DNA of 55,874 nucleotides from Betaproteobacteria bacterium RIFCSPLOWO2_12_FULL_68_19 (GTDB taxonomy: Bacteria > Pseudomonadota > Gammaproteobacteria > Burkholderiales > SG8-39), in contig MERP01000102.1 in the NCBI GenBank assembly GCA_001772055.1, positions 1 to 55,874 of the forward strand, written 5' to 3'. A program made the position numbers and the translations under genes. The notes below the pieces were generated by a model. The model saw only the letters and a program-made list of their open reading frames with translations, was not told where the DNA came from and did no database searches. This document shows positions 1 to 55,874 of this stretch, piece after piece; within the stretch, counting starts at the first letter, position 1; every line of letters begins with the position of its first letter.

Positions 1-1
1 C

Positions 2-970
2 GGGCTGGAGAAGCGGATGGAAGGGCTCTCGCCGCTCGACGCCTTCTACGTCGCCGAGCGTATCTGCGGGGTCTGCTCGGTTGCGCACGGCCTGGGCTAC
101 TGCGAGGCACTGGAGCAGATCGCAGGTGTCGACGCCCCGCCGCGGGCCCGCCTCATCCGCAGCATCGCTCTCGAGCTGGAGCGGCTCTACAACCACGTCG
201 GCGACCTCGGCAACATTTGCGCCGGCGCCTCGTTCCACTACGGCACCGCCGCGGGCCTGCGCTTGAAGGAGCGCCTCCAGCAAATGAACGAGCGGCTCGC
301 CGGCAATCGCTTCCTCCGGGGCCTCGTGGTCCCGGGCGGTGTGCGCCTGGATCTCTCGGACGGGCTCCCCGGGGTCCTCGCCGCCACGCTCGGTGACACT
401 CTCGCCGGGCTCGACAGCTTGATGGGACGCATCGAAGGCAACCCGTCGGTCGTCGATCGGCTCGACGACACCGGCGTCCTCCAGCACCAGGCCGCGCTGG
501 ACCTTGCGGTCGCCGGCGTGGCGGCCCGGGCGAGCGGCGTGGACCGCGACGCGCGGCGCGACCATCCCCACGGCGCGTTCGCGGGTCCCGGGTCGCCCGA
601 ACTGCACGTCGTGACCGTTCCGGAGGGAGATGCAATGGCCCGCGTGACTGTCCGCGCCCTGGAGGCCCGCGAGTCGATCCGGCTCGTCGGCGAGCTCATC
701 CGGCGGCTCGAGCCGGGGCCGTTGCGGGTCGCCATCGCAGAACCGCTGCCCGGCGCCCGCATTGGGATTTCGGCCATCGAGTCGGCGCGAGGCGAGGCGG
801 TCCATTGGCTTCGCACCGACGCCGGCGGGCGCGTGGAGCGATACCACCTGCGCTCGCCGAGCTACCACAACTGGCCCGCCGTGGCGCTCGCCGCCGAAAC
901 AGCGATCGTCCCGGACTTCCCGCTGGTCAACAAGAGCTTCGAGCTCTGCTACTCGTGCACGGATCGCTGA
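2..970 (+). CDS. group-4 [NiFe]-hydrogenase large subunit (HycE/EchE/CooH-like, NuoD-related); 5' end lies outside the window
   Basis: The frame is open from the window edge (GLEKRMEG...). It carries ERICGVCSVAH near the N-terminal part and ends ...PDFPLVNKSFELCYSCTDR, so both CxxC Ni-Fe ligand pairs are present. It stops right after the Arg, with no C-terminal processing extension. Confidence 0.85.
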   Translation, partial: GLEKRMEGLSPLDAFYVAERICGVCSVAHGLGYCEALEQIAGVDAPPRARLIRSIALELERLYNHVGDLGNICAGASFHYGTAAGLRLKERLQQMNERLAGNRFLRGLVVPGGVRLDLSDGLPGVLAATLGDTLAGLDSLMGRIEGNPSVVDRLDDTGVLQHQAALDLAVAGVAARASGVDRDARRDHPHGAFAGPGSPELHVVTVPEGDAMARVTVRALEARESIRLVGELIRRLEPGPLRVAIAEPLPGARIGISAIESARGEAVHWLRTDAGGRVERYHLRSPSYHNWPAVALAAETAIVPDFPLVNKSFELCYSCTDR

Positions 971-971
971 C

Positions 972-1820
972 ATGCTGCGTATCCTGATAAACGCGCTTCG
1001 CACCGGCGTGGTCACGACCCGCTACCCCGCGGAGCCGCGCGTGCCACCGAATCGCTTTCGGGGGGCGCCCATCCTTTGCCCCGGCAGCAGCCTGCCTCCT
1101 CCCGCCGTCTGCCCTACGGGGGCGCTCACAGAACATTTCGACGCTGGCCGTCGCCACGTCGCCCTCGACCTCGCACGGTGCGTCTTCTGCGGCCGCTGCG
1201 CCGAGGATCCCTGGGCCGGCGCGATCACGATGGGACGCGACTTCGAGCTCGCGGCGCGCACTCGCGCCGACCTTCGGATCGAGGTCGTGGCCGATGACCC
1301 TGCCGTCCCGGCGGCGGGACCCGCACCCGATCCGGAAGCCGAGGCCGCCCGCGCCTCGTCCGAGATCCACCGGGTGCTCGGCCGGTCGCTGCATCTTCGC
1401 CACCTCGACGCGGGCTCGTGCAACGCCTGCGACTGGGAGCTCGCCGCCCTGTTGAATCCGGTGTACGACGTTCGCCGCCTCGGCATCGACTTCGTCGCCT
1501 CCCCGCGCCATGCGGACGGGGTCGTGGTCACCGGCCCGGTCACGCGCAACCTGGAGAGCGCCGTCCGCCGCACGGTCGAGGCCATCCCCGACCCGCGCAT
1601 CGTGATCGCCGTCGGAGCCTGCGCCGCCTCCGGGGGCATCGTCGGGCAGGGATATGCCAGCGCCGGCGGTGTCGACCAGGTCCTGCCTGTCGACGTCTAC
1701 ATTCCTGGCTGCCCGCCGCGTCCGGAAGCCATCCTCTTCGGCATCATGGTCGCGCTCGGGCGCCTCGACGCCCGCCGCCCGCCCCGCGATGGTAGAGCCC
1801 CAGAAAAACACCGGCATTGA
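972..1820 (+). CDS. fusion of a ferredoxin-like 4Fe-4S module (HycF/NuoI-like, one cluster motif) with a NuoB/HycG-like hydrogenase small subunit
   Basis: ATG 972 sits 1 nt after the upstream stop. The N-terminal part has ...AVCPTG...CVFCGRCAEDP. The C-terminal part has LDAGSCNACDWE, VGACAASGG and IPGCPP, the NuoB-type cluster ligands. Confidence 0.8.
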   Translation: MLRILINALRTGVVTTRYPAEPRVPPNRFRGAPILCPGSSLPPPAVCPTGALTEHFDAGRRHVALDLARCVFCGRCAEDPWAGAITMGRDFELAARTRADLRIEVVADDPAVPAAGPAPDPEAEAARASSEIHRVLGRSLHLRHLDAGSCNACDWELAALLNPVYDVRRLGIDFVASPRHADGVVVTGPVTRNLESAVRRTVEAIPDPRIVIAVGACAASGGIVGQGYASAGGVDQVLPVDVYIPGCPPRPEAILFGIMVALGRLDARRPPRDGRAPEKHRH

Positions 1821-1937
1821 AGTGAGCGTCGCCGAAGAACCTGAGCCATTGCGGTAAAATTCCGTGAAAATCAACCGCCTGCCTGCGGCGGCGTGTGGCC
1901 GATGCGTTCCGGTTTCCCGCCGCCTTCTCGAAAGGTA

Positions 1938-3965
1938 ATGGAACCCCTCTCCTCACCGCTCTTCGCCTCGCTGCTCGCGGCCGTATCGTGGCTCGTGATC
2001 GCGGCGCTGGCCCTGGTTCCCGCGGGCAACGCGTTCTTCGCCAGGCGGCTTGCGTTTCCGCTGGGCGCGCTGATCGGCCTCAGCCTCGCGAGTTTCGGCC
2101 TGCAATCGATCTGGCTGCACGCCGAGCAGCTCACGCTTCCGCTTGGACTGCCGGATCTTCCGTTTCACCTGCGCATCGATCCGCTGGCGGGCTTTTTCCT
2201 GCTCCTGCTCGGTTCGGTATCCGCCGGGATCTCGGTCTACGCGGGCGGATATTTCCGCACGGAAACCGCCGGCAGGCTCGCGCTCATCAGCCTGCAGTAC
2301 CACATGTTTCTCGCCAGCATGGCGTTCGTGATCCTCGCCGACGACGCCTACCTGTTCATGGTGGCGTGGGAAACGATGGCGCTGTCGTCCTATTTCCTCG
2401 TCACCACGGACCACGAGAGGCCGGCGATCCGCAGCGCGGGGTTCCTTTACCTGCTGGTCGCGCACCTGGGCGCGATCGCCATCCTGCTGTGCTTCGGCGT
2501 GATGCATGGCGGCGGCGACTACAGCTTCGACGCGCTGCGCGGCGCCGAGCTAACGCCGTTCTGGGCGACCGTGGCGTTCCTGCTCGCGTTCTTCGGCTTC
2601 GGCGCCAAGGCGGGAATGATCCCGCTGCACGCCTGGCTCCCAGAGGCGCATCCGGCGGCGCCCTCGCCCGTGTCGGCGCTGATGAGCGGCATCATGCTGA
2701 AGACCGCCATCTACGGCATGGTGCGCGTGATCTACGACCTGATCGGCGGCGTGCGCTGGGAATGGGGGATCGTGGTGCTCGCGATCGGCGCCGGCACCAC
2801 GCTCTTCGGCGTGCTGTACGCGCTCATGCAGCACGACCTGAAGCGGCTGCTCGCCTATCACTCGGTGGAGAACATCGGCATCATCCTCCTTGGCCTGGGG
2901 ATGTCGATGGTGTTCCTCGGCTTCGGGCATCCCCTCGCAGGGGCGCTCGGCCTCGTTGCCGCGCTCTATCACACGCTCAACCATGCGGTGTTTAAGGCGC
3001 TGCTGTTCCTGGGCGCGGGCTCGATCCTGCACGCGACGGGGCTGCGCAACCTGAACGACATGGGCGGCCTGATCCGCACCATGCCCAAGACCGCGCTCTA
3101 TTTCCTGATCGGCGCGCTCGCCATTTCGGCGCTGCCCCCGCTGAATGGCTTCGTGTCCGAGTGGCTGACGTTCCAGACTGCGCTGCAGGCGCCGCTGCTC
3201 GAGCACGGCGTGGTGCGCAGCCTCCTGCCGCTGTTCGCCGCGACGCTCGCGCTCGCCGGCGCACTCACCGCGATGTGCTTCGTCAAGGTCTACGGAATCG
3301 CCTTTCTCGGCCGGCCGCGCGAGGTCCGTCACCCGGCGCATGCGCGCGCCGAAGGCGGCGGTCACGACGCCGGATCGATGGAGCAGTACGGCATGGCCTG
3401 GCTCGCGGCCGGCTGCCTGGTGCTCGGCCTGTTCCCGACTTCGTTCCTGCTGATGCTGAACCGGGTCGGCGTCTCTCTTACCGGACAGGGCCTGTCGCCA
3501 GAGGCTCTGGAATCGAGCTGGCTGTGGCTGGTTCCCACCGCGCCCGAGCGGGCCAGCTACAGCCCGATCATCTTCCTGCTCGTGGTGCTCGCCGTAGTGC
3601 TGATCACCATCCGGCTGGTGCGCGGGTTCTACCACGGGCGCGTGCGCGTGGCCGACCCCTGGGACTGCGGCTTTCCGGAGCAGACGACGCGCATGCAGGA
3701 CACGGCGGACGCCTTCGGCCAGCCGATCCGGCACGTGTTCGGCCCGCTGTACCTGATGAAGCGCCACCTGCCCGGGCCCGAGGAAGCGAACCCGAGGTAC
3801 TCGATCAAGATCGAGGACCGCCACTGGTACTGGCTTTACCTCCCGGTGGCGCGGCTCGCGGACTACGCGTCCTCGAAGGTCGGGCTGCTGCAGCGCGGCC
3901 GCATCAGTATTTATCTGCTCTATAGCTTCCTGACCCTCATTGCCTTGTTGATTTTTGTTCGATGA
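1938..3965 (+). CDS. hyfB: hydrogenase-4 component B-like membrane subunit (NuoL/Mrp antiporter-like)
   Basis: About 675 aa and polytopic. It has typical antiporter-like motifs (WETMALSSYFLV, HAWLPEAHPAAPSPVSALMSG). The internal ATG 1938 (MEPLSSPLF) is preferred over the ORF-track start at 1893. Confidence 0.85.
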   Translation: MEPLSSPLFASLLAAVSWLVIAALALVPAGNAFFARRLAFPLGALIGLSLASFGLQSIWLHAEQLTLPLGLPDLPFHLRIDPLAGFFLLLLGSVSAGISVYAGGYFRTETAGRLALISLQYHMFLASMAFVILADDAYLFMVAWETMALSSYFLVTTDHERPAIRSAGFLYLLVAHLGAIAILLCFGVMHGGGDYSFDALRGAELTPFWATVAFLLAFFGFGAKAGMIPLHAWLPEAHPAAPSPVSALMSGIMLKTAIYGMVRVIYDLIGGVRWEWGIVVLAIGAGTTLFGVLYALMQHDLKRLLAYHSVENIGIILLGLGMSMVFLGFGHPLAGALGLVAALYHTLNHAVFKALLFLGAGSILHATGLRNLNDMGGLIRTMPKTALYFLIGALAISALPPLNGFVSEWLTFQTALQAPLLEHGVVRSLLPLFAATLALAGALTAMCFVKVYGIAFLGRPREVRHPAHARAEGGGHDAGSMEQYGMAWLAAGCLVLGLFPTSFLLMLNRVGVSLTGQGLSPEALESSWLWLVPTAPERASYSPIIFLLVVLAVVLITIRLVRGFYHGRVRVADPWDCGFPEQTTRMQDTADAFGQPIRHVFGPLYLMKRHLPGPEEANPRYSIKIEDRHWYWLYLPVARLADYASSKVGLLQRGRISIYLLYSFLTLIALLIFVR

Positions 3966-4909
3966 ACCAGCTTCCCGGTATCGCGCTCCAGGTACTCCAG
4001 TCGGTGCTGGTGGTGCTCGTCGCGCCGCTGGTAATGGGCTGGGTGAATATCTGCCGCGCGTGGCTGCAGAACCGCTCCGCGCCGAGCATCTGGCTGCCGT
4101 ACTACACGTTGGCGAAGCTGTTCCACAAGGATGCGGTGATCGCCAACACCGCCTCGCCGCTGTTTCGCCTTACGCCCTACATTCTTTTCGGCTGCATGTG
4201 GCTCGCAGCGGGCATCGTGCCGGTGCTCGCCACCGACGTGCCGTTCGCGCCCGCCGCGGACATCATCGCGCTGGTCGGCGTGTTCGCCGTGGCGCGGGTA
4301 TTCAGCGCGCTCGCAGCGATGGACACCGGCACCTCGTTCGGCGGCCTCGGCGCGCGCCGCGAGATGATGATCGGCTTCCTGGCCGAGCCCGCCATGCTGA
4401 TGACGCTGTTCACCGCGGCGTTCATCTCGGGCTCGACCCAGCTGCCCACGATCGTCGAGACGCTCGCGCACCGCGAGTTCGCGATCTACCCGAGCCTCGC
4501 TTTCGCCGCGGTCGCCTTCCTGATGGTGCTGCTCGCGGAGAACGCGCGCATCCCGGTGGACAATCCGGCCACCCACCTCGAGCTCACCATGATCCACGAG
4601 GCGATGATCCTCGAGTACTCGGCGCGGCATCTCGCGCTGATCGAATGGGCCGTGGCGATCAAGCTGGTCGCCTACATGGCGATCGGCTTCGCCCTGTTCC
4701 TGCCCTGGGGCATCGCGCCGGCGGGGGACTGGAGCGCACTGCCGCTCGCGCTCGCCGCGCTGGGGGCGAAGCTCGCGCTCGCCGGGACGGGACTGGCGCT
4801 GCTCGAGACCCTGCTCGCGAAGATGCGCATCTTCCTGGTCGCCGAGTTCCTGTCCACCGCCTTCCTGCTCGGCGTGCTCGGCATGCTGATCCACTTCCTG
4901 GTGCGCTGA
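3962..4909 (+). CDS. hyfC: hydrogenase-4 component C / formate hydrogenlyase subunit 4-like membrane subunit (NuoH-like)
   Basis: 315 aa and polytopic. Its start overlaps the hyfB stop in an ATGA. It shows HycD/HyfC-like sequence (DNPATHLELTMIHEAMILEYS). Confidence 0.85.
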   Translation: MNQLPGIALQVLQSVLVVLVAPLVMGWVNICRAWLQNRSAPSIWLPYYTLAKLFHKDAVIANTASPLFRLTPYILFGCMWLAAGIVPVLATDVPFAPAADIIALVGVFAVARVFSALAAMDTGTSFGGLGARREMMIGFLAEPAMLMTLFTAAFISGSTQLPTIVETLAHREFAIYPSLAFAAVAFLMVLLAENARIPVDNPATHLELTMIHEAMILEYSARHLALIEWAVAIKLVAYMAIGFALFLPWGIAPAGDWSALPLALAALGAKLALAGTGLALLETLLAKMRIFLVAEFLSTAFLLGVLGMLIHFLVR

Positions 4910-4911
4910 GC

Positions 4912-5574
4912 ATGGCGCTTCCGCTCAGCGGCCAGATCGTCAACCTGCTCGCGGCGCTGCTGCTGCTGCTCGCGTTCGCGATGCTCGCGCAGCGCCGCGT
5001 GCTGACGCTGATCAAGCTGTTCGCCTGGCAGGGCGCGGCGCTCGCCGTGTCGACGGCGATCGTGGCGTACGCCACCGGGCAGACGCACCTGTATTTCTCG
5101 GCTGGTCTCACCGTGGCGCTGAAGGTGGTCCTCATCCCCTGGCTGCTGCACCGCCTCATCGACCAGCTGCAGGTGCGCTGGGACATCGAGACCCTGCTCA
5201 ACATCCCGACCACCATGCTCGCGGGCATCGGCCTCGCGATCTTCGCCTTCTCGCTCGCCACCCCGATCTCGCAGATGGCGAGCACCATCACGCGCTCGAC
5301 GCTCGGCATCGCCCTCGCCAGCGTGCTGCTGTCCTTCCTGATGATGATCGTGCGCCGCAAGGCGGTACCGCAGGTGATCGGCTTCCTGTCGATGGAGAAC
5401 GGCCTGTTCTTCGCCGCCACCAGCGCCACCTACGGCATGCCGCTGGTGGTCGAGCTCGGCGTGGCGCTCGACGTGCTCGTCGGCACCTTCATCTTCGGCA
5501 TCTTCTTCTTCCACATCCGCGAGCAGTTCGACAGCCTCGACATCCGCCACATGGAGAAGCTCAAGGAAGACTGA
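4912..5574 (+). CDS. hyfE: hydrogenase-4 membrane component E-like (NuoK-related)
   Basis: Internal ATG 4912 lies 2 nt after the hyfC stop. The product is 220 aa and hydrophobic (MALPLSGQIVNLLAALLLLLAF...GFLSMENGLFF). Confidence 0.8.
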   Translation: MALPLSGQIVNLLAALLLLLAFAMLAQRRVLTLIKLFAWQGAALAVSTAIVAYATGQTHLYFSAGLTVALKVVLIPWLLHRLIDQLQVRWDIETLLNIPTTMLAGIGLAIFAFSLATPISQMASTITRSTLGIALASVLLSFLMMIVRRKAVPQVIGFLSMENGLFFAATSATYGMPLVVELGVALDVLVGTFIFGIFFFHIREQFDSLDIRHMEKLKED

Positions 5575-7022
5575 TGGAGATCGCGCTCGTCCTGGGAATG
5601 CCGCTCGCGGGAGGGCTGGTGCTCGCGCTGTTCGGCCACCAGCGCTGGGCGCCGGAGGCGAGTGCCTTCATGAGCTTCGGGACGCTCGCCGCGGCCGCGC
5701 TGCTGACCGCGCGCGTGATCGCCGACGGCCCGATGACGGCGCTCAACGAGCAGGTGTTCGTCGACCCGTTCAACGTGTTCCTGGTCGCGCTTACGGCGTT
5801 CGTCGCCTTCACCACGGCGCTCTTCTCGCGACCCTACATGCGCACCGAGGAGCATCACAAGCGGGTCAACAGCGCGCGCCTGCGCCTCTACCACAGCATG
5901 TACCAGCTGTTCACCTTCATGATGCTGCTCACGCTGCTGTCGAACAACGTCGGCATGCTCTGGGTGGCGATGGAGGGCGCGACGCTGTCGACGGTGCTGC
6001 TGGTGTCGCTGTATCGCACGCCAGCCAGCCTGGAGGCCGCCTGGAAGTACTTCATCCTGTGCTCGGTGGGCATCGCGCAGGCGCTGTTCGGCACCATCCT
6101 GCTCTACTTCGCCGCCGAGAAGGTGCTCGGCCCCGGCGGCAACGCGCTGCTCTGGACGCACCTGCACGAGGTGCGCGGGCAGCTCGAGCCGACGGTGCTG
6201 TCGCTCGCCTTCGTGTTCCTGCTGGTCGGCTACGGCACCAAGGTGGGCCTGGTGCCGCTGCACAACTGGCTGCCCGACGCGCACGCCGAGGGCCCGACCC
6301 CGATCTCGGCGGTGCTTTCGGGGCTGCTCCTGAACGTGGCGCTGTACGCCGTGGTGCGCAGCAAGGTGCTGGTCGACGGCGCCCTGGAGCGCAACTTCTC
6401 CGGCGGGCTGATGATGGGCTTCGGGCTGCTCTCGGTGGTGGTGGCGGCGTTCTTCCTCTCGCGCCAGAAGGACATCAAGCGCATGTTCGCCTACTCGTCG
6501 GTCGAGCACATGGGGATCATGACCTTCGCCTTCGGCATGGGCGGGCCGGTCGCTGCGTTCGCCGGCCTGCTGCACATGACCGTGCACTCGCTCACCAAGT
6601 CGGCGATTTTCTTCGCCGTCGGCCACGCGTCGCAGGCCTGCGGCACGCAGGACATGGCATCGATCCGCGGCCTGATCCAGCAAAGCCCGACCATCGGCTG
6701 GGGGCTCGCCCTCGGCACGCTGGCGATCCTCGGCATGCCGCCCTTCGGCGTGTTCACCAGCGAGTTCATGGTCCTCACCACGGCGATGCGCGAGCATCCC
6801 TGGGCGACCCCGTTCCTGCTCGTTGCGCTCGGCGTGGCGTTCGCCGCGATCTTCGGCAAGGTCCAGCCGATGGTATTCGGCGAGACCACCGCGCAGCGCC
6901 AGACGCACCCGCCGGCGCTCGTCCCGGTGTTCGTGCACCTCGCTATCGTGCTGATGCTGGGCCTTTACATCCCGCCTTACCTGGTCGACTGGTACCGCCA
7001 GGCCGCAGCGTTCATCGGATGA
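5574..7022 (+). CDS. hyfF: hydrogenase-4 component F-like membrane subunit (NuoM/NuoN antiporter-like)
   Basis: 482 aa. The ATG overlaps the hyfE stop. It has antiporter-like motifs (HNWLPDAHAEGPTPISAVLSG, FAYSSVEHMGI). Confidence 0.85.
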   Translation: MEIALVLGMPLAGGLVLALFGHQRWAPEASAFMSFGTLAAAALLTARVIADGPMTALNEQVFVDPFNVFLVALTAFVAFTTALFSRPYMRTEEHHKRVNSARLRLYHSMYQLFTFMMLLTLLSNNVGMLWVAMEGATLSTVLLVSLYRTPASLEAAWKYFILCSVGIAQALFGTILLYFAAEKVLGPGGNALLWTHLHEVRGQLEPTVLSLAFVFLLVGYGTKVGLVPLHNWLPDAHAEGPTPISAVLSGLLLNVALYAVVRSKVLVDGALERNFSGGLMMGFGLLSVVVAAFFLSRQKDIKRMFAYSSVEHMGIMTFAFGMGGPVAAFAGLLHMTVHSLTKSAIFFAVGHASQACGTQDMASIRGLIQQSPTIGWGLALGTLAILGMPPFGVFTSEFMVLTTAMREHPWATPFLLVALGVAFAAIFGKVQPMVFGETTAQRQTHPPALVPVFVHLAIVLMLGLYIPPYLVDWYRQAAAFIG

Positions 7023-8560
7023 AGGACTTTCTTCCCGACGCCGAGCGGCTGCCAGGGGCCCTGCCCGCCTGGCACGCGTCGATCCAGGCCGAGAGCCTGA
7101 GGGCAGTGGCGCAAAAGGCCCGCGAGGGCAAGGCGCGGCTGGTCGCGCTCTGGGCAAGCGATGAAACGACGCGCGGCGCAGGCTATGCCGTGCACCTCGC
7201 GCTGGCGCTGCCCGCGGGCCTGCTGTGGCTGAGCGCCCCGCTCGAGCGCGAGCATCCACGCTACCCGGGCATCGCAGACTTGTTCCCCTGCGCGGCCCGC
7301 ATGCAGCGCGCTGCGTACGACCTGGTGGGCGTGCACGCCCAGGACAACCCGGACCACCGCAAGTGGCTGCGCCACGCCGCCTGGCCGGGCGGACAGTTCC
7401 CGCTGCGCAAGGACTTCGACGCCGACGCGCGCCCCGAGCCGGGCGAAGACCACTATCCGTTCGTGCGCGTGGAGGGCGAAGGGGTGCACGAGATCGCGGT
7501 CGGGCCTGTCCACGCCGGCACCATCGAGCCGGGGCATTTCCGCTTCTCGATCGTCGGCGAGAAGGTCCTGAGGCTCGAGGAGCGCCTGGGCTACAAGCAC
7601 AAGGGCATCGAGAAACGCTTCGAAGCCCTGTCCGCCGACGAGGGCGCGCGCCTGGCGGGCCGCGTGAGCGGCGACTCGACGGTCGCCTACGCCTGGGCCT
7701 ATGCCATGGCGCTCGAGGCGGCGAGCGGCGTGCAGCCCCCGGCGCGCGCCCTTTCCCTGCGCGGCATCGCGCTGGAGCTCGAGCGCCTCGCCAACCACCT
7801 CGGCGATCTCGGTTACCTCGGCAATGATGTCGCGCTCTCGTTCGGGTTCTTCCAGTTCTGGCGGCTGAAGGAGGACCTGCTGCGGCTCAACCACGAGCTG
7901 CTCGGGCACCGCTACCTCATGGACTTCGTCGTGCCCGGCGGCGTGGCGCGCAACCTCGAGCCCTCTGCCCTGGCGCGCCTTCTTGACGCGCTCGGCAGCA
8001 TCGAGCGCGAGGTCGCGACGCTGCGCACGATCTATGACGAGCATGCCGGCGCCCAGGACCGCTTCATCATGACCGGGCAGGTGACGCTGGAGCTCGCCGC
8101 GCAGTTCGGGCTCGCCGGCCTCGCCGGACGCGCGAGCGGCCAGGCGTACGACCTGCGCGCCGACCATCCCGTGCCGCCTTACGCAGAGCTCGAGGTGCGC
8201 GTCGCGGGACACATCCGCGGCGACGTCGCGGCGCGCGTCTCGGTGCGCTTCGAGGAGATCACCGAGTCGCTGCGCCTCATGCGTGCCCTCGGCGCCGCGC
8301 TCCCGGGCGGCGAGCTGCGTGTTGCCGTCGCGGCGCCGCGCGCAGGTCAGCTCGGCTGCGGCTGGGTCGAAGGCTGGCGCGGCGAGGTGTTCGTGGCCCT
8401 CGACGCCGCGCAGGGAGGAAGGCTGCACCGCGTTCATCCGCACGACCCGTCGTGGCAGAGCTGGCCGCTGCTCGAGCGGGCGGTGCTCGGCAACATCGTC
8501 CCGGACTTCCCCCTGGTCAACAAGTCGTTCAATCTCTCGTACAGCGGACACGACCTCTAG
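7019..8560 (+). CDS. HyfG/HycE-like large subunit homologue (NuoC-NuoD fusion type) lacking all four Ni-Fe cysteine ligands
   Basis: The ATG overlaps the hyfF stop in an ATGA. It has an N-terminal NuoC-like part and then LGYKHKGIEKRFE. The L1 position reads GRVSGDSTVAY instead of RxCGxCxxxH. The C-terminus reads SFNLSYSGHDL instead of ...CxxCxxR. Confidence 0.85.
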   Translation: MKDFLPDAERLPGALPAWHASIQAESLRAVAQKAREGKARLVALWASDETTRGAGYAVHLALALPAGLLWLSAPLEREHPRYPGIADLFPCAARMQRAAYDLVGVHAQDNPDHRKWLRHAAWPGGQFPLRKDFDADARPEPGEDHYPFVRVEGEGVHEIAVGPVHAGTIEPGHFRFSIVGEKVLRLEERLGYKHKGIEKRFEALSADEGARLAGRVSGDSTVAYAWAYAMALEAASGVQPPARALSLRGIALELERLANHLGDLGYLGNDVALSFGFFQFWRLKEDLLRLNHELLGHRYLMDFVVPGGVARNLEPSALARLLDALGSIEREVATLRTIYDEHAGAQDRFIMTGQVTLELAAQFGLAGLAGRASGQAYDLRADHPVPPYAELEVRVAGHIRGDVAARVSVRFEEITESLRLMRALGAALPGGELRVAVAAPRAGQLGCGWVEGWRGEVFVALDAAQGGRLHRVHPHDPSWQSWPLLERAVLGNIVPDFPLVNKSFNLSYSGHDL

Positions 8561-8563
8561 GCC

Positions 8564-9103
8564 ATGTACCACCTCCTGAAGCAGATCGCCAAGACCGGGA
8601 TCGTCAGCGAGCGAGCGCCGCAAGCCGACGAATCGCTGCGCCAGATCGGGCAACGGCTGCACGACGCGGCGCTCAAGCATCTCGGCAGGGCGCTGTGCGT
8701 GCGGCACGTGGACGCCGGGTCGTGCAACGGCTGCGAGCTCGAGATCCACGCCTGCAACAGCCCTTACTACAATCTGGAGCGCCTCGGCATCCGGTTCGTC
8801 GCCAGCCCGCGGCATGCCGACCTGCTGCTCGTGACCGGGCCGGTATCGGCCCACATGGAGACCGCGCTGCGCCGCACCTACGACGCGACGCCCGAGCCCA
8901 AGCTGGTGGTGGCGATCGGCGACTGCGGATGCACGGGAGGGATTTTCGGCGAGAGCTACGCGAGCCGGGGCGCGGTCTCGAAGGTGATCCCGGTGGACGT
9001 GGCCGTTCCAGGCTGCCCGCCGGCGCCTGCGGCCATCATCCAGGGAATCCTGACCGCGGTGAGCAGCGCTAGCGGCCGGAGCAGCTCTGCGGCATCGCGT
9101 TGA
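8564..9103 (+). CDS. HyfI/HycG-like small subunit (NuoB-like, 4Fe-4S)
   Basis: 179 aa with VDAGSCNGCELEI, IGDCGCTGG and VPGCPP, the NuoB/N2-type cluster ligands. Confidence 0.85.
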   Translation: MYHLLKQIAKTGIVSERAPQADESLRQIGQRLHDAALKHLGRALCVRHVDAGSCNGCELEIHACNSPYYNLERLGIRFVASPRHADLLLVTGPVSAHMETALRRTYDATPEPKLVVAIGDCGCTGGIFGESYASRGAVSKVIPVDVAVPGCPPAPAAIIQGILTAVSSASGRSSSAASR

Positions 9104-9461
9104 CGGGATAGCCCTTGCAGCTCCAGGAGACCTTGCCGCCCTGGAGCGAAGGCGTGAGGGCCACCTCGAGCGCGTTCTTCTCGTTCCAGCCCCGGATCGC
9201 GCCGTCCGCGCCGACGATCCATTTCATCTGGCCTTGCTTGGGATCGCTCTTCGGGGCGATCTTCACGCCGTTTCCGGCGCCGGCGAGCCCGCCCGACTTC
9301 TCCGCCGCCGCCGCGACCTGCTGCTTGGCCGGCTCGGCTCCCGCCACCAGCGCCTCGGCGGCCTCCTTCAGCTCCGCGCCCTGCATCTGCGGCAACACCA
9401 CCGCGACCACCAGGAATCCGATCAAGGCGAGTACTGCAACCACGAGCAAGCCGATGCGCAT
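9069..9461 (-). CDS. membrane-anchored pilin-like protein without a canonical prepilin leader
   Basis: Internal ATG 9461 is preceded by GGAGAGGGGA. The 130-aa product starts MRIGLLVVAVLALIGFLVVAVVLP. It has an Ala-rich helix and a C-terminal pilin-type disulfide loop, WSCKGYPVNAMPQSC. Confidence 0.6.
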   Translation of the reverse strand: MRIGLLVVAVLALIGFLVVAVVLPQMQGAELKEAAEALVAGAEPAKQQVAAAAEKSGGLAGAGNGVKIAPKSDPKQGQMKWIVGADGAIRGWNEKNALEVALTPSLQGGKVSWSCKGYPVNAMPQSCSGR

Positions 9462-9479
9462 CGTCCCCTCTCCCCTTTT

Positions 9480-9509
9480 TCCTTTGCTCCTGCTTCCTTT
9501 GCTCCTGCT
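9480..9509. repeat. perfect 15-bp tandem duplication (TCCTTTGCTCCTGCT x2)
   Basis: Read directly in the divergent intergenic region between the pilin-like gene and acyP. Confidence 0.9.
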
Positions 9510-9539
9510 CCCCGCGAGCCAGCTTAACATGGGGCTCGC

Positions 9540-9830
9540 ATGTCTTGCATGGTGACTCGGCAAATTCGTGTCAGCGGCCGCGTGCAAGGCGTCGGCTATC
9601 GCGCCGCCCTGCAGGCGCAGGCGCGCCGGGCCGGCGTGGCGGGCTGGGTGCGAAACCGCGCCGACGGCAGCGTCGAGGCGCTCGTGCACGGCCCCGCCGA
9701 CGCCGTGGAGGCGATCATCGCCTGGGCGCGGCGCGGCCCGCCCGGGTCGCTGGTGGCGGACGTCCAGATAACGCCCGCCGACGCCCGCGAGCTGCCGCAG
9801 GCGCGCTTCGAGCTCAGGCCGACCGCCTAG
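9540..9830 (+). CDS. acyP: acylphosphatase
   Basis: 96 aa with the VSGRVQGVGYR signature and WVRNRADGSVE. Confidence 0.85.
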   Translation: MSCMVTRQIRVSGRVQGVGYRAALQAQARRAGVAGWVRNRADGSVEALVHGPADAVEAIIAWARRGPPGSLVADVQITPADARELPQARFELRPTA

Positions 9831-10570
9831 GCCCTGGCGCGGCGCTTCAAGGCGTTGACGACCGAGAATTCCCACGGCCGGCAGGCGGCGAGCAGCGCCA
9901 CGCCGACGCGCTTGCCGCTCGGCACCGAAGAGTCGACCTCGGCGAATTCGTTGAACTCCCGCACCAGGCGCTCGAGGCGGCGTTTCAGGACCACGGCCGA
10001 CTCCGGCGAAAGCACGCGCGACTCGAAGCGCAGCAGCTCGAGCGGCGCGTCGAACCGGCCCTGGAGGAACTCCTGCATGACGCGGCGTCCATAGGCCTTC
10101 TTCACCGGCCCGCCGGGGCGCCAGAGGAAATCCTTGGGCACCCGCAGGCGCACGCGGTCGCGCGGGCCCCAGTCGATCAGCGCCAGTCTTTCGAGACGCG
10201 CGCAGGCGGCGGTCAACTCGGCACGCGAAATGGCGAACGCCTCGACGATCTCGCCGAAGCGCCAGTCGTTCTGCAGCAGCCAGAACACCGACAGCAGCCG
10301 CTCGTCCCTGGCGAGCGCCGCCTCCTGCTCCTGGCTGAGCTCGGCCGGCCCGGCCGCCGCCCCGCGGCTCATGCGCGCCACCTCGTCGAGCTCCAGCTCG
10401 AGCACGCCGAGGATCTGCTCGATGCGGCTCAGGGTGAAGCTGCCGCGCGAAAACATGCGCTTGACGCTCGCCTCGGACAAGCGCAGCTCGCGCGCCAGTG
10501 CGCCGTAGGTCAGGCCGCGCGCGCGCAGGCTCTTCTTCAGCGCGTCGACGAAGCGGCTGCGCGGCGGCAT
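9827..10570 (-). CDS. XRE-family (Cro/C1 HTH) transcriptional regulator
   Basis: The N-terminal HTH reads LTYGALARELRLSEASVKRMFSRGSFTLSRIEQI. ATG 10570 is preferred; the ORF-track start 10579 is a GTG. Confidence 0.75.
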   Translation of the reverse strand: MPPRSRFVDALKKSLRARGLTYGALARELRLSEASVKRMFSRGSFTLSRIEQILGVLELELDEVARMSRGAAAGPAELSQEQEAALARDERLLSVFWLLQNDWRFGEIVEAFAISRAELTAACARLERLALIDWGPRDRVRLRVPKDFLWRPGGPVKKAYGRRVMQEFLQGRFDAPLELLRFESRVLSPESAVVLKRRLERLVREFNEFAEVDSSVPSGKRVGVALLAACRPWEFSVVNALKRRARA

Positions 10571-10666
10571 GGGACGCACGGTATCACAATCCGATACTTT
10601 CCAGATTGGTATTGCATCGCGCCCATCCCCCTGCCGACAATCGGCGCCTCAAGGAGGAGCGACGCC

Positions 10667-11596
10667 ATGTCCGAGCCGCTGTCCCGCCCGCTGTCGGCAG
10701 CCGAGCTGTGCGATGCGATGCGCCGCGCGCGCGCCTTCGACGCGTCGCAGCTCGACCGGATCCTGCGCGTGGACGAGACGCGCGGCCTGGTGGAGGTGCA
10801 GGGCAGCGCGACCTGGCGCGGCCTCGCCGCCCGGTTGCGCCCGGAGGACCCCCGGGCCGGCGCGGTGCGGACCACCATGCCGACGGTGGGCGAAAGCATC
10901 GCCCGCAACGCCGCGGGCCCGGACGGACGGCCCGCGGTCATCCACGTCGAATCGCTCGCGCTGGTGACGCCCGACGGCGAGCTGCGCCGCCTGAGCAGGC
11001 AGAGCAACAGCGAGCTGTTCGCGCTCGCGGTCGGCGGGCAGGGAATATTCGGCGTGCCCTACAGCGTCACGTTGCGCATCGAGTCTCTCGCGCGCGCGGT
11101 GAGCGAGGCGCTCCCCGCCTCGCAGCCCGGCACGCCGGCGCCCGGCCGTTCCCTGCAGCTGCTCGTGCCGCCGGAGGCGCTGGAGCGATTCATCGCCGCG
11201 GCGCAGGAGCGCTGCGCCGAGTGGCGCGTCGCGCTCGAGGACCTGGCGGTACGCCGCACGCTGCAGGAGCAGGAGACGTTCCTGCGCTGGGCGCGGCGAG
11301 ACTATGCCGAAGTCGGGCTGCGGCTGGGCGGCACGGCGACGCTCGGGGGATCGCTCAAGGCGACGCAGCTGCGCCAGGGGCTGATCGACGCCGCCATCGC
11401 CGCCGGCGGCGCGTTCCACATCGCCTGCACGCCCGAGGCGACGCGCGCGCAGACCGAGGTCTGTTATCCGCAGCTCAGGCGCTTCATCGCGGAGAAGCGG
11501 CGCTTCGATCGCGACGAGCGGCTGGTCAATCCCTGGTATTGCCGGCAGCGCAGCCTGCTCGGGCGCGAGCCCTGCGAGTCGCGCTGGGCAGGCTAG
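10667..11596 (+). CDS. FAD-binding PCMH-type-domain-like protein, with the N-terminal part of the domain apparently missing
   Basis: ATG 10667 is preceded by AAGGAGGA. The segments VEVQGSATWRGLAARL...TVGESIARNAAGPDG...LVTPDGELRRLS...ELFALAVGGQGIFGV resemble the second half of FAD_binding_4 domains. Confidence 0.6.
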   Translation: MSEPLSRPLSAAELCDAMRRARAFDASQLDRILRVDETRGLVEVQGSATWRGLAARLRPEDPRAGAVRTTMPTVGESIARNAAGPDGRPAVIHVESLALVTPDGELRRLSRQSNSELFALAVGGQGIFGVPYSVTLRIESLARAVSEALPASQPGTPAPGRSLQLLVPPEALERFIAAAQERCAEWRVALEDLAVRRTLQEQETFLRWARRDYAEVGLRLGGTATLGGSLKATQLRQGLIDAAIAAGGAFHIACTPEATRAQTEVCYPQLRRFIAEKRRFDRDERLVNPWYCRQRSLLGREPCESRWAG

Positions 11597-14500
11597 AGCG
11601 CGGCGTACACGACCTGGACGTTCTCCGGCTCGAGCCACTCGCCCAGCTCGGCGAGCAGGCGGCTGTCGGGACGCACGCGCCAGGAATCGCCGAGCGCCAC
11701 CTGGCACACGGCCTTGCCGTTCTCGTAGAGCACCAGCACCTGGCAGGCGCCCTGGGCCGTGGAGCGATAAGGGGCAAGGACTTGCTGCAGGCGCTGGGCG
11801 TCGGCCCGGCCGTTCAGCGCGATGCGCAGCCGCGCCGCGTACCGCTCGCGCAGGGACTCGAGGTCGAGAAGCTCCTCGGCGGTGACGCGCATGCCGCCCG
11901 AGAACTCGTCGCGCTGCACCTTGCCCGCGACGACCAGCAGCGCGTCCTCCTTGAGCTTGTCGCGGTGCTTCTCGAACAGCTCGTTGAACACCGAGATTTC
12001 GAGCTGCGCGGTGCCGTCGTCCAGCATCACCACCATCATCCGTCCCCGGCGCGTCATCTGGCTGCGCGCGGAGGCGACGATGCCGGCCATCCAGCTGCGC
12101 TGCTCCGAAGGCGCAAGCCGGGCGAGCGGCGTGCGCGGGAAGCCCGCCAGCTCGCGCTCGTAGACCGAGAACAGGTGGCCGGAGAGGTAGAAGCCGAGCG
12201 CGGCCTTCTCTTCCAGCAGCACCTGTTTCCTGTCCCAGGGCGCCGCCTCGACGTACGCATGGGCACCGCCGCGCGGCGCCTCGGCTTCGCCGAACAGGCT
12301 GCTTTGCGATGCCTGCCGCTCGGCCTGCTCGGCCGCCTCGAGGGCGCGCGCCACCGACGCCAGCAGGCGCGCGCGGTTCGGGTCGACGCTGTCGAAGGCG
12401 CCGGCGCGAACCATCGCCTCGATCGCCCTGCGGTTGACGACGCGCCGGTCGACGCGCCGGCAGAAATCGAACAGGTCGCGGAACGGCCCCGCGCGGCGCG
12501 CCTCGACCACGGTCTGGATCGCCGACTCGCCGCTGCCGCGGATCGCGCCCAGGCCGTACAGGATCGTCTCCCGGTCGACCGGGACGAAGCGGTGCTCCGA
12601 CGTATTGACGTCCGGCGGCCGGATCTTCAGCCCGTTGGCGCTGGCATCCTCGTAGAACTGGCGCACCTTGTCGGTGTCGTCCATGACCGCCGAGAGGTTC
12701 GCCGCCAGGAACGCGGCAGCGTGGTGGGCCTTCATGTAGGCGGTCTGGTAGGCGAGCAGCGCATAGGCCGCCGCATGCGACTTGTTGAAGCCGTAGCCCG
12801 CGAATTTCTCCATCAGGTCGAAGAGCTGCGTTGCCTTGGCGCGGGCGAGGCCGTTCTGCTGCGCGCCGGCGACGAAGACGTCGCGCTGCTGCGCCATTTC
12901 CTCCGCTTTCTTCTTGCCCATCGCACGGCGCAGCAGATCGGCGCGGCCCAGCGTATAGCCGCCGATCACCTGCGCGATCTTCATCACCTGCTCCTGGTAG
13001 ACCATGATGCCGTAGGTCGGCCCGAGGATCGGCTCGAGCCGCGGGTCGAGATATTCGACGCGCTTGCCGTGCTTGCGCTCGATGTACTCGGGGATCAGGT
13101 CCATCGGGCCGGGCCGGTACAGCGCAACCAGGGCGATGACGTCCTCGAAGCGGTCGGGACGCGCGCGCTTGATGAGGTCGCGCATGCCGCGCGATTCCAG
13201 CTGGAACACGGCGGTCGTGCTGCCCGAGGAAAGCAGCTTGTAGGTCTGCGCGTCATCCAGGGGAATTTTTTCCAGAGAAAACCCCGGCTCGCCCAGGCCG
13301 CGCACGTAGCGCTCCGCCCAGTCCAGGATGGTGAGCGTGGTGAGCCCGAGGAAGTCGAACTTCACCAGGCCCACCGCCTCGACGTCGTCCTTGTCGAGCT
13401 GCGAGATGACGTTCGCCGTGCCCTCGGCGGCGTACAGCGGGCAGTAGTCGGTCAGGCGGCCCGGCGCGATGAGCACGCCTCCGGCGTGCATGCCGACGTT
13501 GCGCACCAGGCCCTCGAGCTTCTCGCCCAGCTCGAGCAGCTCCGCGACCTCGTCCTCGCTTTTCTCCCGCTCGGCGAGCAGCGGCTCCATCTCGCGCGCC
13601 ATCTGCAGCGTGATCATCTTGCCCGGCTGGACGGGGATCAGCTTCGCGAGCTGGTCGCAGAAGCTGTAGCCGAGGTCGAGCACCCGGCCCACATCGCGCA
13701 CCACCGCGCGCGCCGCCATGGTGCCGAAAGTGGCGATCTGCGAAACGCACTGCTCTCCGTACTTGTGGCGCACGTAGTCGATCACGCGGTCGCGGCCGTC
13801 CTGGCAGAAATCGATGTCGAAATCCGGCATCGAGACGCGCTCCGGGTTGAGGAAGCGCTCGAACAGCAGGTCGTAGCGCAGCGGATCGAGATTGGTGATG
13901 CCGAGCGAGTAGGCGACCAGCGACCCGGCGCCGGAGCCGCGACCCGGCCCGACCGGCACGCCGTTGGGGAATGCAGGCTCGCGTACCGCTCGGGCCCAGT
14001 TGATGAAATCGGCGACGATGAGGAAGTAGCCGGCGAAGCCCATCTGGATGATGGTCGCGAGCTCGAAGTCCAGCCGCTCCCGATAGCGCGCTTCCTGATC
14101 CAGCTTCCTTCTTGTCAGTCCTGCGTTCGCCTGGGCCCGCAGGTAGTCGTCGATCGACGTTCCCGGCGGCGTGGGGAAGTCCGGCAACCGGCTCCTGCCC
14201 AGCTCGATGTCGAGGTTGCAGCGCCGCGCGATCTCGACCGAGTTCTCGAGCGCCTGGGGGATGTCGGCGAACAGGCGCGCCATTTCCTCCTGGCTCTTGA
14301 AGTACTGCTCGGGGGTGAACAGCTTCGGCCGGCGCTGGTCTCCGAGCACGTAGCCCTGGGCGATGCAGACGCGCGCTTCGTGCGCCTTGAAGTCCTCGGG
14401 CGCGAGAAACTGCACCGGGTGCGTGGCGACTACCGGAGCGCCGGTGCGCGCGGCCAGCGCGACGCAACGCGACAGCACCGCCTCCCCGTTGGGCAACCCC

Positions 14501-15021
14501 GCCCGCTGCAGCTCGAGGTAGTACCGGCCCGGGAAAAGCCTCGTCCAGCCCGCGGCGAGCCGCTCGGCCGCCTCGGCATGGCCCGCGAGCAGGGCCTGCC
14601 CCACATCGCCGGCCGCCGCGCCCGAAAGCGCGATCAGCCCGTCGGTGCCGCCCTCCTCGAGCCAGCCGCGCGCGATCTCGGCCCGGGCGCGGTGCTGGTT
14701 CGCGAGCCAGGCCCTGGAGAGCAGCTCGCACAGTCTCAAGTACCCGGCGCGCGAGGCGCACAGCAGCAGCAGGCGATGGGGCTTGTCGCGGTCGGATTCG
14801 TTCTGCAGCCAGCAGTCGGCGCCGAGCAGCGGCTTCAGGCCCGCCGCGCGCGCCGCGCTGTAGAACTTCACCATGCCGAACAGATTGGCGCTGTCGGTGA
14901 GGGCGAGGGCCGGCATGCCGTCGGCCGCCGCGCGCTGCACCGCGTCCTCGATGCGCACGATGCCCTCGCTCACCGAGTATTCGCTATGCATCCTCAGGTG
15001 AACGAAACGCGGCCCTCCCAT
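11593..15021 (-). CDS. dnaE: DNA polymerase III alpha subunit
   Basis: About 1140 aa. It has a PHP N-terminus (PRFVHLRMHSEYSV), the motifs GPGRGSGAGSLVAY and FNKSHAAAYAL, and an OB fold at the C-terminus. Start ATG 15021 is preferred; the ORF extends to 15072. Confidence 0.95.
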   Translation of the reverse strand: MGGPRFVHLRMHSEYSVSEGIVRIEDAVQRAAADGMPALALTDSANLFGMVKFYSAARAAGLKPLLGADCWLQNESDRDKPHRLLLLCASRAGYLRLCELLSRAWLANQHRARAEIARGWLEEGGTDGLIALSGAAAGDVGQALLAGHAEAAERLAAGWTRLFPGRYYLELQRAGLPNGEAVLSRCVALAARTGAPVVATHPVQFLAPEDFKAHEARVCIAQGYVLGDQRRPKLFTPEQYFKSQEEMARLFADIPQALENSVEIARRCNLDIELGRSRLPDFPTPPGTSIDDYLRAQANAGLTRRKLDQEARYRERLDFELATIIQMGFAGYFLIVADFINWARAVREPAFPNGVPVGPGRGSGAGSLVAYSLGITNLDPLRYDLLFERFLNPERVSMPDFDIDFCQDGRDRVIDYVRHKYGEQCVSQIATFGTMAARAVVRDVGRVLDLGYSFCDQLAKLIPVQPGKMITLQMAREMEPLLAEREKSEDEVAELLELGEKLEGLVRNVGMHAGGVLIAPGRLTDYCPLYAAEGTANVISQLDKDDVEAVGLVKFDFLGLTTLTILDWAERYVRGLGEPGFSLEKIPLDDAQTYKLLSSGSTTAVFQLESRGMRDLIKRARPDRFEDVIALVALYRPGPMDLIPEYIERKHGKRVEYLDPRLEPILGPTYGIMVYQEQVMKIAQVIGGYTLGRADLLRRAMGKKKAEEMAQQRDVFVAGAQQNGLARAKATQLFDLMEKFAGYGFNKSHAAAYALLAYQTAYMKAHHAAAFLAANLSAVMDDTDKVRQFYEDASANGLKIRPPDVNTSEHRFVPVDRETILYGLGAIRGSGESAIQTVVEARRAGPFRDLFDFCRRVDRRVVNRRAIEAMVRAGAFDSVDPNRARLLASVARALEAAEQAERQASQSSLFGEAEAPRGGAHAYVEAAPWDRKQVLLEEKAALGFYLSGHLFSVYERELAGFPRTPLARLAPSEQRSWMAGIVASARSQMTRRGRMMVVMLDDGTAQLEISVFNELFEKHRDKLKEDALLVVAGKVQRDEFSGGMRVTAEELLDLESLRERYAARLRIALNGRADAQRLQQVLAPYRSTAQGACQVLVLYENGKAVCQVALGDSWRVRPDSRLLAELGEWLEPENVQVVYAAL

Positions 15022-15049
15022 GTCAAAAAATTCTACCGGAAAGGCCATC

Positions 15050-15352
15050 ATGAAACGCCTGCTGCTGCTCATTTCCTTCCTTGCCGCCGGCGCCGTCGCG
15101 GCGCAGGAGCGCGGCTCCCCGCTCGACCAGGCTTACGAGGAGGCGCGCGCCGCCTACAACGACCTGAAAGCCGCCGAGGCGCGCCGCGACCAGGGCGTCG
15201 ATTCCCAGCCCGGCGAGCGCATCGGCAGCGCGGCGGGCGGCAGCCGCCCGACCGAGAGCTACTTCGCGCGCCAGGCGCTACTGGAGCAGGAGGCCGAGCT
15301 TGCGCGGCGCCGCTACGAGGCCGCGATGAAGCGCTGGAACGACTTGAAGTAG
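15050..15352 (+). CDS. small secreted helical protein, unknown function
   Basis: ATG 15050 follows GGAAAGG. The signal peptide is MKRLLLLISFLAAGAVAAQ. The rest is rich in charged helix. Confidence 0.6.
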   Translation: MKRLLLLISFLAAGAVAAQERGSPLDQAYEEARAAYNDLKAAEARRDQGVDSQPGERIGSAAGGSRPTESYFARQALLEQEAELARRRYEAAMKRWNDLK

Positions 15353-16348
15353 CTAGACGACGAGCGCCTCGGGCTCGCCCGACGAGGCCTCGATGCTGCC
15401 GATCTCATGCACGGTCTCGCCCGCCGCACGCAGCTCGCGCGCAGCGCGCTGCGCGTCGCCCGCCGCCACCACCGCGACCATGCCGATGCCGCAGTTGAAG
15501 ACGCGGAACATCTCGTTTTCCGCGACCTTGCCTTCGCGCTGCAGCCACTCGAAGAGCGCGGGGCGCGGCCAGGCGCTCTTGCGGATGCGCGCCGAGACGC
15601 CCCTGGGCAGGATGCGCGGGACGTTGCCCGTGATGCCGCCGCCGGTGATGTGCGCAAGGCCCTTCACCGGCACCGCCTCGAGGAGCTTCAGGACCGGCTT
15701 GACGTAGATGCGCGTAGGCTCGAGCAGGTCGAACGGCGGCGCCGAGCGCGCCACGATCTTGCGGATCAGCGAATAGCCGTTGGAGTGCGCGCCGCTCGAG
15801 GCGAGCCCCAGGACCACGTCGCCGGGACGGATCGAGCGCCCGTCCAGCGCCCGCTCCTTCTCGACCACCCCGACGCAGAAACCCGCGAGGTCGTACTCGC
15901 CTTGCGGGTACATGCCGGGCATTTCGGCGGTCTCGCCGCCGATGAGCGCGCAGCCGGCGAGCTCGCAGCCGCGAGCGATGCCCTTGACGACCTCGGCGGC
16001 GACGCGCGCATCGAGCTTGCCGCACGCGAAGTAGTCGAGGAAGAACAGCGGCTCGGCGCCCTGCACCAGCACGTCGTTCGCGCTCATCGCCACCAGGTCG
16101 ATGCCGATGGTGTCGTGACGTGCCGCGGCGAAGGCGAGCTTCAGCTTGGTGCCGACGCCGTCGGTGCCGGCCACGAGCACCGGCTGCCGGTACTTCTTCG
16201 GCAGCTCGCACAGCGCACCGAAGCCGCCGATGCCCGCGAGCACTTCCGGGCGCAGCGTGCGCTTGGCAAAGGGCTTGATCGCCTCGACCAGCGCGTCGCC
16301 GGCATCGATGTCGACGCCGGCGTCGCGGTAGGAGGTCGCTTTCGACAT
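15353..16348 (-). CDS. purM: phosphoribosylformylglycinamidine cyclo-ligase (AIR synthetase)
   Basis: It starts [17 protein letters not shown] and carries DGVGTKL and other typical PurM sequence. ATG 16348 is chosen. Confidence 0.95.
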
Positions 16349-16367
16349 GCTAGAGTCGCGCATTCTA

Positions 16368-17009
16368 ATGCAACAGCTTCCGCTCGAGATCTCCGTTGCC
16401 GCCGAGCCGAGCTTCGACAACTTCGTCGCCGGCGCGAACGGCGAGGCGCTTGCGCGCGTGCGCGAGCTCGCGGCGGGGACGCTGCGCGAAGCGATCGTCT
16501 ATCTCTGGGGGGAGGCGGGCAGCGGGCGCTCGCACCTTCTGCGCGCTGCCGCCCGCGCCAACCCGGGCCTGGTGATCGCCGATGACGTGGAGGCGCTCGA
16601 TGCGTCGAGCCAGCAGACGCTTTTCGTCGCGATCAACTCGGCGCGCGAGGGCCAGTGCGCGGTGCTCGCGGCCGGCGCCGCTGCCCCGGCCGCGCTCGCC
16701 TTGAGGGAGGACCTGCGCACCCGGCTCGCCTGGGGACTGGTCTACCAGCTCAAGCCGCTCGGCGACGAGGAAAAGGCGCGCCATCTGCGCGCCGAAGCGC
16801 AGCGCCGCGGCCTCGAGCTGAGCGAGGAGATCCTCGGGTTTCTCCTGACGCGCCTGCCGCGCGACCTGCCCAGCCTGCAGGGGGTGCTGGAAGTGCTTGA
16901 TCGGTATTCCCTAATCAAGCAGCGACCGCTGACCCTGCCGCTGGTGCGGGAAGCATTGGCGGCCGCGCAACAGTCAGCAGAACTCCCTCGACAAAGCGGC
17001 GCGCGGTGA
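16368..17009 (+). CDS. hda: DnaA regulatory inactivator Hda
   Basis: It contains MQQLPLEI...SFDNFVAG...[14 protein letters not shown]...[11 protein letters not shown], which lines up with E. coli Hda from memory. It is divergent from purM. Confidence 0.85.
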
Positions 17010-17046
17010 GTAGATTCATCAACTCGTCACCAGGCCCGGCCACGCG

Positions 17047-17472
17047 ATGTTGCAGAGGACATTCGCCGTTTCGCTCGCTCTCTGCGCCGCCCTTGCTGCG
17101 GCGCTGCCCGCGTACGGGCAATCGGGGTTGCGCCTGCCGCAGCGCGGCGAGCCCGGCCTCGATCCGGCGTTTGCGCGAGGCTGGCTCGCGCCGGAATACG
17201 ACCACTTCGGCTTTGCCACCTTTCGCTGGCGCGACAACGCCCGCCTCGGCCCCGTTCAGCGCATGCACTGGGCCTATTCCTTCAGCGAGCGCAGCAGCTT
17301 AGGCATGTCGCTCGGAGCCAACCGGGAGCTCGAAGAGCAGCGCCAGTATTCGGTGTTCGGCAGCTACTGGCTGTCGCCTGACTGGGCCGTGAGCGCGGAG
17401 ACCCTGGGCCGCGATGCGACCGGCCTGTTCCGCCTGCAGGACATCCGCATCGGCGTGCAGCGCCGGTTCTGA
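17047..17472 (+). CDS. secreted protein, possibly a small outer-membrane beta protein
   Basis: The signal peptide is MLQRTFAVSLALCAALAAALPAYGQ. The C-terminal residue is Phe (..GVQRRF). Confidence 0.55.
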   Translation: MLQRTFAVSLALCAALAAALPAYGQSGLRLPQRGEPGLDPAFARGWLAPEYDHFGFATFRWRDNARLGPVQRMHWAYSFSERSSLGMSLGANRELEEQRQYSVFGSYWLSPDWAVSAETLGRDATGLFRLQDIRIGVQRRF

Positions 17473-17509
17473 AGTCGACCGGCGGGGGCCTCGGTAGAAT
17501 CGGCGCGCC

Positions 17510-18175
17510 ATGCGCCTGGCCCTGTTCGACCTCGACAACACGCTGCTCGCCGGCGACAGCGACTACGAGTGGGGCCAGTTCCTGGTCGACTGCGGCGTGC
17601 TCGAGCGCGAGACCTACGAGGCGCAGAACCGCGCCTATTACGAGCAGTACGCCGCCGGCACGCTCGACATCCACGAGTATCTGGGCTTTGCGCTGCGCCC
17701 GCTCGCCCGGCACGCGCCGCAGGACCTGGCGCGCTGGCACGCGGACTTCATGCGGCTGCGCGTGCTGCCCATGATCACGCCCGGCGCGCGCGCTCTGGTG
17801 CGCCGCCACCTGGAGAACGCCGATCTGTGCGCCATCGTGACCGCCACCAACAGCTTCGTCACTGCGCCGATCGCGCGCGAGTTCGGCGTGGGCCACCTGA
17901 TCGCCACCGAGCCGGAATCGCGCGACGGGCGCTTCACCGGCAGGGTGGCGGGCACGCCCTGCTTCCGCGAAGGCAAGGTGGCGCGCGTCGACGAGTGGCT
18001 GCTCGGCATGGGGCGGCGCCTTGCGGACTTTTCCGAAAGCAGCTTCTACAGCGACTCGCACAACGACCTTGCGCTGCTGCAACGAGTCACCCGACCGGTG
18101 GCGGTGGACCCCGACCAGGAGCTCGCAGCGCACGCGGCCAGGCGCGGCTGGGCGACGATTTCCCTGCGCCGGTAA
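17510..18175 (+). CDS. HAD-IB family hydrolase (SerB-like phosphatase family)
   Basis: The N-terminal DxD motif is ALFDLDNTLL, and HAD motif IV reads YSDSHNDLALL. Confidence 0.8.
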   Translation: MRLALFDLDNTLLAGDSDYEWGQFLVDCGVLERETYEAQNRAYYEQYAAGTLDIHEYLGFALRPLARHAPQDLARWHADFMRLRVLPMITPGARALVRRHLENADLCAIVTATNSFVTAPIAREFGVGHLIATEPESRDGRFTGRVAGTPCFREGKVARVDEWLLGMGRRLADFSESSFYSDSHNDLALLQRVTRPVAVDPDQELAAHAARRGWATISLRR

Positions 18176-18189
18176 AATCCCGGCCCTTA

Positions 18190-19509
18190 ATGATCAAGCG
18201 GTTCATCCGGCGGGTCTTCGGGCTGCCCACGAACACCACGGTGCGCGTGCGGCGCGAGAAGCACGGGCTGGCGCGCGACGCCCTCCATCCCGCCGCGGCG
18301 AAAGTCTGCGCGGTGCTGCGCGACGGCGGGTTCTCCGCCTATGTCGTCGGCGGGGCGGTGCGCGACCTGCTGCTCGGCATCGAGCCCAAGGACTTCGACG
18401 TGGCGACCGACGCCCGCCCCGAGCAGGTGAAGCCCCTCTTCCGGCGCGCGCTCATCATCGGCCGCCGCTTCCGGCTGGTGCACGTCATGATGGGAGCCGA
18501 GACCGTCGAGGTGTCGACCTTCCGCGCCGCCGACCCGGAGACCGCGGAGAAGGACGAGCATGGACGGGTGCTGCGCGACAACGTGTTCGGCACCCAGGAG
18601 GAGGACGCGCGGCGGCGCGACTTCACGATCAACGCCCTGTATTTCGATCCCGCCACCGAGGAGGTGGTGGATTTCCACGGCGGCCTCGCGGACCTCAAGA
18701 AGCGCACCTTGCGCATGATCGGCGACCCGCAGACCCGCTACCGCGAGGATCCGGTGCGCATGCTGCGCGCCGTGCGCCTGGCGGGAAAGCTCGGCCTGAC
18801 CATCGACGCCGCCACGCGCGAGCCGATCCGCGCCCTCGCGCCGCTCATCGAGCGCGTTCCGCCGGCGCGGGTGTTCGACGAGATGCTGAAGCTGCTGCTC
18901 TCCGGGCACGCGAGCGCCTGCCTACGCCAGCTGCGCGACGTCGGGCTGCAGAAGGGGCTTCTGCCGCTGCTCGACGTGATCCTCGAGCAGCCCCTGGGCG
19001 AGCGCTTCGTGACGCTGGCGCTGGCGCAGACCGACGAGCGGGTGCTCGCCGAGCGGCCGGTCTCTCCGGCCTTCCTGTTCGCCGCGCTGCTCTGGCACGA
19101 GGTGCTGGCCGCCTGGAAATCGCGCCAGGCGCGCGGCGAGCGGGCCGTCCCGGCGCTCGAGAACGCCATGGACGAGGTGCTCGACACGCAGTGCGCCAAG
19201 CTCGCCATTACCCGCAAGCTCACCGCGACCATGCGCGAGGTGTGGGCGATGCAGCCGCGCTTCGAGATGCGTTCAGGCCAGCGGGCCTATCGCCTGGTGG
19301 AGGCGTCGCGCTTTCGCATGGCTTACGACTTCCTCGCCCTGCGCGCCGCGAGCGGCGAGGTGCCCGCCGAGCTGGAGGCCTGGTGGCGCGCGTTCCAGAG
19401 CGCAGACGCGGAGGCGCGCAAAGCGATGCTGCTGCCCGATACCGGCCCGCGCAAGCGCCGCCGGCGCCGGCGCAGGAAGCGCCCGACCGGGACCGCGGAA
19501 CCTGCGTGA
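18190..19509 (+). CDS. pcnB: poly(A) polymerase I
   Basis: It carries the GGAVRDLLLG...DFDVAT nucleotidyltransferase motif and RRDFTINALY, with a basic C-terminal tail. The start is the internal ATG 18190. Confidence 0.9.
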   Translation: MIKRFIRRVFGLPTNTTVRVRREKHGLARDALHPAAAKVCAVLRDGGFSAYVVGGAVRDLLLGIEPKDFDVATDARPEQVKPLFRRALIIGRRFRLVHVMMGAETVEVSTFRAADPETAEKDEHGRVLRDNVFGTQEEDARRRDFTINALYFDPATEEVVDFHGGLADLKKRTLRMIGDPQTRYREDPVRMLRAVRLAGKLGLTIDAATREPIRALAPLIERVPPARVFDEMLKLLLSGHASACLRQLRDVGLQKGLLPLLDVILEQPLGERFVTLALAQTDERVLAERPVSPAFLFAALLWHEVLAAWKSRQARGERAVPALENAMDEVLDTQCAKLAITRKLTATMREVWAMQPRFEMRSGQRAYRLVEASRFRMAYDFLALRAASGEVPAELEAWWRAFQSADAEARKAMLLPDTGPRKRRRRRRRKRPTGTAEPA

Positions 19510-19980
19510 GCCTCGCCTACGTCGGAATGGGCTCGAACCTGGACGGGCCGCAGCGGCAAGTGACGCAGGCCTTCTCGGAGCTCGACGCCATCCCGCGCAC
19601 CCGCCTGGTGAAGCGCTCCTCGCTGTACCGTTCCGAGCCGATCGGGCATGCCGACCAGCCGGAGTTCGTGAACGCGGTCGCGGCCATCGACACGTCGCTC
19701 GCCCCCGAAGGGCTGCTCGGCGAGCTGCAGGCGATCGAGGCGCGGCATGGACGCCGCCGCGGCCTGCCGAATGCGCCGCGCACCCTCGACCTCGACCTGC
19801 TTCTCTACGAGGACCGGGTCGTCGCGTCGCCGCGACTGACGCTGCCGCATCCCCGCATGCACGAGCGCGCCTTCGTCCTGAGGCCGCTGCTCGAGCTGGC
19901 GCCCGGGATCTCGATCCCGGGCCGCGGGCCGGCCGCGGAGCTGCTTGCCGCATGCGCCGCGCAGCGCGTGGCGAAGTGCG

Positions 19981-19988
<8 letters not shown>
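19506..19988 (+). CDS. folK: 2-amino-4-hydroxy-6-hydroxymethyldihydropteridine diphosphokinase
   Basis: GTG 19506 overlaps the pcnB stop. The sequence reads AYVGMGSNLDGP...LDLDLLLY...PHPRMHERAFVL. The pcnB-folK order is classical. Confidence 0.9.
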
Positions 19989-21646
<1,658 letters not shown>

Positions 21647-21745
21647 GCGCCCCCCGCCGGCCTAATTTACCCGATGTGGCGGTCGGGCAACAAGGCAGTT
21701 CCCATCGGGGAAGCCCTGATTGCGCCCCTCCGGGCGGGGGGCGTT

Positions 21746-21825
21746 AAATGGCCCCGGGAGGCATCGGGCACGGCAGCAGCCGCACCCGGGCCTAGGCGAT
21801 GTGCCCCGCCCAAGGGGCCATTTTT
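21746..21825 (+). promoter_or_regulatory. long imperfect stem-loop in the rpfF leader, followed by a T-run and the rpfF SD
   Basis: AAATGGCCCC (21746-21755) is perfectly complementary to GGGGCCATTT (21814-21823). There is an inner GGGCAC/GTGCCC pair. TTTTT follows, then GGGGAGAAA and ATG 21839. Confidence 0.45.
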
Positions 21826-21838
21826 CGGGGAGAAAGCG

Positions 21839-22780
21839 ATGAGCAACCTGCGCGACGCAGTCGGCCTGTGCGTGCCGTACGGCAAGGCCAATTCGCAATA
21901 CGAAACGGAGTTCGAGCCCGCCACGGGCACGGTGTGGGGGTACTTCAACCCTCGCGGCACGGCCTGCTACAGCCTCGGCCTGCTCAAGGACATCCTTGCC
22001 CACGACCAGGCGCTTGCGGCCAACGGCGCTCGCGTGGACGTCGAGGGCGCGATGCACGAGGTGAACTACTACGTCACGGGGTCGCGCGTACCGCGCGTGT
22101 TCAACCTCGGCGGCGACCTCGCGCTGTTCGTGCTCCTGATCAAGGCGCGCGACCGCGACGCCCTGGCGCACTACGCCAGGCTGTGCATCGACAATATGTA
22201 CCCGCGCACGCAGAATTTCTTCAGCCCGACGCTCACCAAGATCGCCCTGGTGCAAGGCGACGCGCTCGGCGGCGGATTCGAGTGCGCGCTCGCCTCCGAC
22301 CTGATCGTCGCGGAAGAGAGCGCCCAGCTCGGATTCCCGGAGATCCTGTTCAACCTGTTCCCCGGCATGGGGGCCTACAGCCTGCTCGCGCGCCGCATCG
22401 GCATGCGCGCCGCCGAAGAGCTGATTCTCTCGGGCCGGATCCTGCCGGCGGCGAAGCTGCACGAGCTGGGCGTGGTGGACATCCTGGCGAAGGACAGCGA
22501 AGGGCAGACGGCGGTGCGCACTTGGATCGCGACCAACGCCAAGCGCCGTAACGGGATGCAAGCGGCGTTCCGCGCGCGCAAGCACGTTCACCCGGTGACG
22601 CGCGAGGAGCTCGACGCGATCACCAACGTCTGGGTGGACGCGGCCTTCAGGCTCCAGGACCGCGACCTCAAGATGATGGGGCGCATCGTGCGCGCGCAGA
22701 TGCGGCGTACCGAGTTCGGCACCGTGACCGACGTCACCGCCGAGGCGCTGGCGGAGGAACGGCTCGCGGCGGCGGTATGA
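21839..22780 (+). CDS. rpfF: DSF synthase (RpfF-type crotonase/enoyl-CoA hydratase family)
   Basis: Strong by-eye similarity to Xanthomonas RpfF across VFNLGGDLALF, ALVQGDALGGGFECALA, GFPEILFNLFPGMGAYS, WVDAAFRL and RIVRAQ. Both catalytic Glu positions (GGGFE, FPE) are present. Confidence 0.85.
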   Translation: MSNLRDAVGLCVPYGKANSQYETEFEPATGTVWGYFNPRGTACYSLGLLKDILAHDQALAANGARVDVEGAMHEVNYYVTGSRVPRVFNLGGDLALFVLLIKARDRDALAHYARLCIDNMYPRTQNFFSPTLTKIALVQGDALGGGFECALASDLIVAEESAQLGFPEILFNLFPGMGAYSLLARRIGMRAAEELILSGRILPAAKLHELGVVDILAKDSEGQTAVRTWIATNAKRRNGMQAAFRARKHVHPVTREELDAITNVWVDAAFRLQDRDLKMMGRIVRAQMRRTEFGTVTDVTAEALAEERLAAAV

Positions 22781-22789
22781 CGCCGGGCT

Positions 22790-23494
22790 TCACCCCCCGA
22801 TGAGGGACGTGAAGCCGCCTTCCCGGAACATCAGGCCGAACTGGTAGAAGTTGACCCTGGTCGAGTTGATGATGGATTCCTGGGCCGCGCGCTCGTCGAC
22901 CTTCTTGATCAGGAGGTTGAGCTTGGCCAGGTGGTCCACGTCCATGGTGGCGTGGGAGGAAAGGAATTTGAAGCCTCCGCCCTCGACGTCGCGCCCGATC
23001 GCCCGGGCGATGGAGTCGGAGACCCGGCCGGCATAGACGGAGGAAACGACCTCGAGCATATAGAGCATCCCCAGCACGGAGCATGGGTGCACCCGTTCGG
23101 CGCCGTGATAGTTGAACGCGATCATGGCCTGCACCGGGGCGCTAGGCGGATTGGACCTCGCGCCGGCGACATCGCCCCCCACAGCCTCGATGTCCTCGAG
23201 CACCCATGTTTCGTGCCCTTTCTCTTCCTCGATGCGCTCGTACAGCTCGTAGCGCACTTCCCGGTAGCGGTCGTCGCAGCGCGCGGCGGCGGCGGCCATG
23301 ATGGGGCAGAAATGCCACACGATGTGATACAGGTCGTGCAGGAACGCCTGGTACTCGGACAGGCTGAGCCCGTTGTGAATCATGGTGTGCATCTTCGGAA
23401 TCTCTTCCAGGCCCCGTCGTGCCGCGTCGGTCATCTCGACCAGAGTGATGAAGAACGAAACCGGCTTGGACTCCTGGATAAAAACGCTGGACAC
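22790..23494 (-). CDS. heme-oxygenase-like fold 'iron-containing redox enzyme' family protein with a diiron-type ligand pattern
   Basis: The product is helical (LSLSEYQAFLHDLYHIVWHF). The ligand pattern is EEKGH ... MLEVV ... SHATMDVDH. The start is uncertain: GTG 23494 follows AAGGGGGG, and ATG 23434 is the alternative. It lies 28 nt downstream of the rpfC stop on the same strand. Confidence 0.7.
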   Translation of the reverse strand: MSSVFIQESKPVSFFITLVEMTDAARRGLEEIPKMHTMIHNGLSLSEYQAFLHDLYHIVWHFCPIMAAAAARCDDRYREVRYELYERIEEEKGHETWVLEDIEAVGGDVAGARSNPPSAPVQAMIAFNYHGAERVHPCSVLGMLYMLEVVSSVYAGRVSDSIARAIGRDVEGGGFKFLSSHATMDVDHLAKLNLLIKKVDERAAQESIINSTRVNFYQFGLMFREGGFTSLIGG

Positions 23495-23522
23495 GACGCC
23501 CCCCTTGTTGGGGAATTGTAGC

Positions 23523-26060
23523 TCAGCTGCTGCGGCGCTCGACCGAGCGCCGCTCGTGCACGTAGCGCTCGAGTTCGCCGCGCGCCGCGGCGAGCGCATC
23601 GCCGAGCGAGCGCAGCAGCGCGGGCGCCTGCAGCCGCAATTCGGCGTCGGACAATCGGCCAAGATTGCCGCACATCGCGGTCAGCTGGTCGGTTCCTATG
23701 CTCGCCGAGGAGCCCTTCATCGCGTGCAGCAGCGAGCGGAACTCGTGGTAGTTGCGCCCGGCGAGCGCCTGCTCAACGCGGGTAAGCAGCGCGCTGCTGT
23801 CGGCGAGGAATACGCCGACCAGCTTCTCGACGAAGGCCGCCGAGGAGCCGAGCTCCTCGAGGTGCCCGAGCGTCTCGGTATTGACCAGCGGCGTGGCGGC
23901 GGCCTGGCGCGGCGCGCGCGCGGCAGGCTGCGGCTCCTGGCGCCGCTCCTCCTCCGGCCTGACTGCGCTCAGCGCCTGCACCTCTTCGAGCAGCCGCAGC
24001 GCTTCGATCGGCTTGGGCAGGAAGGCATCGAAGCCCGCCTCGAGCGCCTCGCGCCTCGTCTCGGGCGTCACGTCGGCCGAGAGCATCGCCACCGGCAGGC
24101 GCTCGCGTCCCCGGCCGATCAGCCGGATCGCCTGCAGCGTCTCCACGCCGCCCATGCCGGGCATGTTGCGGTCGAGCAGCACCACGTCCGGGCGCTCCTG
24201 CTCTAGCGCGTCGAGCGCCTGCTCGCCGTCGCTCGCCAGGATCACGCTGTGCCCGCCGCGCTCCAGGATCTTGCCGATCACCTCGCGGTTGGTCGGATTG
24301 TCGTCGGCGACCAGCACGCGCAACTTGCGCGCTGCGGCGCCGCGGCGCGCATAGTCCTGCAGCCGCACCACGCCTTCGCGCACCTCGTCGCCGGCGGAGA
24401 CCGAGTGCAGCACGTTGAACAGCAGCCGCTTGTCGAAAGGAAGCTCGAGCACCGCGCCGAAGCCTGCCGAGAGCGCCTCGAAGCGCGGCACGGCGGCCTC
24501 GCGCGGCACCGCCAGCACGCTCGGGGGCGCGGGATCGGGCGCGGCGCGCCGGAAGCGCTGGGCGAGCTTCAGGTCGTCGCCGGTCGCGTAGATGAGCGCG
24601 CTGTGGTAGGGCTTGGCGAGGCTGATCTCCGTGACCAGCCGCGCCACGCCTTCCTCGATGGTAGCGACCGCGATCGGCATCGCTCCCCAGCCGGCGAGCG
24701 CCTGCTCGAGCGGCTCGAGCTGCGCCGGCGGGAAGCCGACCAGCAGCACGCGCGCCTCGGCGAGCTCGCCGCTGCCCGCGCCAGCGCGCTCCGGCTGCTT
24801 CTCAAGGTCGACCTCGACCCAGAACGTGCTGCCCAGCCCGACCGCGCTTTCCAGGCCGATCCTGCCGCCCATCAGGCCGACCAGCTGCTTGGCGATGGTG
24901 GTGCCCAGCCCGGTGCCGCCGAAGCGGCGGGTAGTGGACTGGTCGGCCTGGATGAAGCTCTCGAAGATGCGCGCCTGGGCCTCGGGCGCGATGCCGATGC
25001 CGGTGTCGCGGATGGAGAACTTCAGGCGCACGCCGCTATCGGTTTCCACCTGGGCGGAGACGTGCACCGTAACGGTGCCGCGCTCGGTGAACTTGACCGC
25101 GTTGCCGGCCAGGTTGATCAGGATCTGGCGCAGGTAGTGCGGGTCCCCGCGCACCGCCGGCGGCACCTCCGGCATGATGGAGACGACGAATTCGACTCCC
25201 TTTGCCGCCGCCTGCGCGCCGAGGATGCGGCAGGTGCTGTTCACCAGGGCGTGCAGGTCGAAGTCGGCCTTCTCCAGCACCACCTTGCCGGCCTCGATCT
25301 TGGAGAAGTCGAGTACATCCTCGACCAGGCCGAGCATCACGCGCGAGGAGCTGCGCAGGGTCTGCAGCATGTCCGCCTGCTCGCGCGTGAGAGGCGTATC
25401 GCGCAGCAGGTCGGCCATGCCGATGATCGCGTTGAGCGGCGTGCGCATCTCGTGGCTCACCACCGAGATGAAGCGCCGCTTCGCCTGGTTGGCCGCCTCG
25501 GCGCGCGCCAGCGCGTCGAAGAGCTTGGTCACCAGCGAACGCACGTACAGGCTCAGCGCGATGAAGCCGAACAGCAGGCCTGCGCCGAGGCCGACGTTGG
25601 CGCGCCAGAAATCGTTCTGCCACAGGACCAGCGAGAAGCCGGCGACGCTGAACGCGAGCGAGACCAGCAGGTAGCGCTGCCCGAAACGGAAGCCGTTCGC
25701 CAGCGTCACCCAGACGTAGATCAGGAACAGCGGCGCCGCGCGCTCGCCGAGCAGGCCCATCAGCCCGGTAAGCGTGCCGATGTCCAGCGCGGTGGCGAGG
25801 ACGCGCCGCGCCGGCGACTCGCCCGGAGCGGCAAGGATGTGCGTGAAGATCAGCGCCGCGACCGCGAGATAGGCGGCCATCACCACCACCGTCGGCTCAA
25901 TCTCGCCGGCGGTGGCGCCCATCACCAGGTAAACCAGGATCACCGCGCCGACCACCAGCCGCACGATCGCCTGCTCGTGCTCGGTGTCCGGCCGGGTGTG
26001 CAGCCGCTCCCGGACGCGGCCGAGAAGCGAAGTCACTGCGGGGTCGCCGGGTCGCGCCAT
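23523..26060 (-). CDS. rpfC: RpfC-like hybrid sensor histidine kinase (membrane sensor, HisKA, HATPase, degenerate receiver-like insert, REC, HPt)
   Basis: It has N-terminal TM helices after RPDTEHEQAIVRL and the H-box VVSHEMRTPLN. The G-boxes are DTGIGI and GGTGLGT. The REC reads RVLVADDNPTNR...LLDRNMPGMGG...KPI and the HPt reads HAMKGSSASIG. The start is ATG 26060, or GTG 26036 overlapping the rpfG stop. Confidence 0.85.
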   Translation of the reverse strand: MARPGDPAVTSLLGRVRERLHTRPDTEHEQAIVRLVVGAVILVYLVMGATAGEIEPTVVVMAAYLAVAALIFTHILAAPGESPARRVLATALDIGTLTGLMGLLGERAAPLFLIYVWVTLANGFRFGQRYLLVSLAFSVAGFSLVLWQNDFWRANVGLGAGLLFGFIALSLYVRSLVTKLFDALARAEAANQAKRRFISVVSHEMRTPLNAIIGMADLLRDTPLTREQADMLQTLRSSSRVMLGLVEDVLDFSKIEAGKVVLEKADFDLHALVNSTCRILGAQAAAKGVEFVVSIMPEVPPAVRGDPHYLRQILINLAGNAVKFTERGTVTVHVSAQVETDSGVRLKFSIRDTGIGIAPEAQARIFESFIQADQSTTRRFGGTGLGTTIAKQLVGLMGGRIGLESAVGLGSTFWVEVDLEKQPERAGAGSGELAEARVLLVGFPPAQLEPLEQALAGWGAMPIAVATIEEGVARLVTEISLAKPYHSALIYATGDDLKLAQRFRRAAPDPAPPSVLAVPREAAVPRFEALSAGFGAVLELPFDKRLLFNVLHSVSAGDEVREGVVRLQDYARRGAAARKLRVLVADDNPTNREVIGKILERGGHSVILASDGEQALDALEQERPDVVLLDRNMPGMGGVETLQAIRLIGRGRERLPVAMLSADVTPETRREALEAGFDAFLPKPIEALRLLEEVQALSAVRPEEERRQEPQPAARAPRQAAATPLVNTETLGHLEELGSSAAFVEKLVGVFLADSSALLTRVEQALAGRNYHEFRSLLHAMKGSSASIGTDQLTAMCGNLGRLSDAELRLQAPALLRSLGDALAAARGELERYVHERRSVERRSS

Positions 26061-27121
26061 TCGTTCTGGATCTGGATCACTTCGCTCTTCAGGCTGCCGA
26101 AGGCCTCGGCCAGGCGCGGGTCGAAGTGCTTGCCGGCCTGGGAAGCGACGTACTCGAGCGCCTTCTCGCTCGGCCACGCGGCCTTGTAGGGCCGCACCGA
26201 GGTAAGCGCGTCGTAGACGTCGGCGACGGCGACGATGCGGGCGCACAGCGGGATATGGTCGCCGACCAGCCCGTTGGGGTAGCCCGAGCCGTCGTACTTC
26301 TCGTGGTGGCCGAGCGCGATCAGCGCGCCCATGCGCACGTACTTGGAGGCGCTGCCCTTCAGGATCTCGTGGCCGATCACCGGGTGGCGCTGCATTACCT
26401 GCCATTCCCCGGCATCGAGCTTGTCGGCCTTGAGCAGGATCTGGTCCGGGATGCCGATCTTGCCGATGTCGTGCAGCGGCGCGGCGAGCTCGACGGTCTC
26501 GGCCTCGTCGCGCTCGAGCCCGAGCGCGTTGGCGATGAGGCGCGAGTAGCGCGCCATGCGGATCAGGTGGTAGCCGGTCTCCTCGTCGCGGAACTCGCCC
26601 GCGCGCGCGAGCCTGAGCAGGGTTTCCTTCTCGCGCTCCCTCACTTCGCGCGTCGCGTCCTCGACCATGTGCTCGAGCAGGCGCCGGCGGTCCTCGAGGG
26701 CAAGCTGCTGGCGGCGCAGCGTGAGCAGGTTGCGGCAACGCGCCAGGCACTCGCGCGCGTCGACCGGCTTGGTGAGGAAGTCGGTGATGCCGGCATCGAG
26801 CGCGGCGTAGCGCACCTTGCGGTCGTCGTGCACGGTCACCATGACGATCGGCACGTGCTCGTAGCCCGGCAGCGCGCGCAGGCGCTTCACGAACTCGATG
26901 CCGTCCATGTCCGGCATCATGTAGTCGACCAGCACCAGGTCGCTCACGTGGCGCGTCGCCCACACCACCGCGTCGACCGGGCGCGCGAAGCCCTCGACCG
27001 CGACGCGCTCGTCGAGGCTGCGTACCACCTGTTCAAGGATTGCCCGGCCGGTCGACTGGTCGTCGACCACCATGACCGTGTTGCGCGCCGAAGGCAATAC
27101 CCTCACCTGCGCCTTGGCCAT
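26033..27121 (-). CDS. rpfG: RpfG-like response regulator with an HD-GYP domain (c-di-GMP phosphodiesterase type)
   Basis: The REC reads VMVVDDQ...VLVDYMMPDMDG...TKPV. The HD-GYP part has LHDIGKIGIP and HHEKYDGSGYPNGL. Confidence 0.9.
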   Translation of the reverse strand: MAKAQVRVLPSARNTVMVVDDQSTGRAILEQVVRSLDERVAVEGFARPVDAVVWATRHVSDLVLVDYMMPDMDGIEFVKRLRALPGYEHVPIVMVTVHDDRKVRYAALDAGITDFLTKPVDARECLARCRNLLTLRRQQLALEDRRRLLEHMVEDATREVREREKETLLRLARAGEFRDEETGYHLIRMARYSRLIANALGLERDEAETVELAAPLHDIGKIGIPDQILLKADKLDAGEWQVMQRHPVIGHEILKGSASKYVRMGALIALGHHEKYDGSGYPNGLVGDHIPLCARIVAVADVYDALTSVRPYKAAWPSEKALEYVASQAGKHFDPRLAEAFGSLKSEVIQIQNEWRDPATPQ

Positions 27122-27225
27122 GACCCCCCAGGGTTGCGAATTTAGCCGTCAGAGCCTACGCCCCGGCCCGGACGCTGTCCAGCAAAGGGCGCGCGGCTCA
27201 CGCATTTTTTCACGCCTTTGTCGCT

Positions 27226-27310
27226 TTACGTCCGTGGTGCCGGAAGAGAGACTCGAACTCTCATGGTGTTGCCACCGGCGGATTTTGAGTCCGCTGCGTC
27301 TACCGGTTCC
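27226..27310 (-). tRNA. tRNA-Leu (anticodon CAA)
   Basis: The minus-strand sequence GCCGGAATGGCGGAACCGGTAGACGCAGCGGACTCAAAATCCGCCGGTGGCAACACCATGAGAGTTCGAGTCTCTCTTCCGGCACCA is 85 nt. The acceptor stem pairs GCCGGAA with TTCCGGC. The anticodon loop is CTCAAAA. It has a long variable arm, the T-arm GAGAG-TTCGAGT-CTCTC, and an encoded CCA. Confidence 0.95.
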
Positions 27311-27361
27311 GCCATTCCGGCCGGGGTCTCGCCTGGGGAAGGCGAAATTATAATTCGCGCG

Positions 27362-29445
<2,084 letters not shown>

Positions 29446-29475
29446 TTCGTCGTTTCTCCAGTCCGGAGCTTGGCA

Positions 29476-29799
29476 GTGATCATCTCCCCCGCCTACGCGC
29501 AGGCCGCCCCCGCCGGCGACCCGGGATTCATCGGCTTCCTGCCGATCGTCCTGATGTTCGTGCTGCTGTACTTCCTGATGATCCGCCCGCAGATGAAGCG
29601 CGCCAAGGAGCACAAGCAGATGGTCGAGGCGCTGCAGAAGGGCGACGAGGTGATCACCACCGGCGGCGTGCTGGGGCGCATCACCAAGATGGGCGACGCC
29701 TACGTCAGCCTCGAGATCGCGCCCAACACCGAGATCAGCGTGCAGCGCGCCTCGGTGCAGACGCTGCTGCCCAAGGGCACCCTGAAAAGCCTCCAATAG
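29476..29799 (+). CDS. yajC: preprotein translocase subunit YajC
   Basis: It reads ...LMFVLLYFLMIRPQMKRAKEHKQM...GDEVITTGGVLGRITK. GTG 29476 sits 7 nt after GGAG. The alternative TTG 29470 is the ORF-track start. Confidence 0.9.
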   Translation: MIISPAYAQAAPAGDPGFIGFLPIVLMFVLLYFLMIRPQMKRAKEHKQMVEALQKGDEVITTGGVLGRITKMGDAYVSLEIAPNTEISVQRASVQTLLPKGTLKSLQ

Positions 29800-29820
29800 T
29801 GGGCCGCACCTAGCGCCCCG

Positions 29821-31659
29821 GTGAACCGGTTTCCGACCTGGAAGTACGCGCTGATCGGCCTCGCCGTCCTGGCGGCATTGGTCTACACGCTGCCGAACTT
29901 CTTCGGCGACTCGCCCGCGGTGCAGGTATCGAGCAGCAAGACCACGGTGAACGTGGATACCCGGCTGATGACGCGGGTCGAGGAGATCCTCAAGAAGGCG
30001 GCAATCGACTACACCGGGGCGCTGCTCGACGCCACCAGCGTGCGCGTGCGCTTCGCCGACCCCGACACGCAGCTCAGGGCGCGCGACACCATCGAGCGGG
30101 CGCTCAATCCCGACCCCGCCAGCCCCACGTATGTGGTCGCGCTCAACCTGCTGCCGGCCTCGCCCGGCTGGCTGACGGCGATCGGCGCCCTTCCCATGTA
30201 CCTGGGCCTCGACCTGCGCGGCGGCGTGCATTTCCTGCTCCAGGTCGACTTGAAGGCCGCCATCAGCAAGCGGACCGAGAACATGACCGCCGAGGTGCGC
30301 GTGCTGCTGCGCCAGAAGGAGATCCGCGGCGGCATCGTCACGCGCGAGGACCAGGCCGTGCAGGTGCGGTTCCGCGACGCGGCAACGCGCGAGAAGGCGC
30401 GCGCGGCGATCCTCGCCAACCTTCCGGATCTGGCGCTCACGGAGCGCGATGCCGGGCAGGAGTTCCTGCTGGTCGGGACGCTCAGGCCGGAAGTGCACAA
30501 GCGCGTGCAGGAGACGGCCCTGCAGCAGAACATCGGCACGCTGCACAAGCGGGTCAACGAGCTCGGCGTCGCGGAACCCGTCATCCAGCAGCAGGGCGCC
30601 GACCGCATCGTGGTGCAGCTGCCCGGGGTGCAGGACGTGACGCGCGCCAAGGAGATTCTCGGCCGCACGGCGACCCTCGAGGTGCGGCTGGTCGACGAGG
30701 AGGCGATGCGCACCGGCCGCACCGCGGGCCTGGAAGTGTTCCCCGAGCGCAAGCGCGACGGCAGCGTGACCAACGTCCCGGTGAAGCGGGGCGTGATCGT
30801 CACCGGCGACCAGTTCATCGGCGCGCAGGCGACCTTCGACCAGGACAACCAGGCGGCGGTAGCCGTCGAGCTCGACCAGGCGGGCGGCCGCGCGATGCGC
30901 ACCACCACGCGCGAGAACATCAAGCGCCTCATGGCGATCATCCTGTTCGAGAAGGGCAAGGGCGAGGCGATCTCGGTTGCGACCATCCAGAGCGAGTTCG
31001 GCAACCGCTTCCAGATCACGGGCAGCTTCAGCACCGCCGAGACGAACAACCTCGCGCTGCTGATCCGCGCAGGGGCGCTCGCCGCGCCGATGGAGATCGT
31101 CGAGGAGCGCACCGTCGGCCCGAGCCTCGGGCGCGACAACATCGAGAAGGGCTTCAACGCCACGATGTGGGGCTTCATCGTCATCGTGGCGTTCATGTCG
31201 GCGTACTACGTGCTGTTCGGCGTCATCTCCTCGGTCGCGCTCGCGGTCAACCTGCTGCTGCTGGTGGCGCTGCTCTCGCTGCTGCAGGCCACGCTCACCC
31301 TGCCCGGCATCGCCGCCATCGCGCTCACGCTCGGCATGGCGATCGACGCCAACGTGCTCATCAACGAGCGCATCCGGGAGGAGATCCGCGGTGGCTCCAC
31401 TCCGCAGGCCGCGATCTCGGCGGGGTACGAGCGCGCCTGGGGCACGATCCTCGACTCGAACATCACCACCCTCATCGCCGGGCTGGCGCTGCTCATCTTC
31501 GGCTCGGGGCCGGTGCGGGGCTTCGCCGTGGTGCACTGCCTGGGCATCCTGACCTCGATGTTCTCGGCGGTGACGGTGTCGCGCGGCATCGTCAACCTGG
31601 TCTACGGCCACCGCCGCCGCGTGGCGAAGCTCGCCATCGGCGACACGGCCTGGAAGTGA
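29821..31659 (+). CDS. secD: protein translocase subunit SecD
   Basis: GTG start. It begins NRFPTWKYALI, has a large periplasmic domain, and has C-terminal TM helices with LGMAIDANVLINERIREE. Confidence 0.95.
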   Translation: MNRFPTWKYALIGLAVLAALVYTLPNFFGDSPAVQVSSSKTTVNVDTRLMTRVEEILKKAAIDYTGALLDATSVRVRFADPDTQLRARDTIERALNPDPASPTYVVALNLLPASPGWLTAIGALPMYLGLDLRGGVHFLLQVDLKAAISKRTENMTAEVRVLLRQKEIRGGIVTREDQAVQVRFRDAATREKARAAILANLPDLALTERDAGQEFLLVGTLRPEVHKRVQETALQQNIGTLHKRVNELGVAEPVIQQQGADRIVVQLPGVQDVTRAKEILGRTATLEVRLVDEEAMRTGRTAGLEVFPERKRDGSVTNVPVKRGVIVTGDQFIGAQATFDQDNQAAVAVELDQAGGRAMRTTTRENIKRLMAIILFEKGKGEAISVATIQSEFGNRFQITGSFSTAETNNLALLIRAGALAAPMEIVEERTVGPSLGRDNIEKGFNATMWGFIVIVAFMSAYYVLFGVISSVALAVNLLLLVALLSLLQATLTLPGIAAIALTLGMAIDANVLINERIREEIRGGSTPQAAISAGYERAWGTILDSNITTLIAGLALLIFGSGPVRGFAVVHCLGILTSMFSAVTVSRGIVNLVYGHRRRVAKLAIGDTAWK

Positions 31660-31667
31660 GCTAGCCG

Positions 31668-32606
31668 ATGGAGTTCTTCAAGATCCGGCGAACCATACCG
31701 TTCATGCGGTATGCCGTGATCTTCAACGTGATCTCGGTGCTCACCTTCGTCGCCGCGGTCGCCTCGCTCGCGATCCAGGGCCTCAATTTCTCGATCGAGT
31801 TCACCGGCGGCACCCTGATCGAGGTCTCCTATCCGCAGGCGACCGAAGTGCAGCAGATCCGCGGCACCCTCGAGAAGGCGGGCTACAAGGCCGAGGTGCA
31901 GAACTTCGGCTCCTCGCGCGACGTGCTGATCCGCATGCCGATCGAGAAGAACCAGTCCACCTCGCAGCTCTCGCAGGAGGTGCAGAAGCTGCTGCGCACC
32001 GCCGACGCTGGCGCCGAGGTGCGCCGCATCGAGTTCGTCGGGCCGCAGGTCGGCAGGGAGCTCGCCGAGTACGGCGCGCTCGCGCTGCTCGTCACCGCCG
32101 TGGGCATCGTGCTCTACCTGGCGCTGCGCTTCGAGTGGAAATTCGGCCTCGCCGGCATCGTCGCCAACCTGCACGACGTGGTCATCATCCTGGGCTTCTT
32201 CTCCTTCTTCCAGTGGGAGTTCTCGCTGCCGGTGCTCGCCGCGGTGCTCGCCATCCTGGGCTACTCGGTCAACGAGTCGGTGGTGATCTTCGACCGGGTG
32301 CGGGAGAACTTCCGCAAGATGCGCAAGGCCGGCACCACCGAGGTGCTGGACGCCTCCATCACCGCCAACATCTCGCGCACCATCATCACGCACGGCAGCA
32401 CGCAGATCATGGCGCTCACCATGCTCCTTTTCGGCGGCCCGGCCCTGCACTACTTCGCCGTCGCGCTCACCATCGGCATCCTGTTCGGCATTTACTCGTC
32501 GGTGTTCGTCGCCGCCGCGCTGCTCATGTGGTTCAAGGTCTCGCGCGCGCACTTCATCAAGCCCCCGCGCAAGGGCCGGGACGAGCACGAGGGGGCCGTA
32601 GTCTAG
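31668..32606 (+). CDS. secF: protein translocase subunit SecF
   Basis: 312 aa with FSIEFTGGT and GYSVNESVVIFDRVREN. Confidence 0.95.
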   Translation: MEFFKIRRTIPFMRYAVIFNVISVLTFVAAVASLAIQGLNFSIEFTGGTLIEVSYPQATEVQQIRGTLEKAGYKAEVQNFGSSRDVLIRMPIEKNQSTSQLSQEVQKLLRTADAGAEVRRIEFVGPQVGRELAEYGALALLVTAVGIVLYLALRFEWKFGLAGIVANLHDVVIILGFFSFFQWEFSLPVLAAVLAILGYSVNESVVIFDRVRENFRKMRKAGTTEVLDASITANISRTIITHGSTQIMALTMLLFGGPALHYFAVALTIGILFGIYSSVFVAAALLMWFKVSRAHFIKPPRKGRDEHEGAVV

Positions 32607-32616
32607 TTTTTCCGGG

Positions 32617-34632
32617 TTATTTCAGGATCTGCACCAGGTTCGAATAGTCGTCGGTCCAGGTGCGCCACTCGGGCCGGTCTTGTGCCGGCACTGCCCCGGC
32701 AGCGACGATTTCCTTGCGCTTGAGCGCCGCCGGGTCGCGCGATACCAGCACCCAGTCGGTGCGCGAGCGAGCGCCGCTGTCCTCGTCCTCCGGTTCGTCG
32801 GCGACCAGCACCGCGTGCGCGCCGTTCTCCTTCGCCAGGCGCGCCACCACCGGCGTGAGCTCGAGGAAGCGGTTGGACACGTGGAACGCGACGATCCCGC
32901 CCGCGCGCACGTGCCGCAGGTACGCGCCGAGCGCCTCGCGCGTGATGAGGTGCACCGGAATCGCGTCGCTCGAGAAGGCGTCGACCGCCAGCACGTCGAA
33001 TTCCTGCGGCGCCTCGCGCTCGAGCGTCAGGCGCGCGTCGCCGAGCGCGAGCTCGATGCGCGCCTCGCTGTCGGCGAGGTAGGTGAACTCGCTCTGCGCC
33101 AGCCGCACGACGCGCGCGTCGATCTCGTAGAAGCGGTACAGGTCGCCGCGCCGCCCGTAGGCGGCGATGGTGCCGGTGCCCAGTCCGATCACCCCCACGC
33201 GCGCCGGGCGATGCTGCTTGGAGCGGATCGCCGCGCCGATGCCCGAGGCTTCGTGGTAGTAGGTGGTGAGCATGCGGCGCGTGCCCTCGTGCAGGTACTG
33301 CTCGCCGTGCATGATCGTGCCGTGCACCAGGCGCCGCAGGTGCGTCACCTCGCCCGGCGAGCCGTACTCCTTCACCCGCAGCACGCCGTAGAAGCTGCGT
33401 GCCGCGATGCGCACGTCCTCGTGGTCGCGCAGGCCGTCGTATACCGCGCAGGCCACGACCGCGAGCAGCGCCGCGAGGCTCGCGCCGCGCGCCACGAGGC
33501 CCAGCGCCGCGAAGCGCAGCGCGGCGAGCAGCGCGAGCACCGCCAGGCCGATGCCGAGCTCGTAGTAGCCGCTGAACGCGAGCGGCGCCGCCACCGCGAC
33601 CAGCAGCCCGCCGAGCGCGCCGCCCGCCGAGACGACGAGGTAGAAGGCGGTGAGATGGCGCGGCTCGGGCCGCAGCCGGTAGAGCTCGCCGTGGCAGAAC
33701 ACGCAGCCGAGCAGCAGCCCCGGCAGGAACACGCCGAGCTGCAGCGGCAGGTCGAACTGGAAGTCGTCGTCGGCGATCAGCCAGGCCATCGCGGCGATCC
33801 ATGCCAGCAGGAACGGCCACAGCGTCTCGGCGCGGTAGATGCGCCCGCCCTCGAAGGTCACGATGAAGCTCGCGAGGTAAAGGGTGAGCGGCGCGAGCCA
33901 GAGCAGCGGCACCGAGGCCACGTTCTGCGTCAGGTGGTTGGTCACGGCGAGCAGCAGCACCGAGCCGGTCGCCGACAGCGCGAGCCACAGCAGCACCTCG
34001 GCCGCCTCGAATCTCGGCGCAACGCCCCCCTGGCGTCGCGCGGGCGCGCCCGCGGGCGCGGGCGCGCTCCAGGCGGCGAAGGCGCAAAGCGCGGCAAAGG
34101 CCGCGAACAGCCAGGACCAGATCCAGACCTGCTCGCCGGCGCTGAAGTACGGCTCGAGCAGGAAGGGATAGCCGAGCAGCGCGACGAGCGAGGCGAGGTT
34201 CGATACCGCGAACAGCCGATAGGGGTTCTCGCCGGGCCGCGCGCGCGCGAACCAGGCCTGCACGAGCGGGCCGGTCGAGGCGAGCAGGAAGTACGGCACG
34301 CCGACCGACGCGCCGAGCAGCAGCAGGATGTGGCTCACCGGCTCGTCCTCGCCGGCGGGCTTCCAGTCCTGCGCCGGGGCGATCGGCAGCGTCGCCACCG
34401 CGGCGGCGATCAGCAGGGCATGGAGGGCGAACTGGAGATTCTTCCCGGGGATCCTCGCATTCAGGAGGTGCGCATACGCGTAGCCCGCGAGCAGCAGCGC
34501 CTGGAAGAACAGCATGCAGGTGGTCCACACCGCGGCGCTGCCGCCGAACCAGGGCAGGATCAGGCGCGCGATGAGCGGCTGCACCAGGAACAGCAGGAAC
34601 GACGACAGGAAGATCGTGCCCGCGTGCAGCAT
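32617..34632 (-). CDS. fused polytopic membrane domain plus spermidine-synthase-like methyltransferase-fold protein
   Basis: 671 aa. About 430 aa of TM helices are followed by VGVIGLGTGT...DVLAVDAFSSDAIPVHL, a spermidine-synthase-type fold. Confidence 0.75.
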   Translation of the reverse strand: MLHAGTIFLSSFLLFLVQPLIARLILPWFGGSAAVWTTCMLFFQALLLAGYAYAHLLNARIPGKNLQFALHALLIAAAVATLPIAPAQDWKPAGEDEPVSHILLLLGASVGVPYFLLASTGPLVQAWFARARPGENPYRLFAVSNLASLVALLGYPFLLEPYFSAGEQVWIWSWLFAAFAALCAFAAWSAPAPAGAPARRQGGVAPRFEAAEVLLWLALSATGSVLLLAVTNHLTQNVASVPLLWLAPLTLYLASFIVTFEGGRIYRAETLWPFLLAWIAAMAWLIADDDFQFDLPLQLGVFLPGLLLGCVFCHGELYRLRPEPRHLTAFYLVVSAGGALGGLLVAVAAPLAFSGYYELGIGLAVLALLAALRFAALGLVARGASLAALLAVVACAVYDGLRDHEDVRIAARSFYGVLRVKEYGSPGEVTHLRRLVHGTIMHGEQYLHEGTRRMLTTYYHEASGIGAAIRSKQHRPARVGVIGLGTGTIAAYGRRGDLYRFYEIDARVVRLAQSEFTYLADSEARIELALGDARLTLEREAPQEFDVLAVDAFSSDAIPVHLITREALGAYLRHVRAGGIVAFHVSNRFLELTPVVARLAKENGAHAVLVADEPEDEDSGARSRTDWVLVSRDPAALKRKEIVAAGAVPAQDRPEWRTWTDDYSNLVQILK

Positions 34633-34659
34633 CGACCGCTAAGGTTCCTGTCCTCTGTC

Positions 34660-36024
34660 CTATATCCGCTTGGCGAGCTCGGCGGCGAGGCCGGTGTACC
34701 TGGCGGGAGTGAGGGCGAGCAGGCGCTTCTTCGCTTCCGGCGGGATCGGCAGCGCACGCACGAACTGCGCGAGCCGCCTGCGCTCGAGCCGCTTGCCGCG
34801 GCTGATGGCCTTGAGCTTGTCGTAGGCATCGGGCACGCCGTGGCGGCGCATCACCTGCTGCACCGCCTCGGCGAGCACCTCCCAGTTGCCCTCGAGGTCG
34901 GCGGCGAGGCGCGCCGGGTCGGCCTGCAGCCTGCCGAGCCCGCGCAGGCAGGCCTGGTAGGCGAGCAGCGTGTGGCCGAGCGCGGTGCCGAGGTTGCGCT
35001 GCGCGGTCGAGTCGGAGAGGTCGCGCTGCCAGCGCGACACCGGCAGCTTGTCCGAGAGGTGGCGCAGCAGCGCGTTCGCCACGCCGAGGTTGCCTTCCGA
35101 GTTCTCGAAGTCGATCGGGTTGACCTTGTGCGGCATGGTCGAGGAGCCCACCTCGCCTTTCGTCGCTTTCTGCGCGAAGTAGCCGAGCGAGACGTAGCCC
35201 CACAGGTCGCGGTCCAGGCCGAGCAGCACGCAGTTGGCATGCGCGTAGGCATCGAGCAGCTCCGCCAGCCAGTCGTGCGGCTCGATCTGCGTCGTATAAG
35301 GGTTGAACTCGAGCCCCAGGCGCTCGACGAAGCGCCGGCAGAAGCGCTCCCAGCCGAAGCCCGGGTACGCCGCGACATGCGCGTTGTAGTTGCCGACCGC
35401 GCCGTTCAGCTTGCCCAGCACCGCGACGCGCGCGATGCGCGCGCGCGCGCGCGCCAGGCGGTGCGCGAAGTTCGCCATCTCCTTGCCGAGCGTGGTCGGC
35501 GTCGCCGCCTGCCCGTGCGTGCGCGAGAGCATCGGCAGCGCGGCGTGGCGGCGCGCGAGCTGCCTGAGCGCGCCGATGAGCCGCTCGAGCGCGGGCAGCA
35601 TCACCGCCTCGCGCGACTCGCGCACCATCAGCGCGTAGGCGAGGTTGTTGATGTCCTCGGAAGTGCAGGCGAAGTGCACGAACTCGAGCGCGCGCTGCGC
35701 CTCGCGGTTCTTCGCCAGCCTGGCGCGCAGCCAGTACTCGATCGCCTTGACGTCGTGGCTGGTCTCGGCCTCGATGTTCTTGATGTGCTCGGCGTCGCGC
35801 TCGGAGAAGGCCTTTTGAATTCTCAAGAACTCGTTCAAAGTCCTCTTTGCAAAGGGCTTGAGCTCGCGGATCGCGCGCTCGGCGGCGAGCGCCTGCAGCC
35901 AGGCGAGCTCGACCCGCACGCGGTAGCCGATGAGCGCCTGCTCGCTGAAGTACCCGCGCAGGGGATCGACGGTCCTGGCGTACCGGCCGTCGAGAGGCGA
36001 CAGCGCGGCGAGCGGCGAGGGCAT
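34660..36024 (-). CDS. purB: adenylosuccinate lyase
   Basis: 454 aa starting LSPLDGRYA, with SSTMPHKVNPIDFEN, the fumarate-lyase signature. Confidence 0.95.
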   Translation of the reverse strand: MPSPLAALSPLDGRYARTVDPLRGYFSEQALIGYRVRVELAWLQALAAERAIRELKPFAKRTLNEFLRIQKAFSERDAEHIKNIEAETSHDVKAIEYWLRARLAKNREAQRALEFVHFACTSEDINNLAYALMVRESREAVMLPALERLIGALRQLARRHAALPMLSRTHGQAATPTTLGKEMANFAHRLARARARIARVAVLGKLNGAVGNYNAHVAAYPGFGWERFCRRFVERLGLEFNPYTTQIEPHDWLAELLDAYAHANCVLLGLDRDLWGYVSLGYFAQKATKGEVGSSTMPHKVNPIDFENSEGNLGVANALLRHLSDKLPVSRWQRDLSDSTAQRNLGTALGHTLLAYQACLRGLGRLQADPARLAADLEGNWEVLAEAVQQVMRRHGVPDAYDKLKAISRGKRLERRRLAQFVRALPIPPEAKKRLLALTPARYTGLAAELAKRI

Positions 36025-36043
36025 GGGGCTTTATTATAGAGGG

Positions 36044-36637
36044 ATGGGTTCGGCCGCATTCAGGGCCGTGGTCGCCGAGGCGCGCGCGTGCGTGGCCTGC
36101 CGGCGCGAGCTGCCGCACGCGCCCCGGCCGGTGTTCCATGTCGGCGCAGCCGCGCGGCTGCTGATCGTCGGCCAGGCGCCGGGACGGCGCGTGCACGAGA
36201 CCGGCATCCCGTGGAACGACCCGTCCGGCGAAGCGCTGCGCGAGTGGCTGGCAATGGACCGCGCTACCTTCTACGACAGCTCGCGCATCGCCATCGTGCC
36301 CGCGGGCCTGTGCTATCCGGGCACGGTCGGCGGCTCCGACCTGCCGCCGCGCCCCGAGTGCGCGCCGCGCTGGCAGCCGCGCTTCCGCGCCGCGCTGCCC
36401 GGGACAAGTCTCACCCTCTTGATAGGCATCTATGCGCAGGCCTACTGGCTGGGCGCGAGGAGGAAGAAGACCTTGTCGGAAACTGTGGGGGCGTACCGCG
36501 ACTACCTGCCGGAGTTCTTTCCGCTGCCGCATCCGAGCTGGCGCAACCGCGCCTGGCTGAAGAAAAACCCCTGGTTCGCAGACCAGGTCATCCCGGAGCT
36601 CAGGCAGCGCGTCAAGCGCTGCATCGGACAGGTATAA
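36044..36637 (+). CDS. uracil-DNA glycosylase superfamily protein
   Basis: It carries the LLIVGQAPG motif and ...PLPHPS near the C-terminus. Start ATG 36044 is chosen; ATG 36023 is the alternative. Confidence 0.7.
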   Translation: MGSAAFRAVVAEARACVACRRELPHAPRPVFHVGAAARLLIVGQAPGRRVHETGIPWNDPSGEALREWLAMDRATFYDSSRIAIVPAGLCYPGTVGGSDLPPRPECAPRWQPRFRAALPGTSLTLLIGIYAQAYWLGARRKKTLSETVGAYRDYLPEFFPLPHPSWRNRAWLKKNPWFADQVIPELRQRVKRCIGQV

Positions 36638-36649
36638 TCCGCGCCCGCC

Positions 36650-37267
36650 ATGAAACTGCTCGCCTCCCCGGCCAGTCCCTATACGCGCAAGGTGCGCGTC
36701 GTGCTCACCGAGAAGCGCATCGACTGCGACCTGGAAAACGTCGACGTGCAGCCGGCCGACAACCCGGTCAACGCCTACAACCCGCTCGGCAAGATCCCCA
36801 CCCTGGTGCTCGACGACGGCACGGCGCTCTACGACTCGCGCGTGATCGTGGAATTCCTCGACAGCGTCTCGCCCATCAGCCGGCTCATCCCCGACGAGAT
36901 GCGCGAGCGCGTCGCGGTGCGCCGCTGGGAGGCGCTCGCCGACGGCGTGCTCGACGCGGGGCTGCTGGTGCGCTACGAGTCGCTGCGCGACAGGAAAGAG
37001 CAGAGCGCGGCCTGGGTGGGCAAGCAGCTCGCGCGCATGCGCCGCGGCATGGAGCAGATGCAGGGCGAGCTCGACGGGCGCAGCTGGTGCCACAACGGCC
37101 GCTACTCGCTCGCCGACATCGCGGTCGGCTGCTGCCTGGGCTGGCTCGGCTTGCGCAAGCCCGGCGACATCGACTGGCACACGCAGTACCCCGGCCTCGG
37201 GCAGCACTACAAGAAGCTCATGGAGCGAGCGGCCTTCGCCGATACCGCGCCCCAGCTACCCAAGTAG
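36650..37267 (+). CDS. glutathione S-transferase family protein
   Basis: The N-terminal thioredoxin-like domain reads SPYTRKVRVVL...NPLGKIPTLVLDDG..LYDSRVIVEFLD. Confidence 0.85.
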   Translation: MKLLASPASPYTRKVRVVLTEKRIDCDLENVDVQPADNPVNAYNPLGKIPTLVLDDGTALYDSRVIVEFLDSVSPISRLIPDEMRERVAVRRWEALADGVLDAGLLVRYESLRDRKEQSAAWVGKQLARMRRGMEQMQGELDGRSWCHNGRYSLADIAVGCCLGWLGLRKPGDIDWHTQYPGLGQHYKKLMERAAFADTAPQLPK

Positions 37268-38338
37268 TCAGTCGGTAATGATCCCGCCGCCCAGGCAAAC
37301 CTCGCGGTCGTAGAGCACCACCGACTGCCCGGGCGTCACCGCCCACTGCGGCGCCTCGAAGTCGACCCTGATCTCGCTGTCGAGCACCTTCGAGAGCGTG
37401 CACGGCGCATCGGCTTGCCGGTAGCGCGTCTTGGCGGCATGCGCCGAAGGGCTCGCGGGCGCCCGTCCCGCGATCCAGCTCGCGTCCGCGGCGTGCAGCG
37501 AGCGCTTCATGAGCAGCGGATGGTCGTGGCCCTGCACCACCACCAGTTCGTTCGTCTCCAGCCTTTTCCCGGCCACGTACCACGCCTCGCCGCTCGTTTC
37601 CTTCTGCCCGCCGATGCCGATGCCCTTCCTCTGGCCGATGGTGTAGAAGGCGAGACCGATGTGCTCCCCGACGGCACGGTTCCTCTCGTCGACGATCTTT
37701 CCGGGCACCCTGGGCAGGTACCGGTTGAGGAACTCGCGGAAGGGCCGCTCGCCGATGAAGCAGATGCCGGTCGAGTCCTTCTTGGCGTGGTTCGGCAGCC
37801 CGGCCTCCAGGGCGATGCGGCGCACCTCGCTCTTCCCCAGCTCGCCCACGGGGAACAGCACGCGCGAGAGCTGCTCCTGCGTGAGGCGATGCAGGAAATA
37901 GCTCTGGTCCTTGGCCTGGTCCTTTCCCTTCAGGAGCCGCACCTCGCCCTCGAAAACATCGGTCCGGGCGTAGTGCCCGGTCGCGATGCGCTCGGCGCCC
38001 AGCCGCATGGCATGGTCGAGGAAGGCGCGGAACTTGATCTCGGCGTTGCACAGCACGTCGGGGTTGGGCGTGCGCCCGGCGGCGTACTCGCGCAGGAAAT
38101 CGGCGAACACGCGGTCCTTGTACTCGGCGGAGAAGTTGACCGCCTCGAGCTCGACGCCGATCGCGTCGGCCGCGGCCGCCGCGTCGACCAGGTCCTCGCG
38201 CGTCGAGCAGTACTCCTCGCTGTCGTCATCCTCCCAGTTCTTCATGAACAGGCCGACGACCTCGTGCCCCGCGCGCTTCAGGAGCAGCGCGGCAACCGAG
38301 GAATCGACCCCGCCCGACATGCCGACCACGACTTTCAT
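37268..38338 (-). CDS. mnmA: tRNA 2-thiouridine(34) synthase
   Basis: It starts [17 protein letters not shown] (PP-loop) and has typical MnmA sequence throughout. The start is the internal ATG 38338. Confidence 0.95.
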
Positions 38339-38784
38339 GGGAACTCTTTGGAGAGCGCCTCGAGCGAAAAATTCCTGCCGGCGAGGAAATCCGCGACGCA
38401 CTTCTCCACCAGCGGCGAGCGGTGCTCCGCCCTGCGCGCCGCGAGCTCCCCCGGCGTGAGCCAGTGCAGCGCCACGATCTCGTTGTCGAGCTTGAGGGAA
38501 GGATCGGAGCCGAGCACCCGGCCGGAAAAACAGAACCTCAGGAAGGTCACGTCCTTCGCCGCGTAATGCCAGCGGTAGATGCCCACCAGCCCCGTCGGCT
38601 CGAAGTGGTGCGCCGTCTCTTCGAGCACCTCGCGCCGGCAGGCCGCCGCCAGCGACTCGCCGGGATCGAGGTGCCCGGCGGGCTGGTTGAGCACCAGGCG
38701 CTCGTCGATTCTCTCCTCCACGAGCAGGAAGCGGCCGCCGCGCTCGATCACGGCGGCGACCGTGACGCTCGGCCGCCACGCCAT
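38335..38784 (-). CDS. NUDIX hydrolase
   Basis: The Nudix box is [21 protein letters not shown]. Its stop overlaps the mnmA start in an ATGA. Confidence 0.85.
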
Positions 38785-38785
38785 G

Positions 38786-40000
38786 TCAGGCGGCTTTCTT
38801 GGTGTTCTTGCGGATGAACTCCGCCATGCGCTGCACGCCGGCCTCGATCTGCTGCTTCGAGGCGGCATAGGAGAAGCGCAGGTGCTGCCCCTCGCCGGGC
38901 ACGCGGCTGCCGAAATGGATGTCGGCGAGCACCGCCACGCCGGCCTCGTTGAGCAGCCGCTTCCTGAACTCCTCGGAGTCGGCCGCGCCGATGCGCCGGC
39001 AGGCCTCCGAGACGTTCGGCCAGACGTAGAAGGCGCCGCCCGGCAGCTGGCACTTCACGCCCGGGACCTCGTTCAGAAGCCGCACAATCAGATTTCGTCG
39101 CTCCAGAAAACTGTCCTTCATGGCCTGGGCCGCGCCCTGCGGCCCGGTGATCGCTTCCAGCGCCGCCCACTGGCTGATCTGCGAGGCGCAGGACTCGGTG
39201 TTGGTGATCCAGCGCGTGAACACCGGCGCGAGCGCCGGGTTGGAGGTGAAGCCGATGCGCCAGCCGGTCATCGCCCAGGTCTTGGAGGCGCCGTCCGAGA
39301 TGATGGTGCGCTCGTACATGCCGGGAAGCTGCGCGATGGAGAAGAACTCGCCGTTGAACACCAGGCGCGAGTAGATCTCGTCGGCATACACCCAGACCTG
39401 GGGATGGCGCTTCAGCACTTCCGCAACCTGAATGAGGTCTTCTTTGGAAAGGCAGCCCCCGGTCGGGTTGTGCGGATAGTTGAGGATCAGCAGCCTGGTT
39501 TTCTTGTTTAGGAGTTTTTCAAGATCTTCGACATTGAAGGCGAAGGCCTTGTCCTCGTGCAGGTGGATCGGCACGGGCTTCGCGCCGTTCGCCAGGATCT
39601 GCGACTCGTAGATCGGGAAGCCCGGGTTGGGGTAGATCACCTCGTCGCCCGCGCCGTAGTCGGTGCTCGAGAGGACGGCGTAGGCGATGAAGGGCTTCGC
39701 GCCCGCGCCCACCACCACGTCCTGCGCGCGGATCGGCAGGCCGCCGCGCATACCCGACAGGTACTTCGCCGCCGCCTCCCGCAATTCGTCGATGCCCGCC
39801 GAGGGGGTGTAGCCGTGCTTGCCGGACTTGATCGCGCGGATCGCCGCTTCCTGCACGTTGTCCGGGGCCGGGAAGTCGGGCTGGCCGATGCAGAAGCTGA
39901 TGATGTCCTTGCCCTGGCGGGCGAGCGCGTTGACCTCGGCCAGCACCACGAAGGCGTTCTCCGTTCCCAGGCTCGCGGCGCGGCGGCTGATGTCCGGCAT
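38786..40000 (-). CDS. class I/II pyridoxal-phosphate-dependent aminotransferase
   Basis: It has the NYPHNPTGG motif and the SKTWAMTGWRIG PLP-lysine motif. The start is the internal ATG 40000. Confidence 0.85.
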   Translation of the reverse strand: MPDISRRAASLGTENAFVVLAEVNALARQGKDIISFCIGQPDFPAPDNVQEAAIRAIKSGKHGYTPSAGIDELREAAAKYLSGMRGGLPIRAQDVVVGAGAKPFIAYAVLSSTDYGAGDEVIYPNPGFPIYESQILANGAKPVPIHLHEDKAFAFNVEDLEKLLNKKTRLLILNYPHNPTGGCLSKEDLIQVAEVLKRHPQVWVYADEIYSRLVFNGEFFSIAQLPGMYERTIISDGASKTWAMTGWRIGFTSNPALAPVFTRWITNTESCASQISQWAALEAITGPQGAAQAMKDSFLERRNLIVRLLNEVPGVKCQLPGGAFYVWPNVSEACRRIGAADSEEFRKRLLNEAGVAVLADIHFGSRVPGEGQHLRFSYAASKQQIEAGVQRMAEFIRKNTKKAA

Positions 40001-40037
40001 GAGGATGTCCGTCGAAAAGTCCTTATTATGCCGCCTC

Positions 40038-41003
40038 ATGCTGGTCAACTGCGTCGCGTACCAGGAGGGCCGCAAGCTCGCCGACATCGACCGGCACGAG
40101 ATCAGCGCGTACCTCGCGCGCCCGGACTGCTTCGTCTGGGTGGCGTTGCGCGACGCCTCCGACGCCGAGCTCGAGGAGATGCGCGAGGAGTTCGGCCTGC
40201 ACGCGCTCGCGGTGGAGGACGCGCGCCACGGCCACCAGCGGCCCAAGATCGAGGAGTACGGGGACTCGCTGTTCGTCGTGCTCAAGACCATCGAGGTCGC
40301 GGGCGAGGAGCTTAAGGTGGGCGAGATGGACGTCTTCGCCGGCCGCAACTACGTGCTCTCGGTGCGCCAGGGTTCCGAGCGCGGCTTCACCGACGTGCGC
40401 GCGCGCGCCGAGCGCGAGCCCGAGCTGCTCAAGCACGGCTCGGGCTACGTCCTGTACGCGCTGATGGACGCGGTGGTCGACCGCTACGCGCCGGTGCTCG
40501 ACGCGGTCGAGAGCAAGCTCGAGTCGCTCGAGGAGCAGCTCTTCTCCGGCGGCTCGCCGCGCGCGAGCATCGAGTCGCTCTATTACGTGAAGCAGCAGCT
40601 CACGGCGCTCAAGCACGTCACCGGCCCGCTGCTCGAATCGACCGGGCGGCTGTTCGGCGGGCGCGTGCCGGGCGTGTGCGCGGGCCTGGGCGAGTACTTC
40701 CGCGACGTCTACGACCACCTGGTGCGCCTCAACCAGTCGATCGACTCGGCGCGCGACACCGTCACGACCGCCATCCAGGTGAACCTCGCCATGATCACCA
40801 TCGGCGAGAGCGAGGTCACCAAGCGCCTCGCCGCCTACGCCGCACTGGTGGCGGTCCCGACCATGATCGCCGGAGTCTACGGCATGAACTTCGAGCACAT
40901 GCCCGAGCTCGAGTGGTCCTTCGGCTACCCCGGCGTGGTGGGCGTCATGGTCGCGATCGACGCCTACCTCTTCTGGCGCTTCAGAAAAGCGGGCTGGCTC
41001 TAG
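40038..41003 (+). CDS. corA: magnesium/cobalt transporter CorA
   Basis: It has the YGMNF signature before two C-terminal TM helices. The start is the internal ATG 40038. Confidence 0.9.
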   Translation: MLVNCVAYQEGRKLADIDRHEISAYLARPDCFVWVALRDASDAELEEMREEFGLHALAVEDARHGHQRPKIEEYGDSLFVVLKTIEVAGEELKVGEMDVFAGRNYVLSVRQGSERGFTDVRARAEREPELLKHGSGYVLYALMDAVVDRYAPVLDAVESKLESLEEQLFSGGSPRASIESLYYVKQQLTALKHVTGPLLESTGRLFGGRVPGVCAGLGEYFRDVYDHLVRLNQSIDSARDTVTTAIQVNLAMITIGESEVTKRLAAYAALVAVPTMIAGVYGMNFEHMPELEWSFGYPGVVGVMVAIDAYLFWRFRKAGWL

Positions 41004-41010
41004 CCACCCA

Positions 41011-41069
41011 AAATCAGGGACAGACCACGTTTTTCCGATATGTTGAAAAACGTGGTCTGTCCCTGATTT
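41011..41069. terminator. 25-bp perfect hairpin between convergent corA and the aminotransferase gene (bidirectional terminator or REP-like element)
   Basis: AAATCAGGGACAGACCACGTTTTTC (41011-41035) is complementary to GAAAAACGTGGTCTGTCCCTGATTT (41045-41069), with a 9-nt loop. Confidence 0.7.
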
Positions 41070-42372
41070 AGGTGAGGGTTCGTAGGACGTCCGCAACCGT
41101 TCCGAACAGCTGGTCGAGGTGCTTCTTCTCGGCGATGAGGGGCGGGCAGAAGGCGAGCGCGTCGCCCACCGGGCGCGCGTAGACGCCCTTGTCCCAGCAT
41201 TTCTCGAACGCCTCGTAGCCGCGCTCGCCCGGGCTGCCGCGGCGCGGCGCGAGCTCGACCGCGCCGATCAGGCCCAGGTTCCTGCAGTCGATCACGTTGG
41301 GCAGACCCTTGAGGGAGTGCACGCCCTGCTCGAAATACCCCGCCAGGTTCCTGGAGTTTTCAAACAGCTTCTCCTCCTCGTAGACATCAAGGGTCGCGAT
41401 CCCGGCCGCGCAGGCGAGCGGATGCCCCGAGTACGTATAGCCGTGGAAGAACTCGATGCCCCCGCCCTGCGCGGCCATGAAAGGCTCGTAGACCGCGTCG
41501 CTCACGATCACGCCTCCCAGGGGCACCGCGCCCGAGGTGATGCCCTTGGCGAAGGTGATCAGGTCGGGCGCGATGCCGAAGCGCTGCGCCGCGAAGGGCG
41601 CGCCCAGGCGCCCCCAGCCGGTGATCACCTCGTCGAAGATGAGCAGGATGCCGTGCCGGGTGCAGATCTCGCGCAGCCGCTCGAGGTAGCCGCGCGGCGG
41701 CACGAGCACGCCGCCCGAGGCGGCCACCGGGTCGACGATCACCGCGGCGATGTTCGAGGCGTCGTGCAGCGGCACGATGCGGCTCTCGAGCTCCTCGGCG
41801 AGATCCGCGCCTTGCGCAGGCTGTCCTTTCGAGAAGGCATTCCCTTCAGAATGCGTGTGGCGCATGTGGTCCACGTTGGTCAGCAGCGTGCCGGCGTACG
41901 CCTTGCGGTTGCTCGACACGCCGCCCACCGACATGCCGCCGATGTTGACGCCGTGATAGGAGCGCTCGCGCCCGATGAAGCGCGTGCGCGTGCCCTCGCC
42001 GCGCAGGCGGTGGTGCGCGACCGCGATCTTGAGCGCGGTGTCCACCGCCTCCGAGCCCGAGGTGGTGAAGAAAACGCGCCCCATCCCCCTGGGCGCAAGC
42101 GCGGCGATGCGCTCGGCGAGCCGGAACGGCAGCGGATGGCCGAGCGAGAACGAGGAGGCGAAGTCGAGGCTGCCCGCCTGGGCGCGGATCGCTTCCACGA
42201 TGCGCGGCCGGCAGTGGCCGGCGTTGACGCACCACAGCGTCGCCAGCCCGTCGAGCACCTGCTTTCCCTCGGGCGTGACGTAGTACATGTCCTTCGCCGA
42301 GGCCACGAGGCGCGGCCTGGCCTTGAAGCGCCGGTTGTCGGTGAAGGGCATCCAGTAGTTATCGAGTTTCAT
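41068..42372 (-). CDS. class III aminotransferase (omega-amino acid / beta-alanine--pyruvate transaminase type)
   Basis: It starts MKLDNYWMPFT and carries SGSEAVDTALK, FDEVITGWGRLG and TFAKGITSG, the PLP lysine. Confidence 0.85.
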   Translation of the reverse strand: MKLDNYWMPFTDNRRFKARPRLVASAKDMYYVTPEGKQVLDGLATLWCVNAGHCRPRIVEAIRAQAGSLDFASSFSLGHPLPFRLAERIAALAPRGMGRVFFTTSGSEAVDTALKIAVAHHRLRGEGTRTRFIGRERSYHGVNIGGMSVGGVSSNRKAYAGTLLTNVDHMRHTHSEGNAFSKGQPAQGADLAEELESRIVPLHDASNIAAVIVDPVAASGGVLVPPRGYLERLREICTRHGILLIFDEVITGWGRLGAPFAAQRFGIAPDLITFAKGITSGAVPLGGVIVSDAVYEPFMAAQGGGIEFFHGYTYSGHPLACAAGIATLDVYEEEKLFENSRNLAGYFEQGVHSLKGLPNVIDCRNLGLIGAVELAPRRGSPGERGYEAFEKCWDKGVYARPVGDALAFCPPLIAEKKHLDQLFGTVADVLRTLT

Positions 42373-42743
42373 AGCTGTAGCTCCGCTCTCACGACCTCCC
42401 AGGGTACCGCGACCGCGCCGTCGCTGCGCCGCTCGATGAGGCCGAGCTCGGCGAGCCGCGCCACGTCGGTGTGCACGTTCTTGTAGTCGCGCTCGAGGCG
42501 CCTGGCGAGCTCGTAGATCGACATCGGCCCCTGCGCCTTGAGCCTCTCCAGGAGAGACCAGCGGGCGGGCGACAAGGTTCGCAGCAGCAGCGGCAGGTCG
42601 CTCACGCTGAGCACGCTCAGTGGCGTGCTCCTGCGTCCCTCGGCGGCGCGGTTCCACGCCGCCTCGAAGCGGTCGAGCGCGTCGCCGGCGCCGCCGACGC
42701 GCAGCTCAAGCAGCCTGGGCCGCGACGTCCTGCTCGAAGTCAT
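42369..42743 (-). CDS. winged-HTH DNA-binding protein (HVO_A0114-like), putative antitoxin/regulator
   Basis: It contains MSIYELARRLERDYKNVHTDVARLAELGLIER. ATG 42743 overlaps the upstream small ORF by 38 nt, and its 3' end overlaps the aminotransferase start by 4 nt. Confidence 0.65.
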   Translation of the reverse strand: MTSSRTSRPRLLELRVGGAGDALDRFEAAWNRAAEGRRSTPLSVLSVSDLPLLLRTLSPARWSLLERLKAQGPMSIYELARRLERDYKNVHTDVARLAELGLIERRSDGAVAVPWEVVRAELQL

Positions 42744-42918
42744 AGCGCAGCTGCTCGACCGAGCGGAACTCGTAGGGACGGACGCGGCCGCGGATCCTGC
42801 GCCGGCCGTTCTCGTACTCGACGAGATCGCCGTAGCGCAGCCGGTAGCGCAGGTCGTCGTGCAGCTCGATCTCCAGCAGCACCGCGCCGGCGAGCACCTT
42901 CTCCTGGAAGAGCAGCAT
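42706..42918 (-). CDS. 70-aa DUF6516/TumE-like small protein (compressed, His-less variant)
   Basis: The C-terminal RPYEFRSVEQLRYDFEQDV matches the PYEF.S...L..DF..DV ending I remember for TumE-family proteins. It is paired with the HTH gene above. Confidence 0.45.
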   Translation of the reverse strand: MLLFQEKVLAGAVLLEIELHDDLRYRLRYGDLVEYENGRRRIRGRVRPYEFRSVEQLRYDFEQDVAAQAA

Positions 42919-42963
42919 ATGGCATAGGATACCATAGCCCGGTTGCGCTAGAATGACGCAGCC

Positions 42964-44955
42964 ATGGCCCGAAACGACTTCTTCAACCCCTACCGCCACG
43001 GCTTCGCGCGCATGGCGGTGGCGACGCCGCGCGTGCGCGTGGCCGATCCGGACTACAACGGCGCGGCGACCCTGGAGCTGATGCAGCGCGCCGCGCGCGA
43101 GAAGGTGGCGCTGGCGGTGTTCCCCGAGCTGGGCCTCTCGGCCTACAGCTGCGAGGACCTGTTCCACCAGCAGGCGCTGATCGACGCCTGCGAGGCGGCG
43201 CTTGCCGCCCTGATGCGCGATTCAAGGCATCTTCGGCTCGCCGCGCTGATCGGCCTGCCGGTGGCGCTCGGCGGGCTGCTCTACAACTGCGCCGCGCTGA
43301 TCGCGCGCGGCCAGCTCGTCGGCGTGGTGCCCAAGACCTACCTGCCCAACTACCGGGAGTTCTACGAGGCGCGCCAGTTCACCCCGGGCGACGCCGCGCG
43401 CGCGAGCGAGATCGCGCTCGCCGGGCAGCGCGCCCCTTTCGGCACCGACCTGCTGTTCCGCTTTTCCGCGCTCAGGAACCTGGTGCTGCACGTGGAGATC
43501 TGCGAGGACCTGTGGGTGCCCGCGCCGCCCTCGTCCTTCGCCGCGCTCGCCGGCGCCACCGTGATCGCCAACCTCTCGGCCTCGAACATCGTGATCGGCA
43601 AGGAAGGCTACCGGCGCCAGCTTGCCGGCAACCAGTCGGCGCGCTGCCTCGCCGCCTACCTCTACAGCGCCGCCGGCCCCGGCGAGTCGACCACCGACCT
43701 CGCCTGGGACGGGCACGCCATGATCTACGAGAACGGCACCCTGGTCGCCGAGTCGCAGCGCTTCTCGAGCGCGCCGCAGCTCGCGGCTGCCGACGTCGAC
43801 CTCGAGCGTCTCGCCGCCGACCGCATGCGCCAGAACACCTTCGGCGACGCGGCGCAGCGCCACGCCGCCGAGGTTGCGCGCTTTCGCAACATCGATGTTC
43901 AAACGGAAATTCCCAGGGGAAGAATCCGTCTCGAGCGCAAGATCGAGCGACTGCCCTACGTGCCGGGCGACCCGGCGACGCGCGACACGCGCTGCGAGGA
44001 GGTGTACCGCATCCAGGTGCAGGGCCTCGCCACCCGCATGCGCGCCACCGGCACGAAGAAGCTGGTGATCGGCGTCTCGGGCGGCCTCGACTCCACCCAG
44101 GCGCTGATCGTCTGCGCGCGCGCCATGGACGAGCTCGGGCTGCCCCGGCGCAACATCCTCGCCTACACCATGCCGGGCTTCGCCACCAGCACCCGCACGC
44201 GCAACCAGGCCTGGCAGCTGATGCGCGCGGTCGGCGCCACGGCCGAGGAGATCGACATCCGTCCTTCCTGCATGCAGATGCTGAAGGACCTGCGCCACCC
44301 CTTCGCCAAGGGCCGCAAGCTCTACGACCTCACCTTCGAGAACGTGCAGGCGGGCGAACGCACCAGCCACCTCTTCCGCCTCGCCAACCAGCACCAGGGC
44401 ATCGTGGTCGGCACCGGCGACCTCTCCGAGCTGGCGCTCGGCTGGTGCACCTACGGCGTGGGCGACCAGATGTCGCACTACAACGTGAACGCCAGCGTGC
44501 CGAAGACGCTGATCCAGTACCTGATCGGCTGGATCGCCGCATCCGGCGAGTTCAGCGCCGACGTGAAGCGCGCGCTGCGCCGCGTGCTCGACACCGACAT
44601 CAGCCCCGAGCTCGTCCCGGGCAGGCAGCGCACCGAGGACGTCATCGGCCCCTACGAGCTGCAGGACTTCAACCTGTACTACACGCTGCGCTTCGGCTAC
44701 TCGCCCGCCAAGGTCGCTTTCCTCGCCTGGAGCGCCTGGCACGACAAGTACCGCCTCGCCGTGATCCGCAAGTGGCTCGGCGTGTTCCTCAAGCGCTTCT
44801 TCGAGACCAGCCAGTTCAAGCGCAGCGCCATGCCCAACGGCCCGAAGGTCGGCTCGGGCGGCTCGCTCTCGCCGCGCGGGGACTGGCGCGCGCCCTCGGA
44901 CAGCTCCGCCGCGGCCTGGCTCGCCGCCCTGGACAGCGTCCCGGCCCGCGAATGA
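42964..44955 (+). CDS. nadE: glutamine-dependent NAD+ synthetase (long form, nitrilase-like plus synthetase domains)
   Basis: 663 aa. The N-terminal CN-hydrolase part has FPELGLSAY and EICEDLW. The synthetase PP-loop reads GVSGGLDST. Confidence 0.9.
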
Positions 44956-45344
44956 CCCGCGCCCTGCTGTTTCTCGCCTGCCTGTTCCTCGCGCCATCGC
45001 TTCTGGCCCGGGACTGGGAAGACGAATGCCAGGGCGAAAAAGAGGCGCGCCAGCGGGCCGAGCTCGCCTATCGAAGCCGCATGACCCCTGGCCGCGCGGA
45101 AGCCTCCTGCTATCACGAGAAGCGCGGCCTCGAGCGCGAGGCAGGCTGGGAGCGCTCCTGCCTCGAGAACGCCCGCAGGCGGGACGTGCCGCAGGAGGTT
45201 ATCGACGACGGCCCGCCGGACCCGCGCAACCGCCGCGAGGCCATCGAGCGGCGGCGCATGCGCCAGCTCGAGGAGCGCCTCAGGCGCCAGGAACGGATCG
45301 AGGCCCAGCGCGAGCGCCAATCGCGGCAGAAAAAGAGCTTCTAA
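44952..45344 (+). CDS. secreted Cys-containing protein with an Arg/Glu-rich C-terminal helix, unknown function
   Basis: The ATG overlaps the nadE stop in an ATGA. The signal peptide is [19 protein letters not shown]. The tail reads [29 protein letters not shown]. Confidence 0.55.
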
Positions 45345-45356
45345 TCCTACAAGCCG

Positions 45357-46268
45357 CTACGAGACCGAGGCGATCGTCTGCAAGAGCGCTTCCTTTTGCG
45401 GCGCCGCGCCCTCCTCGAGCACGCGCCCCGTGACCTCGCCGAGCAGCGAGGTGCGCGTCATGTGCCTGGTCTTGGTCTGGTCGAAGTCGGGCAGCGCTAC
45501 GTGCAGCGTGCAACGGTTGTCCCACATCACCAGGTCCTTCACGCTCCAGCGGTGGCGATAGACGAATTCCGGCGAGGTGGCGTGCTGGTTGAGGAAGGCG
45601 AGGATCGGCGCGCTCTCCTCCTCGGTCATGCCGACGAAGCCGCGGATGCGCTGGCCGAGGAACAGCGACTTTCGCCCCGTCTCGGGATGCGCCTTGACCA
45701 CCGCGTGCGCCACCGGCGGGTTGCGCCGCTTGAGCTCGGCGACCTTCTCCGGGTCGCGCTGCTCGACGCCCTTGACGAGCGAGAAGTCGTGGATCGCCTC
45801 GAGCCGGTCGAGAAAATCGCGCAGCGGCGCGCTCAGCGTCTCGTAGGCGAGGTAGAGGTTGGCCCACATCGTGTCCCCGCCCACCGCCGGCTTCTCCTTG
45901 CACAGCAGCAGCGATCCCTTGGCCGGGCGCGTGGTGTAGGTGAGGTCCGCGTGCCAGTTGCGCCCGGTGTTGCGCGTCTCCGAGGGCTTGCCGCCGATCT
46001 GCTTGTTGGTGACGAGCAGGATCTCCTTGTGCGCCGGGTCGCGGTAATAGGGCAGCGACTCGTTGTCCTCGAGCGCGCCGAAGTTGCGGCTGAAGGCGAT
46101 CTGCTCCTCGGCCGAGAGGTCCTGGCCGGGGAACACCAGCACGAGATGCTTGTGCCATGCGTCCAGGATCTCCCTGCGCTTGAGATCGTTGAGCGGCTTG
46201 CTCAGGTCGATCCCCGTCACCTCCGCGCCAAGCGCGAAGCCCAACTGCCGTGCCGTTAGCTGGCTCAT
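45357..46268 (-). CDS. TauD/TfdA-family Fe(II)/2-oxoglutarate dioxygenase
   Basis: 303 aa with GAEVTGIDL, WHADLTY and a DNRCTLH-type C-terminal motif. Confidence 0.85.
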   Translation of the reverse strand: MSQLTARQLGFALGAEVTGIDLSKPLNDLKRREILDAWHKHLVLVFPGQDLSAEEQIAFSRNFGALEDNESLPYYRDPAHKEILLVTNKQIGGKPSETRNTGRNWHADLTYTTRPAKGSLLLCKEKPAVGGDTMWANLYLAYETLSAPLRDFLDRLEAIHDFSLVKGVEQRDPEKVAELKRRNPPVAHAVVKAHPETGRKSLFLGQRIRGFVGMTEEESAPILAFLNQHATSPEFVYRHRWSVKDLVMWDNRCTLHVALPDFDQTKTRHMTRTSLLGEVTGRVLEEGAAPQKEALLQTIASVS

Positions 46269-46348
46269 GCCGCCTGTTTAGCGCGTCTTCGCCCCTCCTT
46301 GCAAGGGCCCTGGTGGTATGCACAATGTCCTCCAGATCAGGAGGATCG

Positions 46349-46729
46349 ATGAACCGCTTTGTTTACGCTGCTTGTCTATCCCTTGCCACGGCAACAGCCG
46401 CTTTCGCGCAGGCGCCTGGTTTGAGCGGAAGCTGGGAAGGCGAGGTGACGCAGATAGGCCCCGGGACTTACCGGGGCGGGTACGCGGCGAAGATGACGCT
46501 CAACGGGGCGACCGGCAACATCGACTATCCCGGCCTCTCCTGCGGCGGTGAGCTGCGCTTCTACGAGCGCCGCGGCCAGGCGTTCGCGTACCGGGAGCGC
46601 CTGACCTACGGCGTCGAGCGCTGCATCAACGCGGGACTGGTCAGCGTGACGCCGCTCGACGGCGGTGCGGTCCGCTGGGAATGGTCCATGGATTCGTCCG
46701 CAAGCGGCACGCTGCAGCGCTCGAAGTAG
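46349..46729 (+). CDS. small secreted protein, unknown function
   Basis: ATG 46349 follows CAGGAGGA. The signal peptide is MNRFVYAACLSLATATAAFAQA. Confidence 0.55.
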   Translation: MNRFVYAACLSLATATAAFAQAPGLSGSWEGEVTQIGPGTYRGGYAAKMTLNGATGNIDYPGLSCGGELRFYERRGQAFAYRERLTYGVERCINAGLVSVTPLDGGAVRWEWSMDSSASGTLQRSK

Positions 46730-46742
46730 CCGGCCAGGGGAC

Positions 46743-47918
46743 TCAAGCCGCCAGCAGGTTCTTCCGTGCGCTCCAGTCGCGCACCGTGCTCACGCATTGC
46801 GCGAGCTTTTCCGGCTGCCCGACGTAGTAGTGCGTAGCCCCCGCGATCAGGACGTATTCCTTATCCGGAGTGGCCAACGCGACGCGGATGACGGCGTTGT
46901 GCGATGCCGGCACGGCGTCGTCTGCGCCGTTCTCGATCTGCAGGACCGGCGTGCCGTGGATGCGCGCGGCGTTCGCCGAGCCCTTGGCGTTCGATCTGTC
47001 GTAAGACCATTGCGAGAGCCAGGAGCGCAGCGAGCTGTAGCGCGCGAGGCCGGCAGGCGCCACGTTGGCGACTCTCGGATCGCCGAGGTAGCACCATCCG
47101 GGGCGCCGGCCGTTGGGCTCGATCGAGGGATCGACCCAGCGTACGTCGCACATCGTGCGATGCACGACGAAGCTGCGCTCCGTTTCGCCGTCGTCCTTGC
47201 GCTTGAGCACGTCGAGCATGTTCAGCGCCCAATCAGTGATGCGCCGGTTGCGCGCCACCTGCGCCTGGCGGAATTTCTCGATGAACGGATAGGAGAACGG
47301 AGGCTTGTGCGGGCAGCTCGCGCTATAGATGTCGAGCGCGGGATCGCGCTCGTCGGGAGCCGCTTCATCGCGCACCGACGGGTCGAGCCACTGCGTCAGC
47401 GTTTCGGCGCGGCTGAGATGCGCCGCGATGAAGATGACGCCGTCGGCCTTTTGCAGCCCCGCCCGCGTGAGATCGTAAGGATCGCCCGCGGGCGTGTGCG
47501 TGATGGACGGGCGCTCGGCCTGCGCCTGGTAGAAGAGCGAGAGCGAGCCGCCGCCCGACCAGCCGACCAGCACCACCTTGCGGTAGCTGAGCGCCTCGCG
47601 CGCGTGGCGGGTCCACACGCCCAGGTCATAAACCACCTTCTCCATGATCAGCGCGCTGTCGTTCTTCGGATACCGGCTCGCCGCGCAAAGGACATGCAGC
47701 CCGGCGTCGGCGAGCGCAATCGGCATCGGCAGCAGCTGAAGCGTGGAGGACGGATGCATGAAGATGAACACGGTATCGGAGGGCTCGCGCGGAACGAAGC
47801 GCTGGCCCTCGAGGTACACATCGCCCCGCGACCCGGCAAAACCGTAGGTTTCGACCATGCGGGTCTGCTCCGGAAAGCGAAGGACGACCGGGACGCGGTC
47901 CCAGTCCCCTTCAGCCAT
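46743..47918 (-). CDS. alpha/beta hydrolase fold protein
   Basis: 391 aa with the nucleophile elbow VLVGWSGGGS. Confidence 0.75.
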   Translation of the reverse strand: MAEGDWDRVPVVLRFPEQTRMVETYGFAGSRGDVYLEGQRFVPREPSDTVFIFMHPSSTLQLLPMPIALADAGLHVLCAASRYPKNDSALIMEKVVYDLGVWTRHAREALSYRKVVLVGWSGGGSLSLFYQAQAERPSITHTPAGDPYDLTRAGLQKADGVIFIAAHLSRAETLTQWLDPSVRDEAAPDERDPALDIYSASCPHKPPFSYPFIEKFRQAQVARNRRITDWALNMLDVLKRKDDGETERSFVVHRTMCDVRWVDPSIEPNGRRPGWCYLGDPRVANVAPAGLARYSSLRSWLSQWSYDRSNAKGSANAARIHGTPVLQIENGADDAVPASHNAVIRVALATPDKEYVLIAGATHYYVGQPEKLAQCVSTVRDWSARKNLLAA

Positions 47919-48444
47919 GCGCGCCTCTTGCCGGCCCCCGGAAATCCCGCCAATCGCGCGTCTCGGGAAGGACCGCGCCTGCCCGCTCGCAAAGCGTCCG
48001 CACCAGCCGCTTAAGGGCCACCCGCTCCGCGGCGCTCAATCCCTTCAGGAGCTCAGCCTCGATGCCGATCGCCACGGGGATGACCTCGCGGTAGGCCGCA
48101 AGCCCTTTTTCGCTCAAGCGCAGGATCACGCGGCGCCGGTCTTTCCGGTCGACCGTACGGCGCACCATCCGCAGCCTGACGAGCGCGCTGACGGCGCGCG
48201 TGATGCTGACCTGGTTCATGGCGGTGCGCTCGGCGAGCTCCTTCGCGGAGAGCGGCTGGAAGTTGGCGAGCACGCCGACGATGCGCCAGCCGGTAACCGA
48301 GAGGCGGAAGCGCTCGGTGTAGGCCTTGGCGAGCATGGCGCTCACGCGATTGGAGATGACGGAGAACTCGTAGGGCAGCCAGTCCTCCAGCCGGAAGAGG
48401 GCCCCTGCGAGCGCGGCCGCTGGCTCGGCGAGGACGGGCTTCAG
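47911..48444 (-). CDS. MarR-family transcriptional regulator (start codon unresolved)
   Basis: The wHTH reads LSVTGWRIVGVLANFQPLSAKELAERTAMNQVSITRAVSALVRLRMVRR..DRKDRRR. The conserved N-terminal helix (LPYEFSVISNRVSAML) lies upstream of the first canonical starts, GTG 48345 and ATG 48336. Confidence 0.75.
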   Translation of the reverse strand: MKPVLAEPAAALAGALFRLEDWLPYEFSVISNRVSAMLAKAYTERFRLSVTGWRIVGVLANFQPLSAKELAERTAMNQVSITRAVSALVRLRMVRRTVDRKDRRRVILRLSEKGLAAYREVIPVAIGIEAELLKGLSAAERVALKRLVRTLCERAGAVLPETRDWRDFRGPARGAHG

Positions 48445-49031
48445 GCGTGCTGCTCCTTGCGGATGAACTCGATCAGCGCGCCTCGCACGTCCTTTCCTTC
48501 GCGCTTTGCCTGCTCCTTCACGCCGAGCCACTTCTCGAGGTCTCGATAGGCCTTGTCGGTGTGCCGGTTCCAGTCCTTGTCGAGCGGCGTGGTGAGCTCG
48601 AGGCGATAGCCGTTGTTGTCGCGGAAGTAGATGCTCAGGACCAGGCCTTCGTGGTCGATAGGTCCGATCACGTCGACGCCACTGCGGACGAGCCACTCGC
48701 GCCAGCGCTCGAGCTCCTGCACCGAGTCCACCTGGAAGGCGATGTGGTTGAAGATGTCGTAGGCGGGATGCGTCGATTTTGCCGCCTGCGGCAGGCCGGG
48801 CGACTCGAAGAACGCCATGGTCGAGCCGTCGCCCATGCGAAAGAACAGGTGGAAGTAGGGGAAGGCATCGCCGGTGGACGGGATGTGGTCGCCGATGATG
48901 GTGCTGGCGAGCTCCATGCCCATGATCTTGGTGTAGAACTTCACGGTCCCCGCGGCGTCGTGGGTGACGTAGGCCGCGTGATTCAGCATCGTCGGCATTA
49001 GACCGAGTTCGTTAACAGAAGTCGCCGCCAT
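48441..49031 (-). CDS. VOC-family protein (glyoxalase / extradiol dioxygenase fold)
   Basis: 196 aa with LNHAAYVTHDAAGTVKFY...HIAFQV...YFRDNNGYRLEL, paired beta-alpha-beta-beta-beta modules with metal-type His/Glu. Confidence 0.8.
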   Translation of the reverse strand: MAATSVNELGLMPTMLNHAAYVTHDAAGTVKFYTKIMGMELASTIIGDHIPSTGDAFPYFHLFFRMGDGSTMAFFESPGLPQAAKSTHPAYDIFNHIAFQVDSVQELERWREWLVRSGVDVIGPIDHEGLVLSIYFRDNNGYRLELTTPLDKDWNRHTDKAYRDLEKWLGVKEQAKREGKDVRGALIEFIRKEQHA

Positions 49032-49058
49032 GGAAGGCTCCTCTCCGGGCAGGCAAAT

Positions 49059-49079
49059 TTAGTTTCAGGATGAAACTAA
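49059..49079. promoter_or_regulatory. perfect 9-3-9 palindrome (TTAGTTTCA gga TGAAACTAA) in the divergent VOC/amidohydrolase control region; candidate MarR operator
   Basis: Read directly. It lies 28 nt upstream of the VOC-marR operon start and spans ATG 49070 of the opposite operon. A weaker copy, TTTCAC g GTGAAA, is at 49106-49118. Confidence 0.5.
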
Positions 49080-50089
49080 GTCAATTAGAATCGGCCCCTA
49101 TTTCGTTTCACGGTGAAAGCAAAACCTCGCAGGCCGTGACCCGCGCGCATCGCATCGACGTCCATGCCCACATGGCTCCCGACTTCTACCGGGAGGCATT
49201 CCGCCAGGCCGGCATGGCGACCACGTCCGGCGCGGCCGTGGAGTGGACGCCGCAGCTCGCGCTCGAGACCATGGATGCGCACGGCATCGCGATGTCGATC
49301 CTTTCCATCTCCTTTCCCGGGGTCCACTTCGGTGACGACCGCGCGGCGCGCGCGCTCGCGCGGCGCTGCAACGAGCTTGCGGCCGAGCTCGGGCAGCGCT
49401 GGCCGGGACGCTTCGGCGCCTTTGCGGTCCTGCCGCTGCCGGAAATGGAGGGCGCGCTGGCAGAGCTCGAGTTTGCGCTCGACAAGCTGAAGCTGGACGG
49501 CGTGATTCTGCTCGCGAGCCACGCGGGCAGGTTCCTCGGCGACCCCGCCCTCGAGCCGCTGCTCGCCGAGCTCGACCGGCGAAGCGCGGTGGTTCTGGTC
49601 CATCCCGGCATGCATCCGAGCAGCCGCACGCTTGGCCTGCCCTGGCCGGGATTCATGCTGGAGTTCGTCATCGATACCTCGCGCGCCGCCATCAACCTGC
49701 TCTTCTCGGGCGCGCTCGAGCGCTTCGGCAACATCAAGTTCATCCTCGCCCACGGCGGGGGCGTGATCCCCTACATCTCCTGGCGCCTTTCCGTCGCGCC
49801 GATCATCAGCCCACTCGTGCCGCAATGGCCGCAGGAGCGGATCTTCGCCGGCCTGCGCCGCTTCTGGTACGACACGGCGCTCTGCGCCACCGGCCATGCG
49901 CTTCCCGCCCTCATGCAGACCGCGGCGCCGGAGCGCATCCTCTTCGGCAGCGACTGGCCTTACGCGCCCGCGAAGGTCACCGGCCTCAGCATCGAGGGCA
50001 TCAAGGAGGCGCCGGGAGTCACGGACCGGCTCCGCGCCGGCATCGAGCGGGACAACGCCTTGCAGTTGTTCCCGCGCCTGCATGGGTGA
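49070..50089 (+). CDS. amidohydrolase-2 (ACMSD / non-oxidative decarboxylase) family protein
   Basis: It has the RIDVHAHM HxH metal motif, plus LVHPG and FILAHGGG. The alternative start GTG 49136 would give VTRAHRIDVHAH. Confidence 0.8.
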   Translation: MKLSQLESAPISFHGESKTSQAVTRAHRIDVHAHMAPDFYREAFRQAGMATTSGAAVEWTPQLALETMDAHGIAMSILSISFPGVHFGDDRAARALARRCNELAAELGQRWPGRFGAFAVLPLPEMEGALAELEFALDKLKLDGVILLASHAGRFLGDPALEPLLAELDRRSAVVLVHPGMHPSSRTLGLPWPGFMLEFVIDTSRAAINLLFSGALERFGNIKFILAHGGGVIPYISWRLSVAPIISPLVPQWPQERIFAGLRRFWYDTALCATGHALPALMQTAAPERILFGSDWPYAPAKVTGLSIEGIKEAPGVTDRLRAGIERDNALQLFPRLHG

Positions 50090-51548
50090 GACGCCACTGC
50101 GCAGCGAGCTGCCCGTCTACCGTAACGCGATCGACTGGACCGCCTTCCGGCGCGAGCACGCGCTGCCGGACGTCTTCGCGAAGACCGTCTACCTGTGGCC
50201 GCCGGAGCGGATCCGCGAGCTGCAGAACGCGCGTTTCCTCAAGACCATGGAGGTCGGCTGGCGCAACCCGTTCTACCGGCGCCGCTGGCGCGCCGCCGGG
50301 CTCGAGCCCGGCAATGTCCGCGGCCTCGACGACATCGCAAGGCTGCCCCTCTACACCTCGGACGACGTCAAGGAGAGCATCGAGAGCACCCCGCCTTACG
50401 GGGACTTCCACGGACTGGACCCCGTGTTCGCGCGCAGTACGCCGCTCAAGCTGCACACAAGTGGTGGGACGACCGGGTTGCCCCGCCCGACGCTGTTCGA
50501 CCCGCTCGCCTGGGAGCTGCAGGGACTGGGCGGAGCCCGCGGACTGTATGTCCAAGGGGCGCGCCCCGGCGACGTGATGCAGATACCGATGACCTGTTCA
50601 CTCGCGAATGCGCCGTGGCTCGCCTACAAGGCGTGCCACGACTACCTCGGCGTCATGCCGCTTACCACTGGCAGCGGCGTGGTGACCTCGACGCGCCGCC
50701 AGATCGAGATCGCGTTCGGCTTCGGGACCAACCTGTGGCAAAGCTTTCCGGAATACCTCGTGCGCCTCGCGCAGGCGTGCAGGGAAGAGCTGGGTCGCGA
50801 CGTGCGGGAGCTCAAGACCAAGTTCATCCGCACCTATCTCGGGCCGGATCTCGACGGGAGCCTCCGGCGCGAGATCGAGTCCTTGTGGGGCTGCCCGGTA
50901 TATGACGGCTACGGCACCAACGAGGTCGGGCTCGCCGGCTTCGAGTGCCGGGAGCAAAGCGGCCTGCACTTCATGGAGGACCTCGTCTACATGGAAGTGG
51001 TGGACGTCGAGAGCGGCAAGCCGCTCGGCGCGGGCGAGCGCGGCAACCTAGTCGTCACGGCGCTGTCGCGCACCCTGCCCCCGGTGATCCGCTACAACCT
51101 GCGTGACCTCGGACGCATCCTCAGCGCCGAGCGCTGCGGCTGCGGCAGCCACTTCCGCCGCATGGACCACTTCCTCGGCCGCAGCGATGCGATGGTCAAG
51201 CTGCGCGGAGTTAACGTCTACCCGATGGCCTGCCTGCCTGCGGTGAAGAGCGACCCCAGGACGACCGGCGAATGGGTCTGCGTGGTCGAGCGCATCGACG
51301 CAGGCGGGGTGCCGCGCGACGAGATGGAAGTGTATGTCGAAGTGCGCCACGACGCCGCCACGCGCGATGGTCTCAAAGAGGGCCTGGAAAAGCGGCTCAA
51401 GGAGGATCTCGGCGTCGCAGTGCGCGTCCGGCTGAGCGACGAAGGCTCGCTCGAAGAGCTGGCCAACACCGGCGGACGCGAGGGCAAGGCGCGGCGCCTG
51501 GTCGACCGGCGTCCGGGCTATGGAAACGAGAGAGGGAGCGACGCGTGA
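50082..51548 (+). CDS. phenylacetate-CoA ligase-like (PaaK / coenzyme F390 synthetase family) adenylate-forming enzyme
   Basis: The motif LHTSGGTTGLPRP is present, the DGYGTNE region too, and the C-terminal domain has KLRGVNVYP. The start overlaps the upstream gene end. Confidence 0.8.
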   Translation: MGETPLRSELPVYRNAIDWTAFRREHALPDVFAKTVYLWPPERIRELQNARFLKTMEVGWRNPFYRRRWRAAGLEPGNVRGLDDIARLPLYTSDDVKESIESTPPYGDFHGLDPVFARSTPLKLHTSGGTTGLPRPTLFDPLAWELQGLGGARGLYVQGARPGDVMQIPMTCSLANAPWLAYKACHDYLGVMPLTTGSGVVTSTRRQIEIAFGFGTNLWQSFPEYLVRLAQACREELGRDVRELKTKFIRTYLGPDLDGSLRREIESLWGCPVYDGYGTNEVGLAGFECREQSGLHFMEDLVYMEVVDVESGKPLGAGERGNLVVTALSRTLPPVIRYNLRDLGRILSAERCGCGSHFRRMDHFLGRSDAMVKLRGVNVYPMACLPAVKSDPRTTGEWVCVVERIDAGGVPRDEMEVYVEVRHDAATRDGLKEGLEKRLKEDLGVAVRVRLSDEGSLEELANTGGREGKARRLVDRRPGYGNERGSDA

Positions 51549-52408
51549 AGCGGCTGTTCGACTGCCATTCCCACTGGGGCACGAAGAAGGGCCATATCTT
51601 CCGCACCGAGGCGGAGCTCGCGCGCCAGGAAGGTATCTGGAAGACCAAAGGACGCTATTACAGCGAGCAGGAGATGATGGACTTCATGCGCGCGAACAAA
51701 GTGCGCGTGATCCTCGACCTCGCCTGGGTGCGCAAGCTCCCGATGGAGCAGATGCGCGAGTATCACGACTACGCGTTCGACATGGCGCGCAAGAACCGCG
51801 ACGTCATCTTCGGCCACTGGCTGATGTTCGAGCCGCAGCGGTGCGACGAATCGCTGGACGAGTTCCGCCGCGCGAGGGACGCGGACGCAGGCTTCGTGGG
51901 CTTCGCGGTCTCCGGGCAGAGCACCGGCGTGCCGGCAAGCGATCCGCTCTGGTTCCCGTTCTACGAGCTCGCCATCGAGACGAAGACGCCGGTCATGACG
52001 ATGGTCGGGCTCACCGGCATCGGGCAAGGCGTTCCCGGGGGCTACGGCATCGTGCTCGACAACGGCCACCCGCGCCATGTCGACATCGCCGCGGCCCGGT
52101 ATCCGGAGCTGCGGGTGCTCGCGGCGCGACCGGCCTACCCTTGGCAGGACGAGATGATCGCCGTGCTGCTGCACAAGGGAAACGTCAGCTACGAGCTGCA
52201 TGGCTGGGGCCCGCGCCAGATCTCCGACTCGCTGAAGCGCGAGATCGGCCTTCGGCTGCAGGACCGTGTCATGTTCGGCTGCGATTTTCCAGTGCTCGAG
52301 TACCCCAAGGTCGTCGCCGACTGGCGCTCGCTCGGCTACAGCGAGGAAGTACTCGAGAAAGTGCTGTTCCGCAACGCCGAAGCCTATTTCGGGGCCAAGG
52401 CGCCTTGA
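51545..52408 (+). CDS. amidohydrolase-2 family protein (second copy)
   Basis: GTG 51545 overlaps the upstream stop. It reads RLFDCHSHWG ... MFGCDFPV. Confidence 0.75.
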   Translation: MKRLFDCHSHWGTKKGHIFRTEAELARQEGIWKTKGRYYSEQEMMDFMRANKVRVILDLAWVRKLPMEQMREYHDYAFDMARKNRDVIFGHWLMFEPQRCDESLDEFRRARDADAGFVGFAVSGQSTGVPASDPLWFPFYELAIETKTPVMTMVGLTGIGQGVPGGYGIVLDNGHPRHVDIAAARYPELRVLAARPAYPWQDEMIAVLLHKGNVSYELHGWGPRQISDSLKREIGLRLQDRVMFGCDFPVLEYPKVVADWRSLGYSEEVLEKVLFRNAEAYFGAKAP

Positions 52409-52440
52409 CCACGAAGCTTTCTTTCAACGAGGAGAAGAGG

Positions 52441-53409
52441 ATGACCCGTTCGCGTTTCCTGCGCCTGTCCCTGGGCGCCGCGCTCATGGCGGCAGTTGGC
52501 TCGACCGCCGTAGCGCAGTCGTATCCGACCAAGCCCGTTCACGGCATCGTCGCCTTCGGCACGGGCGGGCAGACCGACGCGGCGGCGCGCGTCATCGCCG
52601 CGAAGCTCTCGGAGAAATGGAACCAGCCGCTCGTGATCGAGAACCGCACCGGCGCGAGCGGCAACATCGGCACCGAGGCGGTCGCGAAGGCCGCCCCCGA
52701 CGGCTACACGATCAATTTTGCGACCCAGACGGTCACCATCAATCAGGTATTGATGTCGAGCGCCGGCTTCCATGCCATGAAGGATCTGGCGCCGGTATCG
52801 CTGATCGGGGTGTCCGATTTCGTTCTGGTCGTGCACCCAAGCCTGCCCGTAAAGACGGTCGAGGAGCTCATCGCCTACGCCAAGGCCAACCCCGGCAAGC
52901 TCAACTACGGCACCACCTCGCTGCAAGGCGCGTTCGCCATGGAGCAATTCAACAGCCTTGCGGGAATCAAGGTCGAGCGCATCCCCTACACGGCGATGTC
53001 GAACCTCCAGGCCGACCTGCTCGCCGGTCGCATCAACGTGTATTTCACCCCTCCCCGGCCAGTGCTCGCACATATCCAGTCGGGAAAGCTCGTCCCGATC
53101 GCAGTATCCGGCGCGAAGCCGATCCCGCAGCTTCCGAACGTGAAGTCCGTCAAGGCGGTGCTGCCCAGGCTCGAGGCGTCGACCTGGTACGCGGTGCTCG
53201 CGCCGGCCAGGACGCCGGCCGACCTCATCGGCAAGCTCAACGCAGACCTGAAATGGGCGCTCGCCCAGCCCGATGTGAAGGACCGCATCGAGAAGCTCGG
53301 CATCGAAGTGCGGACGTCCACGCCGGAGGAGCTGCGCGCGGTCATGCGGAGGGACATCGAGCTCATCGAAGACCTGGTGCGCCGGGGCGTGATGAAGCCG
53401 ACCACCTAG
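52441..53409 (+). CDS. Bug-family (TctC-like) tripartite tricarboxylate transporter substrate-binding protein
   Basis: A signal peptide is followed by AQSYPTKPV..IV.F..GG.TD, VIENRTGASGNIG and the rest of the classical Bug signature. Confidence 0.9.
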   Translation: MTRSRFLRLSLGAALMAAVGSTAVAQSYPTKPVHGIVAFGTGGQTDAAARVIAAKLSEKWNQPLVIENRTGASGNIGTEAVAKAAPDGYTINFATQTVTINQVLMSSAGFHAMKDLAPVSLIGVSDFVLVVHPSLPVKTVEELIAYAKANPGKLNYGTTSLQGAFAMEQFNSLAGIKVERIPYTAMSNLQADLLAGRINVYFTPPRPVLAHIQSGKLVPIAVSGAKPIPQLPNVKSVKAVLPRLEASTWYAVLAPARTPADLIGKLNADLKWALAQPDVKDRIEKLGIEVRTSTPEELRAVMRRDIELIEDLVRRGVMKPTT

Positions 53410-53449
53410 CCGCAACGACGGCCAGAAAAGGCGGGCCGCGGCGACGGTG

Positions 53450-54517
53450 CTACGCGACGATCTTTTCCCCGACCTCGAATACCACCTGGGCGCGGCCGAC
53501 GAGCAGCGGGTCGACCGGCCCGATGCGCTGCGCGTCCTTCTCGCTGTAGGGCAGGCGGTGCAGCAGGTAGCGCATGGCGTTCAGCCGAGCGCGCTTCTTG
53601 CAATCGGACTTGATCACGGTCCAGGGCGCGTCGGCGGTGTCGGTATGGAAGAAGATCGACTCCTTCGCGCGCGTGTACTCGGTCCACTTGTCGAGCGAGG
53701 CCTTGTCCACCGGCGAGAGCTTCCAGTGCTTGAGCGGGTGGGCCTCGCGCTCCTTGAAGCGGTGGCGCTGCTCCTTGCGGCTGACGGAGAACCAGAACTT
53801 GAGCAGGTGCAGGCCCTCGCGCACCAGCATGCGCTCGAACTCCGGCGCCTGGCGCATGAACTCGTGGTACTCGTCGTCGCTGCAGAAGCCCATGACCCGC
53901 TCTACGCCGGCGCGGTTGTACCAGGAGCGGTCGAAGAACACGATCTCGCCGGCGGTGGGCAGGTGCTCGACGTAGCGCTGGAAGTACCACTGGCTGCGCT
54001 CGACGTCGCTCGGCTTGCCCAGGGCCACCACGCGCGCGCCGCGCGGGTTCAGGTGCTCCATGAAGCGCTTGATCGTGCCGCCCTTGCCCGCGGCGTCGCG
54101 GCCCTCGAAGAGCACCACGATGCGCTGGCCGCTTTCCTTCACCCAGGCCTGCAGCTTGAGCAGCTCGACCTGCAGGCCGAACTTCTGCCGCTCGTAGTTC
54201 TTGCGCGACAGCAGGTGCTTGTAGGGGTAGCCGCCCTGCTGCCAGCTGTCGACCAGCTCCCGGTCGGCGGCCTGGCGCGAGAGCCTGGCGAGGCCGCGCT
54301 GCTGCCTGAGCACCGAGCGCAGCACCCGCACCGCGTCGGCGGGGGGCATGCTCGCGAGCAGGTCGCGGATCGCGCCGGCCGTGCGCTCGTCGGCGGCGAG
54401 CTGCGCGTCCTCGACGAGGAACTCCTCGAGCGCCGCGCCTTCCAGGACGGGGCGCTCGGCGGCGGCTCCTTCTTCGGGCTGCGGGGGCGGCGCCGTGGCG
54501 AGCAGATGCGGCTTCAT
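53450..54517 (-). CDS. ppk2: polyphosphate kinase 2
   Basis: It has VVLFEGRDAAGKGGTIKR (Walker A), WYFQRY, FDRSWYNRAGVERVMGF and KFWFSVS..EQ..RF. Start ATG 54517 is chosen; ATG 54592 is the alternative. Confidence 0.9.
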   Translation of the reverse strand: MKPHLLATAPPPQPEEGAAAERPVLEGAALEEFLVEDAQLAADERTAGAIRDLLASMPPADAVRVLRSVLRQQRGLARLSRQAADRELVDSWQQGGYPYKHLLSRKNYERQKFGLQVELLKLQAWVKESGQRIVVLFEGRDAAGKGGTIKRFMEHLNPRGARVVALGKPSDVERSQWYFQRYVEHLPTAGEIVFFDRSWYNRAGVERVMGFCSDDEYHEFMRQAPEFERMLVREGLHLLKFWFSVSRKEQRHRFKEREAHPLKHWKLSPVDKASLDKWTEYTRAKESIFFHTDTADAPWTVIKSDCKKRARLNAMRYLLHRLPYSEKDAQRIGPVDPLLVGRAQVVFEVGEKIVA

Positions 54518-54810
54518 GGTGGGGGGCGCAAGGAAAGAGACCTTGCAATGGAAGCACGCCGCCCGGCGCCGGTACTGATCTAGGTCAAGCATAGTCCTAC
54601 CGGACTACGAAAAACGACTACCGGACTATGGATCGAAACGAGGGTTCGGTCGCAGAATCCTGACCTGTGTAGGGCACGCTCTACACCTGAAGCACCCGGC
54701 CAGCACGCTGTTATCAGCGCCGACCGAGAGACGGACTCCCCAGAGCCCGTCCACGGTAGCGCCAAACAAAGTGTAGTCGCTGCTTGAAGCCGCTTGAGAA
54801 GGTGGTACCG

Positions 54811-54843
54811 GAGGGCACGGCTAGCGGTCGTGCCCTCTTTTTT
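54811..54843 (+). terminator. Rho-independent terminator with no upstream plus-strand ORF
   Basis: GAGGGCACG (54811-54819) pairs with CGTGCCCTC (54829-54837) and is followed by TTTTTT (54838-54843). The minus-strand orientation has no T-run. Confidence 0.75.
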
Positions 54844-55001
54844 CGTCCCGCTCGGATGCCATTGTGCGTTTCCTCACGGGGCGCCGCTATCGCCGCCCGC
54901 CGTGTCATGTTGTCGCTTTTTCCGGAATCGGCGATGGTCGGCTAGCGACGTCGGCGAATGACGTCGCTACGAATGGAGCATTGCCTGCCGTCGTGTCGCG
55001 G

Positions 55002-55418
55002 CTAGCGGGAGCGGCGCGTGAAGTGAAGGCCGGCGCCCTTCAGGATCGCGATCGCAGCGCGCATGTCGCTGCGGCGCATGCTGAGCTGGCCGTACTCGAG
55101 GCCGAAGCTGGTCTTCACCACGGTGGCGCCGCGCTCGAACCTGCAATGGATGAGCTCGATCGGCGCGAGCTGGCGCGGTCCGCCCGAGGCCCGGTCCGCG
55201 GTGTAGATCGGCGCCACGTTGGCGATGGCGTGCGCGACCAGGTTGAGAATCTCGTCGACGTCGGCGGCGCTGGCAGCCGTGGTGCCGGTGATCTGGTGAT
55301 AGACCACCGCGGCCGCCGTGGAGAGGGCCAGGTGCTGGTCACCGATGTTCGCTGCCGAAACCACCCTGGCCCTTCCCCAAAAGGGCTGGAAGAGCAAACG
55401 TACGCTGCCGCGCGTCAT
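55002..55418 (-). CDS. 138-aa hypothetical protein
   Basis: ATG start, with G/C at nearly every third position and balanced composition. The antisense ORF 54864-55571 is Arg/Gly/Ala-rich and rejected. Confidence 0.6.
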   Translation of the reverse strand: MTRGSVRLLFQPFWGRARVVSAANIGDQHLALSTAAAVVYHQITGTTAASAADVDEILNLVAHAIANVAPIYTADRASGGPRQLAPIELIHCRFERGATVVKTSFGLEYGQLSMRRSDMRAAIAILKGAGLHFTRRSR

Positions 55419-55537
55419 ACATCAATCTCGCCGCGGGAATTTTGCCGCGCTCTTCGGCAAGCGGCCTGTCGCAGATGGGCGACAGTGCTAGCGCAGCGCG
55501 GCGAGCAACTCGGACGCAGCGATAAGCGTCGGGCCGC

Positions 55538-55874
55538 TTACCGCGGCGCGCGGCAGGTGGCGGGGCGGTAGCGCGGCTCGAGCGTGCCGCCGGTGCAGTC
55601 CCAGATCAGGCCGCCCGGCTCGGCCTGCGGCCGGAACAGGATCGTCTTGCCCGCCATGGCGCCAGTCGCTGGGGTCATGGTCAGGGTCAGCATGCCGTTC
55701 GCGCCGAGGCTCGCGGCGCCGTTCCTGCTCGCCGGCTCCTGCGGCACGAGGTCCTTCGCGAGATCGGCCACGCCGTTGGGCAGCTGCTTGTTCTGCGCGT
55801 AGTGCTCGGCCACCGCGGCGCGCCACGGGTGCACGGAGACGATCGCCTCGGCGACCCGTGCGCGCTGCGTGTAG
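55538..55874 (-). CDS. type IV major pilin (PilA/PilE-like); N-terminus lies outside the window
   Basis: The frame is open to the window end (YTQRARVAEAIVSVHPWRAAVAEHYAQNKQLPNG...). The C-terminal disulfide loop is WDCTGGTLEPRYRPATC. Confidence 0.8.
   Translation of the reverse strand, partial: YTQRARVAEAIVSVHPWRAAVAEHYAQNKQLPNGVADLAKDLVPQEPASRNGAASLGANGMLTLTMTPATGAMAGKTILFRPQAEPGGLIWDCTGGTLEPRYRPATCRAPR

Follow-up and report, generated by a model that had tools for sequence, protein, structure and literature searches.

The window, a 55,874-nt stretch of DNA that starts at a contig end of a 63% complete assembly, opens with genes for a Cys-complete hydrogenase-like catalytic pair and continues with a hyf-type gene set whose large subunit appears to have lost its Ni-Fe cysteines. 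This arrangement raises the question of what the second set encodes, and whether the two sets belong together. The relevant features are as follows.

2..970, + strand: module 1 large subunit, 3' 322 codons, NuoC-NuoD-type, group-4 [NiFe]-hydrogenase-like (Complex1_49kDa, NiFeSe_Hases; Cys-complete clade in the tree)
972..1820, + strand: module 1 small subunit, a HycF-HycG fusion (NuoB 121 bits; formate hydrogenlyase Fe-S subunit 62 bits over residues 2-103)
1821..1937, no strand: 117-nt junction between the modules (promoter-like TAAAAT at 1855-1860; hairpin at 1874-1892; GAAAGG before the ATG at 1938)
1938..3965, + strand: HyfB/HyqB, antiporter-like, NuoL/Mrp-type (NF005086 hydrogenase 4 subunit B, 864.5 bits, cut-off 667; dN/dS 0.18)
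3962..4909, + strand: HyfC/HyqC, NuoH/HycD-like (PF00146; dN/dS 0.18)
4909..5574, + strand: HyfE/HyqE, small (NF008556 hydrogenase 4 membrane subunit, E 3e-22, below cut-off; dN/dS 0.18)
5574..7022, + strand: HyfF/HyqF, antiporter-like, NuoM-type (NF005045 hydrogenase 4 subunit F, 864.5 bits, cut-off 543; dN/dS 0.135)
7019..8560, + strand: Cys-less large subunit of HyqG/EhrL type, a NuoC-NuoD fusion of 513 aa (domain matches, tree, AF2)
8564..9103, + strand: NuoB-like small subunit of HyqI/EhrS type (domain matches; four [4Fe-4S] cysteines; HycF stub)

An intact Ehr-type operon with a Cys-less large subunit

Positions 1938-9103 hold a complete HyqBCEFGI/Ehr-type operon (a hyfBCEFGI-type cluster) that is intact and maintained by selection, an identification of which we are highly confident. 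Its products make up a six-subunit, complex-I-like assembly in the membrane whose ancestor was a group-4 [NiFe]-hydrogenase. The six genes carry no frameshifts or stops, and dN/dS values of 0.13-0.27 across all of them (55-78 comparisons) indicate purifying selection. The preliminary description was therefore right that the membrane genes, uninterrupted from HyfB and HyfC to HyfE and HyfF, are not decaying. It overstated their spacing as mostly 4-nt overlaps, since only two junctions of the set overlap by 4 nt; two others overlap by 1 nt and one has a gap of 3 nt. The HyfB and HyfF matches exceed NCBIfam equivalog cut-offs ('hydrogenase 4 subunit B/F'), and HyfE is present in all loci compared. 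HyfB retains the TM5 Glu, TM7 Lys, TM8 Lys, TM12 Lys and SEW Glu; HyfF retains the equivalents of NuoM K234 and E407, with a TM8 Asn that is common to E. coli HyfF. HyfC preserves the acidic loop (AE..R.P.D..EL..E..EYS) seen in HycD and HyfC of E. coli.

On re-reading the sequence, we found the large-subunit motifs as they had been described. The module 1 ORF, open at the contig start, ends in ERICGVCSVAH...SFELCYSCTDR with all four Ni-Fe cysteines present and stops at CTDR, without a C-terminal extension, while the second large subunit reads GRVSGDSTVAY (nt 7658-7690) and SFNLSYSGHDL (nt 8525-8557). The closest sequence match of the latter is HycE of the E. coli formate hydrogenlyase (FHL; E 4.6e-59), which is also the best fold match (7Z0S_E, TM 0.83) of its AF2 model (pTM 0.84). 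In both a gap-free HMMER alignment to HycE (7Z0S_E) and a 105-sequence MAFFT alignment, S217, S220, S507 and G510 fall exactly on HycE C241, C244, C531 and C534. The Ni-Fe cysteines are thus replaced (C to S three times, C to G once) and not merely shifted. Among relatives at 59-79% overall identity the motifs are preserved as GR[VI]SGD[ST]TVAY and SFNLSY[SAT]G.DL.

In the tree, the large subunit belongs to an 82-row clade (SH-aLRT 91) in which 76 rows keep none of the four cysteines, six keep one and none keeps all four. Its sister clade has 19 rows, 17 of them with all four cysteines, and E. coli HycE and HyfG lie outside both. Exactly four columns, those of the cysteines, differ between the two clades, and 40 other columns are common to both, including HycE E193 and R478. 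Two aspartates, D219 and D270, were gained and are specific to the Cys-less clade; D270 aligns with Asp139 of complex I Nqo4. This four-column difference with two gained aspartates is new here and suggests a pocket that was remodelled, not one that decayed. Tree, alignment and class gene set together bear out the earlier proposal of an Ehr-class complex unable to bind Ni-Fe through the canonical ligands, and it is very unlikely that this complex splits H2 at a canonical Ni-Fe centre.

The NuoB-like partner retains its [4Fe-4S] cysteines, as had been noted: 77-78 of 78 relatives share C54, C57, C121 and C151, and HyqI orthologues likewise retain them (PMC3357923). The second set was also correctly said to lack a ferredoxin subunit, but this loss is incomplete. 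An alignment to the E. coli proteins HycF+HycG and HyfH+HyfI, which also covered the module 1 fusion, showed that the N-terminus of the small subunit is a 15-residue HycF stub, new here, from which the HycF body has been deleted. Because only this stub is left, two clusters of the electron wire are deleted, and with HycF gone no route for electrons to the NuoB-type cluster was identified.

Taken alone, the missing catalytic residues might hint at a decaying paralogue, and the NCBI and JGI names, which include 'NADH-quinone oxidoreductase subunit C', at NuoD and NuoB of an ordinary complex I. However, we give these readings practically no credence. Decay is refuted by the intact frames, the dN/dS values and motifs conserved in 80 loci, and the database comparison gave over 8000 matching proteins at E<=1e-30. 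A bona fide NuoD is refuted by a NuoD model score of 175 bits where the cut-off is 360, by the absence of Nqo4 Tyr87 and His38 and by a separate nuo operon in the same genome (contigs C9 and C62), and the tree placement is likewise contrary.

A mobile Cys-complete cassette upstream

A separate operon of six genes continues from contig C7, and its 3' end occupies positions 2-1820. It is a hydrogenase cassette from the sister clade, of group 4, Ech-like and Cys-complete. The "catalytic pair" of the preliminary description is Cys-complete as claimed, although its first gene comprises only the last 322 codons and its second encodes a fusion instead of a plain small subunit. This HycF-HycG fusion has a ferredoxin-like N-terminal domain with one complete [4Fe-4S] set (C..CP + CVFCGRC) and four cysteines in its NuoB-type domain; homologues 85-96% identical to it occur in many metagenomes. 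A full-length homologue of the large subunit from locus L022 scored 286 bits against HycE 7Z0S_E. The assembly leaves contigs C7 and C102 (that of the window) physically unjoined, with about 5 kb of module 1 missing.

The cassette was inserted recently, by horizontal transfer, between a Ser/Thr-kinase gene and the resident Ehr operon, as judged from synteny and divergence. Relatives have the order dcd-apbC-metG-x-kinase-[Ehr]-acyP..dnaE, and C7 ends in kinase-hyfB'. Between the window and L022, module 1 shows 92-99% nucleotide identity (dS 0.09-0.16), as against 66-88% (dS 0.45-0.81) for Ehr and dnaE. The cassette is about 85-97% identical across contigs assigned to several phyla; amino acid identity is 85-96% in contigs bearing the labels Acidobacteria, Gemmatimonadaceae, Coriobacteriia and Betaproteobacteria. 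In L091 it lies between IS6-family copies. That the upstream pair is the end of a separate mobile six-gene cassette is new here. As a partner of Ehr this cassette is not conserved: it precedes only one of 56 related Ehr loci having upstream sequence.

The two modules might nevertheless be paired, being co-expressed and sharing a common electron carrier (e.g. ferredoxin) or forming one supercomplex, which would exchange quinol-level electrons and H2 in an ion-coupled manner. The cassette adjoins an Ehr-type cluster in six of nine independent contexts and in five different arrangements (the window, L022, G317, L092, L095 at a distance of 3.8 kb, and L099, convergent and labelled Gemmatimonadaceae), and the adjoining Ehr clusters are only 59-80% identical, so a functional or regulatory link may exist. 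The modules lie on the same strand, and we found no + strand terminator-like site in the 117 nt between them; the hairpin is GC-rich without a T-run, and GAAAGG is a putative ribosome-binding site. Relatives have a native RHH-gene/AT-box control region, which has been lost at the insertion point. The same leader occurs in L022 and L095, and L095 has a further copy upstream of module 1 and thus the same leader before both clusters. Pairing would also give a chemical explanation of the hyq-dependent H2 evolution described below.

However, we regard such pairing as rather improbable. The cassette is absent from the other 55 of the 56 loci, was found in only two of 401 sampled Burkholderiales genomes (an SS2-like gene in 123), and stands alone in L091, L096 and L098. 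The junction carries its own promoter-like element, and in Variovorax PBL-E5 paralogous clusters of the superfamily are paired without any Cys-complete member. The window had been said to lack hyp genes, and indeed no hypC, hypD, hypE or hypF scored above cut-off anywhere in the 63% complete source assembly. Since the search of the four betaproteobacterial genomes carrying the cassette pair found neither hypD nor hypF, the module 1 hydrogenase may not mature there, and calling it a real hydrogenase is uncertain.

A proposed redox-coupled ion translocator

We propose, with confidence just short of even for the mechanism as a whole, that the Ehr/Hyq complex is a minimal redox-coupled ion translocator. 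Its single NuoB-type (N2-type) [4Fe-4S] cluster would pass electrons to or from a cytoplasmic-side donor or acceptor docking at the former HycF seat. The other partner of the cluster would be a small acceptor, probably a membrane quinone, at the interface of the large subunit, small subunit and HyfC. Retained acidic and basic residues, namely E170, D219, D270 and R454, those of the loop in HyfC and the chain of Lys and Glu in HyfB and HyfF, would link this change in charge to the movement of H+ or Na+, in one direction or the other. Identity and mechanism blended, this explanation seems to us somewhat better than an even bet. The Nqo4 quinone ligands Tyr87 and His38 correspond to Gly218 and Ile169 here, so quinone reduction in the manner of complex I is unsupported.

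A complex without redox turnover is a weaker candidate that we consider unlikely. It would act as an Mrp-like cation/proton transporter in pH or ion homeostasis, with the peripheral arm as a structural or regulatory cap and the [4Fe-4S] cluster as a structural element or redox/O2 sensor. With the Ni-Fe site and both HycF clusters gone, no electron path to the surface is left. The ex-ligand positions vary within the Cys-less clade (S/A; S/T/E/N; S/A; G), which argues against a new metal site and would fit a pocket that was simply filled. Conservation is highest in the membrane subunits (dN/dS 0.13-0.18, lowest in HyfF, against 0.27 for the large subunit), which would also be compatible with a purely ion-transporting role. 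In Methylocystis, all genes of a complex classed as 'group 4f' by HydDB are induced 16- to 23-fold at pH 5; its large subunit has ...AARVS in place of R[IV]C (bioRxiv 10.1101/2025.08.29.672306), a motif from which we infer an Ehr-type complex. However, the invariant cluster cysteines, the conserved proton-relay residues around the former active site and the two gained aspartates speak against this transporter, and Mrp antiporters function without any such arm.

Comparison with known Ehr/Hyq complexes

The complex is not a new kind but falls in the described Ehr/Hyq class, which has the same gene set (PMC4378227, PMC3357923, PMC4758237, PMC2864759). We found the class in at least 318 GTDB species genomes, and in all 80 loci read, gene content and gene order agree over the part that each contig covers. 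Members include Cupriavidus hyfBCEFGI, Rhizobium/Azorhizobium hyqBCEFGI and M. tuberculosis Rv0082-87.

The view that such complexes have no demonstrated substrate overlooked the genetics of A. caulinodans Hyq, which ascribe H2 turnover to the complex: deletion of hyqRBCEFGI removed about 80% of microaerobic H2 evolution in a hupSL mutant and slowed growth on N2 (PMC2650096, PMC3357923). These phenotypes, and the shared subclade of the window's cluster and a Rhizobium hyq-type cluster, would favour a hydrogenase with a non-canonical site, the 'endo-hydrogenase' H2:quinone oxidoreductase proposed for Hyq. We think this very improbable, as all four Ni-Fe ligands are absent, their replacements vary, hyp genes were not found in the carriers and the hyq phenotypes may be indirect; no Hyq enzyme has been purified, and its authors called the catalytic site speculative (PMC2650096, PMC3357923).

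The hyq-type cluster on pRL11 of R. johnstonii 3841 is 46% identical to that of the window and has the motifs GRTSGDSTVAY and SFNCSYSGHDL. What is unusual in the window is a horizontally transferred, Cys-complete hydrogenase cassette directly in front of an Ehr/Hyq complex of this known type.

The Ehr/Hyq cluster and its relatives

The window opens at the first base of contig C102 of a 63%-complete, 1.6-Mb MAG, and eight reading frames run without interruption along its + strand from 2 to 9103:

2-970, +: NuoD-like large subunit, last 322 codons; ERICGVCSVAH kept, C-terminus SFELCYSCTDR before the stop codon
972-1820, +: fused small subunit of 282 aa; HycF/NuoI-like N-terminal part and NuoB C-terminal domain
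1938-3965, +: HyfB
3962-4909, +: HyfC
4909-5574, +: HyfE
5574-7022, +: HyfF
7019-8560, +: NuoC-NuoD fusion of 513 aa; GRVSGDSTVAY at nt 7658-7690, SFNLSYSGHDL at nt 8525-8557
8564-9103, +: NuoB-like protein of 179 aa

The preliminary description had placed a Cys-complete hydrogenase pair (the end of module 1) directly before a Cys-less hyfBCEFGI-like set (the Ehr/Hyq cluster, 1938-9103), and the reading frames, a HMMER comparison with HycE and a 105-sequence alignment confirmed this order. The genes were tightly spaced as claimed, but instead of mostly 4-nt overlaps we counted two of 4 nt, two of 1 nt and one 3-nt gap. The first large subunit is Cys-complete as proposed, with all four Ni-Fe cysteines present in ERICGVCSVAH and ELCYSCTDR, but it is not a full-length gene here, its 5' part being cut by the contig end. 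Its full-length homologue in the related locus L022 aligns with HycE over residues 57-510.

Searching one genome per GTDB species, we found 318 loci encoding relatives of the Cys-less large subunit. The best 80 of these (59-79% identity) have identical genes in identical order as far as each contig reaches, and come mostly from MAGs of Burkholderiales, Gallionellaceae and Sulfuricellaceae, together with the isolate Sulfuricella sp. T08. The Ni-Fe cysteines are likewise lost in these 80 loci, and the substituted motifs are conserved in related loci as GR[VI]SGD[ST]TVAY and SFNLSY[SAT]G.DL. The six-gene set and order (HyfB-, C-, E-, F-like, NuoCD-like, NuoB-like) are also found in pRL11 and Variovorax. 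Ehr/Hyq is very common: about 30% of sampled Burkholderiales genomes have such a complex, more than 8000 database proteins match, and the class also occurs in Cupriavidus, rhizobia, Nitrospira and M. tuberculosis. In evolutionary terms, it stands between membrane hydrogenases and respiratory complex I.

Median pairwise dN/dS against related loci was 0.18 for each of HyfB, HyfC and HyfE, 0.135 for HyfF, 0.27 for the Ehr large subunit and 0.20 for the Ehr small subunit. C54, C57, C121 and C151 of the small subunit were invariant in 77-78 of 78 relatives. HyfB and HyfF, the antiporter-like subunits, retain Glu in TM5, Lys in TM7 and TM12, and the Glu of SE(W/F); where NuoM has K265, HyfF has an Asn, but so does E. 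coli HyfF, which makes it no defect. HyfC retains the acidic loop of HycD and HyfC.

We considered whether the Cys-less set might be decaying, or its large subunit a standard complex I NuoD. Decay was rejected on the intact frames, the conserved motifs and the purifying selection (dN/dS 0.135-0.27). The second large subunit scored 175 bits against NF004739, for which the NuoD cut-off is 360, and lacks the Tyr87 and His38 of Nqo4; the MAG has its own complex I genes on contigs C9 and C62, including a NuoD with DRLDYVS on C9. The chance of either explanation is negligible, and the earlier view that the set is neither decaying nor a bona fide NuoD holds. Its gene set, tree placement, loss of Ni-Fe cysteines and four small-subunit cysteines are all those of the Ehr/Hyq class.

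On the 3' side, a 130-aa ORF with no Pfam hit (9069-9461, -) is convergent with the cluster and overlaps the last 35 nt of the Ehr small-subunit gene; it is also called in the 92%-identical relative L090 and had been described as pilin-like. This small gene separates the cluster from an acylphosphatase gene (9540-9830, +), which in 54 of 80 related loci lies 3' of the Ehr cluster and on its strand, and which has a weak match to the HypF N-terminal domain, as expected of any acylphosphatase. Between acyP and dnaE, a conserved 250-aa gene (9827-10579, -) and a gene for a protein with only the C-terminal part of FAD_binding_4 (10571-11596, +) form a divergent pair kept in about 20 relatives.

Large-subunit pocket, small-subunit clusters and possible function

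The second large subunit lacks the four Ni-Fe cysteine ligands. S217, S220, S507 and G510 align on HycE C241, C244, C531 and C534, both by HMMER against 7Z0S_E and in the 105-sequence alignment. The protein has only two cysteines (in FPCAARM and LGCGW), neither invariant in a 27-sequence alignment, which supports the original proposal that the ligands were replaced rather than shifted.

A HMMER search of 1.84 billion cluster representatives returned 1038 proteins at E<=1e-30. We built a tree from the 100 best full-length representatives, the window protein, the full-length first large subunit from L022, HycE, HyfG and the MAG's own NuoD, which served as root; the tree comes from a quick IQ-TREE search and samples only the query's neighbours. 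E. coli HycE and HyfG branched first, outside a clade (SH-aLRT 99) uniting both window large subunits, within which Cys-complete and Cys-less clades are sisters. The first large subunit falls in a clade of 19 rows (support 93), 17 of which keep all four cysteines. The second falls in a clade of 82 rows (SH-aLRT 91), of which none keeps all four, 76 keep none and six keep one. Given their distinct clades and 41-43% identity, the two window large subunits are ancient paralogues, and a recent tandem duplication was rejected on the same grounds. The closest relative of the second, P0159 (92% identical), is uninformative on module 1 because its contig is cut just upstream.

Of the columns with at least 90% conservation in the Cys-complete clade, only the four cysteines are not kept in the Cys-less clade; the two clades share 40 further conserved columns, among them HycE E193 and the EAPRG-motif residue R478. 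The Cys-less clade alone conserves D219, between the former N-terminal cysteines, and D270. When the protein is aligned without gaps to T. thermophilus Nqo4, D270 falls on Asp139, where P. furiosus MbhL also has Asp; Tyr87 corresponds to Gly218 and His38 to Ile169. The loss of the cysteines and the gain of D219 and D270, with Tyr87 and His38 missing, indicate a pocket that was remodelled in a definable way and lacks complex I's quinone ligands. The large subunit modelled by itself with AlphaFold2 (pTM 0.84, mean pLDDT 78.7) matched HycE best (TM 0.83), followed by fused NuoCD chains, and a fold search with this model found no Ehr structure in the PDB. Confidence was low at 144-193 (the beta1-beta2 region) and at the C-terminal 492-513, both of which need partner subunits.

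The small subunits differ in how much of HycF they carry. HycF, with two [4Fe-4S] clusters, and HycG are separate proteins in E. coli. In both the Ehr-type cluster of L099 and the upstream cluster of Variovorax PBL-E5, HycF and HycG are fused and both CxxCxxCxxxCP motifs are present; the first small subunit of the window is a fusion of this kind that retains one complete cluster (C..CP + CVFCGRC). The second starts with MYHLLKQIAKTGIVS, which aligns with residues 1-15 of HycF and HyfH (MFTFIKKVIKTGTAT and MLKLLKTIMRAGTAT, respectively), and then jumps directly to the NuoB domain; this stub and jump identify the Ehr/Hyq small subunit as a fusion whose cluster-binding body was deleted. The series shows an apparent stepwise shortening of the electron wire, from HycF plus HycG through fusions to the stub, and the Ehr/Hyq small subunit is predicted to retain a single N2-type cluster site with no wire to the surface.

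The Ehr/Hyq complex is intact and under selection, with one Fe-S site kept. The Ni-Fe ligands and two ferredoxin clusters have been lost, and the pump and coupling residues remain. A change from hydrogenase to Ehr limited to four cysteines, two aspartates and deletion of the ferredoxin body is a testable detail.

Our leading reading, which we hold tentatively, is that Ehr/Hyq may be a minimal redox-coupled ion translocator whose single cluster links a soluble partner to a small acceptor. The partner would dock where HycF was and exchange electrons with the cluster; the acceptor, probably a quinone, would lie at the interface of the large subunit, the small subunit and HyfC. What mainly speaks against a complex-I-like quinone site is that Tyr87 and His38 are missing and that the former ligand positions vary. 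It is unlikely, in our estimate, that the complex instead transports ions without redox activity, its cluster being structural or a sensor. Among the conserved neighbours we found no candidate redox partner, the flanks being housekeeping genes (metG, apbC, dcd, dnaE and acyP).

The upstream cassette, its junction and its hosts

The nearest relatives share the order dcd, apbC, metG, one gene, a Ser/Thr kinase gene, an opposite-strand RHH gene, an AT-rich box and Ehr hyfB, with acyP and dnaE 3' of the Ehr cluster. Contig C7 of the same MAG carries dcd, apbC, metG, an 89%-identical kinase gene and the last RHH codons, then the first 240 codons of another HyfB, only 43-45% identical to the Ehr HyfB, at which point it ends. 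The window starts within the large subunit of an operon begun on C7, and about 5 kb between the end of C7 and the start of C102 are unassembled. The 10-15 kb upstream in which the preliminary description had hoped to find the rest of module 1 do not exist in the assembly, as C102 starts at base 1, but tblastn and synteny located the start of the module on C7.

A divergent RHH (CopG-type) gene of about 65 aa precedes Ehr hyfB in L003, L004, L006, L014 and L033, and in the same five loci an invariant AT-rich box, GGATGATAATATAATTC, lies 10-20 nt 5' of the hyfB start. Gene and box are probably the native regulator and promoter of Ehr hyfB. In this genome only the last RHH codons remain (C7:8716-8762), and the box was deleted at the point of cassette insertion. 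The same RHH gene stands before the upstream Ehr-type cluster of Variovorax PBL-E5 (L102:6632-6829).

The junction at 1821-1937 contained no terminator-like site on the + strand, and a consensus scan found no promoter in it. It aligns with the native Ehr hyfB leader in L022 and L095, with TAAAAT (TATAAT in L095) followed by a GC-rich hairpin; from this leader alignment alone, our guess is that TAAAAT could be a promoter-like element. A copy of the Ehr hyfB leader also precedes module 1 in L095. With no terminator and a promoter-like leader, read-through and independent initiation are both possible.

Several comparisons show that the cassette is mobile. In 56 related loci the contig extends 1 kb or more 5' of Ehr hyfB, and of these L022 alone had the Cys-complete pair. 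Between the window and L022, nucleotide identity was 92-99% in module 1 and 66-88% in the Ehr genes and dnaE, and dS was 0.09-0.16 and 0.45-0.81 in module 1 and the Ehr genes, respectively. Between the window and L092, amino acid identity was 87-92% in module 1 and 61-78% in the Ehr genes. That module 1 is far closer between genomes than Ehr or dnaE is evidence for recent transfer. Homologues of the fused small subunit (85-96% identical) occur on many contigs with labels including Acidobacteria, Gemmatimonadaceae, Coriobacteriia and Betaproteobacteria, among which binning errors are possible. Full cassette copies always comprise six genes: HyfB', C', E', F', a NiFeSe_Hases large subunit and the fused small subunit. 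In L091, the cassette and an IS66 element are bracketed by two IS6-family (DDE_Tnp_IS240) copies (1171-1866 and 12693-13388) that are 93% identical and in direct orientation, an arrangement resembling a composite transposon. By these comparisons, the upstream Cys-complete pair is the end of a mobile six-gene cassette. Module 1 is under purifying selection (dN/dS 0.09-0.25).

Nine contexts of the cassette were examined:

Window and L022: immediately 5' of Ehr, 117 nt between them
L092: 5' of Ehr, separated by 367 nt
G317: 5' of Ehr, separated by about 710 nt with an extra small gene (L103, G317:C71, 1030-1740)
L095: Ehr cluster 3.8 kb away
L099: cassette and Ehr-type cluster convergent
L091, L096, L098: cassette alone

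Identity among the adjoining Ehr clusters is only 59-80%, and the cassette occurred in 2 of the 401 sampled Burkholderiales genomes against 123 with an SS2-like gene. With adjacency in varied contexts and beside diverged Ehr clusters, the association recurs from the cassette side and is rare from the Ehr side. On plasmid 3 of the cultured strain Variovorax sp. PBL-E5 (L101/L102, 525073-542953), two distinct Ehr-type six-gene clusters lie in tandem with 3.4 kb between them, and the large subunit of the upstream one reads IVGDSSVAY / SFDLSYCGNDL; pairing of paralogous clusters in this superfamily thus occurs even without a Cys-complete member.

We surveyed six genomes, some incomplete, for hyp genes. 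No hypC, hypD, hypE or hypF was found above cut-off in this 63%-complete MAG or in the genome of L022 (G001), and no hypD or hypF in G317 (98% complete) or G402 (5.1 Mb). Both hypD and hypF were present in G403, labelled Acidobacteria, and G404, labelled Gemmatimonadaceae. The Cys-complete large subunit is under purifying selection in the four betaproteobacterial genomes where hypD/hypF were not found. Without hypD/hypF in these carriers, maturation of a 'real' hydrogenase there is doubtful.

A functional pairing of Ehr/Hyq with the adjacent cassette, which would be compatible with the translocator reading, seems improbable to us; if it were real, it would point to the missing redox partner of Ehr. 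Equally improbable is that the two form a two-module system kept adjacent by selection. Membrane potential would drive quinol electrons via Ehr/Hyq onto a low-potential carrier, which the Ech-like module would re-oxidise to H2, or the system would run in the reverse direction. If true, this would explain the hyq-dependent H2 evolution in Azorhizobium, the repeated presence, next to Ehr operons that have diverged deeply, of a cassette with 85-92% identity, and the leader sequence common to both clusters. In a variant, the Cys-complete subunit would be selected without a Ni-Fe cofactor in Hyp-less hosts, making it a living intermediate between hydrogenase and Ehr.

Comparison with known systems

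The class to which the cluster belongs is already described, with orthologues in model strains, and the cluster is not a new kind of system. The locus does not settle the function of Ehr/Hyq, and its practical value is low, given an uncultured MAG and better model strains that already have the operon. Ehr is a group-4-hydrogenase/complex-I-like operon of reportedly unknown function, whose large subunit is described as lacking RxCGxCxxxH and DPCxxCxxH/R and as lying next to group 4f in phylogeny (PMC10284858, PMC4378227, PMC6728331, bioRxiv 10.1101/2019.12.18.881540). It has been reported in CPR bacteria, in Nitrospira, close to group 4f (PMC10284858), in Sulfobacillus as six syntenic genes (PMC4378227) and in M. 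tuberculosis as Rv0081-87 (PMC6728331). Ehr is a broad class with several subunit sets, of which the window has the six-gene hyfBCEFGI subtype with the NuoB-type cluster site kept.

A. caulinodans HyqBCEFGI (AZC_4355-4360) was described as an 'endo-hydrogenase' (Ng 2009 PMC2650096; Sprecher 2012 PMC3357923). Its hyqRBCEFGI operon, in the nif regulon, encodes six structural proteins, and hyq deletion slowed diazotrophic growth and abolished about 80% of microaerobic H2 evolution (PMC2650096, PMC3357923). Hyq and the window have the same six genes in the same order and a NuoC-NuoD fusion of about 504-513 aa, and the conserved HyqI cysteines for an N2-type [4Fe-4S] cluster (Cys-55, -58, -112 and -152; PMC3357923) are at nearly the same positions as 54, 57, 121 and 151 in the window. 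Hyq differs in its nif context, which the window does not have, and in its hyqR-type activator, in place of which relatives of the window cluster have the small RHH gene; the window differs in its upstream Cys-complete cassette. Degli Esposti listed ehr and hyq together, both without canonical Ni-Fe ligands (PMC4758237). It is very improbable that the window complex is a non-canonical hydrogenase, as claimed for Hyq. A. caulinodans Hyq was set beside the window by description, and kinship was gauged via the hyq-type cluster on R. johnstonii 3841 pRL11, which has the same gene order, GRTSGDSTVAY / SFNCSYSGHDL and 46% identity to the window large subunit; P0028, the nearest representative of the pRL11 protein, falls in a 20-row subclade that also holds the window protein.

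Within the Burkholderiales, C. metallidurans CH34 (Rmet_4666-4671) and C. necator H16 (H16_A2196-A2201) carry hyfBCEFGI clusters judged unlikely to serve lithotrophic growth (PMC2864759), with the same gene set and order as the window. Identity to the window large subunit is 56% for the copy on the CH34 chromid and 60% for that of C. necator N-1. By description, these strains are cultured, have hyp genes for other hydrogenases and have no Cys-complete cassette reported adjacent.

Among solved structures, E. coli FHL (Hyc, 7Z0S) matched both large subunits best (204 and 286 bits; TM 0.83), and the pump residues of HyfB and HyfF, including the HyfF TM8 Asn, are of the same kind. Unlike E. coli group 4a, the window has no HyfA/HycB, HyfD, HyfH/HycF, HyfJ, HycI or FdhF; within 1938-9103 we found no group 4a ferredoxin subunit, HyfD or formate dehydrogenase partner, only the 15-residue HycF stub. 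The second large subunit also differs in having none of the Ni-Fe ligands. With the core of complex I the Ehr complex shares homologous subunits, an N2-type cluster site, the Asp at Nqo4 Asp139 and an antiporter-like Lys/Glu chain. Unlike complex I, it has no NuoEFG, NuoI, NuoA, NuoJ, NuoK or NuoN, its beta1-beta2 loop is of the hydrogenase type (GPVHAGTIEPGHFRF), and Nqo4 Tyr87 and His38 are not conserved.

Module 1 resembles HydDB group 4f (Ehf) in being a Cys-complete six-gene cluster with no partner dehydrogenase, and its clade is sister to Ehr in our tree, as the literature places 4f; from tree placement and gene set, we infer that it may belong to this group. A Methylocystis 'group 4f' complex, induced 16- to 23-fold at pH 5, has a motif ending AARVS, with Ser at the first cysteine position (bioRxiv 10.1101/2025.08.29.672306), and this motif alone suggests an Ehr-type complex.

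Three leads go beyond what is known of these systems: the four-column signature with its two gained aspartates, the 15-residue HycF stub, and the mobile Cys-complete cassette that recurs beside Ehr operons in betaproteobacterial hosts where hypD/hypF were not found.

Follow-up and report, generated by a model that had tools for sequence, protein, structure and literature searches.

The open reading frame between rpfC and rpfF in the window, by which we mean the whole stretch of 55,874 nucleotides analysed here, is predicted to encode a heme-oxygenase-like dimetal oxidase (HDO) of an uncharacterised subfamily. This protein is fairly likely to be a dedicated partner of RpfF that carries out an O2-dependent tailoring of the RpfF-derived fatty-acyl product. 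Since it stays adjacent or fused to RpfF in several lineages, the bacteria that carry it probably modify a fatty-acid signal oxidatively, by a route that is not yet described. The features of the locus are given in Table 1.

Table 1. Features of the HDO gene and its rpf neighbourhood, in window coordinates.
Feature	Position	Strand	Remarks
RpfF-family crotonase (DSF-type signal synthase)	21839..22780	+	Convergent with HDO; its conserved partner
Inverted repeat GGCTTCAC-15 nt-GTGAAGCC	22786..22816 (arms 22786-22793 / 22809-22816)	.	Weak hairpin
HDO gene, 234 codons/234 aa	22790..23494	-	GTG 23494 to stop 22790-22792; the gene under study
H181-x3-D185-x2-H188 ligands, core helix 3	22931..22954	-	Aligns with UndA H194/D198/H201 and CADD HEEADVRH
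E148, candidate bridging carboxylate, core helix 2	23051..23053	-	Aligns with UndA E159 and CADD Glu (YESQ)
ExxH pair E91/H94, core helix 1	23213..23224	-	Aligns with UndA E101/H104; invariant in the alignment
Shine-Dalgarno-like AAGGGGGG	23499..23506	-	4 nt 5' of the GTG, within the 28-nt gap after rpfC
RpfC-like hybrid kinase: HisKA, HATPase, REC, Hpt (Pfam)	23523..26036	-	Directly 5' of HDO
RpfG-like regulator: REC + HD-GYP c-di-GMP phosphodiesterase	26033..27121	-	PF00072 and PF13487/PF01966; heads the rpfG-rpfC(-HDO) string

The 234-residue frame that the sequence-only reading had placed on the rpfC strand, 28 nt past that gene, is indeed there, with the rpfC stop codon at 23523-23525. 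The same reading had put its end 10 nt from the rpfF stop; the closeness stands and the figure does not, as the stop codons lie 9 nt apart and rpfF ends at 22780. GTG 23494 is the likely start, because the alternative ATG at 23434 would cost the first helix (SFFITLVE), which is conserved and confidently modelled, and because homologue alignments begin at HDO residues 1-12. Homologues number 1,662 in a 90%-cluster database, and the gene is demonstrably under strong purifying selection.

Membership of the heme-oxygenase-like family, suspected earlier from the letters, is borne out by Pfam: PF14518 (Haem_oxygenas_2) matches residues 49-210 at E=1.1e-20, its 74.6 bits exceeding the gathering score of 28.9. 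The AlphaFold2 model (pLDDT 94.6, pTM 0.89) is all helical, as had been proposed, and forms the seven-helix heme-oxygenase-like bundle. On superposition with Foldseek the best solved matches are 3DDE, CADD and UndA (TM 0.75-0.86), after which come heme oxygenases, TenA and PqqC. The motifs picked out by eye, EEKGH (E91, H94), MLEVV (E148) and SHATMDVDH (H181, D185, H188), are all present when the codons are checked base by base, and they are carried in the model by helices 75-91/94-104, 139-165 and 176-197. The family profile places them in register with the metal ligands of UndA and CADD, as expected from the six-ligand pattern to which they had been assigned, and all six positions align in 3DDE (8e-32), CADD (1e-11) and UndA (1e-6). 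The full set is kept in 120/120 close homologues, in 16 of 17 RpfF-HDO fusions and in 114 of 115 AMP-ligase fusions, where the lone exception differs at H181 only. Sequence and structural model thus support the predicted product as an HDO of the 3His/3carboxylate type.

These ligands are uninformative on the substrate, since HDOs that act on amino acids share the six-ligand motif. N-oxygenase-type HDOs carry an extra carboxylate ligand, and no conserved seventh carboxylate is seen by eye in the alignment of HDO homologues. Its absence leaves the reaction type unsettled, because the 3His/3carboxylate set also includes N-oxygenases such as HrmI (review PMC13108848).

Judged by its sequence, the convergent neighbour of HDO is a true RpfF-family enzyme. 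It scores 347 bits with NF006452 (cut-off 177) and 208 bits with the RpfF equivalog model NF053515, under the cut-off of 550. In the PDB it matches RpfF proteins best, namely 6DGN and 5FUS (both 1e-54) and the Xcc RpfF 3M6M (4e-48), whereas generic hydratases reach 1e-15 only; the catalytic Glu pair (GGGFE...FPE) is conserved. Enzymes of this kind produce the cis-2-enoic DSF signal by dehydration of a 3-hydroxyacyl thioester followed by release of the free acid. On the HDO side, the RpfC-like kinase has a hydrophobic N-terminus that reads by eye in translation as multi-transmembrane, its GTG start codon shares the tetranucleotide GTGA with the rpfG stop, and the RpfG-like translation shows HHEKYDGSGYP. 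Between panC and queA the window contains no rpfB-like gene, and a reductase partner for HDO is not evident anywhere in it.

It had been suggested that HDO is the third gene of an rpfG-rpfC transcript. Co-transcription in the window is probable, because the gap is only 28 nt, a Shine-Dalgarno-like site is present and no convincing terminator is seen. It is not a conserved trait of the HDO family, as the arrangement is interrupted in 25 of 69 relatives. The hairpin described between HDO and rpfF had been misplaced: the left arm of the inverted repeat includes the HDO stop and the right arm falls within the last HDO codons. Folding gives dG values of -20.1 and -25.1 kcal/mol with z of -1.6 and -2.0, and the element was rejected as a canonical terminator on account of its weak z, its missing T run and its overlap with the stop and end codons of HDO. 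Scans of 21300-27400 returned one promoter-like site where 0.5 are expected and five terminator-like sites where 2.8 are expected; both counts are at chance level and carry no information on transcription units.

Gene neighbourhoods were examined for random placement of HDO, and in every lineage examined it travels with rpfF, even as a fusion. Among the close relatives (80 Burkholderiales loci with HDO identities of 62-91%), no more than 200 bp separate HDO from the 3' end of a convergent rpfF at 67 of 74 loci. It is adjacent to rpfC in 44/69, and other genes separate the two in 25/69, with an opposite-strand gene in 13 loci. HDO is thus tied more tightly to the synthase gene rpfF than to the rpfGC sensor operon. 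The genes queA and panC are also conserved around the 80 close loci. Because these housekeeping genes are collinear too, close-locus synteny is discounted and the weight is placed on distant clades, rearrangements and fusions; the synteny of the 80 closest loci, being partly plain chromosomal collinearity, was set aside as stand-alone evidence.

At greater distance the partnership persists in altered forms. A Lacisediminimonas MAG (43% identity) retains rpfG/rpfC-HDO convergent with rpfF, and a 39%-identical relative has a hybrid kinase-HDO string convergent with rpfF and without rpfG. A second clade (clade 2, 44% identity), for which metagenomes were scanned with a four-sequence alignment, carries HDO immediately 5' of, and co-oriented with, an RpfF-like gene at all 59 of the 59 loci with enough sequence, and a convergent hybrid kinase follows the HDO-RpfF pair in 27/32. 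The cultured bacterium Methylibium petroleiphilum PM1 has the pair on its megaplasmid, where MPE_RS20535 (HDO) overlaps MPE_RS20540 (RpfF-like) by 4 nt; this plasmid cassette consists of HDO, the RpfF-like protein and a ferritin-like desaturase-type protein, with no sensor kinase nearby. A linkage that survives in three different gene arrangements is not incidental.

The two proteins also occur as one polypeptide. Natural fusions in which an RpfF-like domain is followed by a linker and an HDO domain are represented by 17 distinct proteins, which over their two halves show 44-46% and 42-49% identity to the two proteins of the window. RpfC-like kinases adjoin both of the fusion loci examined. 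In the AlphaFold2 model of one fusion (P0281; pTM 0.50) both domains fold, the linker 316-378 is disordered and there is no confident inter-domain packing. Pairwise distances of HDO and RpfF co-vary over all arrangement types with r=0.92, a value reached by 0/2000 permutations. Related RpfF/RpfC loci without HDO exist, as is expected of a tailoring step with an accessory role. Some of the relatives' loci contain added lipid oxidases, namely an FA_hydroxylase-family protein (weakly OlsE-like) and a cytochrome P450.

HDOs of a sister clade have acyl-AMP/CoA ligases as fusion partners or neighbours in more than 100 clusters, and their operons in Marinobacter, Vibrio and Pseudoalteromonas have the order T_hemolysin (thermostable hemolysin-family), AMP-binding protein, HDO and SDR. 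A literature search on the cluster of thermostable hemolysin, AMP-ligase and HDO retrieved nothing relevant. The Marinobacter and closest metagenome examples of AMP-ligase-HDO pairs adjoin PhoQ/OmpR-type two-component genes.

For the window we propose the following sequence of events. The RpfF-like crotonase would dehydrate a 3-hydroxyacyl thioester to yield a free cis-2-unsaturated fatty acid. The HDO, predicted to be soluble, would bind two Fe ions (or Fe/Mn) through E91, H94, E148, H181, D185 and H188, activate O2 and oxidatively tailor the fatty-acyl product of RpfF or its immediate precursor. Desaturation, hydroxylation or epoxidation, and UndA-like oxidative decarboxylation are candidate reactions; UndA-type decarboxylation is just one candidate among these, since HDO and UndA share only 15-16% identity and are not orthologues. 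A modified signal would thereby act on the RpfC-like kinase and the RpfG-like HD-GYP regulator. The metal content, the O2 dependence, the substrate and the role of the product as a signal are inferred. A bolder version, which we consider rather doubtful, is that the signal made by RpfF and HDO is no longer a cis-2-enoic acid and belongs to a new class sensed by RpfC-type kinases and generated through a new HDO reaction. Either a volatile formed by decarboxylation (terminal alkene, alkyne or methyl ketone) or an acid that has been oxygenated or desaturated further might serve as such a signal, and the bacteria that sense it would be soil Burkholderiales and some Alphaproteobacteria.

Several other roles can be envisaged for an HDO in this position. 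By analogy with RpfB of Xanthomonas, HDO may instead destroy the RpfF signal, for instance by oxidative decarboxylation to an inactive hydrocarbon, and so provide negative feedback or a reset. We regard this as unlikely. The 17 natural fusions tether HDO covalently to the synthase, and a degrading enzyme fused 1:1 to the enzyme that makes its substrate would run a futile cycle; such fusions speak for modification of the signal rather than its destruction. HDO also leads the two-gene string with rpfF in 59/59 clade 2 loci, and it is separated from rpfC in 25/69 close relatives, although in the window its place 28 nt behind the sensor and regulator genes fits receptor-coupled expression. Turnover can further draw on the UndA-type chemistry on medium-chain acids known for the HDO fold and on the rpfB-rpfF pair of Xanthomonas, a generally known precedent for synthase and turnover genes kept together. 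A degradation enzyme is nevertheless the less likely assignment.

A regulatory or sensory partner, which would respond to iron, O2 or redox state, or bind a fatty acid, and control RpfF by protein-protein contact, is an improbable alternative to a tailoring oxidase. Fusion and tight linkage are equally expected of a regulatory domain, the labile diiron cluster of HDOs (PMC13108848) would suit an iron sensor, and the HDO-like protein DtpC is protective rather than biosynthetic. Nearly all functionally validated HDOs are, however, enzymes, and the full catalytic ligand set is kept across clades with partners as different as RpfF and AMP-ligases. The modelled fusion, with its disordered tether of about 60 residues and no confident domain contact, gives no support to control by contact.

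We give similarly little weight to a purely metabolic pair, in which the thioesterase activity of RpfF frees acids from acyl-ACP and HDO turns these acids into hydrocarbons or oxidised lipids that the adjacent kinases do not sense. Volatiles and membrane or surface lipids are examples of the products that such a pair would make. The M. petroleiphilum plasmid cassette, with no sensor kinase nearby, and the lipid-type operon of the sister clade (T_hemolysin, AMP-ligase, HDO, SDR) agree with this. Outside that plasmid the pair usually sits beside an RpfC-like hybrid kinase, with kinase neighbours in clade 1, in 27/32 of clade 2, in both fusion loci and in the Lacisediminimonas and P0437 loci, and the RpfF-like protein is nearest to proven DSF synthases.

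That HDO is what automated annotation calls it, or a CADD-type synthase or true heme oxygenase, with an incidental rpf position, can be dismissed almost entirely: many homologues bear the JGI name 'PQQ biosynthesis protein C' and one bears the NCBI name 'TenA family transcriptional regulator', but the weak matches to PF03070 (19.2 bits, gathering score 22; TenA/thiaminase II) and TIGR04305 (19.9 bits, cut-off 200; CADD type) are below their cut-offs, no PqqC model in NCBIfam and no heme oxygenase model (PF01126) matches at E<=0.1, heme oxygenases rank below HDOs in Foldseek, the CADD sacrificial residues Tyr27 and Lys152 correspond to M35 and V158 in the alignment, the gene sits between rpfC and rpfF with no adjacent pqq, thiamine or folate genes (housekeeping folK is 3 kb off and syntenic in all relatives), and the rpfF linkage is conserved over three gene arrangements.

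Many Proteobacteria control virulence, biofilm formation and their tolerance of antibiotics through DSF-family signalling. A conserved second enzyme, predicted to use O2 and in some cases fused to the synthase, would imply a chemically different signal, or a different processing of it, in a large group of soil and water bacteria, most of them uncultured. Of the more than 10,000 members of the HDO superfamily about a dozen are validated (review PMC13108848), and the partnership described here gives an orphan branch a biological context and a probable substrate class. The HDO assignment also corrects the widespread automated names 'PqqC' and 'TenA family regulator'. With the RpfF-HDO fusions and the gene pair of the cultured M. 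petroleiphilum PM1 at hand, the question is directly testable.

Among known systems, UndA of Pseudomonas (PDB 4WWJ, 6P5Q), a medium-chain fatty-acid oxidative decarboxylase, shares the heme-oxygenase-like helical fold (TM 0.75-0.77) and has the six ligands in register. The RpfF partnership of the window HDO suggests that the two likely share a substrate class as well, medium-chain fatty acids. UndA differs in that the identity is only 15-16%, and the profile match of 1e-6 is weaker than those of 3DDE (8e-32) and CADD (1e-11), to which the HDO subfamily is closer; HDO is therefore not regarded as an UndA orthologue. UndA abstracts an sp3 beta-hydrogen, and a cis-2-enoic acid has no such hydrogen. 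We know of no report that links or fuses UndA to a crotonase or sensor kinase. The closest solved relative is the structural-genomics protein Sden_3740 of Shewanella denitrificans (3DDE), with a profile match of 8e-32, TM 0.79-0.80 and the same six ligands, at 19% identity in the Foldseek alignment. CtCADD of Chlamydia trachomatis (1RCW, 8VA9), a self-sacrificing p-aminobenzoate synthase, has the same fold (TM 0.79-0.86) and the same 3His/3carboxylate set. The window HDO has Met35 and Val158 where CtCADD has its sacrificial Tyr27 and Lys152, and its gene lies outside a folate-pathway context.

The locus as a whole resembles the canonical rpf/DSF clusters, rpfB-rpfF / rpfC-rpfH-rpfG in Xanthomonas and rpfF-rpfR in Burkholderia, in its RpfF-family synthase, its RpfC-type hybrid kinase with Hpt and its RpfG-type REC-HD-GYP regulator. 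To our knowledge, RpfF alone makes the signal in the described clusters, and the acyl-CoA ligase RpfB is the sole known signal-processing enzyme. None of the canonical clusters has been reported with an HDO, and the RpfF-like protein of the window falls below the NCBIfam RpfF equivalog cut-off. The earlier remark that no described rpf locus contains such an enzyme agrees with our literature search, which links no DSF/rpf locus to the HDO family; queries combining rpfF or DSF with heme-oxygenase-like enzymes, PF14518, PqqC or TenA retrieved nothing relevant. The AMP-ligase-linked HDOs of Marinobacter, Vibrio and Pseudoalteromonas form the sister clade, with 29-36% identity and the same ligands. 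Like the window HDO they are coupled to an acyl-handling enzyme, fused or adjacent, but here the partner is an adenylating enzyme and not a crotonase.

The protein encoded next to the rpfF-like gene of the window can be assigned, by sequence, modelled fold and ligand set, to the heme-oxygenase-like dimetal oxidases/oxygenases (HDOs) of the 3His/3carboxylate type, in the definition of a 2026 review (PMC13108848). Pfam PF14518 ('iron-containing redox enzyme') matches it with E = 1.1e-20, far over the gathering score, in agreement with the family placement made in the sequence-only reading. Homologues are routinely misnamed 'PQQ biosynthesis protein C' (JGI) or 'TenA family transcriptional regulator' (NCBI). 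The AlphaFold2 model, built from a 33-sequence alignment, is all-helical (mean pLDDT 94.6, pTM 0.89). Its best PDB matches are 3DDE (a Shewanella protein without assigned function), CtCADD and UndA, with TM scores of 0.75-0.86, followed by heme oxygenases, TenA, PqqC and BesC; the family profile matches 3DDE (8e-32), CADD (1e-11), UndA (1e-6) and MboA (7e-6). The motifs picked out by eye in the sequence-only reading, EEKGH (E91, H94), MLEVV (E148) and SHATMDVDH (H181, D185, H188), are all present, and the six-ligand pattern proposed from them holds: in profile alignments every position is in register with UndA E101/H104, E159 and H194/D198/H201 and with the CADD ligands. All six residues are retained in 120/120 close homologues, 16/17 RpfF fusions and 114/115 AMP-ligase fusions.

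Features of the window and of related loci (L numbers label the loci of relatives)
Feature	Position	Strand	Remarks
HDO ORF, 234 codons	GTG 23494 to stop 22790-22792	-	ORF reading
RpfC-like kinase	23523-26036	- (as HDO)	hydrophobic N-terminus, then HisKA-HATPase-REC-Hpt; domain matches
RpfG-like regulator, REC + HD-GYP	26033-27121		upstream of kinase gene; HHEKYDGSGYP in translation
RpfF-like crotonase	21839-22780	+	convergent with HDO; passes NCBIfam NF006452
78-aa ORF	21410-21646	-	divergent from rpfF
305-aa membrane His-box protein	L031 9051-9959; L066 9020-9937	-	opposite-strand insert rpfC/HDO; 11 more loci
Cytochrome P450	L048 8590-9942	+	also L044, L063, L079, L080
Coq4-family protein, 247 aa	L059 10689-11432	-	stand-alone; 7 loci
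EamA/DMT-Coq4 fusion, 571 aa	L006 1992-3707	-	downstream of rpfF
Two-gene insert, rpfF/small-ORF gap	L040 11050-12483; L050 13355-15010	-; +	16-17 relatives
PhyH dioxygenase + LuxI/LuxR pair	L081 14678-17352		~3 kb from RpfF-HDO fusion gene
M. petroleiphilum three-gene string	L170 6998-9550 = plasmid RPME01, NC_008826.1 209039-211591		HDO, RpfF-like crotonase, 'ferritin'
Sister-clade loci	L166 6307-10558; L167 6345-11358; L171 2931-7082		L171, V. parahaemolyticus pLH214-1

The neighbours of the HDO gene are a genuine rpf-type set, making the locus a predicted rpf/DSF-type system (DSF being the cis-2-enoic fatty-acid signal made by RpfF). The N-terminal region of the kinase is multi-TM by eye. 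The best solved relatives of the crotonase are RpfF enzymes (6DGN and 5FUS at 1e-54, Xanthomonas RpfF 3M6M at 4e-48), whereas ordinary enoyl-CoA hydratases reach 1e-15, and the GGGFE...FPE glutamate pair is retained. Since these features and the NF006452 match go together with a strict RpfF equivalog score (208 bits) under the 550 cut-off, the crotonase is best placed in the RpfF family as a member of a divergent subfamily. The 78-aa ORF is kept at 71-90% identity and always between rpfF and panC in the Burkholderiales loci that reach that flank; neither Pfam nor NCBIfam has a match for it, and the clade 2 loci described below lack it.

As stated in the sequence-only reading, a 28-nt gap follows the stop codon (23523-25) of the same-strand hybrid histidine kinase gene before the HDO gene begins. 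An SD-like AAGGGGGG lies 4 nt upstream of the HDO GTG. This GTG is the likely start codon because a start at the next in-frame ATG (23434) would remove the conserved, confidently modelled first helix, and because homologues align from residues 1-12 of the window protein. The other end of the ORF lies 9 nt from the crotonase stop. The inverted repeat GGCTTCAC/GTGAAGCC (22786-22816), earlier placed between these two genes, in fact overlaps the HDO stop and last codons and forms a weak hairpin that no T tail follows. Read-through from rpfG-rpfC into the HDO gene is plausible in the window, with only 28 nt between the genes, an SD-like element and no convincing terminator; the only terminator-like match (23489-23501), whose 5-bp stem overlaps the HDO start codon, is of a kind that occurs at chance level. 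The rpfG-rpfC-HDO continuity is not conserved in the comparative data, so that, judged from gene order, the HDO gene must be transcribed from a promoter of its own in many relatives. The rpfG stop and rpfC start overlap as GTGA (26033-26036), an overlap that suggests the two genes are translationally coupled.

Random positions of the gene in relatives had been named as evidence against a role in the rpf system; the opposite was found, the HDO gene keeping with rpfF across lineages. Clade 1, the close Burkholderiales loci, was sampled with 80 genome loci at 62-91% identity, almost all from metagenome-assembled genomes (MAGs) and mostly labelled uncultured Burkholderiales/Betaproteobacteria. The order queA / rpfG-rpfC-HDO / rpfF (convergent) / small ORF / panC is kept in these loci, and the HDO gene lies within 200 bp of the rpfF 3' end in 67/74. 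Clade 1 synteny alone is weak evidence of partnership because housekeeping genes are syntenic too. Genes are inserted between rpfC and HDO in 25/69 loci, in 13 of them on the opposite strand, where any rpfC-HDO co-transcription is broken. This opposite-strand insert has a match to Pfam FA_hydroxylase (1.6e-29) and a weak resemblance to OlsE, an ornithine-lipid hydroxylase. In five relatives the same position holds a same-strand cytochrome P450 (PF00067, 9e-87) with AGHETT and FSAGDRHCIG, a second oxidase at the locus. The EamA-Coq4 fusion might export the product. Between rpfF and the small ORF, 16-17 relatives carry an FAD-dependent oxidoreductase (PF12831, 1e-79) and a 551-aa protein that is gamma-glutamyltranspeptidase-like by eye. 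The Burkholderiales arrangement also occurs on L001 (DASTEB010000360.1), a 2.3-kb contig assigned to a 'Chloroflexia bacterium' bin, with HDO 91% and RpfF-like 94% identical to the window; the contig is probably mis-binned.

The pairing extends to distant relatives. A Lacisediminimonas MAG (43% identity) has the rpfG-rpfC-HDO string convergent with rpfF as in the window, and a 39%-identical relative has a hybrid kinase-HDO pair convergent with rpfF, without rpfG. Clade 2 was sampled with 80 loci on unbinned metagenome contigs (44% identical to the window HDO). Wherever the downstream sequence is long enough, its HDO gene directly precedes a same-strand RpfF-like gene (59/59 loci), and a convergent hybrid kinase comes next in 27/32. 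Among the carriers of an RpfF-linked HDO that were identified, Methylibium petroleiphilum PM1 alone is cultured; it has the pair on a conjugative megaplasmid, where the HDO gene MPE_RS20535 overlaps the RpfF-like gene MPE_RS20540 by 4 nt. The third gene of its string encodes 280 aa annotated as 'ferritin', which match soluble acyl-ACP desaturases (FA_desaturase_2, 32 bits; gathering score 22.7) and also AurF-type diiron proteins; no sensor kinase is present in the flanks of this plasmid locus.

Fusions turned up among the nearest non-orthologous relatives when 1.84 billion cluster representatives were searched exhaustively: 17 distinct proteins of 575-685 aa (one labelled Rhodothalassiaceae) join an RpfF-like domain through a low-complexity linker to an HDO domain, the halves showing 44-46% and 42-49% identity to the corresponding window proteins. 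The AlphaFold2 model of one has two folded domains and a disordered tether (pTM 0.50). An RpfC-like hybrid kinase pair adjoins the fusion gene in 2/2 loci examined. In L081 the fusion gene is followed directly by an MMPL transporter gene and a LuxI/LuxR pair is nearby, so two quorum-sensing systems stand side by side. Over all arrangement types the pairwise distances of HDO and RpfF co-vary (r = 0.92, reached by 0/2000 permutations), which is compatible with inheritance as a pair. Loci that pair an RpfF-like gene with an RpfC-like kinase and have no HDO also exist (Mongoliimonas terrestris is an example), and the HDO is thus an accessory of the rpf-type locus, not a core part.

The RpfF partner (a fatty-acyl dehydratase/thioesterase family), the ligase-linked sister clade and the lipid oxidases inserted in close relatives (the FA_hydroxylase-family protein and the P450) are evidence from context, and together point to a fatty-acyl or carboxylic acid as the probable HDO substrate. 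This sister clade (29-36% identity, >100 clusters) is fused to or adjoins acyl-AMP/CoA ligases. Its conserved operon, seen in Marinobacter, Vibrio, Pseudoalteromonas and others, encodes a thermostable-hemolysin-family protein (PF12261), the AMP-ligase, the HDO (fused or separate) and an SDR; a TPR or hypothetical protein also occurs, and a methyltransferase in some. PhoQ/OmpR-type two-component genes adjoin it in Marinobacter and in the closest metagenome example. A literature search found no paper on this cluster.

RpfF-family enzymes release a cis-2-unsaturated acid, as the RpfF-like enzyme here would do. The predicted HDO, with two Fe(II) (or Fe/Mn) held by the six ligands, would activate O2 and oxidise this product or its precursor. 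Further desaturation, hydroxylation or epoxidation, and oxidative decarboxylation are candidate outcomes drawn from the known HDO repertoire (PMC13108848). Biosynthetic tailoring seems more likely than signal destruction, since in one lineage the HDO and the synthase are a single polypeptide and in another their genes make up a two-gene string. A turnover enzyme is an unlikely reading, as destroying the signal would be futile in a 1:1 fusion with its synthase. We consider it improbable that the HDO is a metal- or O2-sensing regulatory partner, and just as improbable that the pair yields a metabolic, non-signalling product. That the protein is PqqC, TenA or CADD, as automated annotation names it, is rejected as scarcely credible: PF03070 (TenA/PqqC) and TIGR04305 (CADD) score under threshold, PqqC and heme-oxygenase models give no match in Pfam/NCBIfam scans, and a CADD-type enzyme is ruled out because Met35/Val158 stand at the positions of the sacrificial Tyr27/Lys152.

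To our knowledge no described rpf cluster has an HDO-type enzyme, and full-text searches, which found no paper linking rpfF or DSF with HO-like or PF14518 proteins, agree with the same statement in the sequence-only reading. What is new is a predicted quorum-sensing module of the DSF type in which a third, oxidative component is conserved. The HDO superfamily is described as largely unexplored (PMC13108848), and through the rpf locus an orphan subfamily gains genomic context. The window shares with known rpf/DSF clusters the rpf/DSF-type locus and differs from them in the HDO gene, whose product passes the sequence, fold and ligand tests of the superfamily and is neither an UndA orthologue nor a CADD, PqqC, TenA or heme oxygenase.
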